From IMG/VR virus record IMGVR_UViG_3300021399_000002, positions 32,001 to 96,000 of that record: a DNA stretch of 64,000 bases; one strand, 5' to 3'. Below the pieces are notes generated by a model that did no database searches, was not told where the DNA came from, and saw only the letters and a list, made by a program, of their open reading frames with translations. Shown in pieces: positions 1 through 64,000 of the stretch. A program made the translations under genes and the position numbers. Source of the DNA: a virus. Lineage: Duplodnaviria > Caudoviricetes. How positions within the stretch are numbered: the first letter of the stretch is position 1; every line of letters starts with the position of its first letter.

Positions 1-546
1 GCAATCCTAGCTATGATGGGTGGTGGATTCGGTGGATGGAACCGTGGATATCAGCCACAGTATGCTACTCAGGATTTTGTTCAGAATGGCTTCAATTTTA
101 ATGACCTTCAGAACCAGAATAGAGACATTATGCAGGCTATTAATTATGGTGCTTCTCAGTCTATTGCTACTACTAATCAGGTATATCATGATTTAATGAA
201 TGGTTTATCTGATAAGTATAATGAATTACAGCGCGATATCGCTGGCTTAGCAATAGGACAGGCAAATCAGCTTGCGCGTATTAACGAATGCTGTTGTAAT
301 ACACAGGCCGCAATTGCCCAGGCTAATTATGAAGCTGCCATGCGTGATGCTGCAACTAATGCTAATTTTACCGCTCAGATTCAAGGTCTAAAAGACATGA
401 TTAAAGATGATAAGATTGATGCAATGCAGAATCGTATTAATCAGCTTGAACTTCAAAATCAATTACAAGGTGTTGTAAGATATCCAAATGGATGGACTTA
501 TAATGCTGGTAGTTCTCCTTTCTGCGGTGGATGCGGAAATATGTAA
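1..546 (+). CDS. Gly/Gln/Asn-rich hypothetical phage protein with CCC motif (5' partial)
   Basis: ORF 13..546; frame is open to the window edge; followed by a terminator. Confidence 0.8.
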   Translation, partial: AILAMMGGGFGGWNRGYQPQYATQDFVQNGFNFNDLQNQNRDIMQAINYGASQSIATTNQVYHDLMNGLSDKYNELQRDIAGLAIGQANQLARINECCCNTQAAIAQANYEAAMRDAATNANFTAQIQGLKDMIKDDKIDAMQNRINQLELQNQLQGVVRYPNGWTYNAGSSPFCGGCGNM

Positions 547-586
547 TGAGTGTATTTAGTACACCTTGTTGTAATTAAGATATATT

Positions 587-620
587 AGGCGTACTATATA
601 TTAGTACGCCTTATTTTTTT
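587..620 (+). terminator. Rho-independent terminator
   Basis: AGGCGTACTA-TATAT-TAGTACGCCT followed by a T tract. Confidence 0.75.
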
Positions 621-643
621 ATATATGATAAGGAGGTTATATT

Positions 644-1057
644 ATGTTACAAGCTTATTCTAGTAATTTAGCAGTTGAAGCAAATACCCCTTTTACTTTT
701 AATAGCGTATATATGGACAAGGGATGTGGCGAACGCTTAGTAGGTACATCAACTATTGCTTTAGAAAAACGCGGCGTTTATTTAGTTGAAGTTGATGGTT
801 TTGCCACTCCTGATGCCGCAACAGAAGTAAGCGTACAATTATACTTAAACAATGTTCCACAGCCACAAGCTATTTCTACTTTCGTCCCTGCCGCAGTGAC
901 TGATACTAGAACATTTGGTTTTAAAACTTTTGTTCGTGTATTAGAAAATAATTGTAATTGTAATTGTTTAACTAGTCCAACACTTTTACAATTTATGAAT
1001 GGCGATACCGCACTTAGCGATGCGCATATTAATGTTGTCATTACATTACTCAAATAA
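644..1057 (+). CDS. Hypothetical beta-sandwich protein (BclA C-terminal-like)
   Basis: AGGAGG RBS; beta-rich sequence with GVYLV motif; fold is inferred. Confidence 0.7.
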   Translation: MLQAYSSNLAVEANTPFTFNSVYMDKGCGERLVGTSTIALEKRGVYLVEVDGFATPDAATEVSVQLYLNNVPQPQAISTFVPAAVTDTRTFGFKTFVRVLENNCNCNCLTSPTLLQFMNGDTALSDAHINVVITLLK

Positions 1058-1071
1058 ACGGAGGAATTAAT

Positions 1072-1623
1072 ATGACAATTGATGAAATTTTCAGTAAGCT
1101 TGCAACGCATATGGTTGAAGGTATTATGATTCATGATGAAATGGCAAACGCATATGACTTTTTGGGCTTACGCGGCTTCGCAAAATGCCAAGATTTTCAT
1201 CATATTGAAGAAACGAATAACTATCGTTGCTTAGTACATTATTATTCTACTCATTATCACAAGTTAGTTTAGTTGGGTGATATACCAAAGCCGCAAATCA
1301 TTCCTAGTACTTGGAATAAATATACTACCATGGCAGTTGATGCTGGCACTAAAAGAAATGCGGTTAAAGATATGATGACTAAATGGGTAGAATGGGAACG
1401 CGATACTAAGAAATTATATTAGGAAATGCGGCAAGAGCTTTGCGCTTTAGGTGAAGTTGCCGCCGCACTAGAAATTGACTGCTTCATCTGTGATGTTGAT
1501 AAAGAATTAGTACACGCAGAAAAGAAGCTTATTAAATTAGAAACATTGGGATATGATATTGGTACAATTATAAGTTGGTAGGAGCCAATATATAATAAAT
1601 ATAAAAAGAAAATCGGGTGGTGA
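1072..1623 (+). CDS. Hypothetical helical (ferritin-like) protein, TAG-recoded
   Basis: GGAGG RBS; reads through 3 in-frame TAG to TGA at 1621-1623; His/Glu-rich helices. Confidence 0.75.
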
Positions 1624-1628
1624 TATTT

Positions 1629-2174
1629 ATGATAAGGTTAGTACAGAGGAAATTGATAATTCCTCGCGGCGATACGGGGAGCTTTACAATTCCTGCACTA
1701 ATTAATGCCGCCCAAGGGGATGTCTTAGTTTTTTCTATATTAGACCCTTTGAAGCACGCGAAATTATTTGATAAAATCGTGGAAGCTACTGATGGGACTA
1801 TTACGATTGAATTTACACACAGTGAAACAGTTAATTTAACGCCAGGTAAGTATGTATGGGATATTAAATATTATTAGGATCCGGTTATCTCAGATGAAGG
1901 AAAACTAATTAACGGTACTGAGGTAGATTCATACTATGCTGCGTTTAAATTACCAGAATGTGAAATTAGGGAAACCGGGGATGAGATGCTAATGTCTAGC
2001 GATGCGCCGACCGGTGCTCTATCTCCGGCATAGATTGATTTAGTGAATGCCGCGCTATCGGTTATGAAAAATTATATAGATGAGTTTAATAGTACAATAA
2101 CCTAGTATGTGCGGCATGATGAACTATAGGCTTTAAGTGATGAGGAAATAGATGAAATAATAGGAGGTATCTGA
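1629..2174 (+). CDS. Putative virion/baseplate-associated protein, TAG-recoded
   Basis: Continuous frame with TAG=Gln; RGDT and GKYVWDI motifs typical of baseplate-upper-like domains. Confidence 0.7.
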
Positions 2175-2175
2175 T

Positions 2176-2970
2176 ATGGCGAATGCTAAAAAGTTTTTAG
2201 ACAGTGCTGGCACTAGTCATCTATGGAATAAAATAGTCGCTGAATTAAATAAGAAAGCCGCTATAGCAGATTTAGCGGCGGTAGCTTCCTCCGGCGCAGC
2301 AGGAGATATTAGTTTAGTAGATACTGGAAATTACTATACTGGTACTTCTGTTGAAGCCGCATTATAGGAAATAGGTAATTCCCTAGAAACTGTAGGTACA
2401 GTTAGTATTAGTGAAACCGAAGGTTCCGGTAATGTGCTAAAAGTATACACTTTAACACAGCGTGGGAATACTATTGGGACTATTAATATTCCAAAGGATT
2501 TAGTTGCCACCTCTGGTACTATTGTAAATGAAGATGGAAATGGAGACGCAGGAACCTTCCTGCGTCTCGTTATTGCAAATAGCGACCCTATTTATATTAA
2601 TGTTGCAAGCTTAGTAGAATATAATGGGGTTGCTGATAGTGAGGAAATTGCATTTACTGATGTTAATCATTAGATTAGCGGCAGTATTAAGGTAGGAAGT
2701 ATTAGTAAGAATAAGTTAGATAGTGCTGTATAGGCTTCTTTGGGACTAGCGGATAGTGCATTACAGCCTGGCGATATAGTAGAAGGAAGTGCTAATGGTA
2801 CTATTGCGGTGAATGGTGTGGATATTGCAGTCCATGGACTAGGTACTGCCGCTTATACTAATACTACTGCTTATGATGCCGCGGGTGAAGCGCAAGCATC
2901 ATATGATGCAATACTCGCGCTAACTCCTACTGAAATCAATAATGCTATCGCCGCGGCTCAAGGAGAGTGA
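2176..2970 (+). CDS. Putative virion structural protein, TAG-recoded
   Basis: Three in-frame ORF fragments (2176, 2434, 2740) joined across TAG; ends TGA. Confidence 0.8.
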
Positions 2971-2975
2971 TGGTA

Positions 2976-4874
2976 ATGGCATTTTAGGATAAGAAATTTT
3001 TAGATGCAGAAGGGATTACTCATCTAGTAAGATTGCTAGATGAGTATCCTAATAATTAGGTTTTAGGAAGCGTAATTGATGCGATTGAAGGGGAATTGGA
3101 TTAGAAAGCGGAGAAGAGTGAGATACCGGAAGTACCGGTGTAGGATGTATAGGCCAATGGATAGAGTATTCTGAATCAAAATGGTATAGCAAATGTACCT
3201 TTAGGAACTAATGCTGTACTGGGTATTGTAAAAGGCGGATCTAGAGGAGTTACAATTGCTAGTGATGGAACTATTTCAATTGATCCTGCAGTTTCTGCGC
3301 TTATAAAAACTGGATCGAATGGCAAAAATCCGATCGTTCCAGGTCGTCAACATGAATCCACATTCTATGGCCTAGCAAAAGCAGCCGGAGCAGATGAAAA
3401 AAATAGCGAACTCCCAGTAGGGCAATACACGGATAGCGCCAAAACCGCTATCCAACAAATGCTCGATGTCCCTTCCACTTCTGCCGTAACAAGTGAAATT
3501 GCAACTGCAATCGGCAACATCAATTCCTTCGATATGGCGGTTGTTTAGGCTCTACCAACTGAAGATATTAGCACGCACACAATATACTTAGTTCCTAAAA
3601 CTGGAGAAACTAATGATGTGTATGATGAATATGTGTATATTAACAATAATTGGGAAATGGTTGGCAATACGTAGATTGATTTGAGTGATTATGCAACAAA
3701 AGATGAATTGCCTGATGTGCCAGTGCAGGATGTACAAGTTAATGGAACTAGTATTGTTAATAACAATATAGCAAATATTCCTATTGCATCAGGCTCTAAT
3801 CTTGGTGTAATAAAAATTAGTGGTACTAATGGAATAGGATTATATTGTAACCCAAGTACTGGTGCATTACAAATAGCAGGCGGTTCTAAGGCACAATATA
3901 AGGCTGGATTAAGTAGTTCAATTCCTGTTACAGCTAATTTTCAGCATGAAGCAACTTTCTATGGTCTTGCAAAGGCGGCCGGTCATGATGAGAAAGACAG
4001 TACATTCCCATTGGGTCAATACACCCCTGAAGCTCAATCCGCTATTCGCTCTATGATCGGAGCAGCGAATGCAGATGACATTGTAGCAGTCTAGGATACT
4101 TAGCCGACCTCTGAAGATAACAAGATCTGGTTACCAGAGACGACTCCTGAAGGAGTAGAAATACCAACTGTTGTAGAGATGAACGCTGCGCTGACTGAAA
4201 AGATTGATGATGTACAGATTAACAGTCAGAGTATTGTTCAAAATGGTGTGGCGAATATACCAGTCGCATCCCGAGATAATTTTGGAGTAGTAAAAGGATA
4301 TAACATAAGAGGCGTTGGAGTTGATAGTGCTGGTAATATACGTGTACTACCAGCAGAAAATGCTAGTATAAAGCAAGGTAGTAGTACATATGAAGTCATT
4401 ACTGCTGCAAATAATTACGTCGCATCTTTCTACGGCTTAGCAAAAGCCGCCGGAGATACTACGCAATCTCAATCTTCAAACGCAGTCGGTACCTACACTT
4501 CTGAAGCTAAGGCGGCTATCAAAACGATGCTCGGTATCGAAGAAAATAGCTCCAGCGGAGAGGTCGTTACACCTATTGATGACACAGCCGGGGTTGGAGA
4601 TACAGCAAAAGTTTGGTCAGCCGACAAAACTTCAACCGAAATCAATAACATCATCGACACAGCTCCGACCGAAGAACTCGCGACAGAGCTTCTTATACAA
4701 GAAGAAACCAACACTTATTTAAACGAAAGATTCTTAAGTTCAATTCATAATATGTTTGAAAGTCTGCCCCAGGATGAAATACTGTCCGAGATTCTAAACG
4801 GAATCATAGATGGAAATAGCTTATTACGTCAGCTTTACCGTGAATTAGAAGCTCGTAAGCTGGCGGCAGAGTGA
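2976..4874 (+). CDS. Tail fibre-like repeat protein, TAG-recoded
   Basis: Fragments 3681 and 4179 in frame with ATG 2976; three internal repeats (DVQ.N..SI...(T/S)FYGLAKAAG). Confidence 0.8.
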
Positions 4875-4887
4875 AGGGGGGATTTAA

Positions 4888-5922
4888 ATGGCACTTATAA
4901 CAAATACTACTTTAGGTAAAATACGAGATTAGATTGTTGAAAGAAATATCTTGCTGAGAAACTTTGTATCCTTATATGCTACTTCTACGTGGGACGCTAT
5001 TCAACTAGATGCAAAGACAATGACTCTTGAAGAATTAGCAGTAAAGTATCCAATAGGAACTATTTTTAATTCAACATATACTTATAACGGTACTGAATAT
5101 GATATGCCGTGGAGAGTTGTTGCACATCGAAAAGTCACCAAACAAGATGGATATAAACATAATGCGATTTTAATTCAAAGCAAGTATGCAACAATAGAAG
5201 ACATACAAATAGATGAAACAGAAGGTATTATTACGGACGATGTTACGGCTCAAGATGGATATTATTATTGCGGTAAGTCTGGAGATACTTTTACAATGCT
5301 GGCAGTTTCGGCGGGGGATACGATTCCCTATTCTGATTATGATTCTGTATTAAAAGGCATTATTAACGACTCACGTGCATATAAGGATGGTTATAACCGT
5401 TATAAGATTAGTGCAGCTAGACAATGGCTTAACTCAAGTGCAAGATCTGGAGAATGGTGGACAAGTCAACATTATGGTAACAATGCTCCATCGCAATTAA
5501 CTAAAATTAAAGGTTTTATGGCTGGTTTAACAAGCGATTTTCTTGCAGTTATTGATCCTATTCTCATTAAAACAGTCGCTAATAATGTAACAGATGGCAG
5601 AGTCATAGATGAGACATATGATCGGTTCTTTATCCCCAGCGTTGAAGAGATGTATGGCATATCGCAAGTGCCAGGTGAAGAAGGATCATACTTTCCGTAT
5701 TGGAAAGACGCTATGGGTTTAAGCGAACCGATTAATGGTGCGAGCGATGCGCGGTTAATCAAAAAGATCAATGCTCCAGACGGAGATCCTGTAACTGTAT
5801 GGTTAAGATCTGCAAGTCAGAATGACTTCCAAAATTGGTATGTACATCGTCAAGGTACCCTTGGTTACTTTTACAGACCTGCTGTTAACTGCCCTGTCCA
5901 GCCGGTCGCAGCCATTTCGTAA
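4888..5922 (+). CDS. DUF6273-like phage protein, TAG-recoded
   Basis: ATG 4888 in frame via one TAG; RQWLNS, FIPSVEE and VWLRS motifs. Confidence 0.7.
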
Positions 5923-5946
5923 CTTTGTCGAAGGGAGATGATAATA

Positions 5947-6825
5947 ATGCCTATAACGATAAAACCAACTATTTTTAAGTATAAAGATCGTAACGGACAG
6001 TATTAGAGCATAAACGCAATTAAAGGAGAACCCGCGGCAAAGAAACCGATTGATTTATTTATTGACAATGTGGATGTTGATTACAAATTCGATGAATCCA
6101 CAAATGCAAATTACACTGTAATCCGTGTATATAAAGATACTATATAGGGAACTAAACAATTTCCGTTCGTATTTGCGCCAAATGGCGCAGAACCCTCAAC
6201 TGGGTCAAATAAATCCACATATACAATGACCACTGAATATGGTTTTGTAATGGCTTTGAATGCAGGAATATTTAATACAAGTAATGGATATGCTGATGGT
6301 ATGCTAATAATGAATGGTACTGTTTATCAGGACTCACCATCTACAACACATTCTAACTGTAAGCCATTATGGATTGACCAAAATGGAGATTTACATAGTG
6401 CAGACTATAATGTAACGGCATCTGAATTACTTTCGCAAGGATGTGTTTCTGCTGTCTGCGGTTTTATGCCGATTATTGTTGATTATGTTCCTGTTCCAAG
6501 CTCTGAATGGAATAATGTATCTCATTATAATGATAACGCACAAAGACAAATTATAGGCCAATTTGGAAATGGTGATTATGCTATTGTAACGTGCGAGGGA
6601 AGAAGTTATCAAAATTCCGATGGATGGACGATTGCAGAAGCGCAAAAAATCTGTCAGGAAATAGGACTTAAATTTGCGTATAATTTGGATGGTGGAGGAA
6701 GTACTGAAACAATGATAGGTTTGAAGCATATCAATACCATTTATGATGGTACATATGGGCGCCAAGTTCCTACATTTATAGTTTTTAATGGAACTGCAAT
6801 TCCTCCGGAAAATCCTGTTATATAA
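5947..6825 (+). CDS. Phosphodiester glycosidase (NAGPA-like) family protein, TAG-recoded
   Basis: LNAGIF, R..IG and AYNLDGGGST motifs; upstream ATG in frame via TAG. Confidence 0.8.
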
Positions 6826-6839
6826 GGAAGTGATCCCAG

Positions 6840-7322
6840 ATGAACAAGCTTGATTGGCGTTCAGCGCGCCATCGGACACGTGATCGCCTCCTTGAATATG
6901 ATTATCATATAATGCCAGCAGCTCCTCATACAGCGGGATTAGCGACAACCTTTCCTTGGGGTTCGGTCTACTTAGAGAATTACGATGATACCCTAATTCC
7001 TCTAGACCCACATATTACCACATTAAAAATGGTATACCCATGGGAAAATACTTCTCTTAATATTCTAAATCATTAGTTATTTCTTATTGCACGCGCAAAT
7101 GGCTTTGAAGGCGATGAAGACGATTTTAAGCTTCTCTTCTCCTCATATGTAGGCCCGCGCAGCATAATGTTTGCAACTTATGACGCTTTCCCAGAGACAG
7201 GAATAAAAGATAAACTCTATTTTGATTTAGAAGAAAAAATTCTTTATTACTGGGATTAGGAATACATTCCAGTTAATGCAATGCTTATAGCAGACACTAC
7301 TTTGGATGGAGGCGAAGCATAA
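6840..7322 (+). CDS. Hypothetical virion protein, TAG-recoded
   Basis: Reads through 2 TAG to TAA, which overlaps the next ATG. Confidence 0.7.
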
Positions 7323-8014
7323 TGGCTGCAAATACAGTTAAAGTAACCTTATAGATACGCCATGACACAGCAGAAAATTGGACTACAAGAAATCCAGTTC
7401 TGGCCCAAGGTGAATTTGCATTAGAAACTGATACTTATTTAATGAAAATAGGCGATGGTGTCCGTACTTGGATTAATTTACCTTACTTAAATAAGCTTAA
7501 TGCAACATATTTTAAACAAAATAACGATGGCACATTAACATTTAGTGATTCGTTTTTAAATAAAATTGCAGCATTAGAAGCCGCGGCTGGAGAAGCGATT
7601 ACTAGCTTAGAAATTATCAATGACCCAGTTTAGCCAACAGATGCAGTTAACTTGCGCTATTTACAGCAAGCAATAAGTGAAGCCGGGCATTTAAAGCGGC
7701 AAGTAGTAGAGACACTACCAAATGTAGAAGACGCAGATGAAAATATATTATATATGATGTGGCAAACCGACCATTATGAAGAATACATGGTTATCAATGG
7801 TATTTGGGATATGGTTGGAACCACTGGAGATAGTACTGCTGAATACGAATTATTAGTAGCAACTAACGCTCGTTTGGGTGGAGTCAAGGCTTCTACATCC
7901 GCGGATTAGATTAATGTTACGCAAGAAGGATTTATGACATTAAACCAAGTTTCAACCTCCTTATTATATGTACCTACTGGTGATACATTAGTTATTTATG
8001 GAGGTACTGCTTAA
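7322..8014 (+). CDS. Tail-associated protein with Mtd_N/hyaluronidase N-terminal-like domain, TAG-recoded
   Basis: RHDTAENW..NPVL..GE..ETDT..KIGDG...W..LPY motif. Confidence 0.75.
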
Positions 8015-8030
8015 TAGGAGGTGAAAGGTA

Positions 8031-9782
8031 ATGGCGGAAAATATTCTTGAAACACGAATATTATTACGTTATGGAACATATTCTTAGTGGATGAATAGTA
8101 ATGTAATCCTAAAATTAGGAGAGGCCGCCGTTTGCGCCTTTCCTAATAATCGTTCTATTGTTGCTTCCAATATAACTCCAGAGAATACTCCACCCGCGAT
8201 AGGCATTAAAATTGGTGATGGTGTTCATTATTTTTATGAATTACCTTGGGTACAGGCAGTTGCCGCGGATGTATTTAATTGGGCGAAAACAGCAACTAAA
8301 CCAACATATACTGCTTCGGAAATTTAGGGACTAAAAACATTTATTGAAGAAAATATTTCTAGTGATTAGGAATTTTCAATTGCTCCTCGTCTGTACCAAT
8401 TAATATAGGGTACTGATGATAATATCAATAAATATTATTTATAGTATAAAGAAAATACAGATGATAATTGGACAATTGATGTTAATCATTATATAGATTT
8501 AAGTGATTTATATAACCTAATTACTTGGATTAAACCTGAAAATATTTCTAATTATCCCAATCTTACCACATTAACAGGACTATAGACCTTAAACTTCATT
8601 AACGGACTTGCTCATAGTGAAGAACCAGTTGATAATATGTTTGTAACCGCGGTTAATGAAACTGCAGGTGTAGTAAGTACCACAAAGGCACGGCCAACAT
8701 TTGCTAATATTGCTGGCACGGCAACTGTAGAACAAGGTGGCACTGGTAGAACATCTTTTAACGGAAATGAAGTTTTAATTGGCGCGGAAACGGGAGCGAT
8801 TCAAACTCGGCCTATAGCCACAGAAATTGCTTCTAATACTGACTTAGTTCCTAACTACTTAATTAAAAATTATGTTGATAATGCCGTAGAGGGGCTAACG
8901 GGAGCGATGCATTTCGTTGGAGAAGCAACTGTTACTATTACTCCAAATACAAATGTAGACCCACGTATTGGTGGTTATACTTTTTCTGAAGCACAACCAG
9001 GTGATGTTATACTTTCTGAATCGAAAGAGTTTGTATGGACTGGTGGCGCATGGAGGTTACTTGGTGACGAAGGAAGTTATGCGGTTAAAGGCAGTATTAA
9101 AGATGTTGATATCGCCCCGGACGCCGCAATATCTATTACCAAGATTTCTGGTATCAATAATTTATTAGAAAGAAAAGTAGATAAAGTAGAAGGAAAAGGA
9201 CTTTCTACTAACGACTATACTAATGAAGATAAAGGTAAATTAGATAGTATTGATACTGGAGCATAGCGCAATGTCATAGAACATGTTTTTCTCAATGATA
9301 CAGAAATTACACCAGCTACAGTTAACTCATTAGACAAATCTATTGATTTACAGATAAATGAATTTGATGCCGAATCGCAAGCTAAATTAGCATCAGTTGA
9401 TAATGGTGCTTAGGTTAACACTATTGAACATATTTACTACGATGGCGTTGAATTAACTCCAGATGATAGTAAAACAATTACTATTACATCAAACCCTCAT
9501 ACAGAACATGAAAATAAAATCGAGTCTATATCTATTAACGGCACATTATATAGACCAAATAATGACAAATAGGTAAATATTATAATAGACCAAGCCGCAC
9601 TTAATTTAAACGTATTAGAAGGTGCGCAAATACCTAATGGAAACTCTTCTGAAGAGGTTACTTAGGTGGGCAAAAAATTATAGCTCGCGCGCATTGCAGT
9701 AACAGGTAATGTAAAAGATTTATTACAGACAAATGATGAATATATCACTTTGTCCTGCGGGAGCAGTACAGAGGTAGTTTAA
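8031..9782 (+). CDS. Tail fibre/spike-like protein, TAG-recoded
   Basis: KIGDG N-terminus; GAMHF..GDV..EFVWTG..W.LLGDEGSY module; KVDKVEGKGLSTNDY motif. Confidence 0.8.
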
Positions 9783-9814
9783 CTTGGCTGAAATGATGCC
9801 AAGGAGGCGTTTTT

Positions 9815-10351
9815 ATGGCAACGAATACAAATACTATAAAAACGAGAATTCAGTTGAAAAGTGATACTGAAGCAAATTGGAATAAAGCAGGGCCTAAAGA
9901 AAATTCTAATGGCTTCATACCACTTAACGGTGAGCTCATCATCTATTCAGCTGATGAAGCTCACCCTTTTTCTCGTTTAAAGATAGGAGATGGAAAAACA
10001 AATGTTGTAAATCTACCATTCGTAGATGCGGGAACTTTAAATGGGAATGAAACTGAAATTGTTAAAAAAGATAAATTTTCAGATTTTCCATCTCCAGGTT
10101 CAGAAGATAAATTATATGTAGACTTATCTACAAAAGCAATATATCATTATGCAGCGAGTAGTGGATATACTCAGCTTTCGCATTTTAGTTTTGATGTAAC
10201 TAAAACAACTATTAAAAATATTATTGATTATATACCGGGGCGCCCTACCTATGCATTAGTTGAAGATAATATTTTTAAAGTATTAAATGGTACTTATGGA
10301 ATGCTTGATACAGCGCCACTATCAGTGGTTACTGATGTTAAGGAGGTATAA
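9815..10351 (+). CDS. Tail-associated protein (Mtd_N-like KIGDG domain)
   Basis: AGGAGG RBS; DTEANW...GE...KIGDG...LPF. Confidence 0.75.
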   Translation: MATNTNTIKTRIQLKSDTEANWNKAGPKENSNGFIPLNGELIIYSADEAHPFSRLKIGDGKTNVVNLPFVDAGTLNGNETEIVKKDKFSDFPSPGSEDKLYVDLSTKAIYHYAASSGYTQLSHFSFDVTKTTIKNIIDYIPGRPTYALVEDNIFKVLNGTYGMLDTAPLSVVTDVKEV

Positions 10352-10354
10352 TAA

Positions 10355-11494
10355 ATGGCAAGTTATATCGGAAAAGTTCAAATAACTGGTAGTGACCCAG
10401 TGTTGGTAGGTTCTACATTATATGGAATCTGCACTACTCCTGCCAGCACCGCCGCAAAAACTGTTGGAACAACAGATGATAATAGCGGTAATTATATTAA
10501 TAATAACTATGATAATTTAATACGAGGCACAACAATTCACGTAAAATTCACACAAGGTAATACTATTACAAGTGGTGTAACTTTAGCAGTAGGCTCTACT
10601 TTAGCTAAAAACGTAATTGGTATTCATCCATGTAATGCAGGGACTATTTTAAGTTTTACTTTAGATGAATCAGAGAATTGGGTTGCAAACGATAATGTTG
10701 ATACAAATACTGAATATGTATTCAAAAGCACTTATAATGCTAGTACAAATCGTGTATTGGGTGAAGCTGATGTAGGCGATGCCGCGGAAAAAGGCGTAAT
10801 TACAGATATTACCAACAATACTACAAGCGCAGATTTACCTACCACTTCTGCAGTAGTATCATATGTATAGTCTATGACCGGAGGTCTCGCGGGATTAACA
10901 GGCGCAATGCATTTTCGTGGTATAGCAACCGTTGCAGTTACTGATGGTGGTACCGAAAATCCAACTATTGCTAATTATGATTTTGGTACTAATGGAGTGA
11001 ATGCTGTAGCAGGTGATGTAGTACTTTGGCAACAAAAAGAATATGTTTGGACCGGTAATAGTTGGGAACTTTTAGGTGATGAAGGAAGTTATGCTCTTAA
11101 ATCTAATACTGATACTATTACAGAAGTTAGTAATTTTACTTCTAATACATTACCATCATTAGATGTTACTCCAACGGATGTCTCTAAAGTAACTGTAACG
11201 CCAGGTTCAGCCGCGAGTTTAACTACAAATAATGTAAATATTCCAAATGTAACTAATGCTGGCACACCGACAGAAGCATCTGTTACTAGAGGAATATTAA
11301 CAATATCTATTGGTAGTGCGCCAACTATTGCAGAATCACCTATTGTAGTTAAAGAAGTAGGAACATTTACAGAAAATACACCAACTGCCGTCGCAGCAAC
11401 AACTGTTTCTGTAGGCTCTGCAGCGAATTGGGATGCTGGTACACAAGCTACATTAAATACAAATAATACTATTGTTGTTGTGCCGGGAACGTGA
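10355..11494 (+). CDS. Tail fibre-like protein, TAG-recoded
   Basis: Two fragments joined by TAG at 10868-10870; shares the GAMHF/WELLGDEGSY module. Confidence 0.8.
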
Positions 11495-11504
11495 GGTGAT
11501 ATAA

Positions 11505-13556
11505 ATGGCAAATTTAATTGAACAAATAAAAATTGGTGGCACTACATATAATATTGCTTCTACCGCATATGCTATCTGTGACAGTAATGCCGATGCAACA
11601 GCAAAAGTAGCAGATATTACAGGTTTCGTATTAAAAGAAGGCGTAACCATTCATGTAAAATTTACTAATGGTAATACTGCTGATACTCCTACATTAAATG
11701 TTAATAGCACAGGAGCAATTCCAATTACTATATATGGTTCTGTTGCTTCTGATACAGCTGGAGATTTAGCTTTACCTGCGAATGCTGTAGTTAGTTTAAC
11801 TTATGTTACAGATACTGCAAATTATTGGGTAATGAATTCTGGGCATCAAGTAAATACTACATACACATTTGCTGGTGGTACTAATAAATTTACAGTTACT
11901 CCTTCAGGAGGAACAGCATAGGAAGTTACTGTTACTCCTTCTATTGCAAATAATATTACTGGTAGTGGTACAAGAACTAATAATTATTTAGTAAAATTTA
12001 GTGGACAAAATACAATTACTAATTTAGTAGCAATTAGTAATGCTATTAGCTCTCAAACTACTTCTACTAAGTTTTTACGTGAAGATGGTACATGGGCTAC
12101 TCCCTCTTATACAGAACAATCTCATTATACTGCCACTTTAATTAATGGTAATGCCGCAACTGATTAGTCAAATGAAGCAGTAACTGCTTCTGCTAATGGT
12201 ATTTATTTAAACTTAGTAGAAAATGGCGCGGTTACTAGCTCGCATCAGTTAGCTGGCGCTGGCGGTATTACAATTGGTTCCGCAGCAGATGGAAAAATTA
12301 CTTTTACAGGCAAGGCGGGTACTGTAACAAAAATTATTCCCGGCAATGGTTTAATTAATGGTACTTCTGGTACTAGTCAAACTGGTATTACTGGTGAGGG
12401 TACTATTAGTATTAAAGAAGGCGGCGTTACTAATAGTATGTTAGCCGGTTCTATTAGTAATGATAAACTTTCTAATGACTGGATTAAAATTGGAAATGTA
12501 ACAAAGCATTTGGGTGAAACTTTTGAATTATCTGATTTAGGTGTAGCTCGTGCAATGAACTTTATTGGTATTACTTCAACTACATTAACAGATGGTGCGA
12601 CCACTGCCACTCTTACTGCTAAAACTACAGGTAGTTTAAGTAAAACAACTGGCTTCGTATTAGGAGATGTTGTTTTATATGGTGATGCTGAGTTTGTATG
12701 GACGGGTTCTGCTTGGGAATTATTAGGCGATGAAACTGCTTACGCATTAAAATCTGATGCGGTTACAAACGTAGCATATGCAAGTAAAAAATTTACAAAA
12801 ACAATCAATGGTTCAACAACAGATATTGTTACTATTAGTACAATTAAAACTGATTTAGCATTAGTAAAAAGCGATGTCGGATTAGATAATGTTACAAATC
12901 ATTAGCAAGTACATGAAGTATCTTGGGATGCTACTAATTTAAAAATTACTCGTTCTAAAAATGGTACTGCTGGTGATGTTGTAAAATTTGTAAATGGTAC
13001 AAATGTAACATTAAGTGGGAATACTGCAGGACAATTAAGTATTTCCGCGGCAGACCCAACCGTTACTCAAAATATATTAGGTACTAGTGATACTAATAAT
13101 TATCCATTATTAGTTTCAAAATATAAAACTACAGAAAATACAACCACAGCTTCTACTGCTAATCGTGTAGCAGCTATTTATGTATAGCCTTCAACCGGCA
13201 CACTAACCGCAACAAAATTTGCTGGTGATGGCTCTGGTTTGACAGCTTTATCTGCAACAGCAGTTAAATCTGCATTAGGCACAGACTCATCTACAACAGC
13301 TACCTTCTTGCGTAAAGATGGTACTTGGAAAACTATTAGTGTTAAAGTTACTGCAAATGCTAGTGGTTCTGTTGTTACTGGAGTTACATTAAATGCTGGT
13401 ACTTAGCCATCATTCACATAGGGTACTTTAGCTTCTGCAACGGTTAATGAAGCAGTATTAGAGTTAGTAAGTCAAACTGCAGACACCTTCAATAAAGGAA
13501 CTTATCCAACTCTTGGTACTATATCTAAAGCTAATTTATCTATTGATATGCAATAA
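11505..13556 (+). CDS. Tail fibre-like protein, TAG-recoded
   Basis: Continuous with TAG=Gln; GVTIHVKF..N...PTLNV N-terminus; FLREDGTW repeats. Confidence 0.8.
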
Positions 13557-13568
13557 GGCGGTGATTAA

Positions 13569-16500
13569 ATGGCAAGTAAAGTAAGCGGCATTATTGAAAA
13601 AATATAGACTGGAAGCGGTACTCATGCAATCGCGGCAACCGCTTATGGATATTGCGAAACAGCCGCCAATGAGCCAGCTAAAATTGTAGACATGAGTGGT
13701 TTTAAACTTAATGAAGGAGTTACTATTCATGTTAAATTTAAGAATTCAAATAGCGCAAGTAATCCTACACTTAACGTGTAGGATACTGGCGCGAAGCCAA
13801 TTATTTATGGAACTACTATTAAAGATAATACTGATAATATATATGGCTGGAATGCAAATGATATTTTAATATTAACATATGATGGAACAAATTGGGTAAT
13901 TAGTAATAGTGCTTATGCAACAAGTGCAGGCTCCGTTTCTTCTGGAAATATAAGACCTATAAAAAGTAAAACTTTCATTACTAAATTATATAATTCGCCA
14001 TCATCGGGTGATAATTTTTATCAAACAGTTTTTAATGTTATACCAGACACTTATGATGCTATTTGGAAAATAAGATATAGATTAACTTTTACAGTTTCTG
14101 GGCACAATGATTATAACGCAATATATGATTGTGATATGAGTGGCAGGAGTTAGAATCTTTATAGTTATCATTGTTATAATAGTTTAGTTACATATCCTAT
14201 TTATTATCATGTATTATTTCGTGGTTCAAGTTTAAGTTATCCACATGAAGTTGGTTTTAGAATTGCAAGTTCATCTGGTGATACAACAATTTAGAAAACT
14301 GTTAAAGTAGATATTATTGAAGCGATAAATTGTACAATTTCTTTATTTGATGAAATAAAATCTTATAAAAATGTAACTGTTACAGGATACGCTAGAACTG
14401 ATATCACTGCTACTAGTAATGGATTATAGGAGACCGGTGATTCAGATTCATATGCTTATTATGTCTATAGTAATGGTTTTCGCATGACTGCTGGCGCGAA
14501 TAAAGTACTTAGATACACTTTTTTTGGAAGACTTGCAGATGGAACATATGAATCTTTTACAATAACTAGTAATACTACTAATACTTCTAAAATTAAAAAC
14601 CCAAATGGGTTTTTACCTGATGGGAAAATTTATTATAACTCAAATGGGTCAGATTATGTAGGAATTACTGGAGTAACTATATATGAACAATATCATAGTA
14701 TAGATTATAGATATACATTTAATATTAGTACTACTGATATTCCAGCAAGTTCTTAGACATATATTGTATTTACATATAATACATCGGATGGTTTACTTTA
14801 TCTTGATGACACTTGGTTTACAACTACGCCTAATCAAATAGGAAAGATATATTAGCGTATAGGCAATAACTATTATAATTAGGATGATTATAGAGGATCT
14901 CTATTATTAAATAATCCATATTATATTTATGATGGAGAAGATTTACAAGTATGGTAGCCTTATGCTGAAAAAGCAAATACTGTTCTATTGTCAGGGGTAT
15001 CTAATGCAGATAATCTTAAAGCCATTGAAGCAATATCAGGCACAAGTGGTCTATTAAAGAAAACTGCGGCGAATACATGGACATTGGATACTAATAACTA
15101 TGTAACTAGTTCTGGCATTACATCAGTCACAATTGGTGCTACTTCGCCAGTATAGTCGAGTACTTCAACAGCTCAAACTGGATCTAGTGCAAGTACTACA
15201 ATTTCACTTAAAGATGCATATGGCGATACTAAAAATCCTTATGGGGCAAAAGCAAAGAATCTTATTCTTGCGGGGCCTTCTAGTGGAAGTAATGCGGTAC
15301 CAAGTTTTAGAGCATTAGTCGCAGCTGACATTCCTACATTAGCATATGTTCCTGCTACTTCTGGAGCCAATGATGTAAATACATTAGTTAATACTGGTAT
15401 ATATAATATTACTTCTGGTTAGGCTACAAATACTCCTAAAGGATATGGATTTGGTCAGTTATTAGTAATGTCATATCGTAAACATACAGGTAATACTACA
15501 ACAGATTGGGCAAGTTAGATTTATTTACATAATGGAGTTGGAACTGAAACTGGAAATGCCACCGGCCCTGGTAATGTATTATATTATAGAACTAGTAGTA
15601 CATCATCTTCTAATAGTTGGTTTTCTTGGCAAAAAGCTGTTCATACAGCTGCTGCGTATACAAAAGTTGGTAATACTGATTAGCCAGTATACATTGCAGA
15701 AGATGGCAGTGCAACTGCTATAACTGCTGTTGGCGCCGCGTATGGTGGCACTGGTAAAACAACATTAAAAGATAGTGCTAATACATTAATAAATGCTTTA
15801 GATACTGGCAATTCTGATTTAACTGCGAATGACTATGTTATTACATAGTATGTTGGTGGTGGAACTACTACTACATCTTATCATAGACGTCCTGCTTCTA
15901 AAGTAATAAATACTACTTTAGTTAAAGCGGCATTAGGTACTGATTCTTCTACTACAAATTAGTGGCTAAATAAAAAAGGATTATGGAGTACACCGACTGC
16001 AGCGGAAGTTGGGGCCATTACTAAATTAAATAATTCTACTGATAATGCGATAGTAAAATTTGATGGAACTGCTGGCGCGATATAGAATAGTGGAGTTATT
16101 ATTGATGATAATAATAATATATCTGTATCATCTATTTTATCAAATTTATATTCTGGCTATAATTTATGTAAACTACAAACTTCGGCATCTGGTACTGAAA
16201 TAGTCATAAAAACAAGATTTAAATTTATTAATTCATCGACTATGCCATCTATTCGTATTCATGGTTATTCATATGGAAAAGGCGCTCCATTAGATTTAAC
16301 TATAGTATATTATATTTATAGCAATGAATTTTATACTCCAAAAGTTATTTCTACTGGCGGTATATCTCCAGATATATATTTATTTACATATACAGAAAAT
16401 AGTATCAAATATGTAGCAGTTGGGATTAAATCTTCACTTGGCTATCTTGGTTTTACAGTCGATGCTAATGGCGGAGCACTAGGCGAATTAAATATGAATC

Positions 16501-18878
16501 CAGAAAGTACTTTATGCACTACTGGATGGACTATTGAACATAATGGTTCCGATACTTCAAATACTTTAATTCCAGTAGTAAATACTGATAATTGTAAATT
16601 AGTCCCGTATTTAGCATTATCTACTACTGTTGAAAAAACAATATCAGCAAATCTTACTTCTACTACTAATGCAGTTGCATATTATACAAACACTACTGGT
16701 AAATTTGGTAGTAAAGCAAGCGCGAATGGCGCCCTATATGCCACAAGTGCAAATGGTGCATTACAATGGGGTACTTTGCCTATAGCATAGGGTGGTACAG
16801 GGAAAACAAATGCCGCTGATGCGTGGACCGCATTAGGCGGTGGAGCGTCAGGTAAACATGCTGATTCATATTTCGCTTTAGCATCGCATAATCATGCAGC
16901 ATCAAATATTACTTCTGGTACTTTTGATGTTGCAAGAATTCCAGATTTAAGTTGGAGCAAAATTACTTCTGATAAACCCACAACATTAAGTGGTTATGGA
17001 ATTACAGATGCTAAAATTGCTTCTGGTGTAATTACACTAGGTTCTAATACAATTACTCCAATTACTAGTATTGCTGAATTAACTAATAGTACTATTACTG
17101 CAGCCGATCTTCGTACAAATTTAGGACTGTCCGCAGCCTTACGCTTTGTTGGTAAGGCAACTACCGATATGAGCGAAAGTACTACTACCGCGCCGACTGT
17201 AACAGGAGTAACTAATTATATTCCAGAAGTTGGAGATGTTGTATTAGATAAAAATAGCGATGCAGAATATGTATGTATTGCTAAAAGTGGTTCAACGTAT
17301 ACTTGGGAACTATTAGGACGTAGTGGTTCGTGGGCAATAAGTACTCACACACACGGAAATATAACTAATGGTGGGTTACTTGATGCAGCGAATATGGCAG
17401 TAGTTACTGATGGTAGTAAGAAAATTACAACTGCTGATTTATCTGTTAGTGATTCTAATGCTAGTACAAATGCAACAACTACTTTTGTACAAGCAGTAAC
17501 TTAGAATGCTCAAGGGAAAATTACGGTTACAAAAGCATCTTTAAATACAAGTGGCACATGGAGTGGTAATGCTACTACAGCAACAACTGCAACAAATCTA
17601 GCGAATAATCCTTCTATTTAGACCGCAAGCAATAGTAATCAAGTTACAATTACAGCTGGTGGAAAAACAAGCAGCGCTTATACTATACCTTACGCGACGT
17701 ATGCCGAGAGTGCAACAAGCGCTACTACCGCGACATATATAAAATGTACTGATACACGCAATACTGCACTAAATCCTGCAGATTTAACCGCGGCGCAGGG
17801 AGTACGATTTGATTTTAAAGCAAAAGAGACTATTGATTTAACAGCAACTGATAATTATGCTGGAGTAATGAGTTTTAGGCCTATAGATTGGAGTAGTGGT
17901 AAGGCACATCAGCTTGCTTTTAATAGTCAAGGGCTACATTGGCGTAATGGAAGTTCTTCATGGGGAAATTGGTATCAAATATTAGATAGTAATAATACTG
18001 CCGCTGGTACTAATAATGCCGCAACTCTTGCATGGAATACTACTTATACAATTGCAAAAATTAATGGTACCGATATTAAGTTTACTACAATGGCTAAGCC
18101 ATCATATGCTTTCACAGACTTAACAGTACATCCGACTACATTAAGTGGCTATGGAATTACAGATGCCGCGGCAAATAATCATTCTCATACACTAAAAATT
18201 GGTAATAAATCTTTAAGTGTTAGTACGAGTGAATAGGAATGGAATTTACATGATATTTTAAAATCATCTACAGATATTGGTGTAGATACTACATGGGATT
18301 AGTATGACCCAGGAGTTTATTATGTTGCATCAAGTACGACTTTTACAGGAACAAATAATCCTGAAAATGACAACACAAATAACGGCATAGCGCCATATCG
18401 TTATGGTTAGTTAATTGTAAGTCGTGCTGGTAATGGAGGAATGGCAGAATTTTATATTTCTCATAATGATTCTAATAATGCTGGTTATGGAATACATTAT
18501 AGAACGGGTTGGAATAATACATATGTAGCTAAATGGAGTGTATTAATAGATAGTTATAATTATACTCAATATACTGTAAAAAAAGATGGCACCGGTGCAT
18601 CAGGTTCTTGGGGAATTTCTATTACTGGTAATGCTGCAACCGCTTCTAAAATCTCTGCTAAACTCGCTACAACCACTAAAACTTACTTACTCGGCACTAC
18701 AACCGCAATAACCGCAACTGCCGCGAATGTAGATATAACTGGTGATACTGGCGTTTATTTAACTACAACAGCAGGCGAATTAAGTGCAGTTCGTCATTCT
18801 TATAATGTTAATGGTACAGAAAAAGCATATACTTGCTATAATACAACCGATAATTCAATTGATTTCATCTTCATTTAA
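13569..18878 (+). CDS. Very long tail fibre protein (about 1,769 aa), TAG-recoded
   Basis: ORF fragments 14484, 16242, 17169, 17868 and 18441 are all in frame with ATG 13569; PTTLSGYGITDA and GGTG fibre repeats. Confidence 0.8.
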
Positions 18879-18881
18879 TAT

Positions 18882-18911
18882 TTGACAACTTTAAATCAGC
18901 TATGATATAAT
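18882..18911 (+). promoter_or_regulatory. sigmaA/70-type promoter
   Basis: TTGACA...TGATATAAT. Confidence 0.65.
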
Positions 18912-18963
18912 AAATTATAGGAGGGAATCCTTTCCCTCCTATACCTTCTCGGAGGTTAATTAT

Positions 18964-19311
18964 ATGTATAAATTGGAACTTGCCAATGGCACTATTATTG
19001 AAAATATAGATAGATTAAATCCAAGTACTTTCTAGTTTAGAAGCGATAATCCGAATTATTACTGGATTTTATCACCAAGTAACTTAGCATTTGCTGCTTT
19101 ATATAAAGATGATGAATTAGAAGATATATTTATTGACTATATGAGAACTTCCTATTTATTTTCTAATGGTTGGGTTAGATTTAGAATTATTCCAGTTAAA
19201 GAAGTAGAAGCATAGGAAGAAAGAGCTAAATTAAGAGAAGAAAAGAAACATAGAAAGTATGCGTAGAAAGGAGAAAGGATTTATGAGTTTAAAAATATGG
19301 CTTCCTCTTAA
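18964..19311 (+). CDS. Hypothetical protein, TAG-recoded
   Basis: GGAGG RBS; 3 in-frame TAG; absent from the ORF track. Confidence 0.65.
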
Positions 19312-20710
19312 TGGAGATTTGCATAATCAAGACACTAGTGCCTATAATATTACTGCAATTGAAACTACTCCAACTTTTACAGCAGGGAAAATTGGATAGT
19401 GTTATCAGCGAGCAAACACTAATTCATAGATAACAAATGGATTAAAAATCGAAGATAATTTATTAGGATTATTAGGAAGTACAGCAAGCGTTGCAGTATG
19501 GGTTAAACCATTAGGTACGCATACTCATTATAATGGAACAATTCTTAGTTCAGGCAATTGGAATGGTAAACGCTGGGCTTTTGGAGTGAGTTAGGATAAT
19601 AGTAAAGTTGATGTACTATGCGGCGGCTATAATAATTATATTTCATGCTCAGTTCCAGTTAACGAATGGACACATTTAGTATCTACATATGATAATGGAA
19701 TATGCACATTATATAAAAATGGAATTTATGTAGGACGAATTACTGGATAGGCTGCTTTTAATAGCAATGCAGATTGGACTGGTATATGTCGAGAAACTTA
19801 TGCAGGTGGATATTTTGGTTTTAATGGCTGTATTAATGATTTAAGAATATACGACCATGTGCTATCCGCGGCCGAAGTTAAGGAAATTAGTTAGGGATTG
19901 GTATTACATTATAAGTTGGATAATTCGAATGGAGTTGAGGATAGTAGTGGTTATAACCACAATGCCGTATCCAATGGTTCTGCCGCGGTAGCTTTAGATT
20001 CCGATACTCCCAAATATTCTGCTTCCGCAAAATTTATATCTGGTTCTAGAATAGCAATGCCTGTTGCTTCATCTACATGCCTACCAACAGATGCTATAAC
20101 AGTTAGTATATGGTATAAATCATCTGCTGGCACTGCTCGCTTCTTATCGTGCACAGAAAGTGGCGGTTGGAACTTTGAAGTCAATTCTTCTAAAGCTTCA
20201 TTTCCATTTTATATAAAAGGAAAAGGTTATGGTCGCGTTATTGCCACATAGAATTTCTATTCAGATAATGTATGGCATATGATAACAGCATCATATGATG
20301 GAATAAGCACTGCTAAAATTTATTTAGATGGCTAGTTAAATAATACTGCTACTATAACTAGCGGATGGGAAAATATACCACTTGCTTATAATGCTTCTAC
20401 TCCATTAACTCTCGGGGCAGAAGCTTAGACAATTGCATCTCCAATTGCGGGAACTTATGTAGGTAATTTAAGCGATTTAAGAATATATTGTACCGCATTA
20501 AGTGATGATGCAGTTCTCGAACTTTATCATACCAGCGCAAAAATTGATAACAACCATAATTTCCATACTTTTGAATTAGTAGAAGATTAGAATAAAATTT
20601 CTATCAACAAGCGCGGGCAAACTCTATGCGAAGAAATCATTGAGGATACTACTACTAAGTTCTATAAAAATACAAAAATAATTGAAACTAAACAATTAAT
20701 AGAAATTTAA
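19283..20710 (+). CDS. Tandem LamG/concanavalin A-like domain protein, TAG-recoded
   Basis: Two LamG-like repeats (WLPLNGD...WTHL...NDLRIY..LS and HYKLD...WHM...SDLRIY..LS). Confidence 0.8.
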
Positions 20711-20713
20711 TAT

Positions 20714-20743
20714 TTGACATATACATAATAAATATGATATAAT
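20714..20743 (+). promoter_or_regulatory. sigmaA/70-type promoter
   Basis: TTGACA...TGATATAAT. Confidence 0.65.
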
Positions 20744-20843
20744 ATAAATAGTAAATAGATGCTGCTTCGCGCCGTTTATTTGCTAACCTAATAGGGTCTC
20801 TGCGGTGCAGGGCCCTGTTATTCTGGCGCGGGAGGGATGACTT

Positions 20844-22673
20844 ATCGCACAATTAAAAGATACAACTGTATCAGGCAATTTATCAGTAAGTAATAATTTA
20901 TATACTGCTGAATTAACATAGACAAAAAATTTAAATTTAACCAGTGCTACCGCTTTAAAGGGAGTGTTTACAGATAGCAATAAAAATTTAACAACTACTG
21001 GAACACTTTCTATTGCTCAGGGGGGTACTGGAGCAACTTCATTAACTGATAATAGATTATTATATCCTTCTAGTTCTATTTTAACTTCTGGTGGACATTA
21101 TATTAATAGTACTAAATTAGCAATTAATAGTACTGATGAACCAACTGATGAATTATATGTGAATGGTTCAATTACATTAACTGGCACATTGAGTCAGGGA
21201 CGTACAAGCGGGTCAACAATAGGAAGAAATAGTTTTGCTTTCGGTTACAATGTGACAGCCTCCGGCAATTATTCTCATGCGGAAGGGCATAGTACAGTAG
21301 CTTCTAATTCTTAGGCTCATGCAGAAGGAGCTAATACGACAGCTTCTGGTATGTATTCTCATGCAGAGGGATATGGTACAACAGCTTCTGGTTCTCTCTC
21401 TCATGCGGAAGGATCAAATACAACAGCTTCTGGTTATTATTCCCACGCGGAAGGAAACTATACAACAGCTTCTGGTTATTATTCTCATGCAGAAGGCCAA
21501 TATACAACAGCAAATCATGAAAGCCAACATGTATTTGGTGAATACAATATTTTAGATGCGTCTTCAGCCACTACTAATCAGAGAGGTACTTATGTTGAAA
21601 TTGTTGGCAATGGAACTTCTACTACACGCTCTAATGCCAGAACTCTAGACTGGGGCGGTAATGAAGAGTTGGCAGGCGGATTAACAATTGGACAAACATT
21701 AAGTCGGGGACGCACAAGTGGATCAACCGTAGGAACTGGGAGCTTTGCATTTGGCGCAAATACAACCGCTTCCGGTATTTATAGTCATGCAGAGGGACAG
21801 AATACAATTGCGTCTGGGCGAGCTTCACATGCAGAAGGAGAAAGTACTATTGCTAATTCAAATTTGCTTCATGTTTCTGGTGCATACAATATTGAATCAA
21901 CATTATATCCAACATGGAGCAGTGGTGTTTATTATAATGTTGGAGATAAAGTAAGAGATTGGGAAAGTGTATATGGATATCAATGTATTGTTGGTCATGC
22001 AAATCAACGACCGCCTAATAGTAGTTATTGGATTGAACTGCCTTTTATTAGTGATGATTTATTTATAGTTGGTAATGGTACTAATGGAAATAATCGTTCT
22101 AATGCTATGACATTAACAAATCAAGGTAATGTTACTTTTAGTGGAGATATTCATAATAGTGGTATAATTTCTTCTTCTTCTGATATATAGGCGAGAATGA
22201 ATGTTGTTGCAGGATATGATCCTGCTAATAATTTTGCTTGGCCTACAGCAGATGGTATGCCACTATCGTATTTAATAGATATTACAGATAAAATAACATT
22301 AAATACTACTGATTATACTTTTGGTTCGATTGTTGCCAATAAAGCTTATCTTTGGGGACCAATGTGTTTTCTAACTTTAGGGTGCTCAATTACTAGAAAA
22401 AGTGGCACTTTTAGCAATACAGCGTTTACTAGATTAGATGATGTTATGACAATCAATGATTCCAATTTTTATCCACCAGACGGCTATTGGCATAATTCTA
22501 CAAGAGCTTATGCTGGTAATGCTAATAATTCAGATTTTTGTACTACATGGTTCTAGTCAACTGGCGGATTAACTATAATGGTTGGTCCAAGATGTTTTTC
22601 TAATAGTACAACAACAATGGTATATGTTCGTGGAATTGTTATGTGGCCAATTACTTATGGGCCTTTAACTTAA
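20844..22673 (+). CDS. Adhesin/tail-spike-like protein with YadA-head-like SHAEG repeats and a CBM5/12-like module; apparent ATC start; TAG-recoded
   Basis: Fragments 20964, 21351 and 22197 in frame; 14-aa ASG.YSHAEG..T repeats; GGAGG 8 nt before ATC-GCA-CAA-TTA-AAA-GAT. Confidence 0.75.
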
Positions 22674-22676
22674 TAT

Positions 22677-22705
22677 TTGACTTTTTTCAAATTTCATGAT
22701 ATAAT
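22677..22705 (+). promoter_or_regulatory. sigmaA/70-type promoter driving a coiled-coil gene and the suppressor tRNA
   Basis: TTGACT-N17-TATAAT with extended TG. Confidence 0.75.
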
Positions 22706-22778
22706 ATTTACAGAAAGTGAGGAAAGGAACTCACCTTCTAAAAATAATTTTTTTCATTACATAAGGAGGTAATGAAGT

Positions 22779-23123
22779 ATGGCTATTAAGGTATATAGCG
22801 ATAAGACACAGAAGTTCTATAACACTGTGGAAGAAGCTAATCGGGCAGAATTTGAACTAAAGGAACAGGAAAATCGTGAAAAGATTCGCAAAGAGCGGGA
22901 AGCCGCAGAAGCGAAGGCTAAGAAGGAGCAGGAAGCCGTAGAACGCAAGGCCGCCGCAGAGAAGGTTGAAGCCGCACGCAAGGCTATGGTTGCTGCGCAG
23001 AGAAATTATCGAGATGAACTCAATAATTTTATCAAGGCATATGGCACCTATCATTTCTCTTCTAATAATGTTGATGATTTTCCACATTTGTTTGATGTGC
23101 TAAATTATGCTTTTAACTGGTAA
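22779..23123 (+). CDS. Hypothetical coiled-coil protein
   Basis: AGGAGG RBS; E/K/A-rich helix; no TAG. Confidence 0.85.
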   Translation: MAIKVYSDKTQKFYNTVEEANRAEFELKEQENREKIRKEREAAEAKAKKEQEAVERKAAAEKVEAARKAMVAAQRNYRDELNNFIKAYGTYHFSSNNVDDFPHLFDVLNYAFNW

Positions 23124-23156
23124 TGGCTCGGGCTGAGCCAAAATCAGCCCTTTCGA

Positions 23157-23242
23157 TGCCCGTAGGTGTGCGGCTGCACGGGCGGTCTCTAAAACCGCGG
23201 CCTCTGAAGCAAACGGACTGGGTTCGACTCCCAGGCGGGCAG
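23157..23242 (+). tRNA. Amber suppressor tRNA (anticodon CUA), probably Gln-inserting
   Basis: Acceptor TGCCCGT/GCGGGCA; anticodon arm GCGGT-CT CTA AA-ACCGC; T arm CTGGG-TTCGACT-CCCAG; U1-A72 and G73. Confidence 0.85.
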
Positions 23243-23615
23243 GTAAGTTAAAAATATATATGTAACATGCGAGAAAATAGTTCAATTCTATTTTATCGCT
23301 TTTCTAGTTATCTCTCTTACTAGGCGCGAAAAATAGAGAGAAGGTATGTAAGTAGCCTTTATATAAATACTACCAGGAGTCATAACCCTGTTAGCTTATC
23401 CTAGGCAGGCAGAGTTGGATACCAATGCTAGGCATCTAAAATATATAGCATCAAGTCAGCTACCTTGTCAAAGTTAGCACCATTCCTTGAGGTAAAAAGA
23501 GGCGTAAGGCGACACGACATATCGCCTGTACAAATAGGAGTTGCGAACCTACGCGTACGATTCCGTAGTTCGAACCACTAACGCAATTAGTGCTTAAAAT
23601 TACGGAATTTTTTAT

Positions 23616-23644
23616 TTGACTTTTAATAAAAATTCTGATATAAT
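23616..23644 (+). promoter_or_regulatory. sigmaA/70-type promoter
   Basis: TTGACT...TGATATAAT. Confidence 0.7.
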
Positions 23645-23676
23645 TTATTTGTAAGAAAGAGATAAGGAGAATAAAA

Positions 23677-23856
23677 ATGGAAAAAATTGTATTGAAGTAT
23701 GAAGCCGATGATGCTGGTAATAATGATACAATTACAATGGAATTTAGTTCGGAAGAAATGACTATCTGGGAACTTGCAGACCGGCTGCAGCAATTTTGTA
23801 TAGCTATTGGATATTCTCCTACTATGTTAAATACAGTATTTAAAGATTATAATTAA
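23677..23856 (+). CDS. Small acidic hypothetical protein (59 aa)
   Basis: AAGGAG RBS downstream of a promoter. Confidence 0.65.
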   Translation: MEKIVLKYEADDAGNNDTITMEFSSEEMTIWELADRLQQFCIAIGYSPTMLNTVFKDYN

Positions 23857-23859
23857 TAT

Positions 23860-23888
23860 TTGACTTTTAACATAATTTAAGATATAAT
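23860..23888 (+). promoter_or_regulatory. sigmaA/70-type promoter of the tRNA cluster
   Basis: TTGACT-N17-TATAAT. Confidence 0.7.
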
Positions 23889-23907
23889 AATTATGTTGAA
23901 AGGATAT

Positions 23908-23980
23908 GCTCCAGAAGCTCAATTGGTTGAGCACCCGGCTTATATCCGGTTGGTTCAGGGTTCGAGTCCCTGGTGGAGTA
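23908..23980 (+). tRNA. tRNA-Ile(UAU)
   Basis: Cloverleaf; CCGG-CT TAT AT-CCGG; CAGGG-TTCGAGT-CCCTG. Confidence 0.8.
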
Positions 23981-24025
23981 CACCGACAAACTAGGGCAAT
24001 GTCGTTAAAAAATAGTTTAAGCCTA

Positions 24026-24141
24026 TAGGCATATACAGCAATGTAAGATGAAAATCAACATGTTACAAGTTCGACTCTTGTTAGTACCAATAGGTATTAT
24101 AGCTCAATTGGTAGAGCGTTTGACTTAAAAGATATGTCTAG
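24026..24141 (+). ncRNA. CAGCAA-stem RNA copy 1, enclosing a circularly permuted tRNA (Phe-like)
   Basis: Stem TAGGCATAT/ATATGTCTA plus ACAGCAA; inside, the T arm and 3' acceptor TAGTACC come before the 5' acceptor GGTATTA and D arm. Confidence 0.8.
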
Positions 24142-24204
24142 TATCTCGGAGAGACCCGAGTATAAATAATGCGAGCCCATTCTATGAAATGGTAATTGCT
24201 CGAA

Positions 24205-24276
24205 TCCCGTAGGGAGGAATGGATTTCCTCGGCGGCCAGTAAACTGCAACAGATGGTTCGATTCCATATGCGGCGT
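24205..24276 (+). pseudogene. Degenerate tRNA-like element (GTA loop)
   Basis: CCGTA/TGCGG partial acceptor; GAGG/CCTC D arm; ATGG-TTCGATT-CCAT T arm; irregular anticodon loop. Confidence 0.4.
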
Positions 24277-24449
24277 ACCGATATGAAGTTCGGAGTAGAG
24301 TAAAATTAGGGTCGATAATATAGAAAGCCGGCATTCAATGATTGTTATCGGCAGTAAAACCACTTAATACTCGTAAAGAGTGCCCTAACGATTAGTAGCA
24401 TAAATATAAATGTGTCGGGTGCGAATAGGGGTGGAGAATCCTATAATTT

Positions 24450-24568
24450 AAGACACGTCAGCATTTCTTCTTTGCTTGAGGAGCCCGTCAAGTGTTGGTT
24501 CAACTCCAACCCTTCCAATTAATGGAAGGTCGCTCAATTGGCAGAAGCGCGGTTATAAACGTGTCTAG
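24450..24568 (+). ncRNA. CAGCAA-stem RNA copy 2, enclosing a circularly permuted tRNA
   Basis: Stem AGACACGT/ACGTGTCT plus CAGCA; T arm GTTGG-TTCAACT-CCAAC; closed acceptor CCTTCCA-ATTAA-TGGAAGG; then D arm. Confidence 0.8.
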
Positions 24569-24574
24569 TTTTAT

Positions 24575-24650
24575 CGCGGGATAGTGCAGAGGTCTAGCAC
24601 GGTTGGCTCATACCCAACAAGCATGGGTTCAAATCCCATTCCCGCCACCA
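24575..24650 (+). tRNA. tRNA-Met(CAU), initiator-like (C1/C72 mismatch)
   Basis: GTTGG-CT CAT AC-CCAAC; encoded CCA. Confidence 0.85.
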
Positions 24651-24689
24651 ACTCAGAGCAAATGTGTGGCTAGCAACCTACTGCTATAT

Positions 24690-24760
24690 GGCCTCTTAGC
24701 TCAGTGGTAGAGCGGGCGGCTGTTAACCGCTTGATGGGAGTCCGATTCTCTCAGAGGCCG
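24690..24760 (+). tRNA. tRNA-Asn(GUU)
   Basis: GGCCTCT/AGAGGCC; GCGG-CT GTT AA-CCGC; T loop TCCGATT. Confidence 0.85.
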
Positions 24761-24949
24761 CTCGTGCTTTGATGACCAAATGTAGCTTGGCAGTAAATAA
24801 ATATTAATGCAGATGTGGGGTTATGATGTAAGCCTTTACCTTAAAAGACGAATTTCCACAGATACAGACCTGTGGCATAAGGCTATTGACCTGAAATGAA
24901 AGGTGTCGCCCTGGCAGATGGCAAGTTCGAAATAGTCTGCCGATTTTAT

Positions 24950-25026
24950 GCCCTATTGGTGTAATTGGTTAGCACAGTACCCTTTCAAGGTGCAGACGTG
25001 GAGTTCAAATCTCCCATAGGGTACCA
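24950..25026 (+). tRNA. tRNA-Glu(UUC)
   Basis: GTACC-CT TTC AA-GGTGC; encoded CCA. Confidence 0.85.
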
Positions 25027-25182
25027 ATGTAGAGCTGACTACATAGCATTGGGTCCGGAACTGATGCATCAGCCCGAAAAACCTGATAACTAGTGTCATG
25101 GTTAGACACGGCGTGTGTTAGGTATGGTTATGAAAGCACGCAACAAATCCTAGAAATAGGTCGGGGTAGCTCCCCGTTTTAT

Positions 25183-25254
25183 ACCTGGTTCGGCTAACGG
25201 TCAGGCCACTTGTCTCTCAAGCAAGAAATATGGGTTCAATTCCCGTACTAGGTA
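25183..25254 (+). tRNA. tRNA-Glu(CUC)
   Basis: CTTGT-CT CTC AA-GCAAG; ATGGG-TTCAATT-CCCGT. Confidence 0.85.
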
Positions 25255-25474
25255 TGACGTATGTAGCAAAACGCCTCCGGCTCAGCCGAAAAGCGCGCTA
25301 CGCAGCGAGAAAAACGTGCGCTCGCAACCGTTAACACGGATTTAGCACTTAAACTACCACCGGCACGATTGGGAGGAGTGTTTATGAATGAACTTTCTAA
25401 ACGATACTCCATAATCAAACGTGATATGTGGCTTAGCGACAAACGGTATAAAAGAAGCGAAGTAAAGTGCAAAT

Positions 25475-25535
25475 TAGGCGCGAACAGCAAACTTTTATAA
25501 GAACATTTTTGCTTAAAAATATTTTATGCGCCTAG
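25475..25535 (+). ncRNA. CAGCAA-stem RNA copy 3 (minimal)
   Basis: Stem TAGGCGCG/TGCGCCTA plus ACAGCAA; internal AU hairpin with a GCT-containing loop. Confidence 0.7.
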
Positions 25536-25539
25536 AAGT

Positions 25540-26310
25540 TTTGGTAGTATGCGCCGTTGTACCGCTCAGAGCTTGCTCTGGTCGAGGTATTCTACCATAT
25601 GAAACGGACGTCGCGCGATTGCTGACGACTGAGACGCGCGCGTAATAAATGTCGGAACAAGTCGTAAATACTACTTTTGTAATCGGCTTACATGGCTAGA
25701 TTACGCCAAGCATCGAAAGGTTTGGAAATCCAAGGCGGAAATAACACACCGTGCATCGAAAATAGTCGAGAAATACGAATGATACGATGGTATGCCTTTG
25801 CCTTGACTGCAAAGGTGGGAAGGGACTCCAAGTGGAAGGTAACGACTTCAGGACGCTTCCTAGTAAAAAGACCGTGAAACTCGGTAGATGGATTTTAAGT
25901 AGTTTAAATGGCGCGTGCTTAATGAGTACACGCTTTGCATGAGGTAAATGCCAGTGTCGAGAATGGCGCTGAATACTAGTTGCATTTTCCTTGGTAATCT
26001 CCAGTATGAGAAAAAACTATCGTTTGGGCTGGCTGTAAGGCCCTTGGTCCACCCCTACGCCGGACACCGTTGAGATGTGCAGCAATCGCGCCGTTGAGAC
26101 GTGCAGTAACCGCGCCGTAGATGAGTTTCTCTTGACTCTGGGCGGTTCCCCTAAATAAGATTACTTCCCAATACAGAAAAACCGGGCGTTTCTAGAGCGC
26201 AATGATAGTGCGGTAAGGGTTGCATACTATCAGATTTACAGGAGTGATGAGAAGCTACTTCACTTAATACTCTGCTTGGCCATGGACGCATGGCGAACAA
26301 ATCCTGTATT
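25540..26310 (+). ncRNA. Large structured non-coding RNA (about 770 nt, unassigned)
   Basis: No credible CDS; GC-richer than coding DNA; 11-bp long-range pairing 25614-25624 with 26080-26090; many hairpins. Confidence 0.55.
26067..26122 (+). repeat. 24-bp tandem repeat (2.3 copies)
   Basis: CCGTTGAGATGTGCAGCAATCGCG / CCGTTGAGACGTGCAGTAACCGCG / CCGTAG. Confidence 0.85.
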
Positions 26311-26314
26311 TTAT

Positions 26315-26399
26315 GCCCGAGTGGTGGAATAGGCAGACACACCGCACTTAAAATGCGGAGCTGTATAGCGTGCCGGTTCAAGTCCGGCCCCGGGCACCA
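26315..26399 (+). tRNA. tRNA-Leu(UAA)
   Basis: CCGCA-CT TAA AA-TGCGG; long variable arm; CCA. Confidence 0.9.
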
Positions 26400-26646
26400 A
26401 ATTTACGCCAAAAGGCGTTATTTTTATATAGGAGAAAATTAAAATGAAATTAAAAATATTAGTTTTCTTTATTATATTATTATTCATATTATTTTATCCT
26501 TCTATCGCTTATTAAGGAGTAATACAATGGAAGCAATTATCTCTACTTTTTTTGAAACTACAGATTTAGGAATAATTTTATTTGGTAGTATATTATTCAT
26601 TATTGTAATAATTGAATTTTTTAATCATAAGCCAAAATTTTAATAT

Positions 26647-26675
26647 TTGACTTATAATAAAAATTTTGTTATAAT
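26647..26675 (+). promoter_or_regulatory. sigmaA/70-type promoter
   Basis: TTGACT-N17-TATAAT. Confidence 0.7.
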
Positions 26676-26804
26676 AATTATGTACCAAGGGGAGAGATCC
26701 CGAGAAAGAAGAAACTTTCTTGTACGCCGCCAATGAGTGTCATTTTTAGGCGGGATATAAATTGAACTCCAGGGAGTATTAGGAATGACTAACTTCTCCC
26801 ATTT

Positions 26805-26879
26805 GCCTCCATCGTACAACGGCAAGTACGCTACATTCGTAATGTAGCTATGGCGGTCCGAATCCGTCTGGAGGCTCCA
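26805..26879 (+). tRNA. tRNA-Thr(CGU)
   Basis: GCCTCCA/TGGAGGC; CTACA-TT CGT AA-TGTAG; CCA. Confidence 0.85.
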
Positions 26880-26903
26880 TTAAAAAAATCTGAAAGGAAA
26901 ATT

Positions 26904-27125
26904 ATGAAAAAGATTTATGTAGTTTTTATTGAGCGATATACTGATTGTGAATGTAGAAATTGGCGTATAGAAAGAGAATATGTAAAAACGGATAATATCG
27001 CAACATATATTGAATTGAAGAAATCTCAGATTGAATCTCGTAGCTATTGGTGGATGGATTATTGTAAGGGCGCGGATGACCGGCCCGATGTTAAAGCAGA
27101 AGAGCTTGAGATTAAAGTATTTTAA
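26904..27125 (+). CDS. Small hypothetical protein
   Basis: GAAAGGA RBS; MKKIYVV start. Confidence 0.65.
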   Translation: MKKIYVVFIERYTDCECRNWRIEREYVKTDNIATYIELKKSQIESRSYWWMDYCKGADDRPDVKAEELEIKVF

Positions 27126-27318
27126 TATACCAACGGACAAGGCTTAGGCGCATGACAATATCAGCGAAGAGGAAGAGGAAGCGTAAGCGTTATTAACCTA
27201 TAAGTGATATTGAACAGAGCGGTGGGACGCGAGTGGTTGGTAATTATATGGAACTAATCTATCCAGAGTTCCTGCGGTTCAAGGATAGGGTTTTGCGGCA
27301 CCTTAGACCGCATAATAT

Positions 27319-27425
27319 GGGATGTGATGCCAGTTCAGGGTACTGGATGAGGTAAACCGCAAGGTGATCACATAAGGGTAATGCAAAAACCGCCCGCTGG
27401 AGTTCAAATCTCCCACATTCCACCA
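27319..27425 (+). ncRNA. Atypical 107-nt tRNA-like RNA with extra arms
   Basis: Acceptor GGGATGT/ACATTCC plus ACCA; T arm GGAG-TTCAAAT-CTCC; extra internal hairpins; possible GCA loop. Confidence 0.6.
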
Positions 27426-27432
27426 TTAATAT

Positions 27433-27518
27433 GCGTCGGTAGTCCGTAGAAGGTAGCGGGTGGGTCTGTAAAACCCATGTCAATGACTCGGATGGTTCGA
27501 TCCCATCCCGGCGCACCA
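27433..27518 (+). tRNA. tRNA-Tyr(GUA)
   Basis: TGGGT-CT GTA AA-ACCCA; variable arm; CCA. Confidence 0.9.
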
Positions 27519-27596
27519 AATTGTTGTTCAGCTGACAACCCAGTGGATGGATTTGACGCATTCCGTGCTACTACTGCGAGAGGGTTCGCGCACCAC

Positions 27597-27705
27597 GAGC
27601 CCATGAAGGTAGCACATTATCTCATGTACCAAGTGTACAAGGAGTTTTCGGGTGCGCGAAAGCGCATCTTGTGTCCAAATTAAGTTCGAATCTTAATATG
27701 GGCCC
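27597..27705 (+). ncRNA. Atypical tRNA-like RNA (acceptor and T arm, no anticodon arm)
   Basis: GCCCAT/ATGGGC; ATTAAG-TTCGAAT-CTTAAT; internal GGTGCGC-GAAA-GCGCATC hairpin. Confidence 0.5.
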
Positions 27706-27788
27706 TTTACTTCGCAACCAGAAACGTACTGGCCAATTCCACAAATATTGCGGCAAGTTTTCGGGTTCTTGTTAAAAATCCCGTCCAT

Positions 27789-27862
27789 GCCTCCCTAATC
27801 CAAATGGCAGAGATAGCGCGCTAAGAACGCGTCCAGTGTGAGTTCGAATCTCACGAGAGGTA
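27789..27862 (+). tRNA. tRNA-Leu(AAG), short variable arm
   Basis: GCGCG-CT AAG AA-CGCGT; GTGAG-TTCGAAT-CTCAC. Confidence 0.8.
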
Positions 27863-27996
27863 CTTACGCCAGACCAAGGCCGTTCAAGAGGAAACAAGGA
27901 ACCCAGTTTCCATGGTCTATGCCTATGGTAAACGCATTAATTACGTAATAGGCGTCTTGCTCTGAGTAGCTATTACCAAAAGAGACATAGGGACAT

Positions 27997-28068
27997 CTCC
28001 GGCTAGTCTAAGGGATAGGACACATGGCTACGGACTATGGAATCGGCGTTCAAATCGTCGGCTGGAGA
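27997..28068 (+). tRNA. tRNA-Arg(ACG)
   Basis: CTCCGGC/GCTGGAG; CATGG-CT ACG GA-CTATG. Confidence 0.85.
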
Positions 28069-28111
28069 CTTCACGCGAAAAGCGCTAATTCATTTTGGAG
28101 GTATCTATAAT

Positions 28112-28651
28112 ATGAATGAACCAAGACTAAAGATTCTACCACCATGGACTATTACAATTCGTAAGTTTGAAGCCCTATTTGACGGTGATCCGCAGATTGC
28201 ATGTAATTGTAATTTTGGTGGTGCTACTCCTTCCATTGTGCTAGCTTGTAATGATGGCGATAAGGTTGCCGCTCTTCTACAAATTCTACCTGAAGAAGTA
28301 GATTTTGGTAATGTCAAGCTAAAGGTAATGGTTGATGGAACACCTAGCAACCGCGTCTTTAAGAGTAAGACTGACCTATTTGATACTGCTTTTGCTAAGA
28401 ATCCTGCCTATGCGTATTCTGTTTGTCCTGCTGAGAAAGGTTATCAGTGGATTGGCACTACATATGTTGTATTTAACAACTGTGTTGTACAGTTCGCGGC
28501 CGATAATCTAAATGACTGCCACGGTATCATTAGTACTCTGTATGAAACAATTGCTGGTGAACTTCTAACTGGCCCTGCTACTGAAGGTGTATTTTTTAAT
28601 ACCAATGTTGAGCGTGCTGGTCTGGGAATGCCGCTTGGAGAGTGGCCGTAA
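28112..28651 (+). CDS. Hypothetical protein (179 aa)
   Basis: GGAGG RBS before MNEPRL; the longer ORF start overlaps tRNA-Arg. Confidence 0.8.
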   Translation: MNEPRLKILPPWTITIRKFEALFDGDPQIACNCNFGGATPSIVLACNDGDKVAALLQILPEEVDFGNVKLKVMVDGTPSNRVFKSKTDLFDTAFAKNPAYAYSVCPAEKGYQWIGTTYVVFNNCVVQFAADNLNDCHGIISTLYETIAGELLTGPATEGVFFNTNVERAGLGMPLGEWP

Positions 28652-28932
28652 TTAACAATTAGGAGAACTAAATGATAGTTGAATTAACAAATCATTGGGT
28701 TGAAACGAGTGGTCAATATGAAATTGAAGGAGTAGAAGAATATAATGATTATTTTCGATTCTACTTCGGCAAGGGTAAATGGTCAAAAAAATATCACATA
28801 CCAACGTATACTTATAGAATTATACAAAAGTGAATAATTAACAACTAATTGGGAACAAGTTACCGTAGAAGACTTGCGCGATAGCGGACCTGTAACGGGG
28901 AGAGGAGGTCGTAAATATCCACTTTCCGCCAT

Positions 28933-29004
28933 GCCCAGGTAGCCAAATGGAAAGGCTGGAGACTGAAAATCTCCCATGCGGTGGTCCGATTCCACCCCTG
29001 GGCA
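28933..29004 (+). tRNA. tRNA-Phe(GAA)
   Basis: GCCCAGG/CCTGGGC; GGAGA-CT GAA AA-TCTCC. Confidence 0.9.
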
Positions 29005-29115
29005 CTAAATCCTATAATAGCCAGTGATAGTATGGACACTATGGACGCCCTTTAAAGTTGTTCGCGGTAGTGAGAATAACCTTCGCCGTGGCGAAGTAAA
29101 AGAACCACGGAATAT

Positions 29116-29187
29116 ATCTCTCTGGCGTAATGGTAGCGTAGCAGACTCTTAATCTGTCAGGTAAGGGTTCGAGTCCCTTGGGAGGTA
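29116..29187 (+). tRNA. tRNA-Lys(CUU)
   Basis: GCAGA-CT CTT AA-TCTGT. Confidence 0.85.
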
Positions 29188-29191
29188 CTTC

Positions 29192-29263
29192 GCTCGTGTA
29201 GCCAACCGGTAAGGCACTAGACTTTTAATCTAGGTACAGTGGGTTCAATTCCCACCACGGGCA
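29192..29263 (+). tRNA. tRNA-Lys(UUU)
   Basis: CTAGA-CT TTT AA-TCTAG. Confidence 0.85.
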
Positions 29264-29423
29264 CAATAAAGGAGGAATTAGTATGGAAGAATTATCTATT
29301 TCTTGGAAGGAATTTATTCATCCAGATATGAATGCAATAAGGCGCAGAGATGAATTTCTTAATTCTAATATATGTGAAAATATTGAATTTATAGATGGAG
29401 AAATTCATGCTGATATAACATAT

Positions 29424-29499
29424 ACTCCATTAGTTCAGAGGATAGAACAATCGCCTTCTAAGCGATAAATCATAGGTTCAAGTCCTATATGGAGTACCA
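29424..29499 (+). tRNA. tRNA-Arg(UCU)
   Basis: ATCGC-CT TCT AA-GCGAT; CCA. Confidence 0.9.
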
Positions 29500-29630
29500 T
29501 GCCGCTGTTGTATAAGCATTCTGAGAAAGCAGAGGATGCTAGCCGGTGGCACCAACTTCCCAACATACTGTCATGCGTGGGTGAAATAAGATGAGACAGG
29601 CGTTTCACGATGTCGGCATAAATCGTATAT

Positions 29631-29658
29631 TTGACTTTTTATAAAATTATGTTATAAT
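29631..29658 (+). promoter_or_regulatory. sigmaA/70-type promoter
   Basis: TTGACT...TGTTATAAT. Confidence 0.7.
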
Positions 29659-29688
29659 TATTATAGTAACAGGAAAGGAAGCAAGATT

Positions 29689-29919
29689 ATGAGAAATCCA
29701 AATCGTATTGATAGGTTTTGTGATGAACTTAAAGCAATTTGGCACCAGGTGCCAGATTGGCGCTTTGGGCAACTGATGGAAAATATGCTTGGTGCAAGAC
29801 TTCAGGCAGTATCAAATTCTAATGATTTCTTTTATACTGAGGATGAAGAATTGTTTGCTTTCTTTAAAAATTATATGAATGAGATTATAAAAGAAGGCAG
29901 ACAAAATAAAGATTGGTAA
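29689..29919 (+). CDS. Conserved phage hypothetical protein (MR.P.RI...W...PDWRFGQL)
   Basis: RBS, and a motif pattern seen in small phage proteins. Confidence 0.8.
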   Translation: MRNPNRIDRFCDELKAIWHQVPDWRFGQLMENMLGARLQAVSNSNDFFYTEDEELFAFFKNYMNEIIKEGRQNKDW

Positions 29920-30126
29920 TTACGCAATCCACTTGATATGGCTGTGACTACAAGGCGCGGAAAAGTGGCGGTAATCTCTTGCCCAAGTAAGTTGAAACGA
30001 TATATACCCTTGGGATGAAAAGCTTTAATGATGCGAAGATAGAGATATAACGTGAGTTTAGATATGTGTGTGTGTAGTCGGTCTCCCTGTGGCCCGTTAC
30101 GTATGAGTTGACACAGGGGAAGCTTC

Positions 30127-30200
30127 CGAGCATTGGCACAAGAGGTTAGCGCACAGAGCTGATAACTCTGAGGTTCCTAGTTCGATTCTAGGATGCTCGA
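30127..30200 (+). tRNA. tRNA-Ile(GAU)
   Basis: CGAGCAT/ATGCTCG; CAGAG-CT GAT AA-CTCTG. Confidence 0.9.
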
Positions 30201-30306
30201 CTACTAACGTAAATTCCGTATACGTCCGAATTACTACACAAAACGATGTAGTTGATACGGTAGAGAAAACTACGGCGCTATGCTAAGTAACAACGAAACT
30301 TGGTGA

Positions 30307-30377
30307 AGGAGTGTAAGATAATGGTAGTCGCGCGGTCTCCAAAACCGCTCGTGTTGGTTCGAATCCAGCCGCTCCTG
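30307..30377 (+). tRNA. tRNA-Trp(CCA)
   Basis: AGGAGTG/CGCTCCT; GCGGT-CT CCA AA-ACCGC. Confidence 0.9.
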
Positions 30378-30381
30378 CTTA

Positions 30382-30446
30382 AAGACTCGTCAGCAACATT
30401 TTTCAAGCATCTGACTGTTAATCTGATTAGCTATAAACGAGTCTTG
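30382..30446 (+). ncRNA. CAGCAA-stem RNA copy 4, displaying an Asn-like anticodon stem-loop
   Basis: Stem AAGACTCGT/ACGAGTCTT plus CAGCAA; internal ATCTGA-CT GTT AA-TCTGAT. Confidence 0.8.
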
Positions 30447-30453
30447 TTTTTAT

Positions 30454-30527
30454 GCCCTACTACCCCAACTGGCAGAGGGAACTGACTCAAAATCAGTAAA
30501 GTCTCGGTCCGAATCCGAGGTAGGGTA
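30454..30527 (+). tRNA. tRNA-Leu(CAA), short variable arm
   Basis: ACTGA-CT CAA AA-TCAGT; T loop TCCGAAT. Confidence 0.85.
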
Positions 30528-30794
30528 CTTATGTTTATCTTAAATAGGCCCAGTGCGCTAAAGCGATATAATGTTCATGGGTTTCGCGTAATAAGATAAG
30601 CATTGCGCCAAAAAATACAAAGCATTAAGGCGCAATGAGTAAGCTCCTGCTCGTATTATTAAACAATTTATTTATTGGAGCATATTAGTAATTAGAGTGC
30701 GATCGGTAACACTGTAAATAATTCCGAGAAATATAGGAAATGGTTTGATAGCCGGAATTCTGTAATTGGGGTGAGATACCATCCAGTCCTATAT

Positions 30795-30871
30795 GCCAGA
30801 GTAGCAGAAATGGAATATGCTGTTGGCTTAGAACCAGCGTAATTTTGTGGGTTCGACTCCCACCCCTGGTA
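30795..30871 (+). tRNA. tRNA-Leu(UAG)
   Basis: GTTGG-CT TAG AA-CCAGC; 8-nt variable region. Confidence 0.85.
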
Positions 30872-30878
30872 CTTTTAT

Positions 30879-30950
30879 GGGGTCGTAGTTTAAAGGTTAG
30901 AATATTCGGTTTGCACCCGTTTGATGTGGTTTCGACTACCACCGGCTCCA
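30879..30950 (+). tRNA. tRNA-Ala(UGC)
   Basis: G3:U70 pair; CGG-TT TGC AC-CCG. Confidence 0.85.
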
Positions 30951-30974
30951 GTATATTATATTTAGGAGAAGAAA

Positions 30975-31151
30975 ATGACTGTTAAAGAATTAATTGATGA
31001 ACTTAATAAATTTGAACCAGAACGCCGTGTATTTTTATATAATCATGGCTCATATGATGAATCTCCAGAAATTTTAGGCTGTTATGATTCTGCATTATAT
31101 GATGAAGATGATAACGAAATAGAAAAAATTGTAGAGTTATATGAATATTAA
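30975..31151 (+). CDS. Small hypothetical protein (MTVKELI...)
   Basis: AGGAG RBS; 58 aa. Confidence 0.65.
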   Translation: MTVKELIDELNKFEPERRVFLYNHGSYDESPEILGCYDSALYDEDDNEIEKIVELYEY

Positions 31152-31155
31152 TATA

Positions 31156-31227
31156 GGTTCCAACGCTCGTCGGCCGGGTACGGGTCTGCAAAATCCGCGT
31201 TAGTGAGTTCAACTCTTACTGGAACCT
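31156..31227 (+). tRNA. tRNA-Cys(GCA)
   Basis: GGTTCCA/TGGAACC; U73; CGGGT-CT GCA AA-ATCCG. Confidence 0.85.
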
Positions 31228-31249
31228 CAAATTTGTAAAAGAGGTCATT

Positions 31250-31519
31250 ATGAGAATAATTAAAGCTGCAAAAAAGACTGATGAATATATTACAACTTGT
31301 AATAATTGCGGTTCAATATTAGGTATAAAGCGTAATGATTTATCAAATAATGCTATGATAGACGATAATCAGTGTACTGAATGGACTTATTATTGTGGAG
31401 TGTGTCAATGCTGCAATCATTTAAAAGGCTCATTCCGCAAATTATTTCCATGGATAATGGAGGAAGAAAATGATAGGAAATTACAAAGTGATAACTCTGT
31501 GCGGGTCAACACGCTTTAA
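31250..31519 (+). CDS. Zinc-ribbon hypothetical protein
   Basis: CxxC...CxxC. Confidence 0.7.
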   Translation: MRIIKAAKKTDEYITTCNNCGSILGIKRNDLSNNAMIDDNQCTEWTYYCGVCQCCNHLKGSFRKLFPWIMEEENDRKLQSDNSVRVNTL

Positions 31520-31778
31520 GGAAGATTTTGAACGCATTAATAAAGAACTTACTTTAGCAGGTAATATTGTTATAAGTGTAGGATGTTTTGGTCATGCTGG
31601 TGATGTATTTACAGATGAAGAAAAAGTAATGTTAGATGATATTCACAAGCGCAAGATTGATATGGCTGATGCTATTTATGTAATCAATAAAGATGGATAT
31701 ATTGGTGAAAGTACAAAAAGTGAAATAAAATATGCTCTTGAGCATAATAAACCGGTACTGTTTATGGAGGCTCCATAA
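31470..31778 (+). CDS. DUF4406/nucleoside 2-deoxyribosyltransferase-like small protein
   Basis: ITLCGS...H.RKIDMAD.IYVIN..GYIG.ST..EI.YA motif. Confidence 0.75.
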   Translation: MIGNYKVITLCGSTRFKEDFERINKELTLAGNIVISVGCFGHAGDVFTDEEKVMLDDIHKRKIDMADAIYVINKDGYIGESTKSEIKYALEHNKPVLFMEAP

Positions 31779-31779
31779 T

Positions 31780-32025
31780 ATGAGAAAAGGGCGCGGTATC
31801 GATCACACCTGGGAGATAAGGAAATATTTAGGTGATATAGCTTTATATGCTCATTGTAAATGTGGATTTAATTATGCTTGTTCTTCAAGTAAAAGAAAAT
31901 CAGATGGAAGTTTTAGTTTAGAACAAGAAATAACTAAATTATATCATTATTGTCCATATTGTGGAGCGCATAAAAAATGGTATAATGATATTCCTAGAAA
32001 AATAAATAAGTTTCAATATGAATAA
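31780..32025 (+). CDS. Zinc-ribbon hypothetical protein
   Basis: HCKCG and YCPYCG; GGAGG RBS. Confidence 0.7.
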   Translation: MRKGRGIDHTWEIRKYLGDIALYAHCKCGFNYACSSSKRKSDGSFSLEQEITKLYHYCPYCGAHKKWYNDIPRKINKFQYE

Positions 32026-32026
32026 T

Positions 32027-32114
32027 GGTAGCTAAACCGGACAAGCGTGCCGGCTCCGCCTCGAAAGCGGTAGGCACTGAAAGGTGTGGGGTGCAAGTCC
32101 TCTGGCTATCGCCA
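32027..32114 (+). tRNA. tRNA-Ser(CGA) with an 8/4 acceptor/T-stem fold
   Basis: 8-bp GGTAGCTA/TGGCTATC; 4-bp GGGG-TGCAAGT-CCTC; CCGC-CT CGA AA-GCGG; G73-CCA. Confidence 0.75.
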
Positions 32115-32168
32115 TATATTGAAAAAATTTGGATAGCCTAAACATTATATTAGACGGAGTTGATGCAT

Positions 32169-32450
32169 ATGAGAAATCGTGCAGAAAAGCGTCATAATGA
32201 TTGGCGCAAAGCAATTCGTAAAAGAAAAATTGTTGAAGAAGTTTATCGGTGGCCCGAAGGTTGGTATGATAACCTTCATCAATATAGTAAAAATAAAATT
32301 TTTTGTAGCTGTCCAATGTGCCGAAGAAAAACTAGTAAAATTAAAATGAAAGATAGTTATGGGCCTGGCGGGAAAAATTGGCCTATTGCAGATGAAAAAC
32401 GAATTGAAGAAATGAATGATCAAATATTTGACAATGAAGAAGAAATCTGA
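32169..32450 (+). CDS. Basic hypothetical protein (CSCPMC)
   Basis: GGAG RBS; Arg/Lys-rich. Confidence 0.75.
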   Translation: MRNRAEKRHNDWRKAIRKRKIVEEVYRWPEGWYDNLHQYSKNKIFCSCPMCRRKTSKIKMKDSYGPGGKNWPIADEKRIEEMNDQIFDNEEEI

Positions 32451-32456
32451 TATAAT
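32428..32456 (+). promoter_or_regulatory. sigmaA/70-type promoter
   Basis: TTGACA-N17-TATAAT. Confidence 0.7.
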
Positions 32457-32646
32457 TATTATAGAAAAAGGGAGATAAGATATACATAAGAGGCAATTTG
32501 ATAAAATTTGTTGCAAAAGAATTTTAAAGAAAATCTCCTTTCAAAAGAGTCCTGTACCCTTGAGAAACTCGTATCAGATTCCTTTAAAGAATCATGGATA
32601 AGCAGGACCGCGCGAAATAAAAGGGTAAGAGAATAAACGCATTTAT

Positions 32647-32719
32647 CGAGGATGTAGTGTAGCGGTTAACACGGTTGATTTGGGATCAACAATGGCAGTT
32701 CGACTCTGACATCTTCGAC
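32647..32719 (+). tRNA. tRNA-Pro(UGG)
   Basis: GTTGA-TT TGG GA-TCAAC. Confidence 0.8.
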
Positions 32720-32723
32720 TGGA

Positions 32724-32816
32724 TAGGCCATTACAGCAAATTATTTATAAAAGTAAAAGAAATGTCTGTAAAACATAACTGAGAAGGTTCGATCCCTTCA
32801 AATTTAAATGGCCTAG
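32724..32816 (+). ncRNA. CAGCAA-stem RNA copy 5, with a Tyr-like anticodon arm and T arm
   Basis: Stem TAGGCCATT/AATGGCCTA plus ACAGCAA; ATGT-CT GTA AA-ACAT; GAAGG-TTCGATC-CCTTC. Confidence 0.8.
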
Positions 32817-32824
32817 TTTTTTAT

Positions 32825-32932
32825 TAGACCAAACAGCAATTAGGCTCGCTCTTAGCGAGGGTGGTATAAGTGGTAGTACATTTACTGTAAAGTAAAAAAT
32901 TGGAGTTCGAATCTCCACCTAATTTGGTCTAG
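32825..32932 (+). ncRNA. CAGCAA-stem RNA copy 6, with a near-complete Tyr-like tRNA body
   Basis: Stem TAGACCAA/TTGGTCTA plus CAGCAA; D-like GTATAAGTGGTAGTAC; CT GTA AA loop; TGGAG-TTCGAAT-CTCCA. Confidence 0.8.
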
Positions 32933-33050
32933 TTTGAATATTCGCTCTATCTTGGAGCTAGTAGATTGCCGCGTTGGATTGTTCCTATTTGAAAGAGGTA
33001 GAGTAGTATCTACAACTCTTCCGCGGCGTTTTATAGGAGAAATAAGAATA

Positions 33051-33311
33051 ATGAAAAATATAGATGGATATATCAATAGAATACAGACACCAGATGGTAA
33101 AATATATGCACTTACCTGTGAACCACTTGAAAATTTAAAATTAAATGAAGTTTATAATTGTCTAAAAGTAATGGATATGCTATTATATAAATATGCTTAT
33201 GAGCCAAAAACAGTTGTAGAATTTAATTCTACGGAAGAGATGGCAAAATATTTTCATATGTTTCTTTCAATAATCCTTCCAGAAGAATACAGGTATGATA
33301 AAGAAAAATGA
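33051..33311 (+). CDS. Hypothetical protein
   Basis: AGGAG RBS before MKNIDG. Confidence 0.65.
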   Translation: MKNIDGYINRIQTPDGKIYALTCEPLENLKLNEVYNCLKVMDMLLYKYAYEPKTVVEFNSTEEMAKYFHMFLSIILPEEYRYDKEK

Positions 33312-52407: not shown

Positions 52408-52839
52408 ATGGGGTGGATTGTAGATTTTTTTAAAAATTTTAAAAATCGTTATGAAAGCCAAATTATTCGTAATCAAAAAATGGATGAATTCCTTTCTGGC
52501 GCGAGAGATAATTGCATAAATATAGAACGCATTAGTCATAATATGAATACCATGCAAAACTCTATTGAAAAAATAGATAATAAAGTAAATAAAATTACAG
52601 ATGATATTGATCATATTAATGGGCGTTTAGAAGTCATTGGAAAAGGCACTAAAATGGAATTATTTGATACGCTATATAATTGGAAAAAAATTTTAGTCGA
52701 TGATCGGGGTTGGGCTAGTCCAGCAGAAAAAAAAGAAATAACTCATATTTATGAAGTATACCATGATGAATTAGGTGGTAATGGTCAAGGAGAATTATAC
52801 TATCAATAGATTATGAAATTACCAGAAGAAAAGATTTGA
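52408..52839 (+). CDS. Phage protein with coiled coil and Y..YH..LGGNG motif (holin-associated family), TAG-recoded
   Basis: AGGAGG RBS; TAG at 52807-52809 read through to TGA. Confidence 0.65.
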
Positions 52840-52864
52840 CTTTTTACTTAAATTCATGTATAAT
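52836..52864 (+). promoter_or_regulatory. sigmaA/70-type promoter
   Basis: TTGACT-N17-TATAAT. Confidence 0.7.
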
Positions 52865-52892
52865 TAATTTAAGTAAAAAGGAGGATATTATA

Positions 52893-53408
52893 ATGCAAGA
52901 GAAAAGAAGCAAAGCACAAATTTCACAATTAGAGATTTATACAGATGGTTCCTGCAAAAAAATTGGGAACACTATGACATTTGGTGGCTGGAGCTTCATT
53001 GCTCTTCGTGGTGGTGAAAGAATCTATGAAGTTGCCGGTAGTGAATATGGGACCACTAATCAGCGTATGGAGTTATTAGCGATACGCAATGCCTTAGAAT
53101 TTGCACAAAAAAATCGGCACATTAATGAAAGCGTTGTAATTTATAGTGATTCTGCTTATGCAATCAATTGCTACTCTCAAGGATGGTATGTAAATTGGGA
53201 AAAAAATGGTTGGACTACTTCTAAAGGAGAAGATGTAGCTAATCAAGATCTTTGGATAGATATTGTTCCTTATTTTGATAATTTTTGGTATCACTTTTCT
53301 AAAGTAAAAGGACATGGTAATAATTTTTGGAATAATGAATGTGATAGATTAGCACAATTACAATCACAAACATTAAAAGAAAATTTTAAAGGAGAACAAA
53401 ATGAATAA
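52893..53408 (+). CDS. rnhA: Ribonuclease HI
   Basis: IYTDGSC, TTNQRMEL, SDSAY, N.DLW, KVKGH and NE.CD.LA motifs. Confidence 0.95.
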   Translation: MQEKRSKAQISQLEIYTDGSCKKIGNTMTFGGWSFIALRGGERIYEVAGSEYGTTNQRMELLAIRNALEFAQKNRHINESVVIYSDSAYAINCYSQGWYVNWEKNGWTTSKGEDVANQDLWIDIVPYFDNFWYHFSKVKGHGNNFWNNECDRLAQLQSQTLKENFKGEQNE

Positions 53409-53721
53409 TGACATATATGAAGTCAGTAGAGATGAATATGCTGGATTTATAGCTTAGTTAAATAAAGATAAATGCACAGTTGAACAGTTATATGAAGATA
53501 ATAAAACATTATTTAAAATTTTTAGTAAATCAACTGGCACGCATCTTACAACTAGAATTATTTCTGATAACGGACTAGAACATTATTATATTTTTAATAT
53601 GCCTCTAGATGAAGAAAGGATACCAGCTAAACCAGTATAGAAAATTACTCTAGAGACAAAAGAAGAAGTTTAGGCATTTTTTAATATATTAAATAAACTT
53701 TAGGAGAAAAAACATGATTGA
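53401..53721 (+). CDS. Hypothetical protein, TAG-recoded
   Basis: AAGGAG RBS; several in-frame TAG; absent from the ORF track. Confidence 0.65.
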
Positions 53722-53923
53722 AGTATTTAAAGATATTAAAAAAGAAGTTAAACAAGCGGCAGAAACTGCTTGGTTTATTGCTTTAAAACAAAATAATCCA
53801 GCTACTGCCGCTACTTTTTTAAATACTGTAACAAATTATTATAATAAAATTCTTTCTAAAGAAGAAAGAGAATATTTACAGTTTTATTTTAATCTTAAAA
53901 TGATGGAGGAACAAAACAAGTGA
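53714..53923 (+). CDS. Small hypothetical protein
   Basis: AGGAG RBS. Confidence 0.7.
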   Translation: MIEVFKDIKKEVKQAAETAWFIALKQNNPATAATFLNTVTNYYNKILSKEEREYLQFYFNLKMMEEQNK

Positions 53924-54480
53924 ATTGTACTTTAGTTCTTAGCGGCAAATCTGGTTGCGGAAAAGATTAGTTTGCTAATTTTATAAAAGAAATATTAACA
54001 GCACATAATAAGCGTACTATTGTTATACATTATGCTGATGTATTAAAATTTTTTTTAAAAGAATTTTATAACTGGGATGGACAAAAAGATGCTATAGGGC
54101 GATCCTTACTATAGGGAGTAGGAACAGATCAAGTGCGCGCGCATAATCCTGATTACTGGACACATGTCGTAGTTGATTTTCTAAAAGCTATTGAAGATTA
54201 TAGTGATTTTGATGTCGCTATTATTCCAGATGGAAGGTTTGAAAATGAAATTAACATTGCGCTTTCTACTCTAAATAATTGTTATAGTATTAGAATTGAA
54301 AGAACTAATGAAGATGGAACTCCTTGGGTTAATCCAACGCTTACCGAAGATTAGTTAAAGCATCCTAGTGAAACATCTTTAGATATATTCGGATGGGATT
54401 ATATTATACATAATGATAAAGATTTAGAATAGCTAAAATCAAGTGCTGAAACATTATTAAAAGATTTAAAGTTGATTTAA
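53920..54480 (+). CDS. Deoxynucleoside monophosphate kinase, TAG-recoded
   Basis: SGKSGCGKD; R.LLQ.VGTD..R with Q encoded by TAG; DGRFENE; HPSE. Confidence 0.85.
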
Positions 54481-54499
54481 TAAATATAAGGAGAATAAT

Positions 54500-55684
54500 A
54501 TGTTATTAAGAGAATTAGAGCCAGAAAAGTATTGGAGTTTTCCATCTTCCTATACTCGTGAAAAACGAGAACTAGAACTTAATAATATGATTACTTCAGG
54601 TCTTTATAGTTTTCAATTGAAAACTGATGGCAATTATTCAGCTTTTATTTGTGATATGGATGGCGATAAAAGAATTATTAGCCGCGGCATAAGCACTACT
54701 ACTAAAGAGTATGGCCGTATAGAAGATCGTTTATTCTTTTTTGATGCAGTTGCTTCTGCTTTTGATAAGCCAACACGCATTATGGCAGAAGTATATTATG
54801 ATACAGGTATTGATAGAAATGTTGGTTCGGTTTTACGCGCAAGTCCAATTAAATCCAAAAGTATTCAAGATGAAAAGTTTTATATGGAAGCAATGAAGAC
54901 TACTAAATTTTCCGCAAAAGATCGCCGTGATGTTGAAAATAATGAATTTTATAATAAAAAATTAAAATGGCGAATTTTTGACATATGGTATTATGATGGA
55001 GAAAGCTTAATGAATACTCCTTGGATTGAGCGTCAAAAATATGTTGAAGCCGCCGCAAAACGCATCAATCATCCTTTAGTTACATATGTTCATTCTTATC
55101 CTATGGATGAATCTTTTTATGATAAACTTAATATGATATTCGCGGCAAATGGAGAAGGAGTAGTATGCTATAAAAATTCAAGTTTACCAGAGCCTGGTAA
55201 ACGCACAGCTCATAAAACATTAAAAGTAAAGCGTGAATTAGAGCATTTAATTGATTGCGTCATTACCGGGATTGAACCAGCTACTATAGATTATACAGGT
55301 AAAGATGTAGGAAATTGGCAATATTGGCAAGATACTCGCACTGGAGAAAAAATTATTGGACAATTTTTTGGAGATTACCAAAGTGGCAAATCTATTAAAC
55401 CTATTAGTAGAGGCGCGTATATGGGATGGCCCGGCGCAATTTATGTAAGCGTATATAATGATAGCCAGCAACTAATACAATTGTGTAAGGTAGCTAATCT
55501 TACTGATGATTTTAAAGAAAGTTTAAAAAATAATTTTAATGATTGGTATCTATGCCCCGTAACTATTGGAGGTATGGCTATTAGTGAAGCTACAGGATTA
55601 AGTATTCGTCATCCATACTTAAAATCTATCCGTAAAGGCGATTTAAATCCTGAAGATTGTACCCTATCAAAAATTTATAACTAA
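54500..55684 (+). CDS. ATP-dependent DNA ligase
   Basis: Motif I LKTDG; FDI; EGVV; KVK; RHP. Confidence 0.85.
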   Translation: MLLRELEPEKYWSFPSSYTREKRELELNNMITSGLYSFQLKTDGNYSAFICDMDGDKRIISRGISTTTKEYGRIEDRLFFFDAVASAFDKPTRIMAEVYYDTGIDRNVGSVLRASPIKSKSIQDEKFYMEAMKTTKFSAKDRRDVENNEFYNKKLKWRIFDIWYYDGESLMNTPWIERQKYVEAAAKRINHPLVTYVHSYPMDESFYDKLNMIFAANGEGVVCYKNSSLPEPGKRTAHKTLKVKRELEHLIDCVITGIEPATIDYTGKDVGNWQYWQDTRTGEKIIGQFFGDYQSGKSIKPISRGAYMGWPGAIYVSVYNDSQQLIQLCKVANLTDDFKESLKNNFNDWYLCPVTIGGMAISEATGLSIRHPYLKSIRKGDLNPEDCTLSKIYN

Positions 55685-55715
55685 GCCCTATTTTTATAGG
55701 AGCTGAGGAGGAATT

Positions 55716-56330
55716 ATGGATTTAGAAGAATTATTAGCAGATATTTGGGATAAAGTTCATACAACTGAATTAAGTCCGGCTATGTATTAGTATTATAATC
55801 AATTATTAAATCATAGGACAATTTTATTAAACGATGATATTACGGAAAATATTATAGAGTATGTATATTTGCCTCTTCGTGATTTTGAACAAGATGAGTC
55901 TAATGAACCTGTGACACTTATTCTAAATAGTAGCGGTGGTTCTGTATCAGATGGCTTTTTCCTTGCTCATTATATTTCTCATTACTCTAAACCATTAAAT
56001 ATTATTGTATTAGGATATGCTTGTTCTATGGCTACATTATTACTCGCCGCTGGCGGAAAAAATGAAAATATAATACGTAGTTGTTATCCATGTTCATATT
56101 GTCTGATTCATGATGGATATGTAGCTCTTGCTGCAGCAGAAGCAAAAACTGCTAATGATATTATGGCTTTTAATAATGAAGTAGATAAATAGATTTGTTA
56201 GTTTTTTTTAGATAATACTAATATTACTAAAGAGGAATATGATACTCATGCTCGTCATCAATGGTTTCTATTCGCAAAAGAAATGAAAGAGAAAAATTTA
56301 ATGGATACTATTATCGGGCAAGAGGAGTGA
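55716..56330 (+). CDS. clpP: ClpP-like protease, TAG-recoded
   Basis: LNSSGGSV; ACSMA (catalytic Ser); LIHDG. Confidence 0.85.
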
Positions 56331-56335
56331 TATTT

Positions 56336-57574
56336 ATGATAACTCACTGGGCAGATACTTCAGCTATTTTACATTAGCCAGAATTATTAAAAACGCTAGA
56401 AACAATAGCAATTAGTACTATTACATTATCTGAATTAGAACATATCAAAACTTCTACAACAGAGCATGATAATATAAAATTCCTCGCTAGAGAAACAATT
56501 AGAGAAATATTACTTACTAATAAAGTACAAGTTATTATGAACGATAATAAAAAAATTGATAAGTTATTAAAAAAATATTCTTTTTTAAGTGATATTAATG
56601 ACCATCGAATTTTATGTTCTGCAGAATTAACTGCAATAGAGCAAGGTAATAGTATTAATTTTTACACTAATGATGCTATACAATATTTATTTGCATAGAA
56701 ATTACCTCATTTACACGCCATTTGTACATTAAATTATAATATAAAAACTAATATAATGGATGATTGGGCAGGATGGAGTAAATACTGGCCTGATGAAAAT
56801 GAAATGAATCTTTTATATAGCGATCCTAAAATAAATGTATTAAAAGCAAAAACCAATGAATTTTGTAAAATTTATGAAGGAGCTGACTTAAAAGATGTAT
56901 TATTTTGGTCAGGAAGTGAGTATCGTCCTTTAAAATATAAAGAATTTTCTTCTCCGACCGGAGAGCGTATAGTGCCTAGAAATATTGAACAAAAAATATA
57001 TTTAGATATATTACAAAATGATGCTATTCCTATTAAATTATGTATAGGAAGATTTGGGACTGGAAAATCTATGTTTGCTGAAACCTGGGCCGCGCATCAA
57101 TTACAATATGGAAAATTTGATAAAATTGTCTTTGTTAAAAATAATCTAGAAGTTAAAGGCGCGGGAAAGTTAGGTATTTTACCAGGGGATGAAATTGATA
57201 AGTAGTATCCATGGCTGCGTCAAATTGAAGATCATTTAGGGCCTCAACTATTTGAAGAATATTTAAATGAAGGACGCTTAGAACCAGCGCATCTTTCTAC
57301 ATTAAGAGGACGAGATTTAAAAAATTCAATTATTTTAGTAGATGAAGCAGAAAACTTATTAACAACAAATATCTAGCTATTACTCGGTCGAGTCGCATCG
57401 GGCAGCTAGATTATTTTTTGTGCTGATATTAAATAGTGTGATTATAAAAATATTGAAATGAGTGGTATTCCACGACTTATAAACAGCCTTGCTGGGAATC
57501 CATTATTTGGAATGGTTAAATTAATTAAAACTGAACGCAGCGCCGTTGCGGCAACAGCTGACCTTTTAGATTAA
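56336..57574 (+). CDS. phoH: PIN-PhoH protein, TAG-recoded
   Basis: N-terminal PIN (DTS..L, ELE, ND.RI, TND); GRFGTGKS; LGILPG; RGR; DEAEN; D..Q.D with Q encoded by TAG. Confidence 0.9.
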
Positions 57575-57593
57575 TAAATAAGAAGGTGATAAA

Positions 57594-58694
57594 ATGCATA
57601 TTATAACTAAATAGGGCAATTTAGATAATGTATTAACTTATGAACATATATGTGATACAGCATCTGATATGAATTCAATTGATAAATAGTATATAACACT
57701 TGGCTCAGTTTGTATTGTTCTTACTGGCGAAAATGGCAGTATGGAAGTATATATGGCTGATTCAAATCAGTAGTGGCATGATATTATGGTAGCGACTGGC
57801 GGCGAAGGTAGCGGCAGTAGTAGCATCGACACTAGTACACTTACGACTCTTCTCGCGCCAATGCGTGTCTCTTCTTTAGAGCCATCTAAACTCCTATCTA
57901 GCAACATAATCGAGGCTATTGGTACTCCAACCTATGTAGAAGATATTACACAATATTCCGCCTACGGAATAATAGATACTGGATGGTATGTCTTTAGCCG
58001 CATTAGCGCGCCTGAAAGTACCACCGTTAGTGCTTCTACTACTATAACCGGCGCGGATGGATATATACTAACAACTGGCGCGAATTATATTGACATTGCA
58101 ATTCGCTTTGATGTTGCTGCAACTTCTAAAACTGTTACTATCAATTGGGGTTCAAAAGAAGAAACTTTTATCTTTAAAGCTACAGATTTAGCTATTAACA
58201 ATTTAGATTATCGTGTTACTTTTTACGTATATGATGTAGATGACTATCTTACTTGGGAATATGGCTTAACTACTGATACAACTTTTGTTGCAGACAAAGC
58301 CTATTACACTCTATCTGGCACAGAATATGTCGCAGCAGAGGTTATCGCAGGAGAAGCAATTCCAGAAAATACATATTATAATCATACTAAAGTAATCTTT
58401 TAGGGCCTTACGCCTAATATTACATATAAATGTAATACAATTATTGACTGTCCGATGGAGTTCATCTTACCTACTGTAGATAATGATACACACGGTTGTT
58501 GGTTTGAGATAAGATGCCGTCATAATGGCTCTTATAGTATGACCTTAACACCACCTGATGATACTGTTAAAATTGCAACTGAGCATACGCAAGCAGAAAC
58601 TAAAGGTTTAAACATGATAAATTTACACTATACTAATGTATGTGGCGTAAAGCTATGGCGCTTTATGAATACACACTCTACTATTCCAGCATAA
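57594..58694 (+). CDS. Putative virion structural protein, TAG-recoded
   Basis: Fragments 57786 and 58455 in frame with ATG 57594. Confidence 0.7.
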
Positions 58695-58707
58695 GGGGTG
58701 ATAATTA

Positions 58708-59073
58708 ATGACTTGGGTATATGAAAAACAAAGAGAAGATGGCACTATTGAACATTGCCCTATGAATGATATGGATGGTTCCATTACTGGGAAAATTATT
58801 TTAGGCGTTAAACAATGGTTTGATGAAAATCCAGATGAATATAAGGCGCGAGGATGGATTAAACATATTTAGCATACAAATGAGGAAATAAAAGAAATCG
58901 TAGGAAATTATAATCCTTAGACGCAATATATTACTACAACACAAAAAATGATTGATGAATATACAATAGAAGATACTTATAGTGTTAGAGATAAAAGTGA
59001 AGAAATGTTATTATTTGAAGAACTAGCCAATACTTTAGGAATAGGCAGCAGTATTTTTAACTGGGAGGTTTAA
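58708..59073 (+). CDS. Hypothetical protein, TAG-recoded
   Basis: RBS; 2 in-frame TAG. Confidence 0.65.
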
Positions 59074-59077
59074 CAAT

Positions 59078-59248
59078 ATGATACGAGAAATAAATATGAT
59101 GGCGCATATTTAGGCTGAAAAAGAAAAAGAGATTGAGCGCAAACTAGAAGGTAATTCATTAGATTTAAATGAAGAAAGTAATGCTCTCGCCGCAGGTAAG
59201 CGTTTTACGTTCGATATTATTGATACTCCAGTTGACCCGCTACGATAA
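59078..59248 (+). CDS. Small hypothetical protein, TAG-recoded
   Basis: GGAGG RBS; 1 in-frame TAG. Confidence 0.55.
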
Positions 59249-59260
59249 GGGGGAATGTAA

Positions 59261-59734
59261 ATGTTTAATATTACACCTGTAGTTTCTTCACATCCCTCTG
59301 ATTGCGGTGCAACATGTTTAAAAATGTTATTGTCTTATTATAATATTGAGGCAGACTTAGCTACTTTAATTGAAGAGTGTAATACTACTTTGATAGGATG
59401 TAGTGCAAAAGATATAAATACAGCTGGAAGAAAATATGGACTTAATATGAAGGCATTTAAAATGGATGCTGAAGAAGTTGTGCGGCAAGACCGTCCCAGT
59501 GTCATATGGTGGAAGCATAACCACTTTGTTATATGTTGCGGTCGAGATTCAAATGATAAAATAGTTGTTATTAATCCAGATTTGGGACAATATCGTATGA
59601 CATTTGGCACGTTTAAAAGTCTATATTCTAATATAGCTTTATATAATGGTGACCCTGAAGATATAATAGAATCAGCTGATGCTTCATCAGAAGATTATAT
59701 TGAAGCACTTCAAATGTTGGGGGTGGAAGTATGA
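59261..59734 (+). CDS. C39-family cysteine peptidase
   Basis: DCGATCL; HFVI; NPD. Confidence 0.85.
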   Translation: MFNITPVVSSHPSDCGATCLKMLLSYYNIEADLATLIEECNTTLIGCSAKDINTAGRKYGLNMKAFKMDAEEVVRQDRPSVIWWKHNHFVICCGRDSNDKIVVINPDLGQYRMTFGTFKSLYSNIALYNGDPEDIIESADASSEDYIEALQMLGVEV

Positions 59735-60132
59735 CACGAGAAGAACTTATCACTGCAGTTCGTTCACGAATTGCATAGATGAATACTATACTTACTACTC
59801 TTACAGATGAAACTGCATTAGAGAGTGCAGTACTTTTCCCTGTATGGCATCAGGGTGAGACCTATGAAATGGGCGCACGAATGCGATATAATGATAAATT
59901 ATATCGTGTAGTACAAACACATACTTCTCAACTTGGCTGGGAGCCAGATATTACTCCTGCATTATTTACTGAAATTACTATGCCAGGTACTATTGCTGAA
60001 TGGAAGCAGCCTACAGGTGCACAAGACGCTTATAATACAGGAGATAAAGTAATGTATAATAATCAAATTTGGGAGTCAACCGTGGATAATAATGTGTGGC
60101 AACCCGGAGTATATGGATGGATAGTTATTTAA
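59731..60132 (+). CDS. Carbohydrate-binding (CBM5/12-like) phage protein, TAG-recoded
   Basis: W..G..Y..G.R..Y...LY...Q.HTSQ; WKQPTGA.DAY..GDKV. Confidence 0.8.
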
Positions 60133-60136
60133 TTTA

Positions 60137-60192
60137 AGGGCGCGAAAGCGCCCATTTTTTTATTTGACTTTTTTTCAAACTCATGATATAAT
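60137..60192 (+). promoter_or_regulatory. Terminator followed by a sigmaA promoter
   Basis: GGGCGC-GAAA-GCGCCC plus T tract; TTGACT at 60164; TATAAT at 60187. Confidence 0.75.
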
Positions 60193-60220
60193 AAAGAAAA
60201 AAGTTATAGGAGGAATTTAT

Positions 60221-60394
60221 ATGTCCGAACAACATACAATTTATGACGATATGATTGATGAGTACTTCAATCGTCATCCAGATGCAGGACTCGCTTGGTG
60301 GATGCTGCCACTAAAAGAGCAGCCCGAAGGTTTTAAGCTAGAGATGTATGATATTCTATGGGATTTAACACATAAGGAGAATAAAGATGAATAA
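60221..60394 (+). CDS. Small hypothetical protein
   Basis: AGGAGG RBS before MSEQH. Confidence 0.7.
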   Translation: MSEQHTIYDDMIDEYFNRHPDAGLAWWMLPLKEQPEGFKLEMYDILWDLTHKENKDE

Positions 60395-60446
60395 AGAACC
60401 TCTTGGATATTTGGGTGGAGATAGTTATGATAAAACAATAGCATAA
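60387..60446 (+). pseudogene. Orphan 5' fragment of the deoxyribosyltransferase-like gene
   Basis: MNKEPLGYLGG versus MEQKRPLGYLAGG at 61145; AAGGAG RBS. Confidence 0.7.
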
Positions 60447-61143
60447 TTCTATTATTATACGCGAAGCTACAATAGAAGATATTTTACAATATAAACGTGG
60501 TAAAAAAGAAGTTAATCCAAAAGATTATTATTTATGTCAATGTGATTGCGGAAATTATTGGTGTCCATCTAAATTAAATTATAGAAAAGGAAAGTCTACT
60601 AGTTGTGGAAAACATTCTAATGATGATAGAATAATAAATGAAATCGGTAATATATATGGAGAATTAACTGTTATAAGCGAAGCGCCCACTCCAAATAAAA
60701 ACACTGACCATCATAAATATTGGCTTTGTTTATGTTCATGCGGCAACACAACCGTTGTCGCAGGAAGGGATTTAAGAGCAGGAAAAGTTAATAGCTGCGG
60801 ATGTATTAGGTCAAAAGGTATGTTAAAAATAACAAACATATTATCTGATAATAACATTCAATTTATTTCAGAATATAAGTTCCCAGATTTTCTTACAGAT
60901 AAATTATCTCCATATAGATTTGATTGGGGCATCATAAAAAATCATAAATTATTCTGTTTATTAGAGTATGACGGTGAACAACATTTCGATAAAACAAATA
61001 CTTGGTATAGAGAAGGAATAGATGAAATTAAAAATGAATATTGTAAAACTTATAATATTCCGCTATATCGTATTTCCTATAAAGAATATAATCAATTAAA
61101 TATTGATTATATAAAAAATCTTATACATTATGAGGAGAAATAA
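60427..61143 (+). CDS. Putative homing endonuclease (CxCxCG repeats plus PD-(D/E)xK/DUF559-like domain), TAG-recoded
   Basis: LCQCDCG and WLCLCSCG...SCGC; RFD...EYDGEQH...KNEYC....L.RI.Y; TAG at codon 5. Confidence 0.8.
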
Positions 61144-61144
61144 T

Positions 61145-61822
61145 ATGGAACAGAAAAGACCTTTAGGTTATCTCGCGGGTGGAATTATGACGCACGGAGA
61201 AAATCTTGCGCGCCAAGAAGAATATGATAAGTTCAAGGCCGCCGGAATTCCGGGTGAAGTATATAGCCCTGTTCAAAATAAGTCAATTAATGATAAGTCT
61301 AATATGACTGAAGAAGAAAATAATCAACTCGCGGAAAAAATTGTCGCAGCAGATGTTGAAAGATTATGGAATAGTGATTATACTGTTCTATGCCCAGAAC
61401 AGAGTGCTATTGGCACTATGTGCGAGATGGGAGTATTGTATGGATGGAAGTATATGGTTGATAAATTATGGGATATTGTTGTAAAATGTAAAATAGAAGG
61501 GCAACAGAAATACTTTGATCAAGGGCTTCATCAATGGGAAATTGATGAACATATTGAACTAGATCAATGTAAAGCTATTAAGGAAGAACTTATGCGGATT
61601 TCTAGACAAAAGAATTACGCTCATTACTTCGATATTCGCACCAATCATCTTAATGAGAAGGATTGGCGCCGCAGTTTCAGTATCAATTAGATGTTATATG
61701 GAATGATTTTATACGCTACGGAAGATCATATGCTGCATAATTCATTTGATGAAATTTTGCCCCTACTACAAAAAGAATATGGCAAGAAAGATGCAGATGA
61801 ACCAGTATCAGATTGGAGGTAA
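61145..61822 (+). CDS. Nucleoside 2-deoxyribosyltransferase-like protein, TAG-recoded
   Basis: YLAGG, YSP, D...L..SD, GT..E.G and DIR...SINQ (Q encoded by TAG) motifs. Confidence 0.8.
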
Positions 61823-61829
61823 AATAGAA

Positions 61830-62189
61830 ATGGATAATACAACTTCAACAACAACTAGTACCTCTTATACATATAAATCTCCTTCTAGCTACTAGAGTGA
61901 AAAAGGATGGGAATGCCCTCGTTGCGGCCGCATTAATGCTCCGTGGGTAAGGTAGTGTGATTGTTCTAGAAATAATTGGACTATCACTTGTGATGACAAT
62001 GAGTGGTGGAAAAAATATACAACTTGTACAAGTGATACTTTTAAAATTCATCCTGATGAAATAGTATATACTACACCCCATGTCGGCGGTAGTGATTATT
62101 GGGATTCAAACTCAAATTCCTATAAAAATACAACTACATATACCACAAATACAATTCATGATGGAAAACTTAAATATAAGGAGAAATAA
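61830..62189 (+). CDS. Zinc-ribbon hypothetical protein, TAG-recoded
   Basis: GGAGG RBS; GWECPRCGRINAPWV.QCDC. Confidence 0.65.
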
Positions 62190-62191
62190 TT

Positions 62192-63496
62192 ATGCTTTAT
62201 AATATTAATGACAAACTTCCTGCAAAGCGACTAATAGTTGCAGCACTTCAGCAGGTTGTTGCTTGTTTTGTTGCTACAGTACTAATTCCACAGATTTGTG
62301 GAGTGCCTATCGCGCCTGCAATGCTAGGAGCATGTCTAGGTACTCTATGTTATCAATTGGTTACTCGCGGTCAAAGTCCAATGTTTATTAGTTCAAGTGG
62401 TGCATTTGTAGCCGCTGTGATCGGCGCGCTCGCACTGGGAACTGCACCTAATTATCTTGCAGTATTTATCGGCGGTGGTATTGTATGTATTGTATATCTT
62501 GCCGTTGGGCTTGCCATCAATACATTTGGTACTGCTTGGATAAATAAGCTTTTACCGCCCGTTGTAATTGGCCCAATTGTTGCTGTAATTGGTTTGAATC
62601 TCGCAACATTTATTCCTACATACTTCCAAGTCAATGGTGAATATAGTCTAATTGGCTTTGGTCTTGGTATACTAACGCTACTTATTACTGCAATTATTTC
62701 ACATTATGGAAAAGGATTTATCAAAAATCTGCCATTCCTTATAGCAATTCTAATTGTGTATGGTTTCGCAGCAATTCTTACTGTATGCGGAGTAAAAATT
62801 ATTGACTTTAGCGTATTTAATAATGTAAAAATTGTACAAGTACCTGATTTTGCCTTTATGCACGCAAGTAATTGGGATTGGGCATGGTTACCACAAATTT
62901 TACTTCTATTCCTACCACTATCTCTTGTGACCATTGCTGAGCATACAAGCGACCACAAGGCGTTGAGTGCGGTTATTGGCACCGATTTAACACAAAAGCC
63001 AGGCCTTGGCTACACTCTTATTGGTGATGGCATAGCAACTGCTATTGGTACATTTATTGGTGCGATGCCAAATACAAGCTACGGCGAGAGCGTTGGAACT
63101 ACTGGTTTCAGTAAGATTTGTTCTAAATATGTAATTACACTAGCTGCTATAATTATGGGTATCGCCGCATTCATCGGCCCCTTACAAGCTTTCCTTGTAA
63201 GTATTCCTAGTGCTATTTTTGGAGGATGTGCGGCTATTCTCTATGGATATATTACTTTATCAGGTATTCGTACTATTAAAGATAATAATATTGATTTAAA
63301 TAATAATAAAAATGTTACTATTATCGCGGCTGTTCTTACACTAGGAGTAAGCGGCGCAGTATGTAATTTTGGCATTGTAAGTATTGGAACCACGGCATTA
63401 GCAATGATCGTGGGAATTGTCTTGAATCTGATTCTTAAAGATCAAACACCGCCAATACGAGGACTCCGCGCAAAAATTAATTATATTGATGATTAA
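62192..63496 (+). CDS. uraA: Uracil/xanthine permease (NCS2 family)
   Basis: Multiple TM helices; SSGAF; PPVVIG; EH..D; GDG; NTSYGE signature. Confidence 0.9.
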   Translation: MLYNINDKLPAKRLIVAALQQVVACFVATVLIPQICGVPIAPAMLGACLGTLCYQLVTRGQSPMFISSSGAFVAAVIGALALGTAPNYLAVFIGGGIVCIVYLAVGLAINTFGTAWINKLLPPVVIGPIVAVIGLNLATFIPTYFQVNGEYSLIGFGLGILTLLITAIISHYGKGFIKNLPFLIAILIVYGFAAILTVCGVKIIDFSVFNNVKIVQVPDFAFMHASNWDWAWLPQILLLFLPLSLVTIAEHTSDHKALSAVIGTDLTQKPGLGYTLIGDGIATAIGTFIGAMPNTSYGESVGTTGFSKICSKYVITLAAIIMGIAAFIGPLQAFLVSIPSAIFGGCAAILYGYITLSGIRTIKDNNIDLNNNKNVTIIAAVLTLGVSGAVCNFGIVSIGTTALAMIVGIVLNLILKDQTPPIRGLRAKINYIDD

Positions 63497-63542
63497 TGTG
63501 ATATCCCGCCAGAAACGATTACTAAATTAACTAAATAAGATT

Positions 63543-63599
63543 AGAGGAGTTCAATTTTGAACTCCTCTTATTTGACTTTTCTTAAATTTATGTTATAAT
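63543..63599 (+). promoter_or_regulatory. Terminator followed by a sigmaA promoter
   Basis: AGAGGAGTTCAA/TTGAACTCCTCT; TTGACT at 63572; TATAAT at 63594. Confidence 0.7.
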
Positions 63600-63755
63600 T
63601 TTTATAGAAAGTGAGGTAGAGTTATGGATATTAAATGTTATATTGGTATTCTTGCTTTTATTATTTTTATATTGATTATTCTTTGTAGTGATTTTAATAT
63701 AGATAATGATGATAAACCTACTGATTTCTAATATGTAAGAGAGGAGACGATTAAA

Positions 63756-64000: not shown

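What the first reader, a model, noticed from the sequence alone, without database searches (positions are those of the whole stretch)
24026..32932. Six-copy family of Y-RNA-like RNAs: a conserved CAGCAA stem carrying interchangeable tRNA mimics
Seen: six loci (24026-24141, 24450-24568, 25475-25535, 30382-30446, 32724-32816, 32825-32932) share the pattern (T/A)AG(A/G)C-N3-5-CAGCA(A)...G(T/C)CT(A/T)G. The stem sequence differs in every copy but pairing is kept (GCATAT/ATATGT, ACACGT/ACGTGT, GCGCG/TGCGC, ACTCGT/ACGAGT, GCCATT/AATGGC, ACCAA/TTGGT), while CAGCA is invariant, as expected for a protein-binding site. The enclosed cargo is tRNA-derived: permuted whole tRNAs, an anticodon hairpin, or anticodon plus T arm (copy 3 is the weakest case). 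Known: bacterial Y RNAs (YrlA) join a Ro60-binding terminal stem to a tRNA-like module. Inference: this is a distinct class of modular Y-like RNAs, probably bound by the DUF2828 Ro60-like protein at 40376. I do not recognise the CAGCAA stem as the canonical Ro60-binding motif.
Basis: partly seen in the sequence, partly recalled or inferred. Interest (0 to 1): 0.93.

Follow-up and report, generated by a model that had tools for sequence, protein, structure and literature searches.

The report
Partner RNAs of phage Ro60-like protein
A 183-kb rumen phage carries six small RNA genes that share one conserved "handle" and carry different tRNA look-alike parts; the same handle sits next to the gene for a Ro60-shaped protein (DUF2828) in many phages and bacteria, so these are most likely that protein's partner RNAs, in a branch of the Ro60/Y-RNA particle that I found in neither Rfam nor the papers searched.

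Summary
Six + strand elements (24026-32932) share a covarying closing stem (W-AGRC-NN / NN-GYCU-W-G) followed by unpaired (A)CAGCA(A). There are no others in the 182,655-bp TAG-recoded phage. The cargo is a YrlA-type permuted tRNA body in copies 1-2, an anticodon-arm mimic in copy 4, anticodon plus T arm in copy 5 and a near-whole tRNA in copy 6. Copy 3 is not clearly tRNA-like.

The handle recurs in more than 200 distinct elements from related phages, and its unconstrained stem positions covary. It travels with DUF2828:
- 13 of 15 contigs found through the RNA alone encode DUF2828.
- In bacterial genomes with distant DUF2828 genes and no tRNA array, 1-5 short elements lie within 500 nt upstream in 37 of 70 loci (about 5-7 expected by chance).

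Best reading: Y-RNA-like partner RNAs of a Ro60-like protein, next to the phage's RNA-repair genes. Binding is inferred, not shown. The handle lacks the Ro motif GNCGAA, and all Rfam matches fall below threshold. It does match the stem + CCUUACAGCAA design of Dictyostelium Class I RNAs.

This scan has noted the same pairing on many other genomes.

The parts
24026..24141 (+). Copy 1. P1 24026-24034 / 24132-24140, bulge A+CAGCAA 24035-24041. Cargo is a permuted tRNA-Leu(UAA)-like body: T arm, loop-closed acceptor, D arm, then CUUAAAA.
   Evidence: YrlA 33.9 bits, full model; R1 92 bits; seed member
24450..24568 (+). Copy 2. P1 24451-24458 / 24559-24566, CAGCAU 24459-24464. Cargo is a permuted class-II-like tRNA body: long variable arm, T arm, closed acceptor, D arm, no anticodon arm.
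   Evidence: R1 67 bits; seed member
25475..25535 (+). Copy 3. P1 25474-25482 / 25527-25535, CAGCAA 25485-25490. Short A/U-rich cargo that contains CUUAAAA; weakest tRNA likeness.
   Evidence: (R1 36.9 bits); RNA-library contigs of the same sample cover 25331-26266 (weak)
30382..30446 (+). Copy 4. P1 30382-30390 / 30437-30445, CAGCAA 30391-30396. Cargo is an anticodon-arm mimic with the loop CUGUUAA (= tRNA-Asn loop). It sits 3 nt after tRNA-Trp and 7 nt before tRNA-Leu.
32724..32816 (+). Copy 5. P1 32724-32732 / 32807-32815, CAGCAA 32734-32739. Cargo is an anticodon arm (CUGUAAA = tRNA-Tyr loop) plus a T arm. It starts 4 nt after tRNA-Pro.
   Evidence: (tRNA 26 bits)
32825..32932 (+). Copy 6. 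P1 32823-32833 / 32923-32933, CAGCAA 32834-32839. Cargo is a near-whole tRNA-like body in normal order, with an extra hairpin and a 6-nt Tyr-like anticodon loop; no free acceptor end.
   Evidence: (tRNA 32.8 bits)
40343..41884 (+). DUF2828 + DUF7788 protein (513 aa) with a Ro60-like helical-repeat ring plus vWA fold: the proposed protein partner.
37766..49390 (+). RNA-repair neighbourhood around the DUF2828 gene: methyltransferase 37766-38557, phosphoesterases 39214-39852 and 48557-49390, RlaP nucleotidyltransferase 41975-42733, RNA ligase 45359-46612, Band-7 protein 47551-48489.
23860..23888 (+). Promoter-like site (TTGACT-17-TATAAT) ahead of tRNA-Ile and copies 1-2. Similar sites lie at 29631-29658 (unit with copy 4) and 32428-32456 (perfect consensus; unit with tRNA-Pro and copies 5-6). 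The elements have no promoter of their own, so they appear to be co-transcribed with the tRNAs.
   Evidence: consensus scan only

Best explanation
The six elements are small non-coding RNAs built like Y RNAs. A terminal helix joins the 5' and 3' ends. An unpaired, sequence-conserved stretch ((N)A-C-N-GCAA, here CAGCAA) follows it on the 5' strand. Together they form a protein-binding handle, and the enclosed cargo is free to vary. The handle is most likely bound by the phage's Ro60-like DUF2828/vWA protein (40343-41884), giving a Ro/Y-RNA-type particle. The RNAs are probably made by cutting polycistronic tRNA-array transcripts, because they abut tRNAs and lack promoters of their own. In this phage the cargo imitates tRNA parts: the tRNA elbow with a closed acceptor, or anticodon arms with the loops of tRNA-Leu(UAA), Asn and Tyr. 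This cargo would present the particle to enzymes that recognise tRNA. Given the adjacent RNA ligase, RlaP, phosphoesterases and methyltransferase, the likely setting is surveillance or repair of damaged tRNA, or decoying of host anticodon nucleases. Shown here: the RNA structure, its conservation, its genomic linkage to DUF2828, and the Ro60-like fold. Inferred: binding, processing and the biological role.
For: (1) Structure. In 137 distinct elements picked by sequence motifs alone, the unconstrained stem positions pair in 78-98% of cases with all Watson-Crick types; slid controls give 23-50%. For 36 permuted-tRNA members, 95.6% of cells pair against 65% shuffled, with a covariation score of 0.75 against 0.19.
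(2) Strand. 148 5' motifs lie on the DUF2828 strand of 80 viral loci, against 13 on the opposite strand and 6 in reversed controls. All 195 hits of covariance model R1 are on that strand.
(3) RNA-first linkage. 13 of 15 contigs found through the RNA pattern alone encode DUF2828, and the two exceptions are fragments. In 7-15 kb fragments the gene lies 23-630 nt downstream of an element.
(4) Protein-first linkage outside this phage lineage. In 80 bacterial or MAG loci with DUF2828 at 31-53% identity there are 90 elements on the gene strand, against 3 opposite and 3 in controls. 37 of 70 loci have 1-5 elements within 500 nt upstream; background is 0.06-0.10 per 500 nt. These include cultured Thermoactinomyces, Anaerocolumna and Enterococcus, with no tRNA array and unrelated neighbouring genes.
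(6) Precedent. Y RNA genes lie next to Ro60 genes in bacteria and phages, and have a terminal stem with a conserved motif on the 5' strand or in the bulge (PMC4201824, PMC12135203).
(7) YrlA is the best Rfam hit for the permuted class, at 28-54 bits.
Against: No binding, expression-boundary or functional data exist. RNA-library contigs cover some copies, but they cannot show ends or exclude DNA. In this window the nearest copy lies 7.4 kb from the DUF2828 gene. Within the phage lineage the elements also track tRNA arrays, so linkage there could reflect shared synteny. The handle lacks the Ro60 motif GNCGAA/CGAA, and the protein has no sequence-level match to TROVE or to Ro60 in the PDB. Another conserved protein of the repair island could be the true partner. 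About half of the bacterial DUF2828 loci showed no element within 500 nt with my detector.
Confidence: 0.7

Rival explanations
1. The RNAs are free-standing tRNA decoys or sponges. The cargo soaks up host anticodon nucleases or tRNA-modifying enzymes by itself. The handle only stabilises the RNA or marks it for excision from the tRNA precursor, without DUF2828.
For: Cargo heptamers equal the anticodon loops of the phage's tRNA-Leu(UAA), Asn and Tyr. The acceptor ends are closed, so the RNAs cannot be charged. The elements abut tRNAs.
Against: A stabilising stem would not need an invariant unpaired CAGCAA and a conserved AGRC/GYCU. Bacterial members carry no tRNA-like cargo, yet keep the handle and the position upstream of DUF2828.
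Confidence: 0.12
2. The handle is a cis-acting signal: an RNase processing site in tRNA-array transcripts, or a leader that regulates DUF2828 expression in bacteria. It is not part of a trans-acting particle.
For: The elements lie in polycistronic tRNA units without promoters of their own. In bacteria they sit directly upstream of the DUF2828 gene on the same strand.
Against: Phage copies lie kilobases from the gene and are interleaved with tRNAs. Tandem arrays of 2-5 complete stem-enclosed units, each with diverse structured cargo, are unlike a leader. Y RNAs are also co-transcribed with Ro60 genes in bacteria (my recollection of Salmonella rsr-yrlBA; not checked here).
Confidence: 0.08
3. 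Copies 1-2 are circularly permuted tRNA genes, matured through circularisation or ligation (for example by the phage RNA ligase) into working tRNAs. The handle is the joining motif.
For: The 3' half precedes the 5' half. The phage encodes an RNA ligase. The P1 stem brings the ends together.
Against: The acceptor is closed by a 3-9 nt loop with no CCA. Copy 2 and most relatives have no anticodon arm to restore. The same handle encloses non-tRNA cargo and normal-order tRNA-like bodies. There is no bulge-helix-bulge motif. No back-joined contigs were seen, although contigs could hardly show them.
Confidence: 0.03
4. The elements are DNA-level repeats: remnants of a mobile cassette or recombination sites that shuffle tRNA fragments.
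For: The cargo is interchangeable between conserved ends. Related phages differ in the number and order of copies.
Against: The copies are not near-identical. The stems show compensatory changes, which points to selection on RNA. The elements are strictly strand-specific and linked to one protein family across phyla.
Confidence: 0.02

Closest known systems
Bacterial and phage Y RNAs of the YrlA type with Ro60/Rsr (Rfam RF02553; Chen et al. 2014, PMC4201824; phage phiLo Yrl1/Yrl2, PMC12135203)
   Same: A terminal stem joins the 5' and 3' ends, with a conserved motif on the 5' strand or in the bulge and a variable interior. Copies 1-2 have the same T arm, loop-closed acceptor and D arm module. 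The genes lie beside a ring-plus-vWA Ro60-fold protein, and several RNA genes accompany one protein gene.
   Different: The motif is (A)CNGCAA, not GNCGAA/CGAA. The protein is Pfam DUF2828/DUF7788, with no sequence-level TROVE match. Rfam scores are 28-54 bits, below the gathering score of 69. The cargo is far more varied (anticodon arms, anticodon plus T arm, whole tRNA-like bodies, unstructured loops). In phages the copies are embedded in tRNA arrays.
Class I RNAs of dictyostelid social amoebae (Rfam RF01414; Kjellin et al. 2021, PMC7919456)
   Same: A short stem joins the ends, followed at once on the 5' side by the unpaired CCUUACAGCAA. The interior is variable, the length is about 60 nt, and a U/G-rich tail follows the 3' strand (supplement sequences). 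A bacterial member aligns end to end with the Rfam model as its best hit (16.6 bits).
   Different: The score is below the gathering score of 41.5, and the window's copy 3 gives no hit at all. Only ACAGCAA of the 11-nt motif is shared here. Class I RNAs are reported as unique to Dictyostelia, have their own DUSE promoter, and are known to bind the RRM protein Rnp1A. Whether dictyostelids have a DUF2828 partner was not tested here.
Circularly permuted tRNA genes (Cyanidioschyzon merolae and other algae; my recollection of Soma et al. 2007, not checked here)
   Same: In copies 1-2 the 3' half of a tRNA precedes the 5' half.
   Different: The acceptor is loop-closed, with no sign of processing into a chargeable end. 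The anticodon arm is mostly absent and there is no bulge-helix-bulge motif. The topology is that of YrlA, not of a gene for a working tRNA.

Membership tests
YrlA / bacterial Y RNA (RF02553) | Score at or above the Rfam gathering score (69 bits) | tested here: not met
   Copy 1 scores 33.9 bits. Relatives score 27.9-39.8 bits, and an Anaerocolumna member 53.6 bits.
YrlA / bacterial Y RNA (RF02553) | Terminal stem formed by the 5' and 3' ends | tested here: met
   P1 is 8-11 bp in all six copies and covaries in 137 elements ascertained by sequence alone.
YrlA / bacterial Y RNA (RF02553) | tRNA-like module: T arm, loop-closed acceptor, D arm | tested here: met
   Met for copies 1-2 and 36 relatives, where 18 of 22 pairs show compensatory changes. 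Not met for copies 3-6, which carry other cargo.
YrlA / bacterial Y RNA (RF02553) | Ro60-binding motif GNCGAA(N)G / CGAA on the 5' strand | tested here: not met
   All copies have (A)CAGCA(A). Natural variants are CUGCAA, CGGCAA and CCGCAA. The motif definition is from PMC4201824 and PMC12135203.
YrlA / bacterial Y RNA (RF02553) | Encoded beside a Ro60 (TROVE) gene | tested here: inconclusive
YrlA / bacterial Y RNA (RF02553) | Physical binding to the Ro60-type protein | not testable with these tools
   No tool here models an RNA-protein complex.
Dictyostelid Class I RNA (RF01414) | Score at or above the Rfam gathering score (41.5 bits) | tested here: not met
   No hit at E up to 10 on copy 3 or on copies 1-2. 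The bacterial relative L295:5913-5973 scores 16.6 bits.
Dictyostelid Class I RNA (RF01414) | Short end-joining stem followed on the 5' side by the unpaired 11-nt CCUUACAGCAA | tested here: inconclusive
   The stem and ACAGCAA are present in copies 1, 3 and 5, and CAGCA(A/U) in copies 2, 4 and 6. The full 11-mer is absent here, though CUUACAGCAA occurs in bacterial members.
Dictyostelid Class I RNA (RF01414) | DUSE promoter about 60 nt upstream; dictyostelid genome | tested here: not met
   This is a phage genome with sigma-70-like promoters ahead of tRNA units.
tRNA (RF00005) | Cloverleaf with a free acceptor end and a 7-nt anticodon loop | tested here: not met
   Copy 6 passes the Rfam score (32.8, above 29). 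However, it matches only model positions 6-65, has a 6-nt loop (ARAGORN reports a 2-base anticodon) and is enclosed by P1.
Ro60 / TROVE protein (for gene 40343-41884) | Helical-repeat ring followed by a vWA domain | tested here: met
Ro60 / TROVE protein (for gene 40343-41884) | Sequence match to Pfam TROVE or to solved Ro60 proteins | tested here: not met
   Pfam gives only DUF2828 and DUF7788. A profile search of PDB sequences finds no Ro60.

The most novel reading that the evidence does not exclude
The stem + (UU)ACAGCAA handle is the recognition element of an ancient, widespread particle built on the DUF2828 branch of Ro60-like proteins, and it is shared by bacteria, tailed phages and giant viruses. 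The abundant but unexplained Class I RNAs of social amoebae would then be its eukaryotic members. In large phages the cargo has become a programmable slot that displays chosen tRNA parts (elbow, or the Asn, Tyr and Leu anticodon arms) to capture or guide tRNA-directed enzymes during the conflict over tRNA cleavage.
Probability: 0.35. Interest if true: 0.92.

Novelty: new variant of a known kind. Interest (0 to 1): 0.8.

Why it matters
Ro60 and Y RNAs are a classic RNA-surveillance particle, known from animals, some bacteria and a few phages. This finding points to a second, sequence-unrelated branch: DUF2828, a family with no assigned function found in viruses, bacteria and plants. The branch has its own RNA handle and is common in gut and rumen phages and in Bacillota.

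It gives DUF2828 a concrete, testable ligand. It explains a class of odd "tRNA-like" genes in phage tRNA arrays. It offers cultured bacteria (Enterococcus, Thermoactinomyces, Anaerocolumna) in which to test the pairing. It also suggests a protein partner to look for in the 20-year-old puzzle of Dictyostelium Class I RNAs.

The modular tRNA-mimic cargo, sitting beside RNA ligase and RlaP repair genes, may be a new way for phages to deal with tRNA-cleaving defences.

Tried and rejected
- blastn of the DUF2828-to-ligase region against 50,697 deposited phage genomes found no match.
- A profile search of PDB sequences with the DUF2828 alignment found no Ro60. Only the fold comparison shows the likeness.
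- RNA-library contigs: same-sample runs X6/X13 cover 25331-26266 (copy 3 and neighbouring RNAs), and run X20 covers 32723-32977 in a relative. Contigs cannot show RNA ends, strand or level, and DNA carry-over is possible. I treat this as a hint of expression only. No circular or back-joined forms could be assessed.
- Hits of covariance model R1 that lack the handle (for example L218:528-619) turned out to be junctions of two adjacent ordinary tRNAs, not elements.
- The L218/L219 lineage at first looked like DUF2828 plus a tRNA array without elements. It carries a CUGCAA variant, and one canonical copy lies elsewhere on the contig.
- Rfam RF01414 gave no hit on the window's own copy 3.
- Burroughs & Aravind 2016 (RNA repair systems) could not be read, so I cannot say whether DUF2828 was already tied to Ro/TROVE there.
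- The protein atlas gave viral taxa only and nothing on dictyostelids.
- Self-cleaving ribozyme, bulge-helix-bulge intron and CRISPR-repeat mimic readings were considered and dropped, because too few conserved positions exist and they do not match those motifs. This judgement rests on recall, not on a formal test.
- Complex prediction was not used, because it takes no RNA chain.


Full report
**What is in the sequence.**
The window is bases 32001-96000 of a single 182,655-bp virus record with 35% G+C. Long + strand reading frames appear only if TAG is read as sense, and a CTA-anticodon tRNA lies at 23157-23242, so the phage is TAG-recoded.

Positions 23,100-34,100 hold 24 tRNA genes, all on the + strand. 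The same stretch holds ROOL, cow-rumen-3 and cow-rumen-4 RNAs.

The six loci of the finding are exactly where stated. Each has three features:
- a closing helix of 8-11 bp whose outer part is conserved (W-AGRC / GYCU-W-G) and whose inner part differs in every copy while staying paired;
- zero to two spacer bases and then CAGCA(A) on the 5' strand;
- a variable interior.

The 5' half-motif alone occurs 7 times, against 0.9 expected from shuffles. The six with a 3' partner are the only ones in the whole genome.

**Cargo.**
Copies 1 and 2 are circularly permuted tRNA bodies in the order T arm, 7-bp acceptor closed by a short loop, D arm. This is the topology of the bacterial Y RNA YrlA. Rfam's YrlA model is their best match, but below threshold (33.9 bits against 69).

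Copy 4 holds an anticodon-arm mimic whose 7-nt loop equals that of the phage's tRNA-Asn. Copy 5 holds the tRNA-Tyr loop plus a T arm. Copy 6 is an almost whole tRNA-like body in normal order with a 6-nt Tyr-like loop. Copies 1 and 3 contain the tRNA-Leu(UAA) loop heptamer.

Copy 3 has no convincing tRNA-like fold. None of the six has a free acceptor end.

**The family beyond this genome.**
A sequence-only pattern scan of IMG/VR returned mostly chance hits. The hits with paired stems all lay on large phage contigs. Five such contigs hold 4-8 copies each on one strand.

Across all fetched loci I collected 211 distinct complete elements of 50-130 nt. In 137 elements ascertained without any pairing requirement, the unconstrained positions of P1 pair in 78-98% of cases. 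All four Watson-Crick types occur, and slid controls give 23-50%.

Thirty-six permuted-tRNA members align well. On that alignment RNAalifold and an explicit pair count give 95.6% paired cells (65% when shuffled). Eighteen of 22 pairs show compensatory changes in P1, the T stem, the closed acceptor and the D stem. One caveat applies: P1, T-stem and acceptor pairing were part of how these 36 were chosen. The D stem was not, and the test is free of this bias.

When only P1 is required, 65 of 85 elements carry CAGCA. The rest show CUGCAA, CGGCAA, CCGCAA or CAGCGA, so the core is C-N-GCAA. A G two bases after the 3' strand is also conserved (188 of 210).

**Link to DUF2828.**
Downstream of the array lies an RNA-repair cluster:
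- a methyltransferase;
- two metallophosphoesterases;
- the DUF2828/DUF7788 protein (40343-41884);
- an RlaP nucleotidyltransferase;
- an OB-fold RNA ligase;
- a Band-7 protein.

Working from the RNA: 13 of 15 contigs found through the motif alone encode a DUF2828 homologue, and the two without are fragments. In four large contigs an element lies 200-900 nt upstream of the gene on the same strand. In fragments of 7-15 kb the gene starts 23-630 nt after an element.

Working from the protein: 80 viral loci hold 148 5' motifs on the gene's strand, 13 on the other strand and 6 in reversed controls. All 195 hits of covariance model R1 are on the gene's strand. Contigs with no element in the 10-kb flank carry them elsewhere, often just across the contig ends.

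Within this phage lineage the elements also track tRNA arrays, so shared synteny could explain part of the link.

The decisive test is the bacterial set. I fetched 80 loci from GTDB genomes encoding DUF2828 at 31-53% identity. They hold 90 elements on the gene strand, against 3 opposite and 3 in controls. A looser detector finds 1-5 tandem elements within 500 nt upstream of the start codon in 37 of 70 loci, where the background is 0.06-0.10 per 500 nt.

These loci include cultured Thermoactinomyces, Anaerocolumna and two Enterococcus species. They also include MAGs labelled Lachnospiraceae, Erysipelotrichaceae, Acholeplasmatales and Bacteroidota, among others. Most have no tRNA gene nearby, and their neighbouring genes are unrelated: a glycosidase, DegV, an ABC-F protein and a PTS regulator.

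There the elements are minimal, 50-72 nt of handle plus a poorly structured A-rich loop. In Anaerocolumna a second element has a YrlA-type cargo (53.6 bits). It also has a C-G pair where the phage copies have the invariant A-U, which is a compensatory change. In these two inspected loci, the RNA is the only upstream neighbour they share.

**How it most likely works.**
The anatomy matches that of Y RNAs: an end-joining stem, a conserved unpaired motif on the 5' strand, a variable interior, and several RNA genes beside a Ro60-fold gene. Chen et al. 2014 describe YrlA beside rsr in more than 250 bacteria and phages, with the motif GNCGAA (PMC4201824). The phiLo study shows two Y-like RNAs upstream of a phage Ro60 that bind it and host PNPase (PMC12135203). 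Iyer et al. 2021 note a ROT/TROVE protein with a tRNA-like partner as an RNA-repair platform in some jumbo phages (PMC7824862).

I therefore read the handle as the DUF2828-binding site and the cargo as the part that engages a second partner. In this phage the RNAs lie within units headed by strong promoter-like sites at 23860, 29631 and 32428, and they abut tRNAs by 3-7 nt. They are therefore probably released by tRNA processing.

The cargo consists of tRNA elbows and Asn, Tyr and Leu anticodon arms that cannot be charged. Together with the neighbouring ligase, RlaP and phosphoesterase genes, this suggests a role in handling cleaved tRNAs or in decoying anticodon nucleases. That last step is inference only.

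**Comparison with known families.**
The elements are not members of RF02553 by score or by the Ro motif. They work like Y RNAs as far as genomics can tell.

A note from this scan pointed me to Dictyostelium Class I RNAs, and I checked that lead. The curated sequences in the supplement of PMC7919456 read GUUGAC-CUUACAGCAA-variable-GUCAAC-UG, which is the same design and the same ACAGCAA. Rfam RF01414 aligns end to end with a bacterial element as its best hit, but at only 16.6 bits. It does not hit the window's copy 3. This is a real resemblance, but membership is not met. Whether dictyostelids have a DUF2828 partner remains untested here.

**Novelty and verdict.**
Neither Rfam 15 nor the papers I could search describe a CAGCAA-handle RNA tied to DUF2828. 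Earlier follow-ups in this same scan reached the same pairing on many other genomes, so the finding recurs within the scan although I found no published description.

I rate it a new variant of a known kind of system, the Ro60/Y-RNA particle. I put 0.7 on the partner-RNA reading and about 0.4 on the tRNA-repair or anti-defence role.

Noticed in passing
window 1-22673 and 23157-23242: Long + strand frames (up to 1769 aa at 13569-18878) open only if TAG is read as sense. A tRNA with anticodon CTA (ARAGORN calls it 'tRNA-Pyl') lies at 23157-23242. The phage is TAG-recoded, mostly in the first third of the window.
   Followed up: partly
window 34551-35130, 25910-26053, 22710-22775, 25675-25786: ROOL RNA (266 bits), cow-rumen-3 (121 bits) and cow-rumen-4 (61 bits) pass the Rfam thresholds. 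A RAGATH-33-like stretch scores 42 bits, far below its cut-off of 120. All lie in or beside the tRNA array.
   Followed up: no
window 31156-31227: An extra tRNA-like sequence scores 32.4 bits with Rfam tRNA, but ARAGORN does not call it.
   Followed up: no
window 24142-24449: A 308-nt non-coding gap lies between copies 1 and 2, with no Rfam or tRNA call. It contains a T-arm-like GGUUCGAUUCC. RNA-library contigs of high depth in run X20 cover 24138-24298 of a relative.
   Followed up: partly
L150:4036-4130 versus window 32724-32816: The ortholog of copy 5 lies in a phage whose DUF2828 protein is 92% identical. Its anticodon-like loop reads CUGUUAA (Asn) instead of CUGUAAA (Tyr), one base apart.
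   Followed up: no
L279:5838-5934 (Anaerocolumna sp. AGMB13025 chromosome): A YrlA-type RNA (Rfam 53.6 bits) with an ACAGCAA handle lies 60 nt upstream of a DUF2828 gene and is preceded by a short CUGCAA element. This cultured bacterium could serve for experiments.
   Followed up: partly
L286 (MAG labelled Promethearchaeota), 1412-1660: Two handle elements (GAGAUGCU-(A/U)ACAGCAA) lie upstream of a DUF2828 gene on a 6.6-kb contig binned with an Asgard archaeon. The contig may be viral or mis-binned.
   Followed up: no
L282:5724-5793: In Enterococcus sp. LJL51 a tRNA-like gene (58 bits) directly precedes two handle elements and the DUF2828 gene. Co-processing with a tRNA may therefore occur outside phages too.
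   Followed up: no

What the first reader, a model, noticed from the sequence alone, without database searches (positions are those of the whole stretch)
24045..24556. Two circularly permuted tRNA genes with loop-closed acceptor stems
Seen: in copy 1 the order is [GAAAA-TCAAC, T arm ACAAG-TTCGACT-CTTGT, TAGTACC]-AATA-[GGTATTA, D arm GCTC-AATTGGTA-GAGC, TTTGACT]. In copy 2 it is [T arm, CCTTCCA]-ATTAA-[TGGAAGG, D arm]. The 3' half precedes the 5' half, the 7-bp acceptor is capped by a 4-5 nt loop, and the molecule opens at the anticodon loop. Known: this is the YrlA topology, and permuted tRNA genes are otherwise known from algae and an archaeon. Inference: either non-chargeable mimics of anticodon-cleaved tRNA, or precursors matured by the phage ligase.
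Basis: partly seen in the sequence, partly recalled or inferred. Interest (0 to 1): 0.85.

Follow-up and report, generated by a model that had tools for sequence, protein, structure and literature searches.

The report
Rotated tRNA mimics on phage handle
Two small RNA genes in this rumen-type phage are whole tRNAs written in rotated order, sealed at the amino-acid end and clamped by a conserved "handle"; they most likely partner the phage's own Ro60-shaped protein as tRNA look-alikes rather than serve as working tRNAs.

Summary
At 24026-24141 and 24450-24568 (+) the order is T arm, 7-bp acceptor stem closed by a 4-5 nt loop, then D arm. Re-joined in silico, they read as tRNA-Phe(GAA) and tRNA-Leu(GAG).

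Both are longer than flagged. Each is closed by an 8-9 bp terminal stem followed by an invariant CAGCA(A) "handle", which four other RNAs in the same tRNA array share.

A pattern scan and covariance models found the same architecture in over 60 other phage contigs. Pairing covaries strongly, and 56 of 83 members keep a perfect anticodon arm whose upper pairs form in trans.

None reaches the Rfam YrlA threshold, and the YrlA CGAA motif and the TROVE Pfam domain are absent.

The phage does encode a DUF2828/DUF7788 protein (40343-41884) whose model matches only Ro60 structures. It lies in an RNA-repair island, and the RNA and protein co-occur across phages (12/13 versus 0/9 complete records).

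Best reading (about 0.6): an unpublished phage branch of Ro60/Y-RNA particles that displays non-chargeable tRNA mimics. Maturation into working tRNAs is not excluded (about 0.12).

Other agents in this scan reported the same handle family on other genomes; I re-tested the key claims here. Binding and expression are untested.

The parts
24026..24141 (+). Copy 1, whole unit. P1 5' strand 24026-34; CAGCAA 24036-41; anticodon-loop-like AUGAAAA 24048-54; anticodon-stem 3' strand UCAAC 24055-59; variable loop 24060-64; T arm 24065-81; acceptor hairpin 24082-99 (cap AAUA); D arm 24102-17; anticodon-stem 5' strand UUUGA 24119-23; A-rich linker 24124-31; P1 3' strand 24132-40.
   Evidence: Sequence; R1 88.4 bits; independent model R2 84.7 bits; re-joined at 31/32 it reads as tRNA-Phe(gaa)
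24450..24568 (+). Copy 2, whole unit. P1 5' strand AGACACGU 24451-58; CAGCA 24459-63; U-rich linker 24464-73; anticodon hairpin GC-UUGAGGA-GC 24474-84; CCG (41-43) 24485-87; variable loop 24488-93; T arm 24494-510; acceptor hairpin 24511-29 (cap AUUAA); D arm 24532-48; CGG (27-29) 24550-52; linker UUAUAA 24553-58; P1 3' strand ACGUGUCU 24559-66.
   Evidence: Sequence; R1 86.5 bits; R2 80.7 bits; perfect 5-bp anticodon stem with 3 pairs formed in trans; re-joined at 29/30 it reads as tRNA-Leu(gag)
24197..24302 (+). Third conserved structured RNA, in the spacer between the copies. It has an outer 5-bp stem, an inner 5-bp stem enclosing three hairpins (one is T-arm-like, AUGG-UUCGAUU-CCAU), and a 3' hairpin. 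Not in Rfam.
   Evidence: Conserved in L043, L046, L040, L017 and L004; RNAalifold predicts 29 pairs, 10 with compensatory changes; no Rfam match at E up to 10
23860..23888 (+). Promoter-like site, TTGACT-17-TATAAT, just upstream of tRNA-Ile. It probably drives tRNA-Ile, copy 1, the spacer RNA, copy 2 and tRNA-Met as one transcript (inference).
   Evidence: 11/12 consensus match. The total number of such sites is not above the shuffle expectation, so this is weak.
25475..25535 (+). Handle RNA 3: same terminal stem plus CAGCAA; the cargo is a small hairpin only.
   Evidence: 23.5 bits through the handle alone
30382..30446 (+). Handle RNA 4: same handle; the cargo is an anticodon-like hairpin.
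   Evidence: 24.4 bits
32724..32816 (+). Handle RNA 5: same handle; the cargo is an anticodon-like hairpin plus a T arm, not permuted.
   Evidence: 26.4 bits
32825..32932 (+). Handle RNA 6: same handle around a non-permuted tRNA-like body, which ARAGORN calls an odd tRNA with a 6-nt anticodon loop.
40343..41884 (+). Gene for a 513-aa Ro60-shaped protein (DUF2828 N-terminal part, DUF7788 C-terminal vWA-like part). It is the proposed protein partner of the handle.
   Evidence: Pfam hits at 8.7e-28 and 1.6e-42; AlphaFold2 model pLDDT 76; the top Foldseek PDB matches, and all ten with E at or below 0.001, are Ro60/TROVE structures over the full length
37766..46612 (+). RNA-repair island around the Ro60-like gene: methyltransferase 37766-38557, AAA_33 kinase 38557-39024, Metallophos_2 phosphoesterase 39214-39852, RlaP nucleotidyltransferase 41975-42733, RNA ligase (PF09414) within 45359-46612.

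Best explanation
The two loci are genes for small non-coding RNAs of about 115 nt, in a large phage family that I could not find catalogued.

Each RNA is a complete tRNA body written in circularly permuted order. The amino-acid acceptor end is sealed by a short loop. The chain is opened in or next to the 5' strand of the anticodon stem: at 31/32 in copy 1 and at 29/30 in copy 2.

The two new ends run through an A-rich linker and a U-rich linker into an 8-9 bp terminal stem. The invariant CAGCA(A) follows directly on that stem's 5' strand. Together these form a 'handle'.

Inferred mechanism. The RNAs are co-transcribed with the flanking tRNAs and released by tRNA-end processing. The handle is bound by the phage's own Ro60-shaped DUF2828/DUF7788 ring protein, as Y RNAs are bound by Ro60/Rsr. 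The sealed, L-shaped tRNA body is displayed as a non-chargeable look-alike. It either recruits or titrates a tRNA-recognising factor, such as a host anticodon nuclease, a modification or processing enzyme, or PNPase. This would serve the RNA-repair genes encoded beside the protein.

Shown here: the RNA anatomy, its conservation and covariation, the Ro60-like fold of the protein, and RNA-protein co-occurrence across phages.

Inferred only: binding, expression, processing and the effector.
For: Anatomy and pairing come from the sequence itself.

Six handle RNAs lie on one strand within 9 kb of the tRNA array. They are the only places in the 182.7-kb genome with both handle ends.

The family occurs in over 60 IMG/VR contigs.

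Covariation: terminal stem 94% paired with double changes at 9/9 pairs; T stem 100% paired; acceptor hairpin 98% paired with double changes at 7/7 pairs. Structures with the 3' partners slid by 1-3 columns pair at 29-43%.

An independent model finds both copies at about 81-85 bits.

56 of 83 members have a perfect 5-bp anticodon stem plus a 7-nt loop with U33 and R37, against a shuffle mean of 1.7.

Acceptor caps include 7 UNCG tetraloops and 8 extended stems, and show no purine preference at the discriminator position.

The handle also carries non-tRNA cargo in this phage.

The phage encodes a DUF2828/DUF7788 protein. Its model matches Ro60 structures first: phage phiLo Ro60 9kop/9l5y, Rsr 2nvo, Xenopus 1yvr and human Ro60 take all ten matches with E at or below 0.001.

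Co-occurrence: records with strong members carry the protein in 34/55 cases. Among records at least 90% complete the figure is 10/13, or 12/13 when DUF7788-only proteins are counted. Control tRNA-array phage records picked by the same DNA pattern give 2/42, and 0/9 among complete ones. Fisher tests on the DUF2828 counts give p = 5e-4 for complete records and 2e-9 for all records. At least one of the two control records with the protein (L094) carries handle RNAs.

Precedent. YrlA is a permuted, closed-acceptor tRNA mimic bound by Rsr (PMC4201824; bioRxiv 10.1101/312249). Phage phiLo Ro60 binds Yrl RNAs that have a 5'-3' stem beside a bulge with a short conserved motif (PMC12135203). TROVE proteins with a tRNA-like partner are noted in jumbo-phage RNA-repair islands (PMC7824862).
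Against: The Ro60-like gene is 15.8 kb from copy 2, not adjacent.

The co-occurrence test ignores relatedness between phages, and many records are fragments.

One complete record with strong members (G060) has neither protein domain.

Members used for the pairing statistics were selected for terminal-stem and acceptor pairing. CAGCA and the T- and D-loop words were forced by the scan pattern, so those figures are partly circular. Only the T stem and the anticodon arm were not selected on.

The strong conservation of canonical anticodon loops with many different anticodons is not required by a simple 'handle plus elbow' Y-RNA model. It would also fit real decoding tRNAs.
Confidence: 0.6

Rival explanations
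1. They are true permuted tRNA genes. The handle marks a cut-and-join site: the linkers and terminal stem are removed, and positions 31/32 (copy 1) or 29/30 (copy 2) are ligated by the phage RNA ligase, helped by the kinase, phosphoesterase and RlaP. RNase P and 3' trimming plus host CCA addition then open the acceptor cap, giving working tRNA-Phe(GAA) and tRNA-Leu(GAG).
For: Re-joined halves are called as normal tRNAs. 56/83 relatives keep a perfect anticodon arm with U33/R37 and about 20 different anticodons. 14/83 caps begin with NCCA. Relatives exist in which a CCA-ended, non-permuted tRNA carries the same handle as a hairpin at about 29/30 (L094). An RNA ligase, kinase, phosphoesterase and RlaP are encoded nearby. 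M. smegmatis YrlA can be cut by RNase P and receive CCA (PMC4201824).
Against: The genome has no splicing endonuclease and no RtcB. There is no bulge-helix-bulge at the junction: the linkers are 6-8 nt on the 3' side and about 10-20 nt on the 5' side (sequence). Many caps are stable UNCG tetraloops or extended helices, which are poor RNase P substrates. The same handle carries cargo that can never be a tRNA. The array already has tRNA-Phe(GAA), so copy 1 fills no decoding gap. Copy 1 has a U27-C43 mismatch.
Confidence: 0.12
2. They are protein-independent decoys or sponges. The sealed tRNA look-alikes titrate host tRNA-cleaving defence nucleases or tRNA-modifying enzymes directly. The terminal stem with CAGCA is only a clamp, or a processing or stability element, and is not a Ro60-type docking site.
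For: The anticodon arms are intact with canonical loops. The acceptor is sealed, so there is no charging and no entry into translation. The RNAs sit inside a tRNA array next to an RNA-repair island.
Against: An invariant single-stranded CAGCA(A) beside a stem whose sequence is free to vary is typical of a protein contact, not a mere clamp. The RNA family and the Ro60-like gene co-occur strongly. Handle RNAs with only a small hairpin as cargo would make poor decoys.
Confidence: 0.15
3. They are ordinary members of the bacterial YrlA family that serve the host's Rsr/Ro60 rather than a phage protein.
For: Same arm order and closed acceptor. Rfam YrlA is the best non-tRNA match (33.9 bits, E 1.8e-5 in an 801-nt search).
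Against: The scores of 33.9 and 17.5 bits are far below the 69-bit cut-off. No member in 12 other loci reaches it. The GNCGAA/CGAA motif is absent and CAGCA(A) stands in its place (sequence). No TROVE Pfam domain is found in the phage or in 5 related records. Copy 2 keeps an anticodon hairpin, which YrlA lacks (bioRxiv 10.1101/312249).
Confidence: 0.05
4. They are non-functional relics of tandem tRNA duplications, or an assembly rearrangement.
For: The 3'-half, 4-5 nt, 5'-half geometry equals two tRNAs spaced 3-4 nt apart, as in the Lys-Lys pair at 29116-29264. NCCA-type caps in relatives look like former tRNA junctions.
Against: The architecture is conserved with compensatory changes in over 60 independent contigs. 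The copies are no more than 68% identical to any resident tRNA. Real tandem tRNAs score 23 bits or less against the family model.
Confidence: 0.02

Closest known systems
YrlA (Y RNA-like A), Rfam RF02553, bound by bacterial and mycobacteriophage Ro60/Rsr (Chen et al. 2014, PMC4201824; structure preprint bioRxiv 10.1101/312249)
   Same: T arm, loop-closed acceptor-like stem, then D arm. The ends leave through the anticodon-stem position into a terminal stem that carries a short conserved protein-contact motif on its 5' side. No free CCA. Thought to derive from dimeric tRNA transcripts.
   Different: Scores are below the family cut-off. The motif is CAGCA(A), not GNCGAA. The partner protein is DUF2828/DUF7788, with no TROVE Pfam match. 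The RNAs lie inside a tRNA array 8-16 kb from the protein gene, not within 4 kb. Most members, including copy 2, keep a full anticodon hairpin, and the break point varies. The same handle carries other cargo types.
Thermus phage phiLo Ro60 with Yrl1/Yrl2 (PMC12135203; PDB 9KOP, 9L5Y)
   Same: A phage-encoded Ro60 ring with phage-encoded small RNAs that have a 5'-3' stem beside a bulge holding a short conserved motif. These structures are the best structural matches of the window's protein.
   Different: phiLo Yrl RNAs carry CGAA, sit directly upstream of the gene and are not described as tRNA-shaped. Sequence identity of the proteins is about 14-16%.
Circularly permuted tRNA genes of Cyanidioschyzon merolae and Thermofilum pendens (cited in bioRxiv 10.1101/312249)
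   Same: The 3' half precedes the 5' half, the acceptor stem is initially closed, and the ends pair with each other. Re-joining gives a normal tRNA.
   Different: Those use a bulge-helix-bulge cut by the splicing endonuclease and pass through a circular intermediate. Here there is no such motif and no such enzyme, and the ends carry a conserved handle shared with non-tRNA cargo.
ROT/TROVE protein with a tRNA-like partner in jumbo-phage RNA-repair islands (Iyer et al. 2021, PMC7824862)
   Same: Same gene neighbourhood logic: RNA ligase, kinase, phosphoesterase and RlaP together with a Ro-like RNA-binding protein.
   Different: That survey names the protein class only. The RNA partners, their handle and their permuted whole-tRNA form are not described there.

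Membership tests
YrlA (Rfam RF02553) | Arm order: T arm, loop-closed acceptor-like stem, D arm, with a terminal 5'-3' stem | tested here: met
   Sequence; the cmscan alignment to YrlA covers these arms; covariation
YrlA (Rfam RF02553) | Score at or above the curated gathering threshold (69 bits) | tested here: not met
   33.9 bits (copy 1) and 17.5 bits (copy 2); 33.9 is the best in the whole genome; no YrlA hit in 12 other member-bearing loci
YrlA (Rfam RF02553) | GNCGAAN0-1G (CGAA) Rsr-binding motif near the 5' end (PMC4201824) | tested here: not met
   No CGAA in 24026-24060 or 24450-24490; the conserved word is CAGCA(A)
YrlA (Rfam RF02553) | Encoded within about 4 kb of a TROVE-domain Ro60 gene, on the same strand | tested here: not met
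   No PF05731 match in the genome. The Ro60-shaped DUF2828 gene is on the same strand but 15.8 kb from copy 2.
YrlA (Rfam RF02553) | No anticodon loop (bioRxiv 10.1101/312249) | tested here: not met
   Copy 2 keeps GC-UUGAGGA-GC; 56/83 relatives keep a full anticodon arm. In copy 1 the seven loop nucleotides remain but are not closed into a loop.
Ro60/Y-RNA type ribonucleoprotein (functional class) | A Ro60-shaped ring protein (HEAT-repeat ring plus vWA) is encoded | tested here: met
   DUF2828+DUF7788 protein; model pLDDT 76, pTM 0.64; the top Foldseek matches are all Ro60/TROVE, TM up to 0.57-0.62
Ro60/Y-RNA type ribonucleoprotein (functional class) | RNA with a terminal 5'-3' stem and an adjacent conserved single-stranded motif on the 5' strand | tested here: met
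   Six copies in this genome; the stem covaries while CAGCA stays fixed. Caveat: CAGCA was part of the scan pattern.
Ro60/Y-RNA type ribonucleoprotein (functional class) | RNA and protein genes co-occur across genomes | tested here: met
   DUF2828: 34/55 against 2/42 records; complete records 10/13 against 0/9. Counting DUF7788-only proteins raises complete records to 12/13. Not corrected for relatedness.
Ro60/Y-RNA type ribonucleoprotein (functional class) | Physical binding of the RNA by the protein | not testable with these tools
   No RNA-protein docking tool or experimental data were available
Circularly permuted tRNA genes (algal/archaeal type) | The 3' half precedes the 5' half, and re-joining gives a canonical tRNA | tested here: met
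   ARAGORN: tRNA-Phe(gaa) 73 nt and tRNA-Leu(gag) 75 nt after re-joining; nothing in native order
Circularly permuted tRNA genes (algal/archaeal type) | Bulge-helix-bulge motif formed by the leader and trailer at the junction | tested here: not met
   Read from the sequence: the junction has 6-8 nt (3' side) and about 10-20 nt (5' side) linkers and then an 8-9 bp stem. There are no 3-nt bulges flanking a 4-bp helix.
Circularly permuted tRNA genes (algal/archaeal type) | tRNA splicing endonuclease available | tested here: not met
   No PF01974 match in the phage genome. The host is unknown; bacteria are not known to have the enzyme.
Circularly permuted tRNA genes (algal/archaeal type) | Circular intermediate and a mature, CCA-ended, charged tRNA | not testable with these tools

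The most novel reading that the evidence does not exclude
The handle could be a protein-guided splice and ligation site. In that reading, phages would have their own endonuclease-independent route for maturing permuted and handle-interrupted tRNA genes. The Ro60-like ring would hold the handle, and the neighbouring kinase, phosphoesterase, RlaP and RNA ligase would remove it. The same genes would then yield either sealed decoys or working tRNAs with fast-changing anticodons, depending on which ends are processed. This would be the first permuted or split tRNA maturation system outside archaea and eukaryotes.
Probability: 0.1. Interest if true: 0.95.

Novelty: new variant of a known kind. Interest (0 to 1): 0.72.

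Why it matters
Ro60 and its Y RNAs are conserved from bacteria to humans, yet what the tRNA-like part of bacterial Y RNAs does is still unknown.

Here a large phage family puts whole tRNAs, anticodon arm included, on a different conserved handle. It pairs them with a divergent Ro60-shaped protein and places both beside tRNA-repair enzymes. This links Ro60-type particles directly to the phage-host conflict over tRNAs.

The family also supplies hundreds of natural variants: different anticodons, break points, caps and cargo. These could be used to work out what the tRNA-shaped module recognises.

The permuted, interrupted and hairpin-only forms side by side also appear to show how such mimics arise from tandem tRNA genes.

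Practically, these loci are missed by tRNA finders and by Rfam, so phage tRNA arrays are under-annotated.

Tried and rejected
A GenBank phage search with the 801-nt region found only generic tRNA similarity, with no relative covering the elements.

The following Pfam families are absent from the phage genome: TROVE, RtcB, tRNA splicing endonuclease and CCA-adding enzyme.

A generic 'CAGCA plus any 7-bp stem' scan was too permissive: 37 hits against about 17 in shuffles. It was replaced by the specific two-ended pattern.

I considered a tRNA with a large intron, made of copy 1's 5' half and copy 2's 3' half. I rejected it because GGUAUUA cannot pair with CCUUCCA.

I considered tmRNA or two-piece tmRNA. 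ARAGORN and Rfam find none.

I considered small self-cleaving ribozymes and integron attC-like ends for the handle. There is no Rfam match and the conserved words do not fit (and reading the sequence).

Literature searches for permuted tRNAs in phages, DUF2828, and YrlA with phage found no description of this family.

That DOI is the YrlA structure preprint, and I did not test the amoeba comparison.

Complex prediction was not used: it takes proteins only, and no protein-protein claim is made.
Full report
WHAT IS THERE. The window is bases 32001-96000 of a 182,655-bp IMG/VR phage record with direct terminal repeats. A tRNA array of 24 genes runs from 23157 to 34065 on the + strand. It also holds ROOL, cow-rumen-3 and cow-rumen-4 RNAs.

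The flagged span lies between tRNA-Ile(UAU), which ends at 23981, and tRNA-Met, which starts at 24575. In both copies a T arm is followed by a 7-nt strand, a 4-5 nt loop, the perfectly complementary 7-nt strand, two bases and a D arm.

ARAGORN and the Rfam tRNA model see nothing there in native order. After re-joining the halves inside a script, ARAGORN calls tRNA-Phe(gaa), 73 nt, for copy 1 and tRNA-Leu(gag), 75 nt, for copy 2.

THE UNITS ARE LARGER AND CARRY A HANDLE. An earlier first-stage note on this window pointed to a shared terminal stem, and I checked it.

Copy 1 runs from 24026 to 24141. UAGGCAUAU pairs with AUAUGUCUA, and CAGCAA follows the 5' strand after one A. Copy 2 runs from 24450 to 24568. 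AGACACGU pairs with ACGUGUCU, and CAGCA follows directly.

Four more RNAs in the same array have the same AGRC...CAGCA(A) start and a GYCUWG end that pairs with it, but carry other cargo: 25475-25535, 30382-30446, 32724-32816 and 32825-32932. These six are the only places in the whole genome with both ends. All lie on the + strand within 9 kb.

THE BREAK POINT. In copy 1, UUUGA (24119-23, tRNA positions 27-31) pairs in trans with UCAAC (24055-59, positions 39-43), with one U-C mismatch. The seven bases before UCAAC, AUGAAAA, have the form of an anticodon loop: U33, GAA, A37. The chain is therefore open at 31/32.

In copy 2, CGG (24550-52) pairs in trans with CCG (24485-87). This helix stacks on the hairpin GC-UUGAGGA-GC (24474-84). 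Together they make a perfect 5-bp anticodon stem and a 7-nt loop with U33, anticodon GAG and G37. The chain is open at 29/30.

A WIDESPREAD FAMILY. A pattern scan of IMG/VR (CAGCA, T loop and D loop with gaps) returned at least 118 loci. About 45 of them combine a 7/7 closed acceptor hairpin with an 8-12 bp terminal stem and a total length of 101-136 nt, mostly 112-122. The rest are ordinary adjacent tRNAs.

On a 39-sequence alignment the terminal stem is 94% paired, with double changes at all 9 pairs. The T stem is 100% paired. The acceptor hairpin is 98% paired, with double changes at all 7 pairs. Structures with the 3' partners slid by 1-3 columns pair at only 29-43%.

One caveat applies. 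I selected members for terminal-stem and acceptor pairing, and the pattern fixed CAGCA and the loop words. Only the T stem and the anticodon region are free of selection.

A covariance model then found 185 hits (E below 1e-3) in 844 kb of these loci. Many have other D- and T-loop sequences, there are several per contig, and some form tandem runs. A second model, built only from other contigs' members, recovers the two window copies at 84.7 and 80.7 bits. The window's real neighbouring tRNA pairs reach at most 23 bits.

Across 83 parsed members, 56 have a perfect 5-bp anticodon stem plus a 7-nt loop with U33 and R37 when 0-5 of the top pairs are allowed to form in trans. Shuffled controls average 1.7 with a maximum of 6. 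The break falls at 29/30 in 22 members, 26/27 in 15 and 28/29 in 13. About 20 different anticodons occur.

Acceptor caps are mostly 3-5 nt. Seven are UNCG tetraloops, eight extend the helix by two or more pairs, and 14 begin with NCCA.

The two copies are no more than 68% identical to any resident tRNA. They are therefore not recent rearrangements.

RELATION TO YrlA. Rfam's YrlA model is the only non-tRNA family that touches the region, at 33.9 bits for copy 1 and 17.5 for copy 2 against a cut-off of 69. No YrlA hit reaches the cut-off in 12 other member-bearing loci.

YrlA is defined by the same arm order, a GNCGAA motif near the 5' end, and a position within 4 kb of a TROVE gene (PMC4201824). 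It lacks an anticodon loop (bioRxiv 10.1101/312249). Here the arm order is met. The motif, the score, the TROVE neighbour and the missing anticodon loop are not.

These RNAs work like YrlA in outline but are not members of that family.

THE PROTEIN PARTNER. Earlier scan reports on other genomes named a Ro60-shaped DUF2828 protein as the partner, and I tested this here.

The phage has no TROVE Pfam match. It does encode a 513-aa protein with DUF2828 and DUF7788 at 40343-41884 on the same strand.

Its AlphaFold2 model (43-sequence alignment, pLDDT 76, pTM 0.64) matches Ro60/TROVE structures first, over its full length. These are phage phiLo Ro60 (9KOP, 9L5Y), D. radiodurans Rsr (2NVO), Xenopus Ro (1YVR) and human Ro60. 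vWA domains alone come only after them.

Its neighbours are a methyltransferase, an AAA_33 kinase, a Metallophos_2 phosphoesterase, an RlaP nucleotidyltransferase and, 3.5 kb further on, an RNA ligase. This is the RNA-repair gene set described for jumbo phages, where a ROT/TROVE protein 'with a tRNA-like partner' is mentioned (PMC7824862).

CO-OCCURRENCE. Of 55 records that hold strong family members, 34 carry DUF2828. Among records at least 90% complete the count is 10 of 13, and 12 of 13 when DUF7788-only proteins are counted.

The control set is 42 phage records found by the same DNA pattern but holding only ordinary adjacent tRNAs. Two of these carry the protein, and none of the nine complete ones does. 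Fisher tests on the DUF2828 counts give p = 5e-4 for complete records and 2e-9 for all records.

One of the two control records with the protein, L094, turned out to carry handle RNAs. It holds a run of CCA-ended, non-permuted tRNAs in which the handle is a closed hairpin inserted at about 29/30. The other, L077, has weak model hits that I did not resolve.

The test does not correct for relatedness, and many records are fragments.

HOW IT MOST LIKELY WORKS. A strong promoter-like site (TTGACT-17-TATAAT, 23860-88) precedes tRNA-Ile, and copy 2 ends 7 nt before tRNA-Met. The RNAs are therefore probably co-transcribed with the tRNAs and freed by tRNA-end processing (inference).

The stem sequence varies freely while CAGCA(A) stays fixed. 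The handle is thus the likely docking site for the Ro60-shaped ring. This parallels the stem-plus-CGAA-bulge of phiLo Yrl RNAs, which bind that phage's Ro60 with nanomolar affinity and bridge it to host PNPase (PMC12135203).

The sealed tRNA body cannot be charged. It keeps the elbow and often the anticodon arm. It is suited to recruit or soak up a factor that reads tRNA shape and anticodon, such as a host anticodon nuclease, a modification or processing enzyme, or PNPase. The adjacent repair genes point to the conflict over tRNA cleavage.

I put this reading at about 0.6.

RIVALS.
- For: intact anticodon arms, NCCA caps, the L094-type CCA-ended forms and the ligase island.
- Against: no splicing endonuclease or RtcB, no bulge-helix-bulge, tetraloop and extended caps, non-tRNA cargo on the same handle, and a resident tRNA-Phe(GAA) that makes copy 1 redundant.

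The other rivals are protein-independent decoys (0.15), ordinary YrlA serving host Rsr (0.05), and relics or assembly error (0.02). The last is refuted by conservation.

The NCCA caps and the L094 arrangement suggest that the permuted form arose from tandem repeats of handle-bearing tRNA genes. This echoes the dimeric-tRNA origin proposed for YrlA (bioRxiv 10.1101/312249).

NOVELTY. I found no description of this handle, of permuted whole tRNAs in phages, or of a role for DUF2828, and no Rfam family covers it.

Because Ro60/Y-RNA particles and YrlA-type tRNA mimicry are known, I class it as a new variant of a known kind.

Other agents in this scan reported the same handle family on at least 11 other genomes. 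I re-tested the fold, the co-occurrence and the RNA anatomy independently on this window.

NOT DONE. There is no binding test and no phylogeny-aware statistics.

Noticed in passing
window 24197-24302 (+): The spacer between the two copies holds a third conserved structured RNA. It has an outer stem, an inner stem enclosing three hairpins (one a T-arm look-alike, AUGG-UUCGAUU-CCAU) and a 3' hairpin. It is conserved in five other contigs, with compensatory changes at 10 of 29 pairs, and has no Rfam match.
   Followed up: partly
window 25475-25535, 30382-30446, 32724-32816, 32825-32932 (+): Four more RNAs carry the same terminal stem and CAGCAA handle but different cargo: a plain hairpin, an anticodon-like hairpin, an anticodon hairpin plus T arm, and a non-permuted tRNA-like body with a 6-nt anticodon loop.
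   Followed up: partly
L094:322-726 (+): A run of CCA-ended, non-permuted tRNAs in which the handle sits as a closed hairpin at about position 29/30 of the anticodon stem. This is the circular permutation of the window's form. The same contig encodes a DUF2828/DUF7788 protein.
   Followed up: partly
window 37766-46612 (+): RNA-repair island: methyltransferase, AAA_33 kinase, Metallophos_2 phosphoesterase, Ro60-shaped DUF2828/DUF7788 protein, RlaP nucleotidyltransferase and an RNA ligase (PF09414). The genome has no RtcB and no CCA-adding enzyme.
   Followed up: partly
window 23157-23242 (+) and ORFs 15000-40000: The first tRNA of the array has anticodon CUA (called tRNA-Pyl by ARAGORN), so it reads the amber stop codon. 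Table-11 ORFs around the array are short. The phage may therefore read TAG as an amino acid in some genes.
   Followed up: no
window 22677-22705, 23616-23644, 23860-23888 (+): Three promoter-like sites share the same TTGACT-17-TATAAT form (11/12 matches) at the start of the tRNA array. Two of them have a TG extension.
   Followed up: no
L089:5219-5990 (-), same as L098:3753-4524 (+): Five permuted tRNA-like units stand in tandem. Three of the four aligned units lack CAGCA and instead share a different word (GAUAC-UU) after the terminal stem. This may be a second handle type.
   Followed up: no
window 22710-22775, 25910-26053, 34551-35130 (+); L068, L040, L011, L017, L037: cow-rumen-4, cow-rumen-3 and ROOL RNAs lie in the same tRNA array as the handle RNAs. 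cow-rumen-3, cow-rumen-4 and RAGATH-33 recur in several other member-bearing loci.
   Followed up: no
copy-2-type members (L004, L017, L043, L046, L050, L054, L084, L103, L111): The anticodon-like loop in this subgroup is always purine-rich, with G37 and A38 (UUGAGGA, UUUGGGA, UUAGGGA, UUGGGGA, AUAGGGA). The anticodons are therefore limited to GAG and NGG, and the loops also resemble a Shine-Dalgarno word.
   Followed up: no
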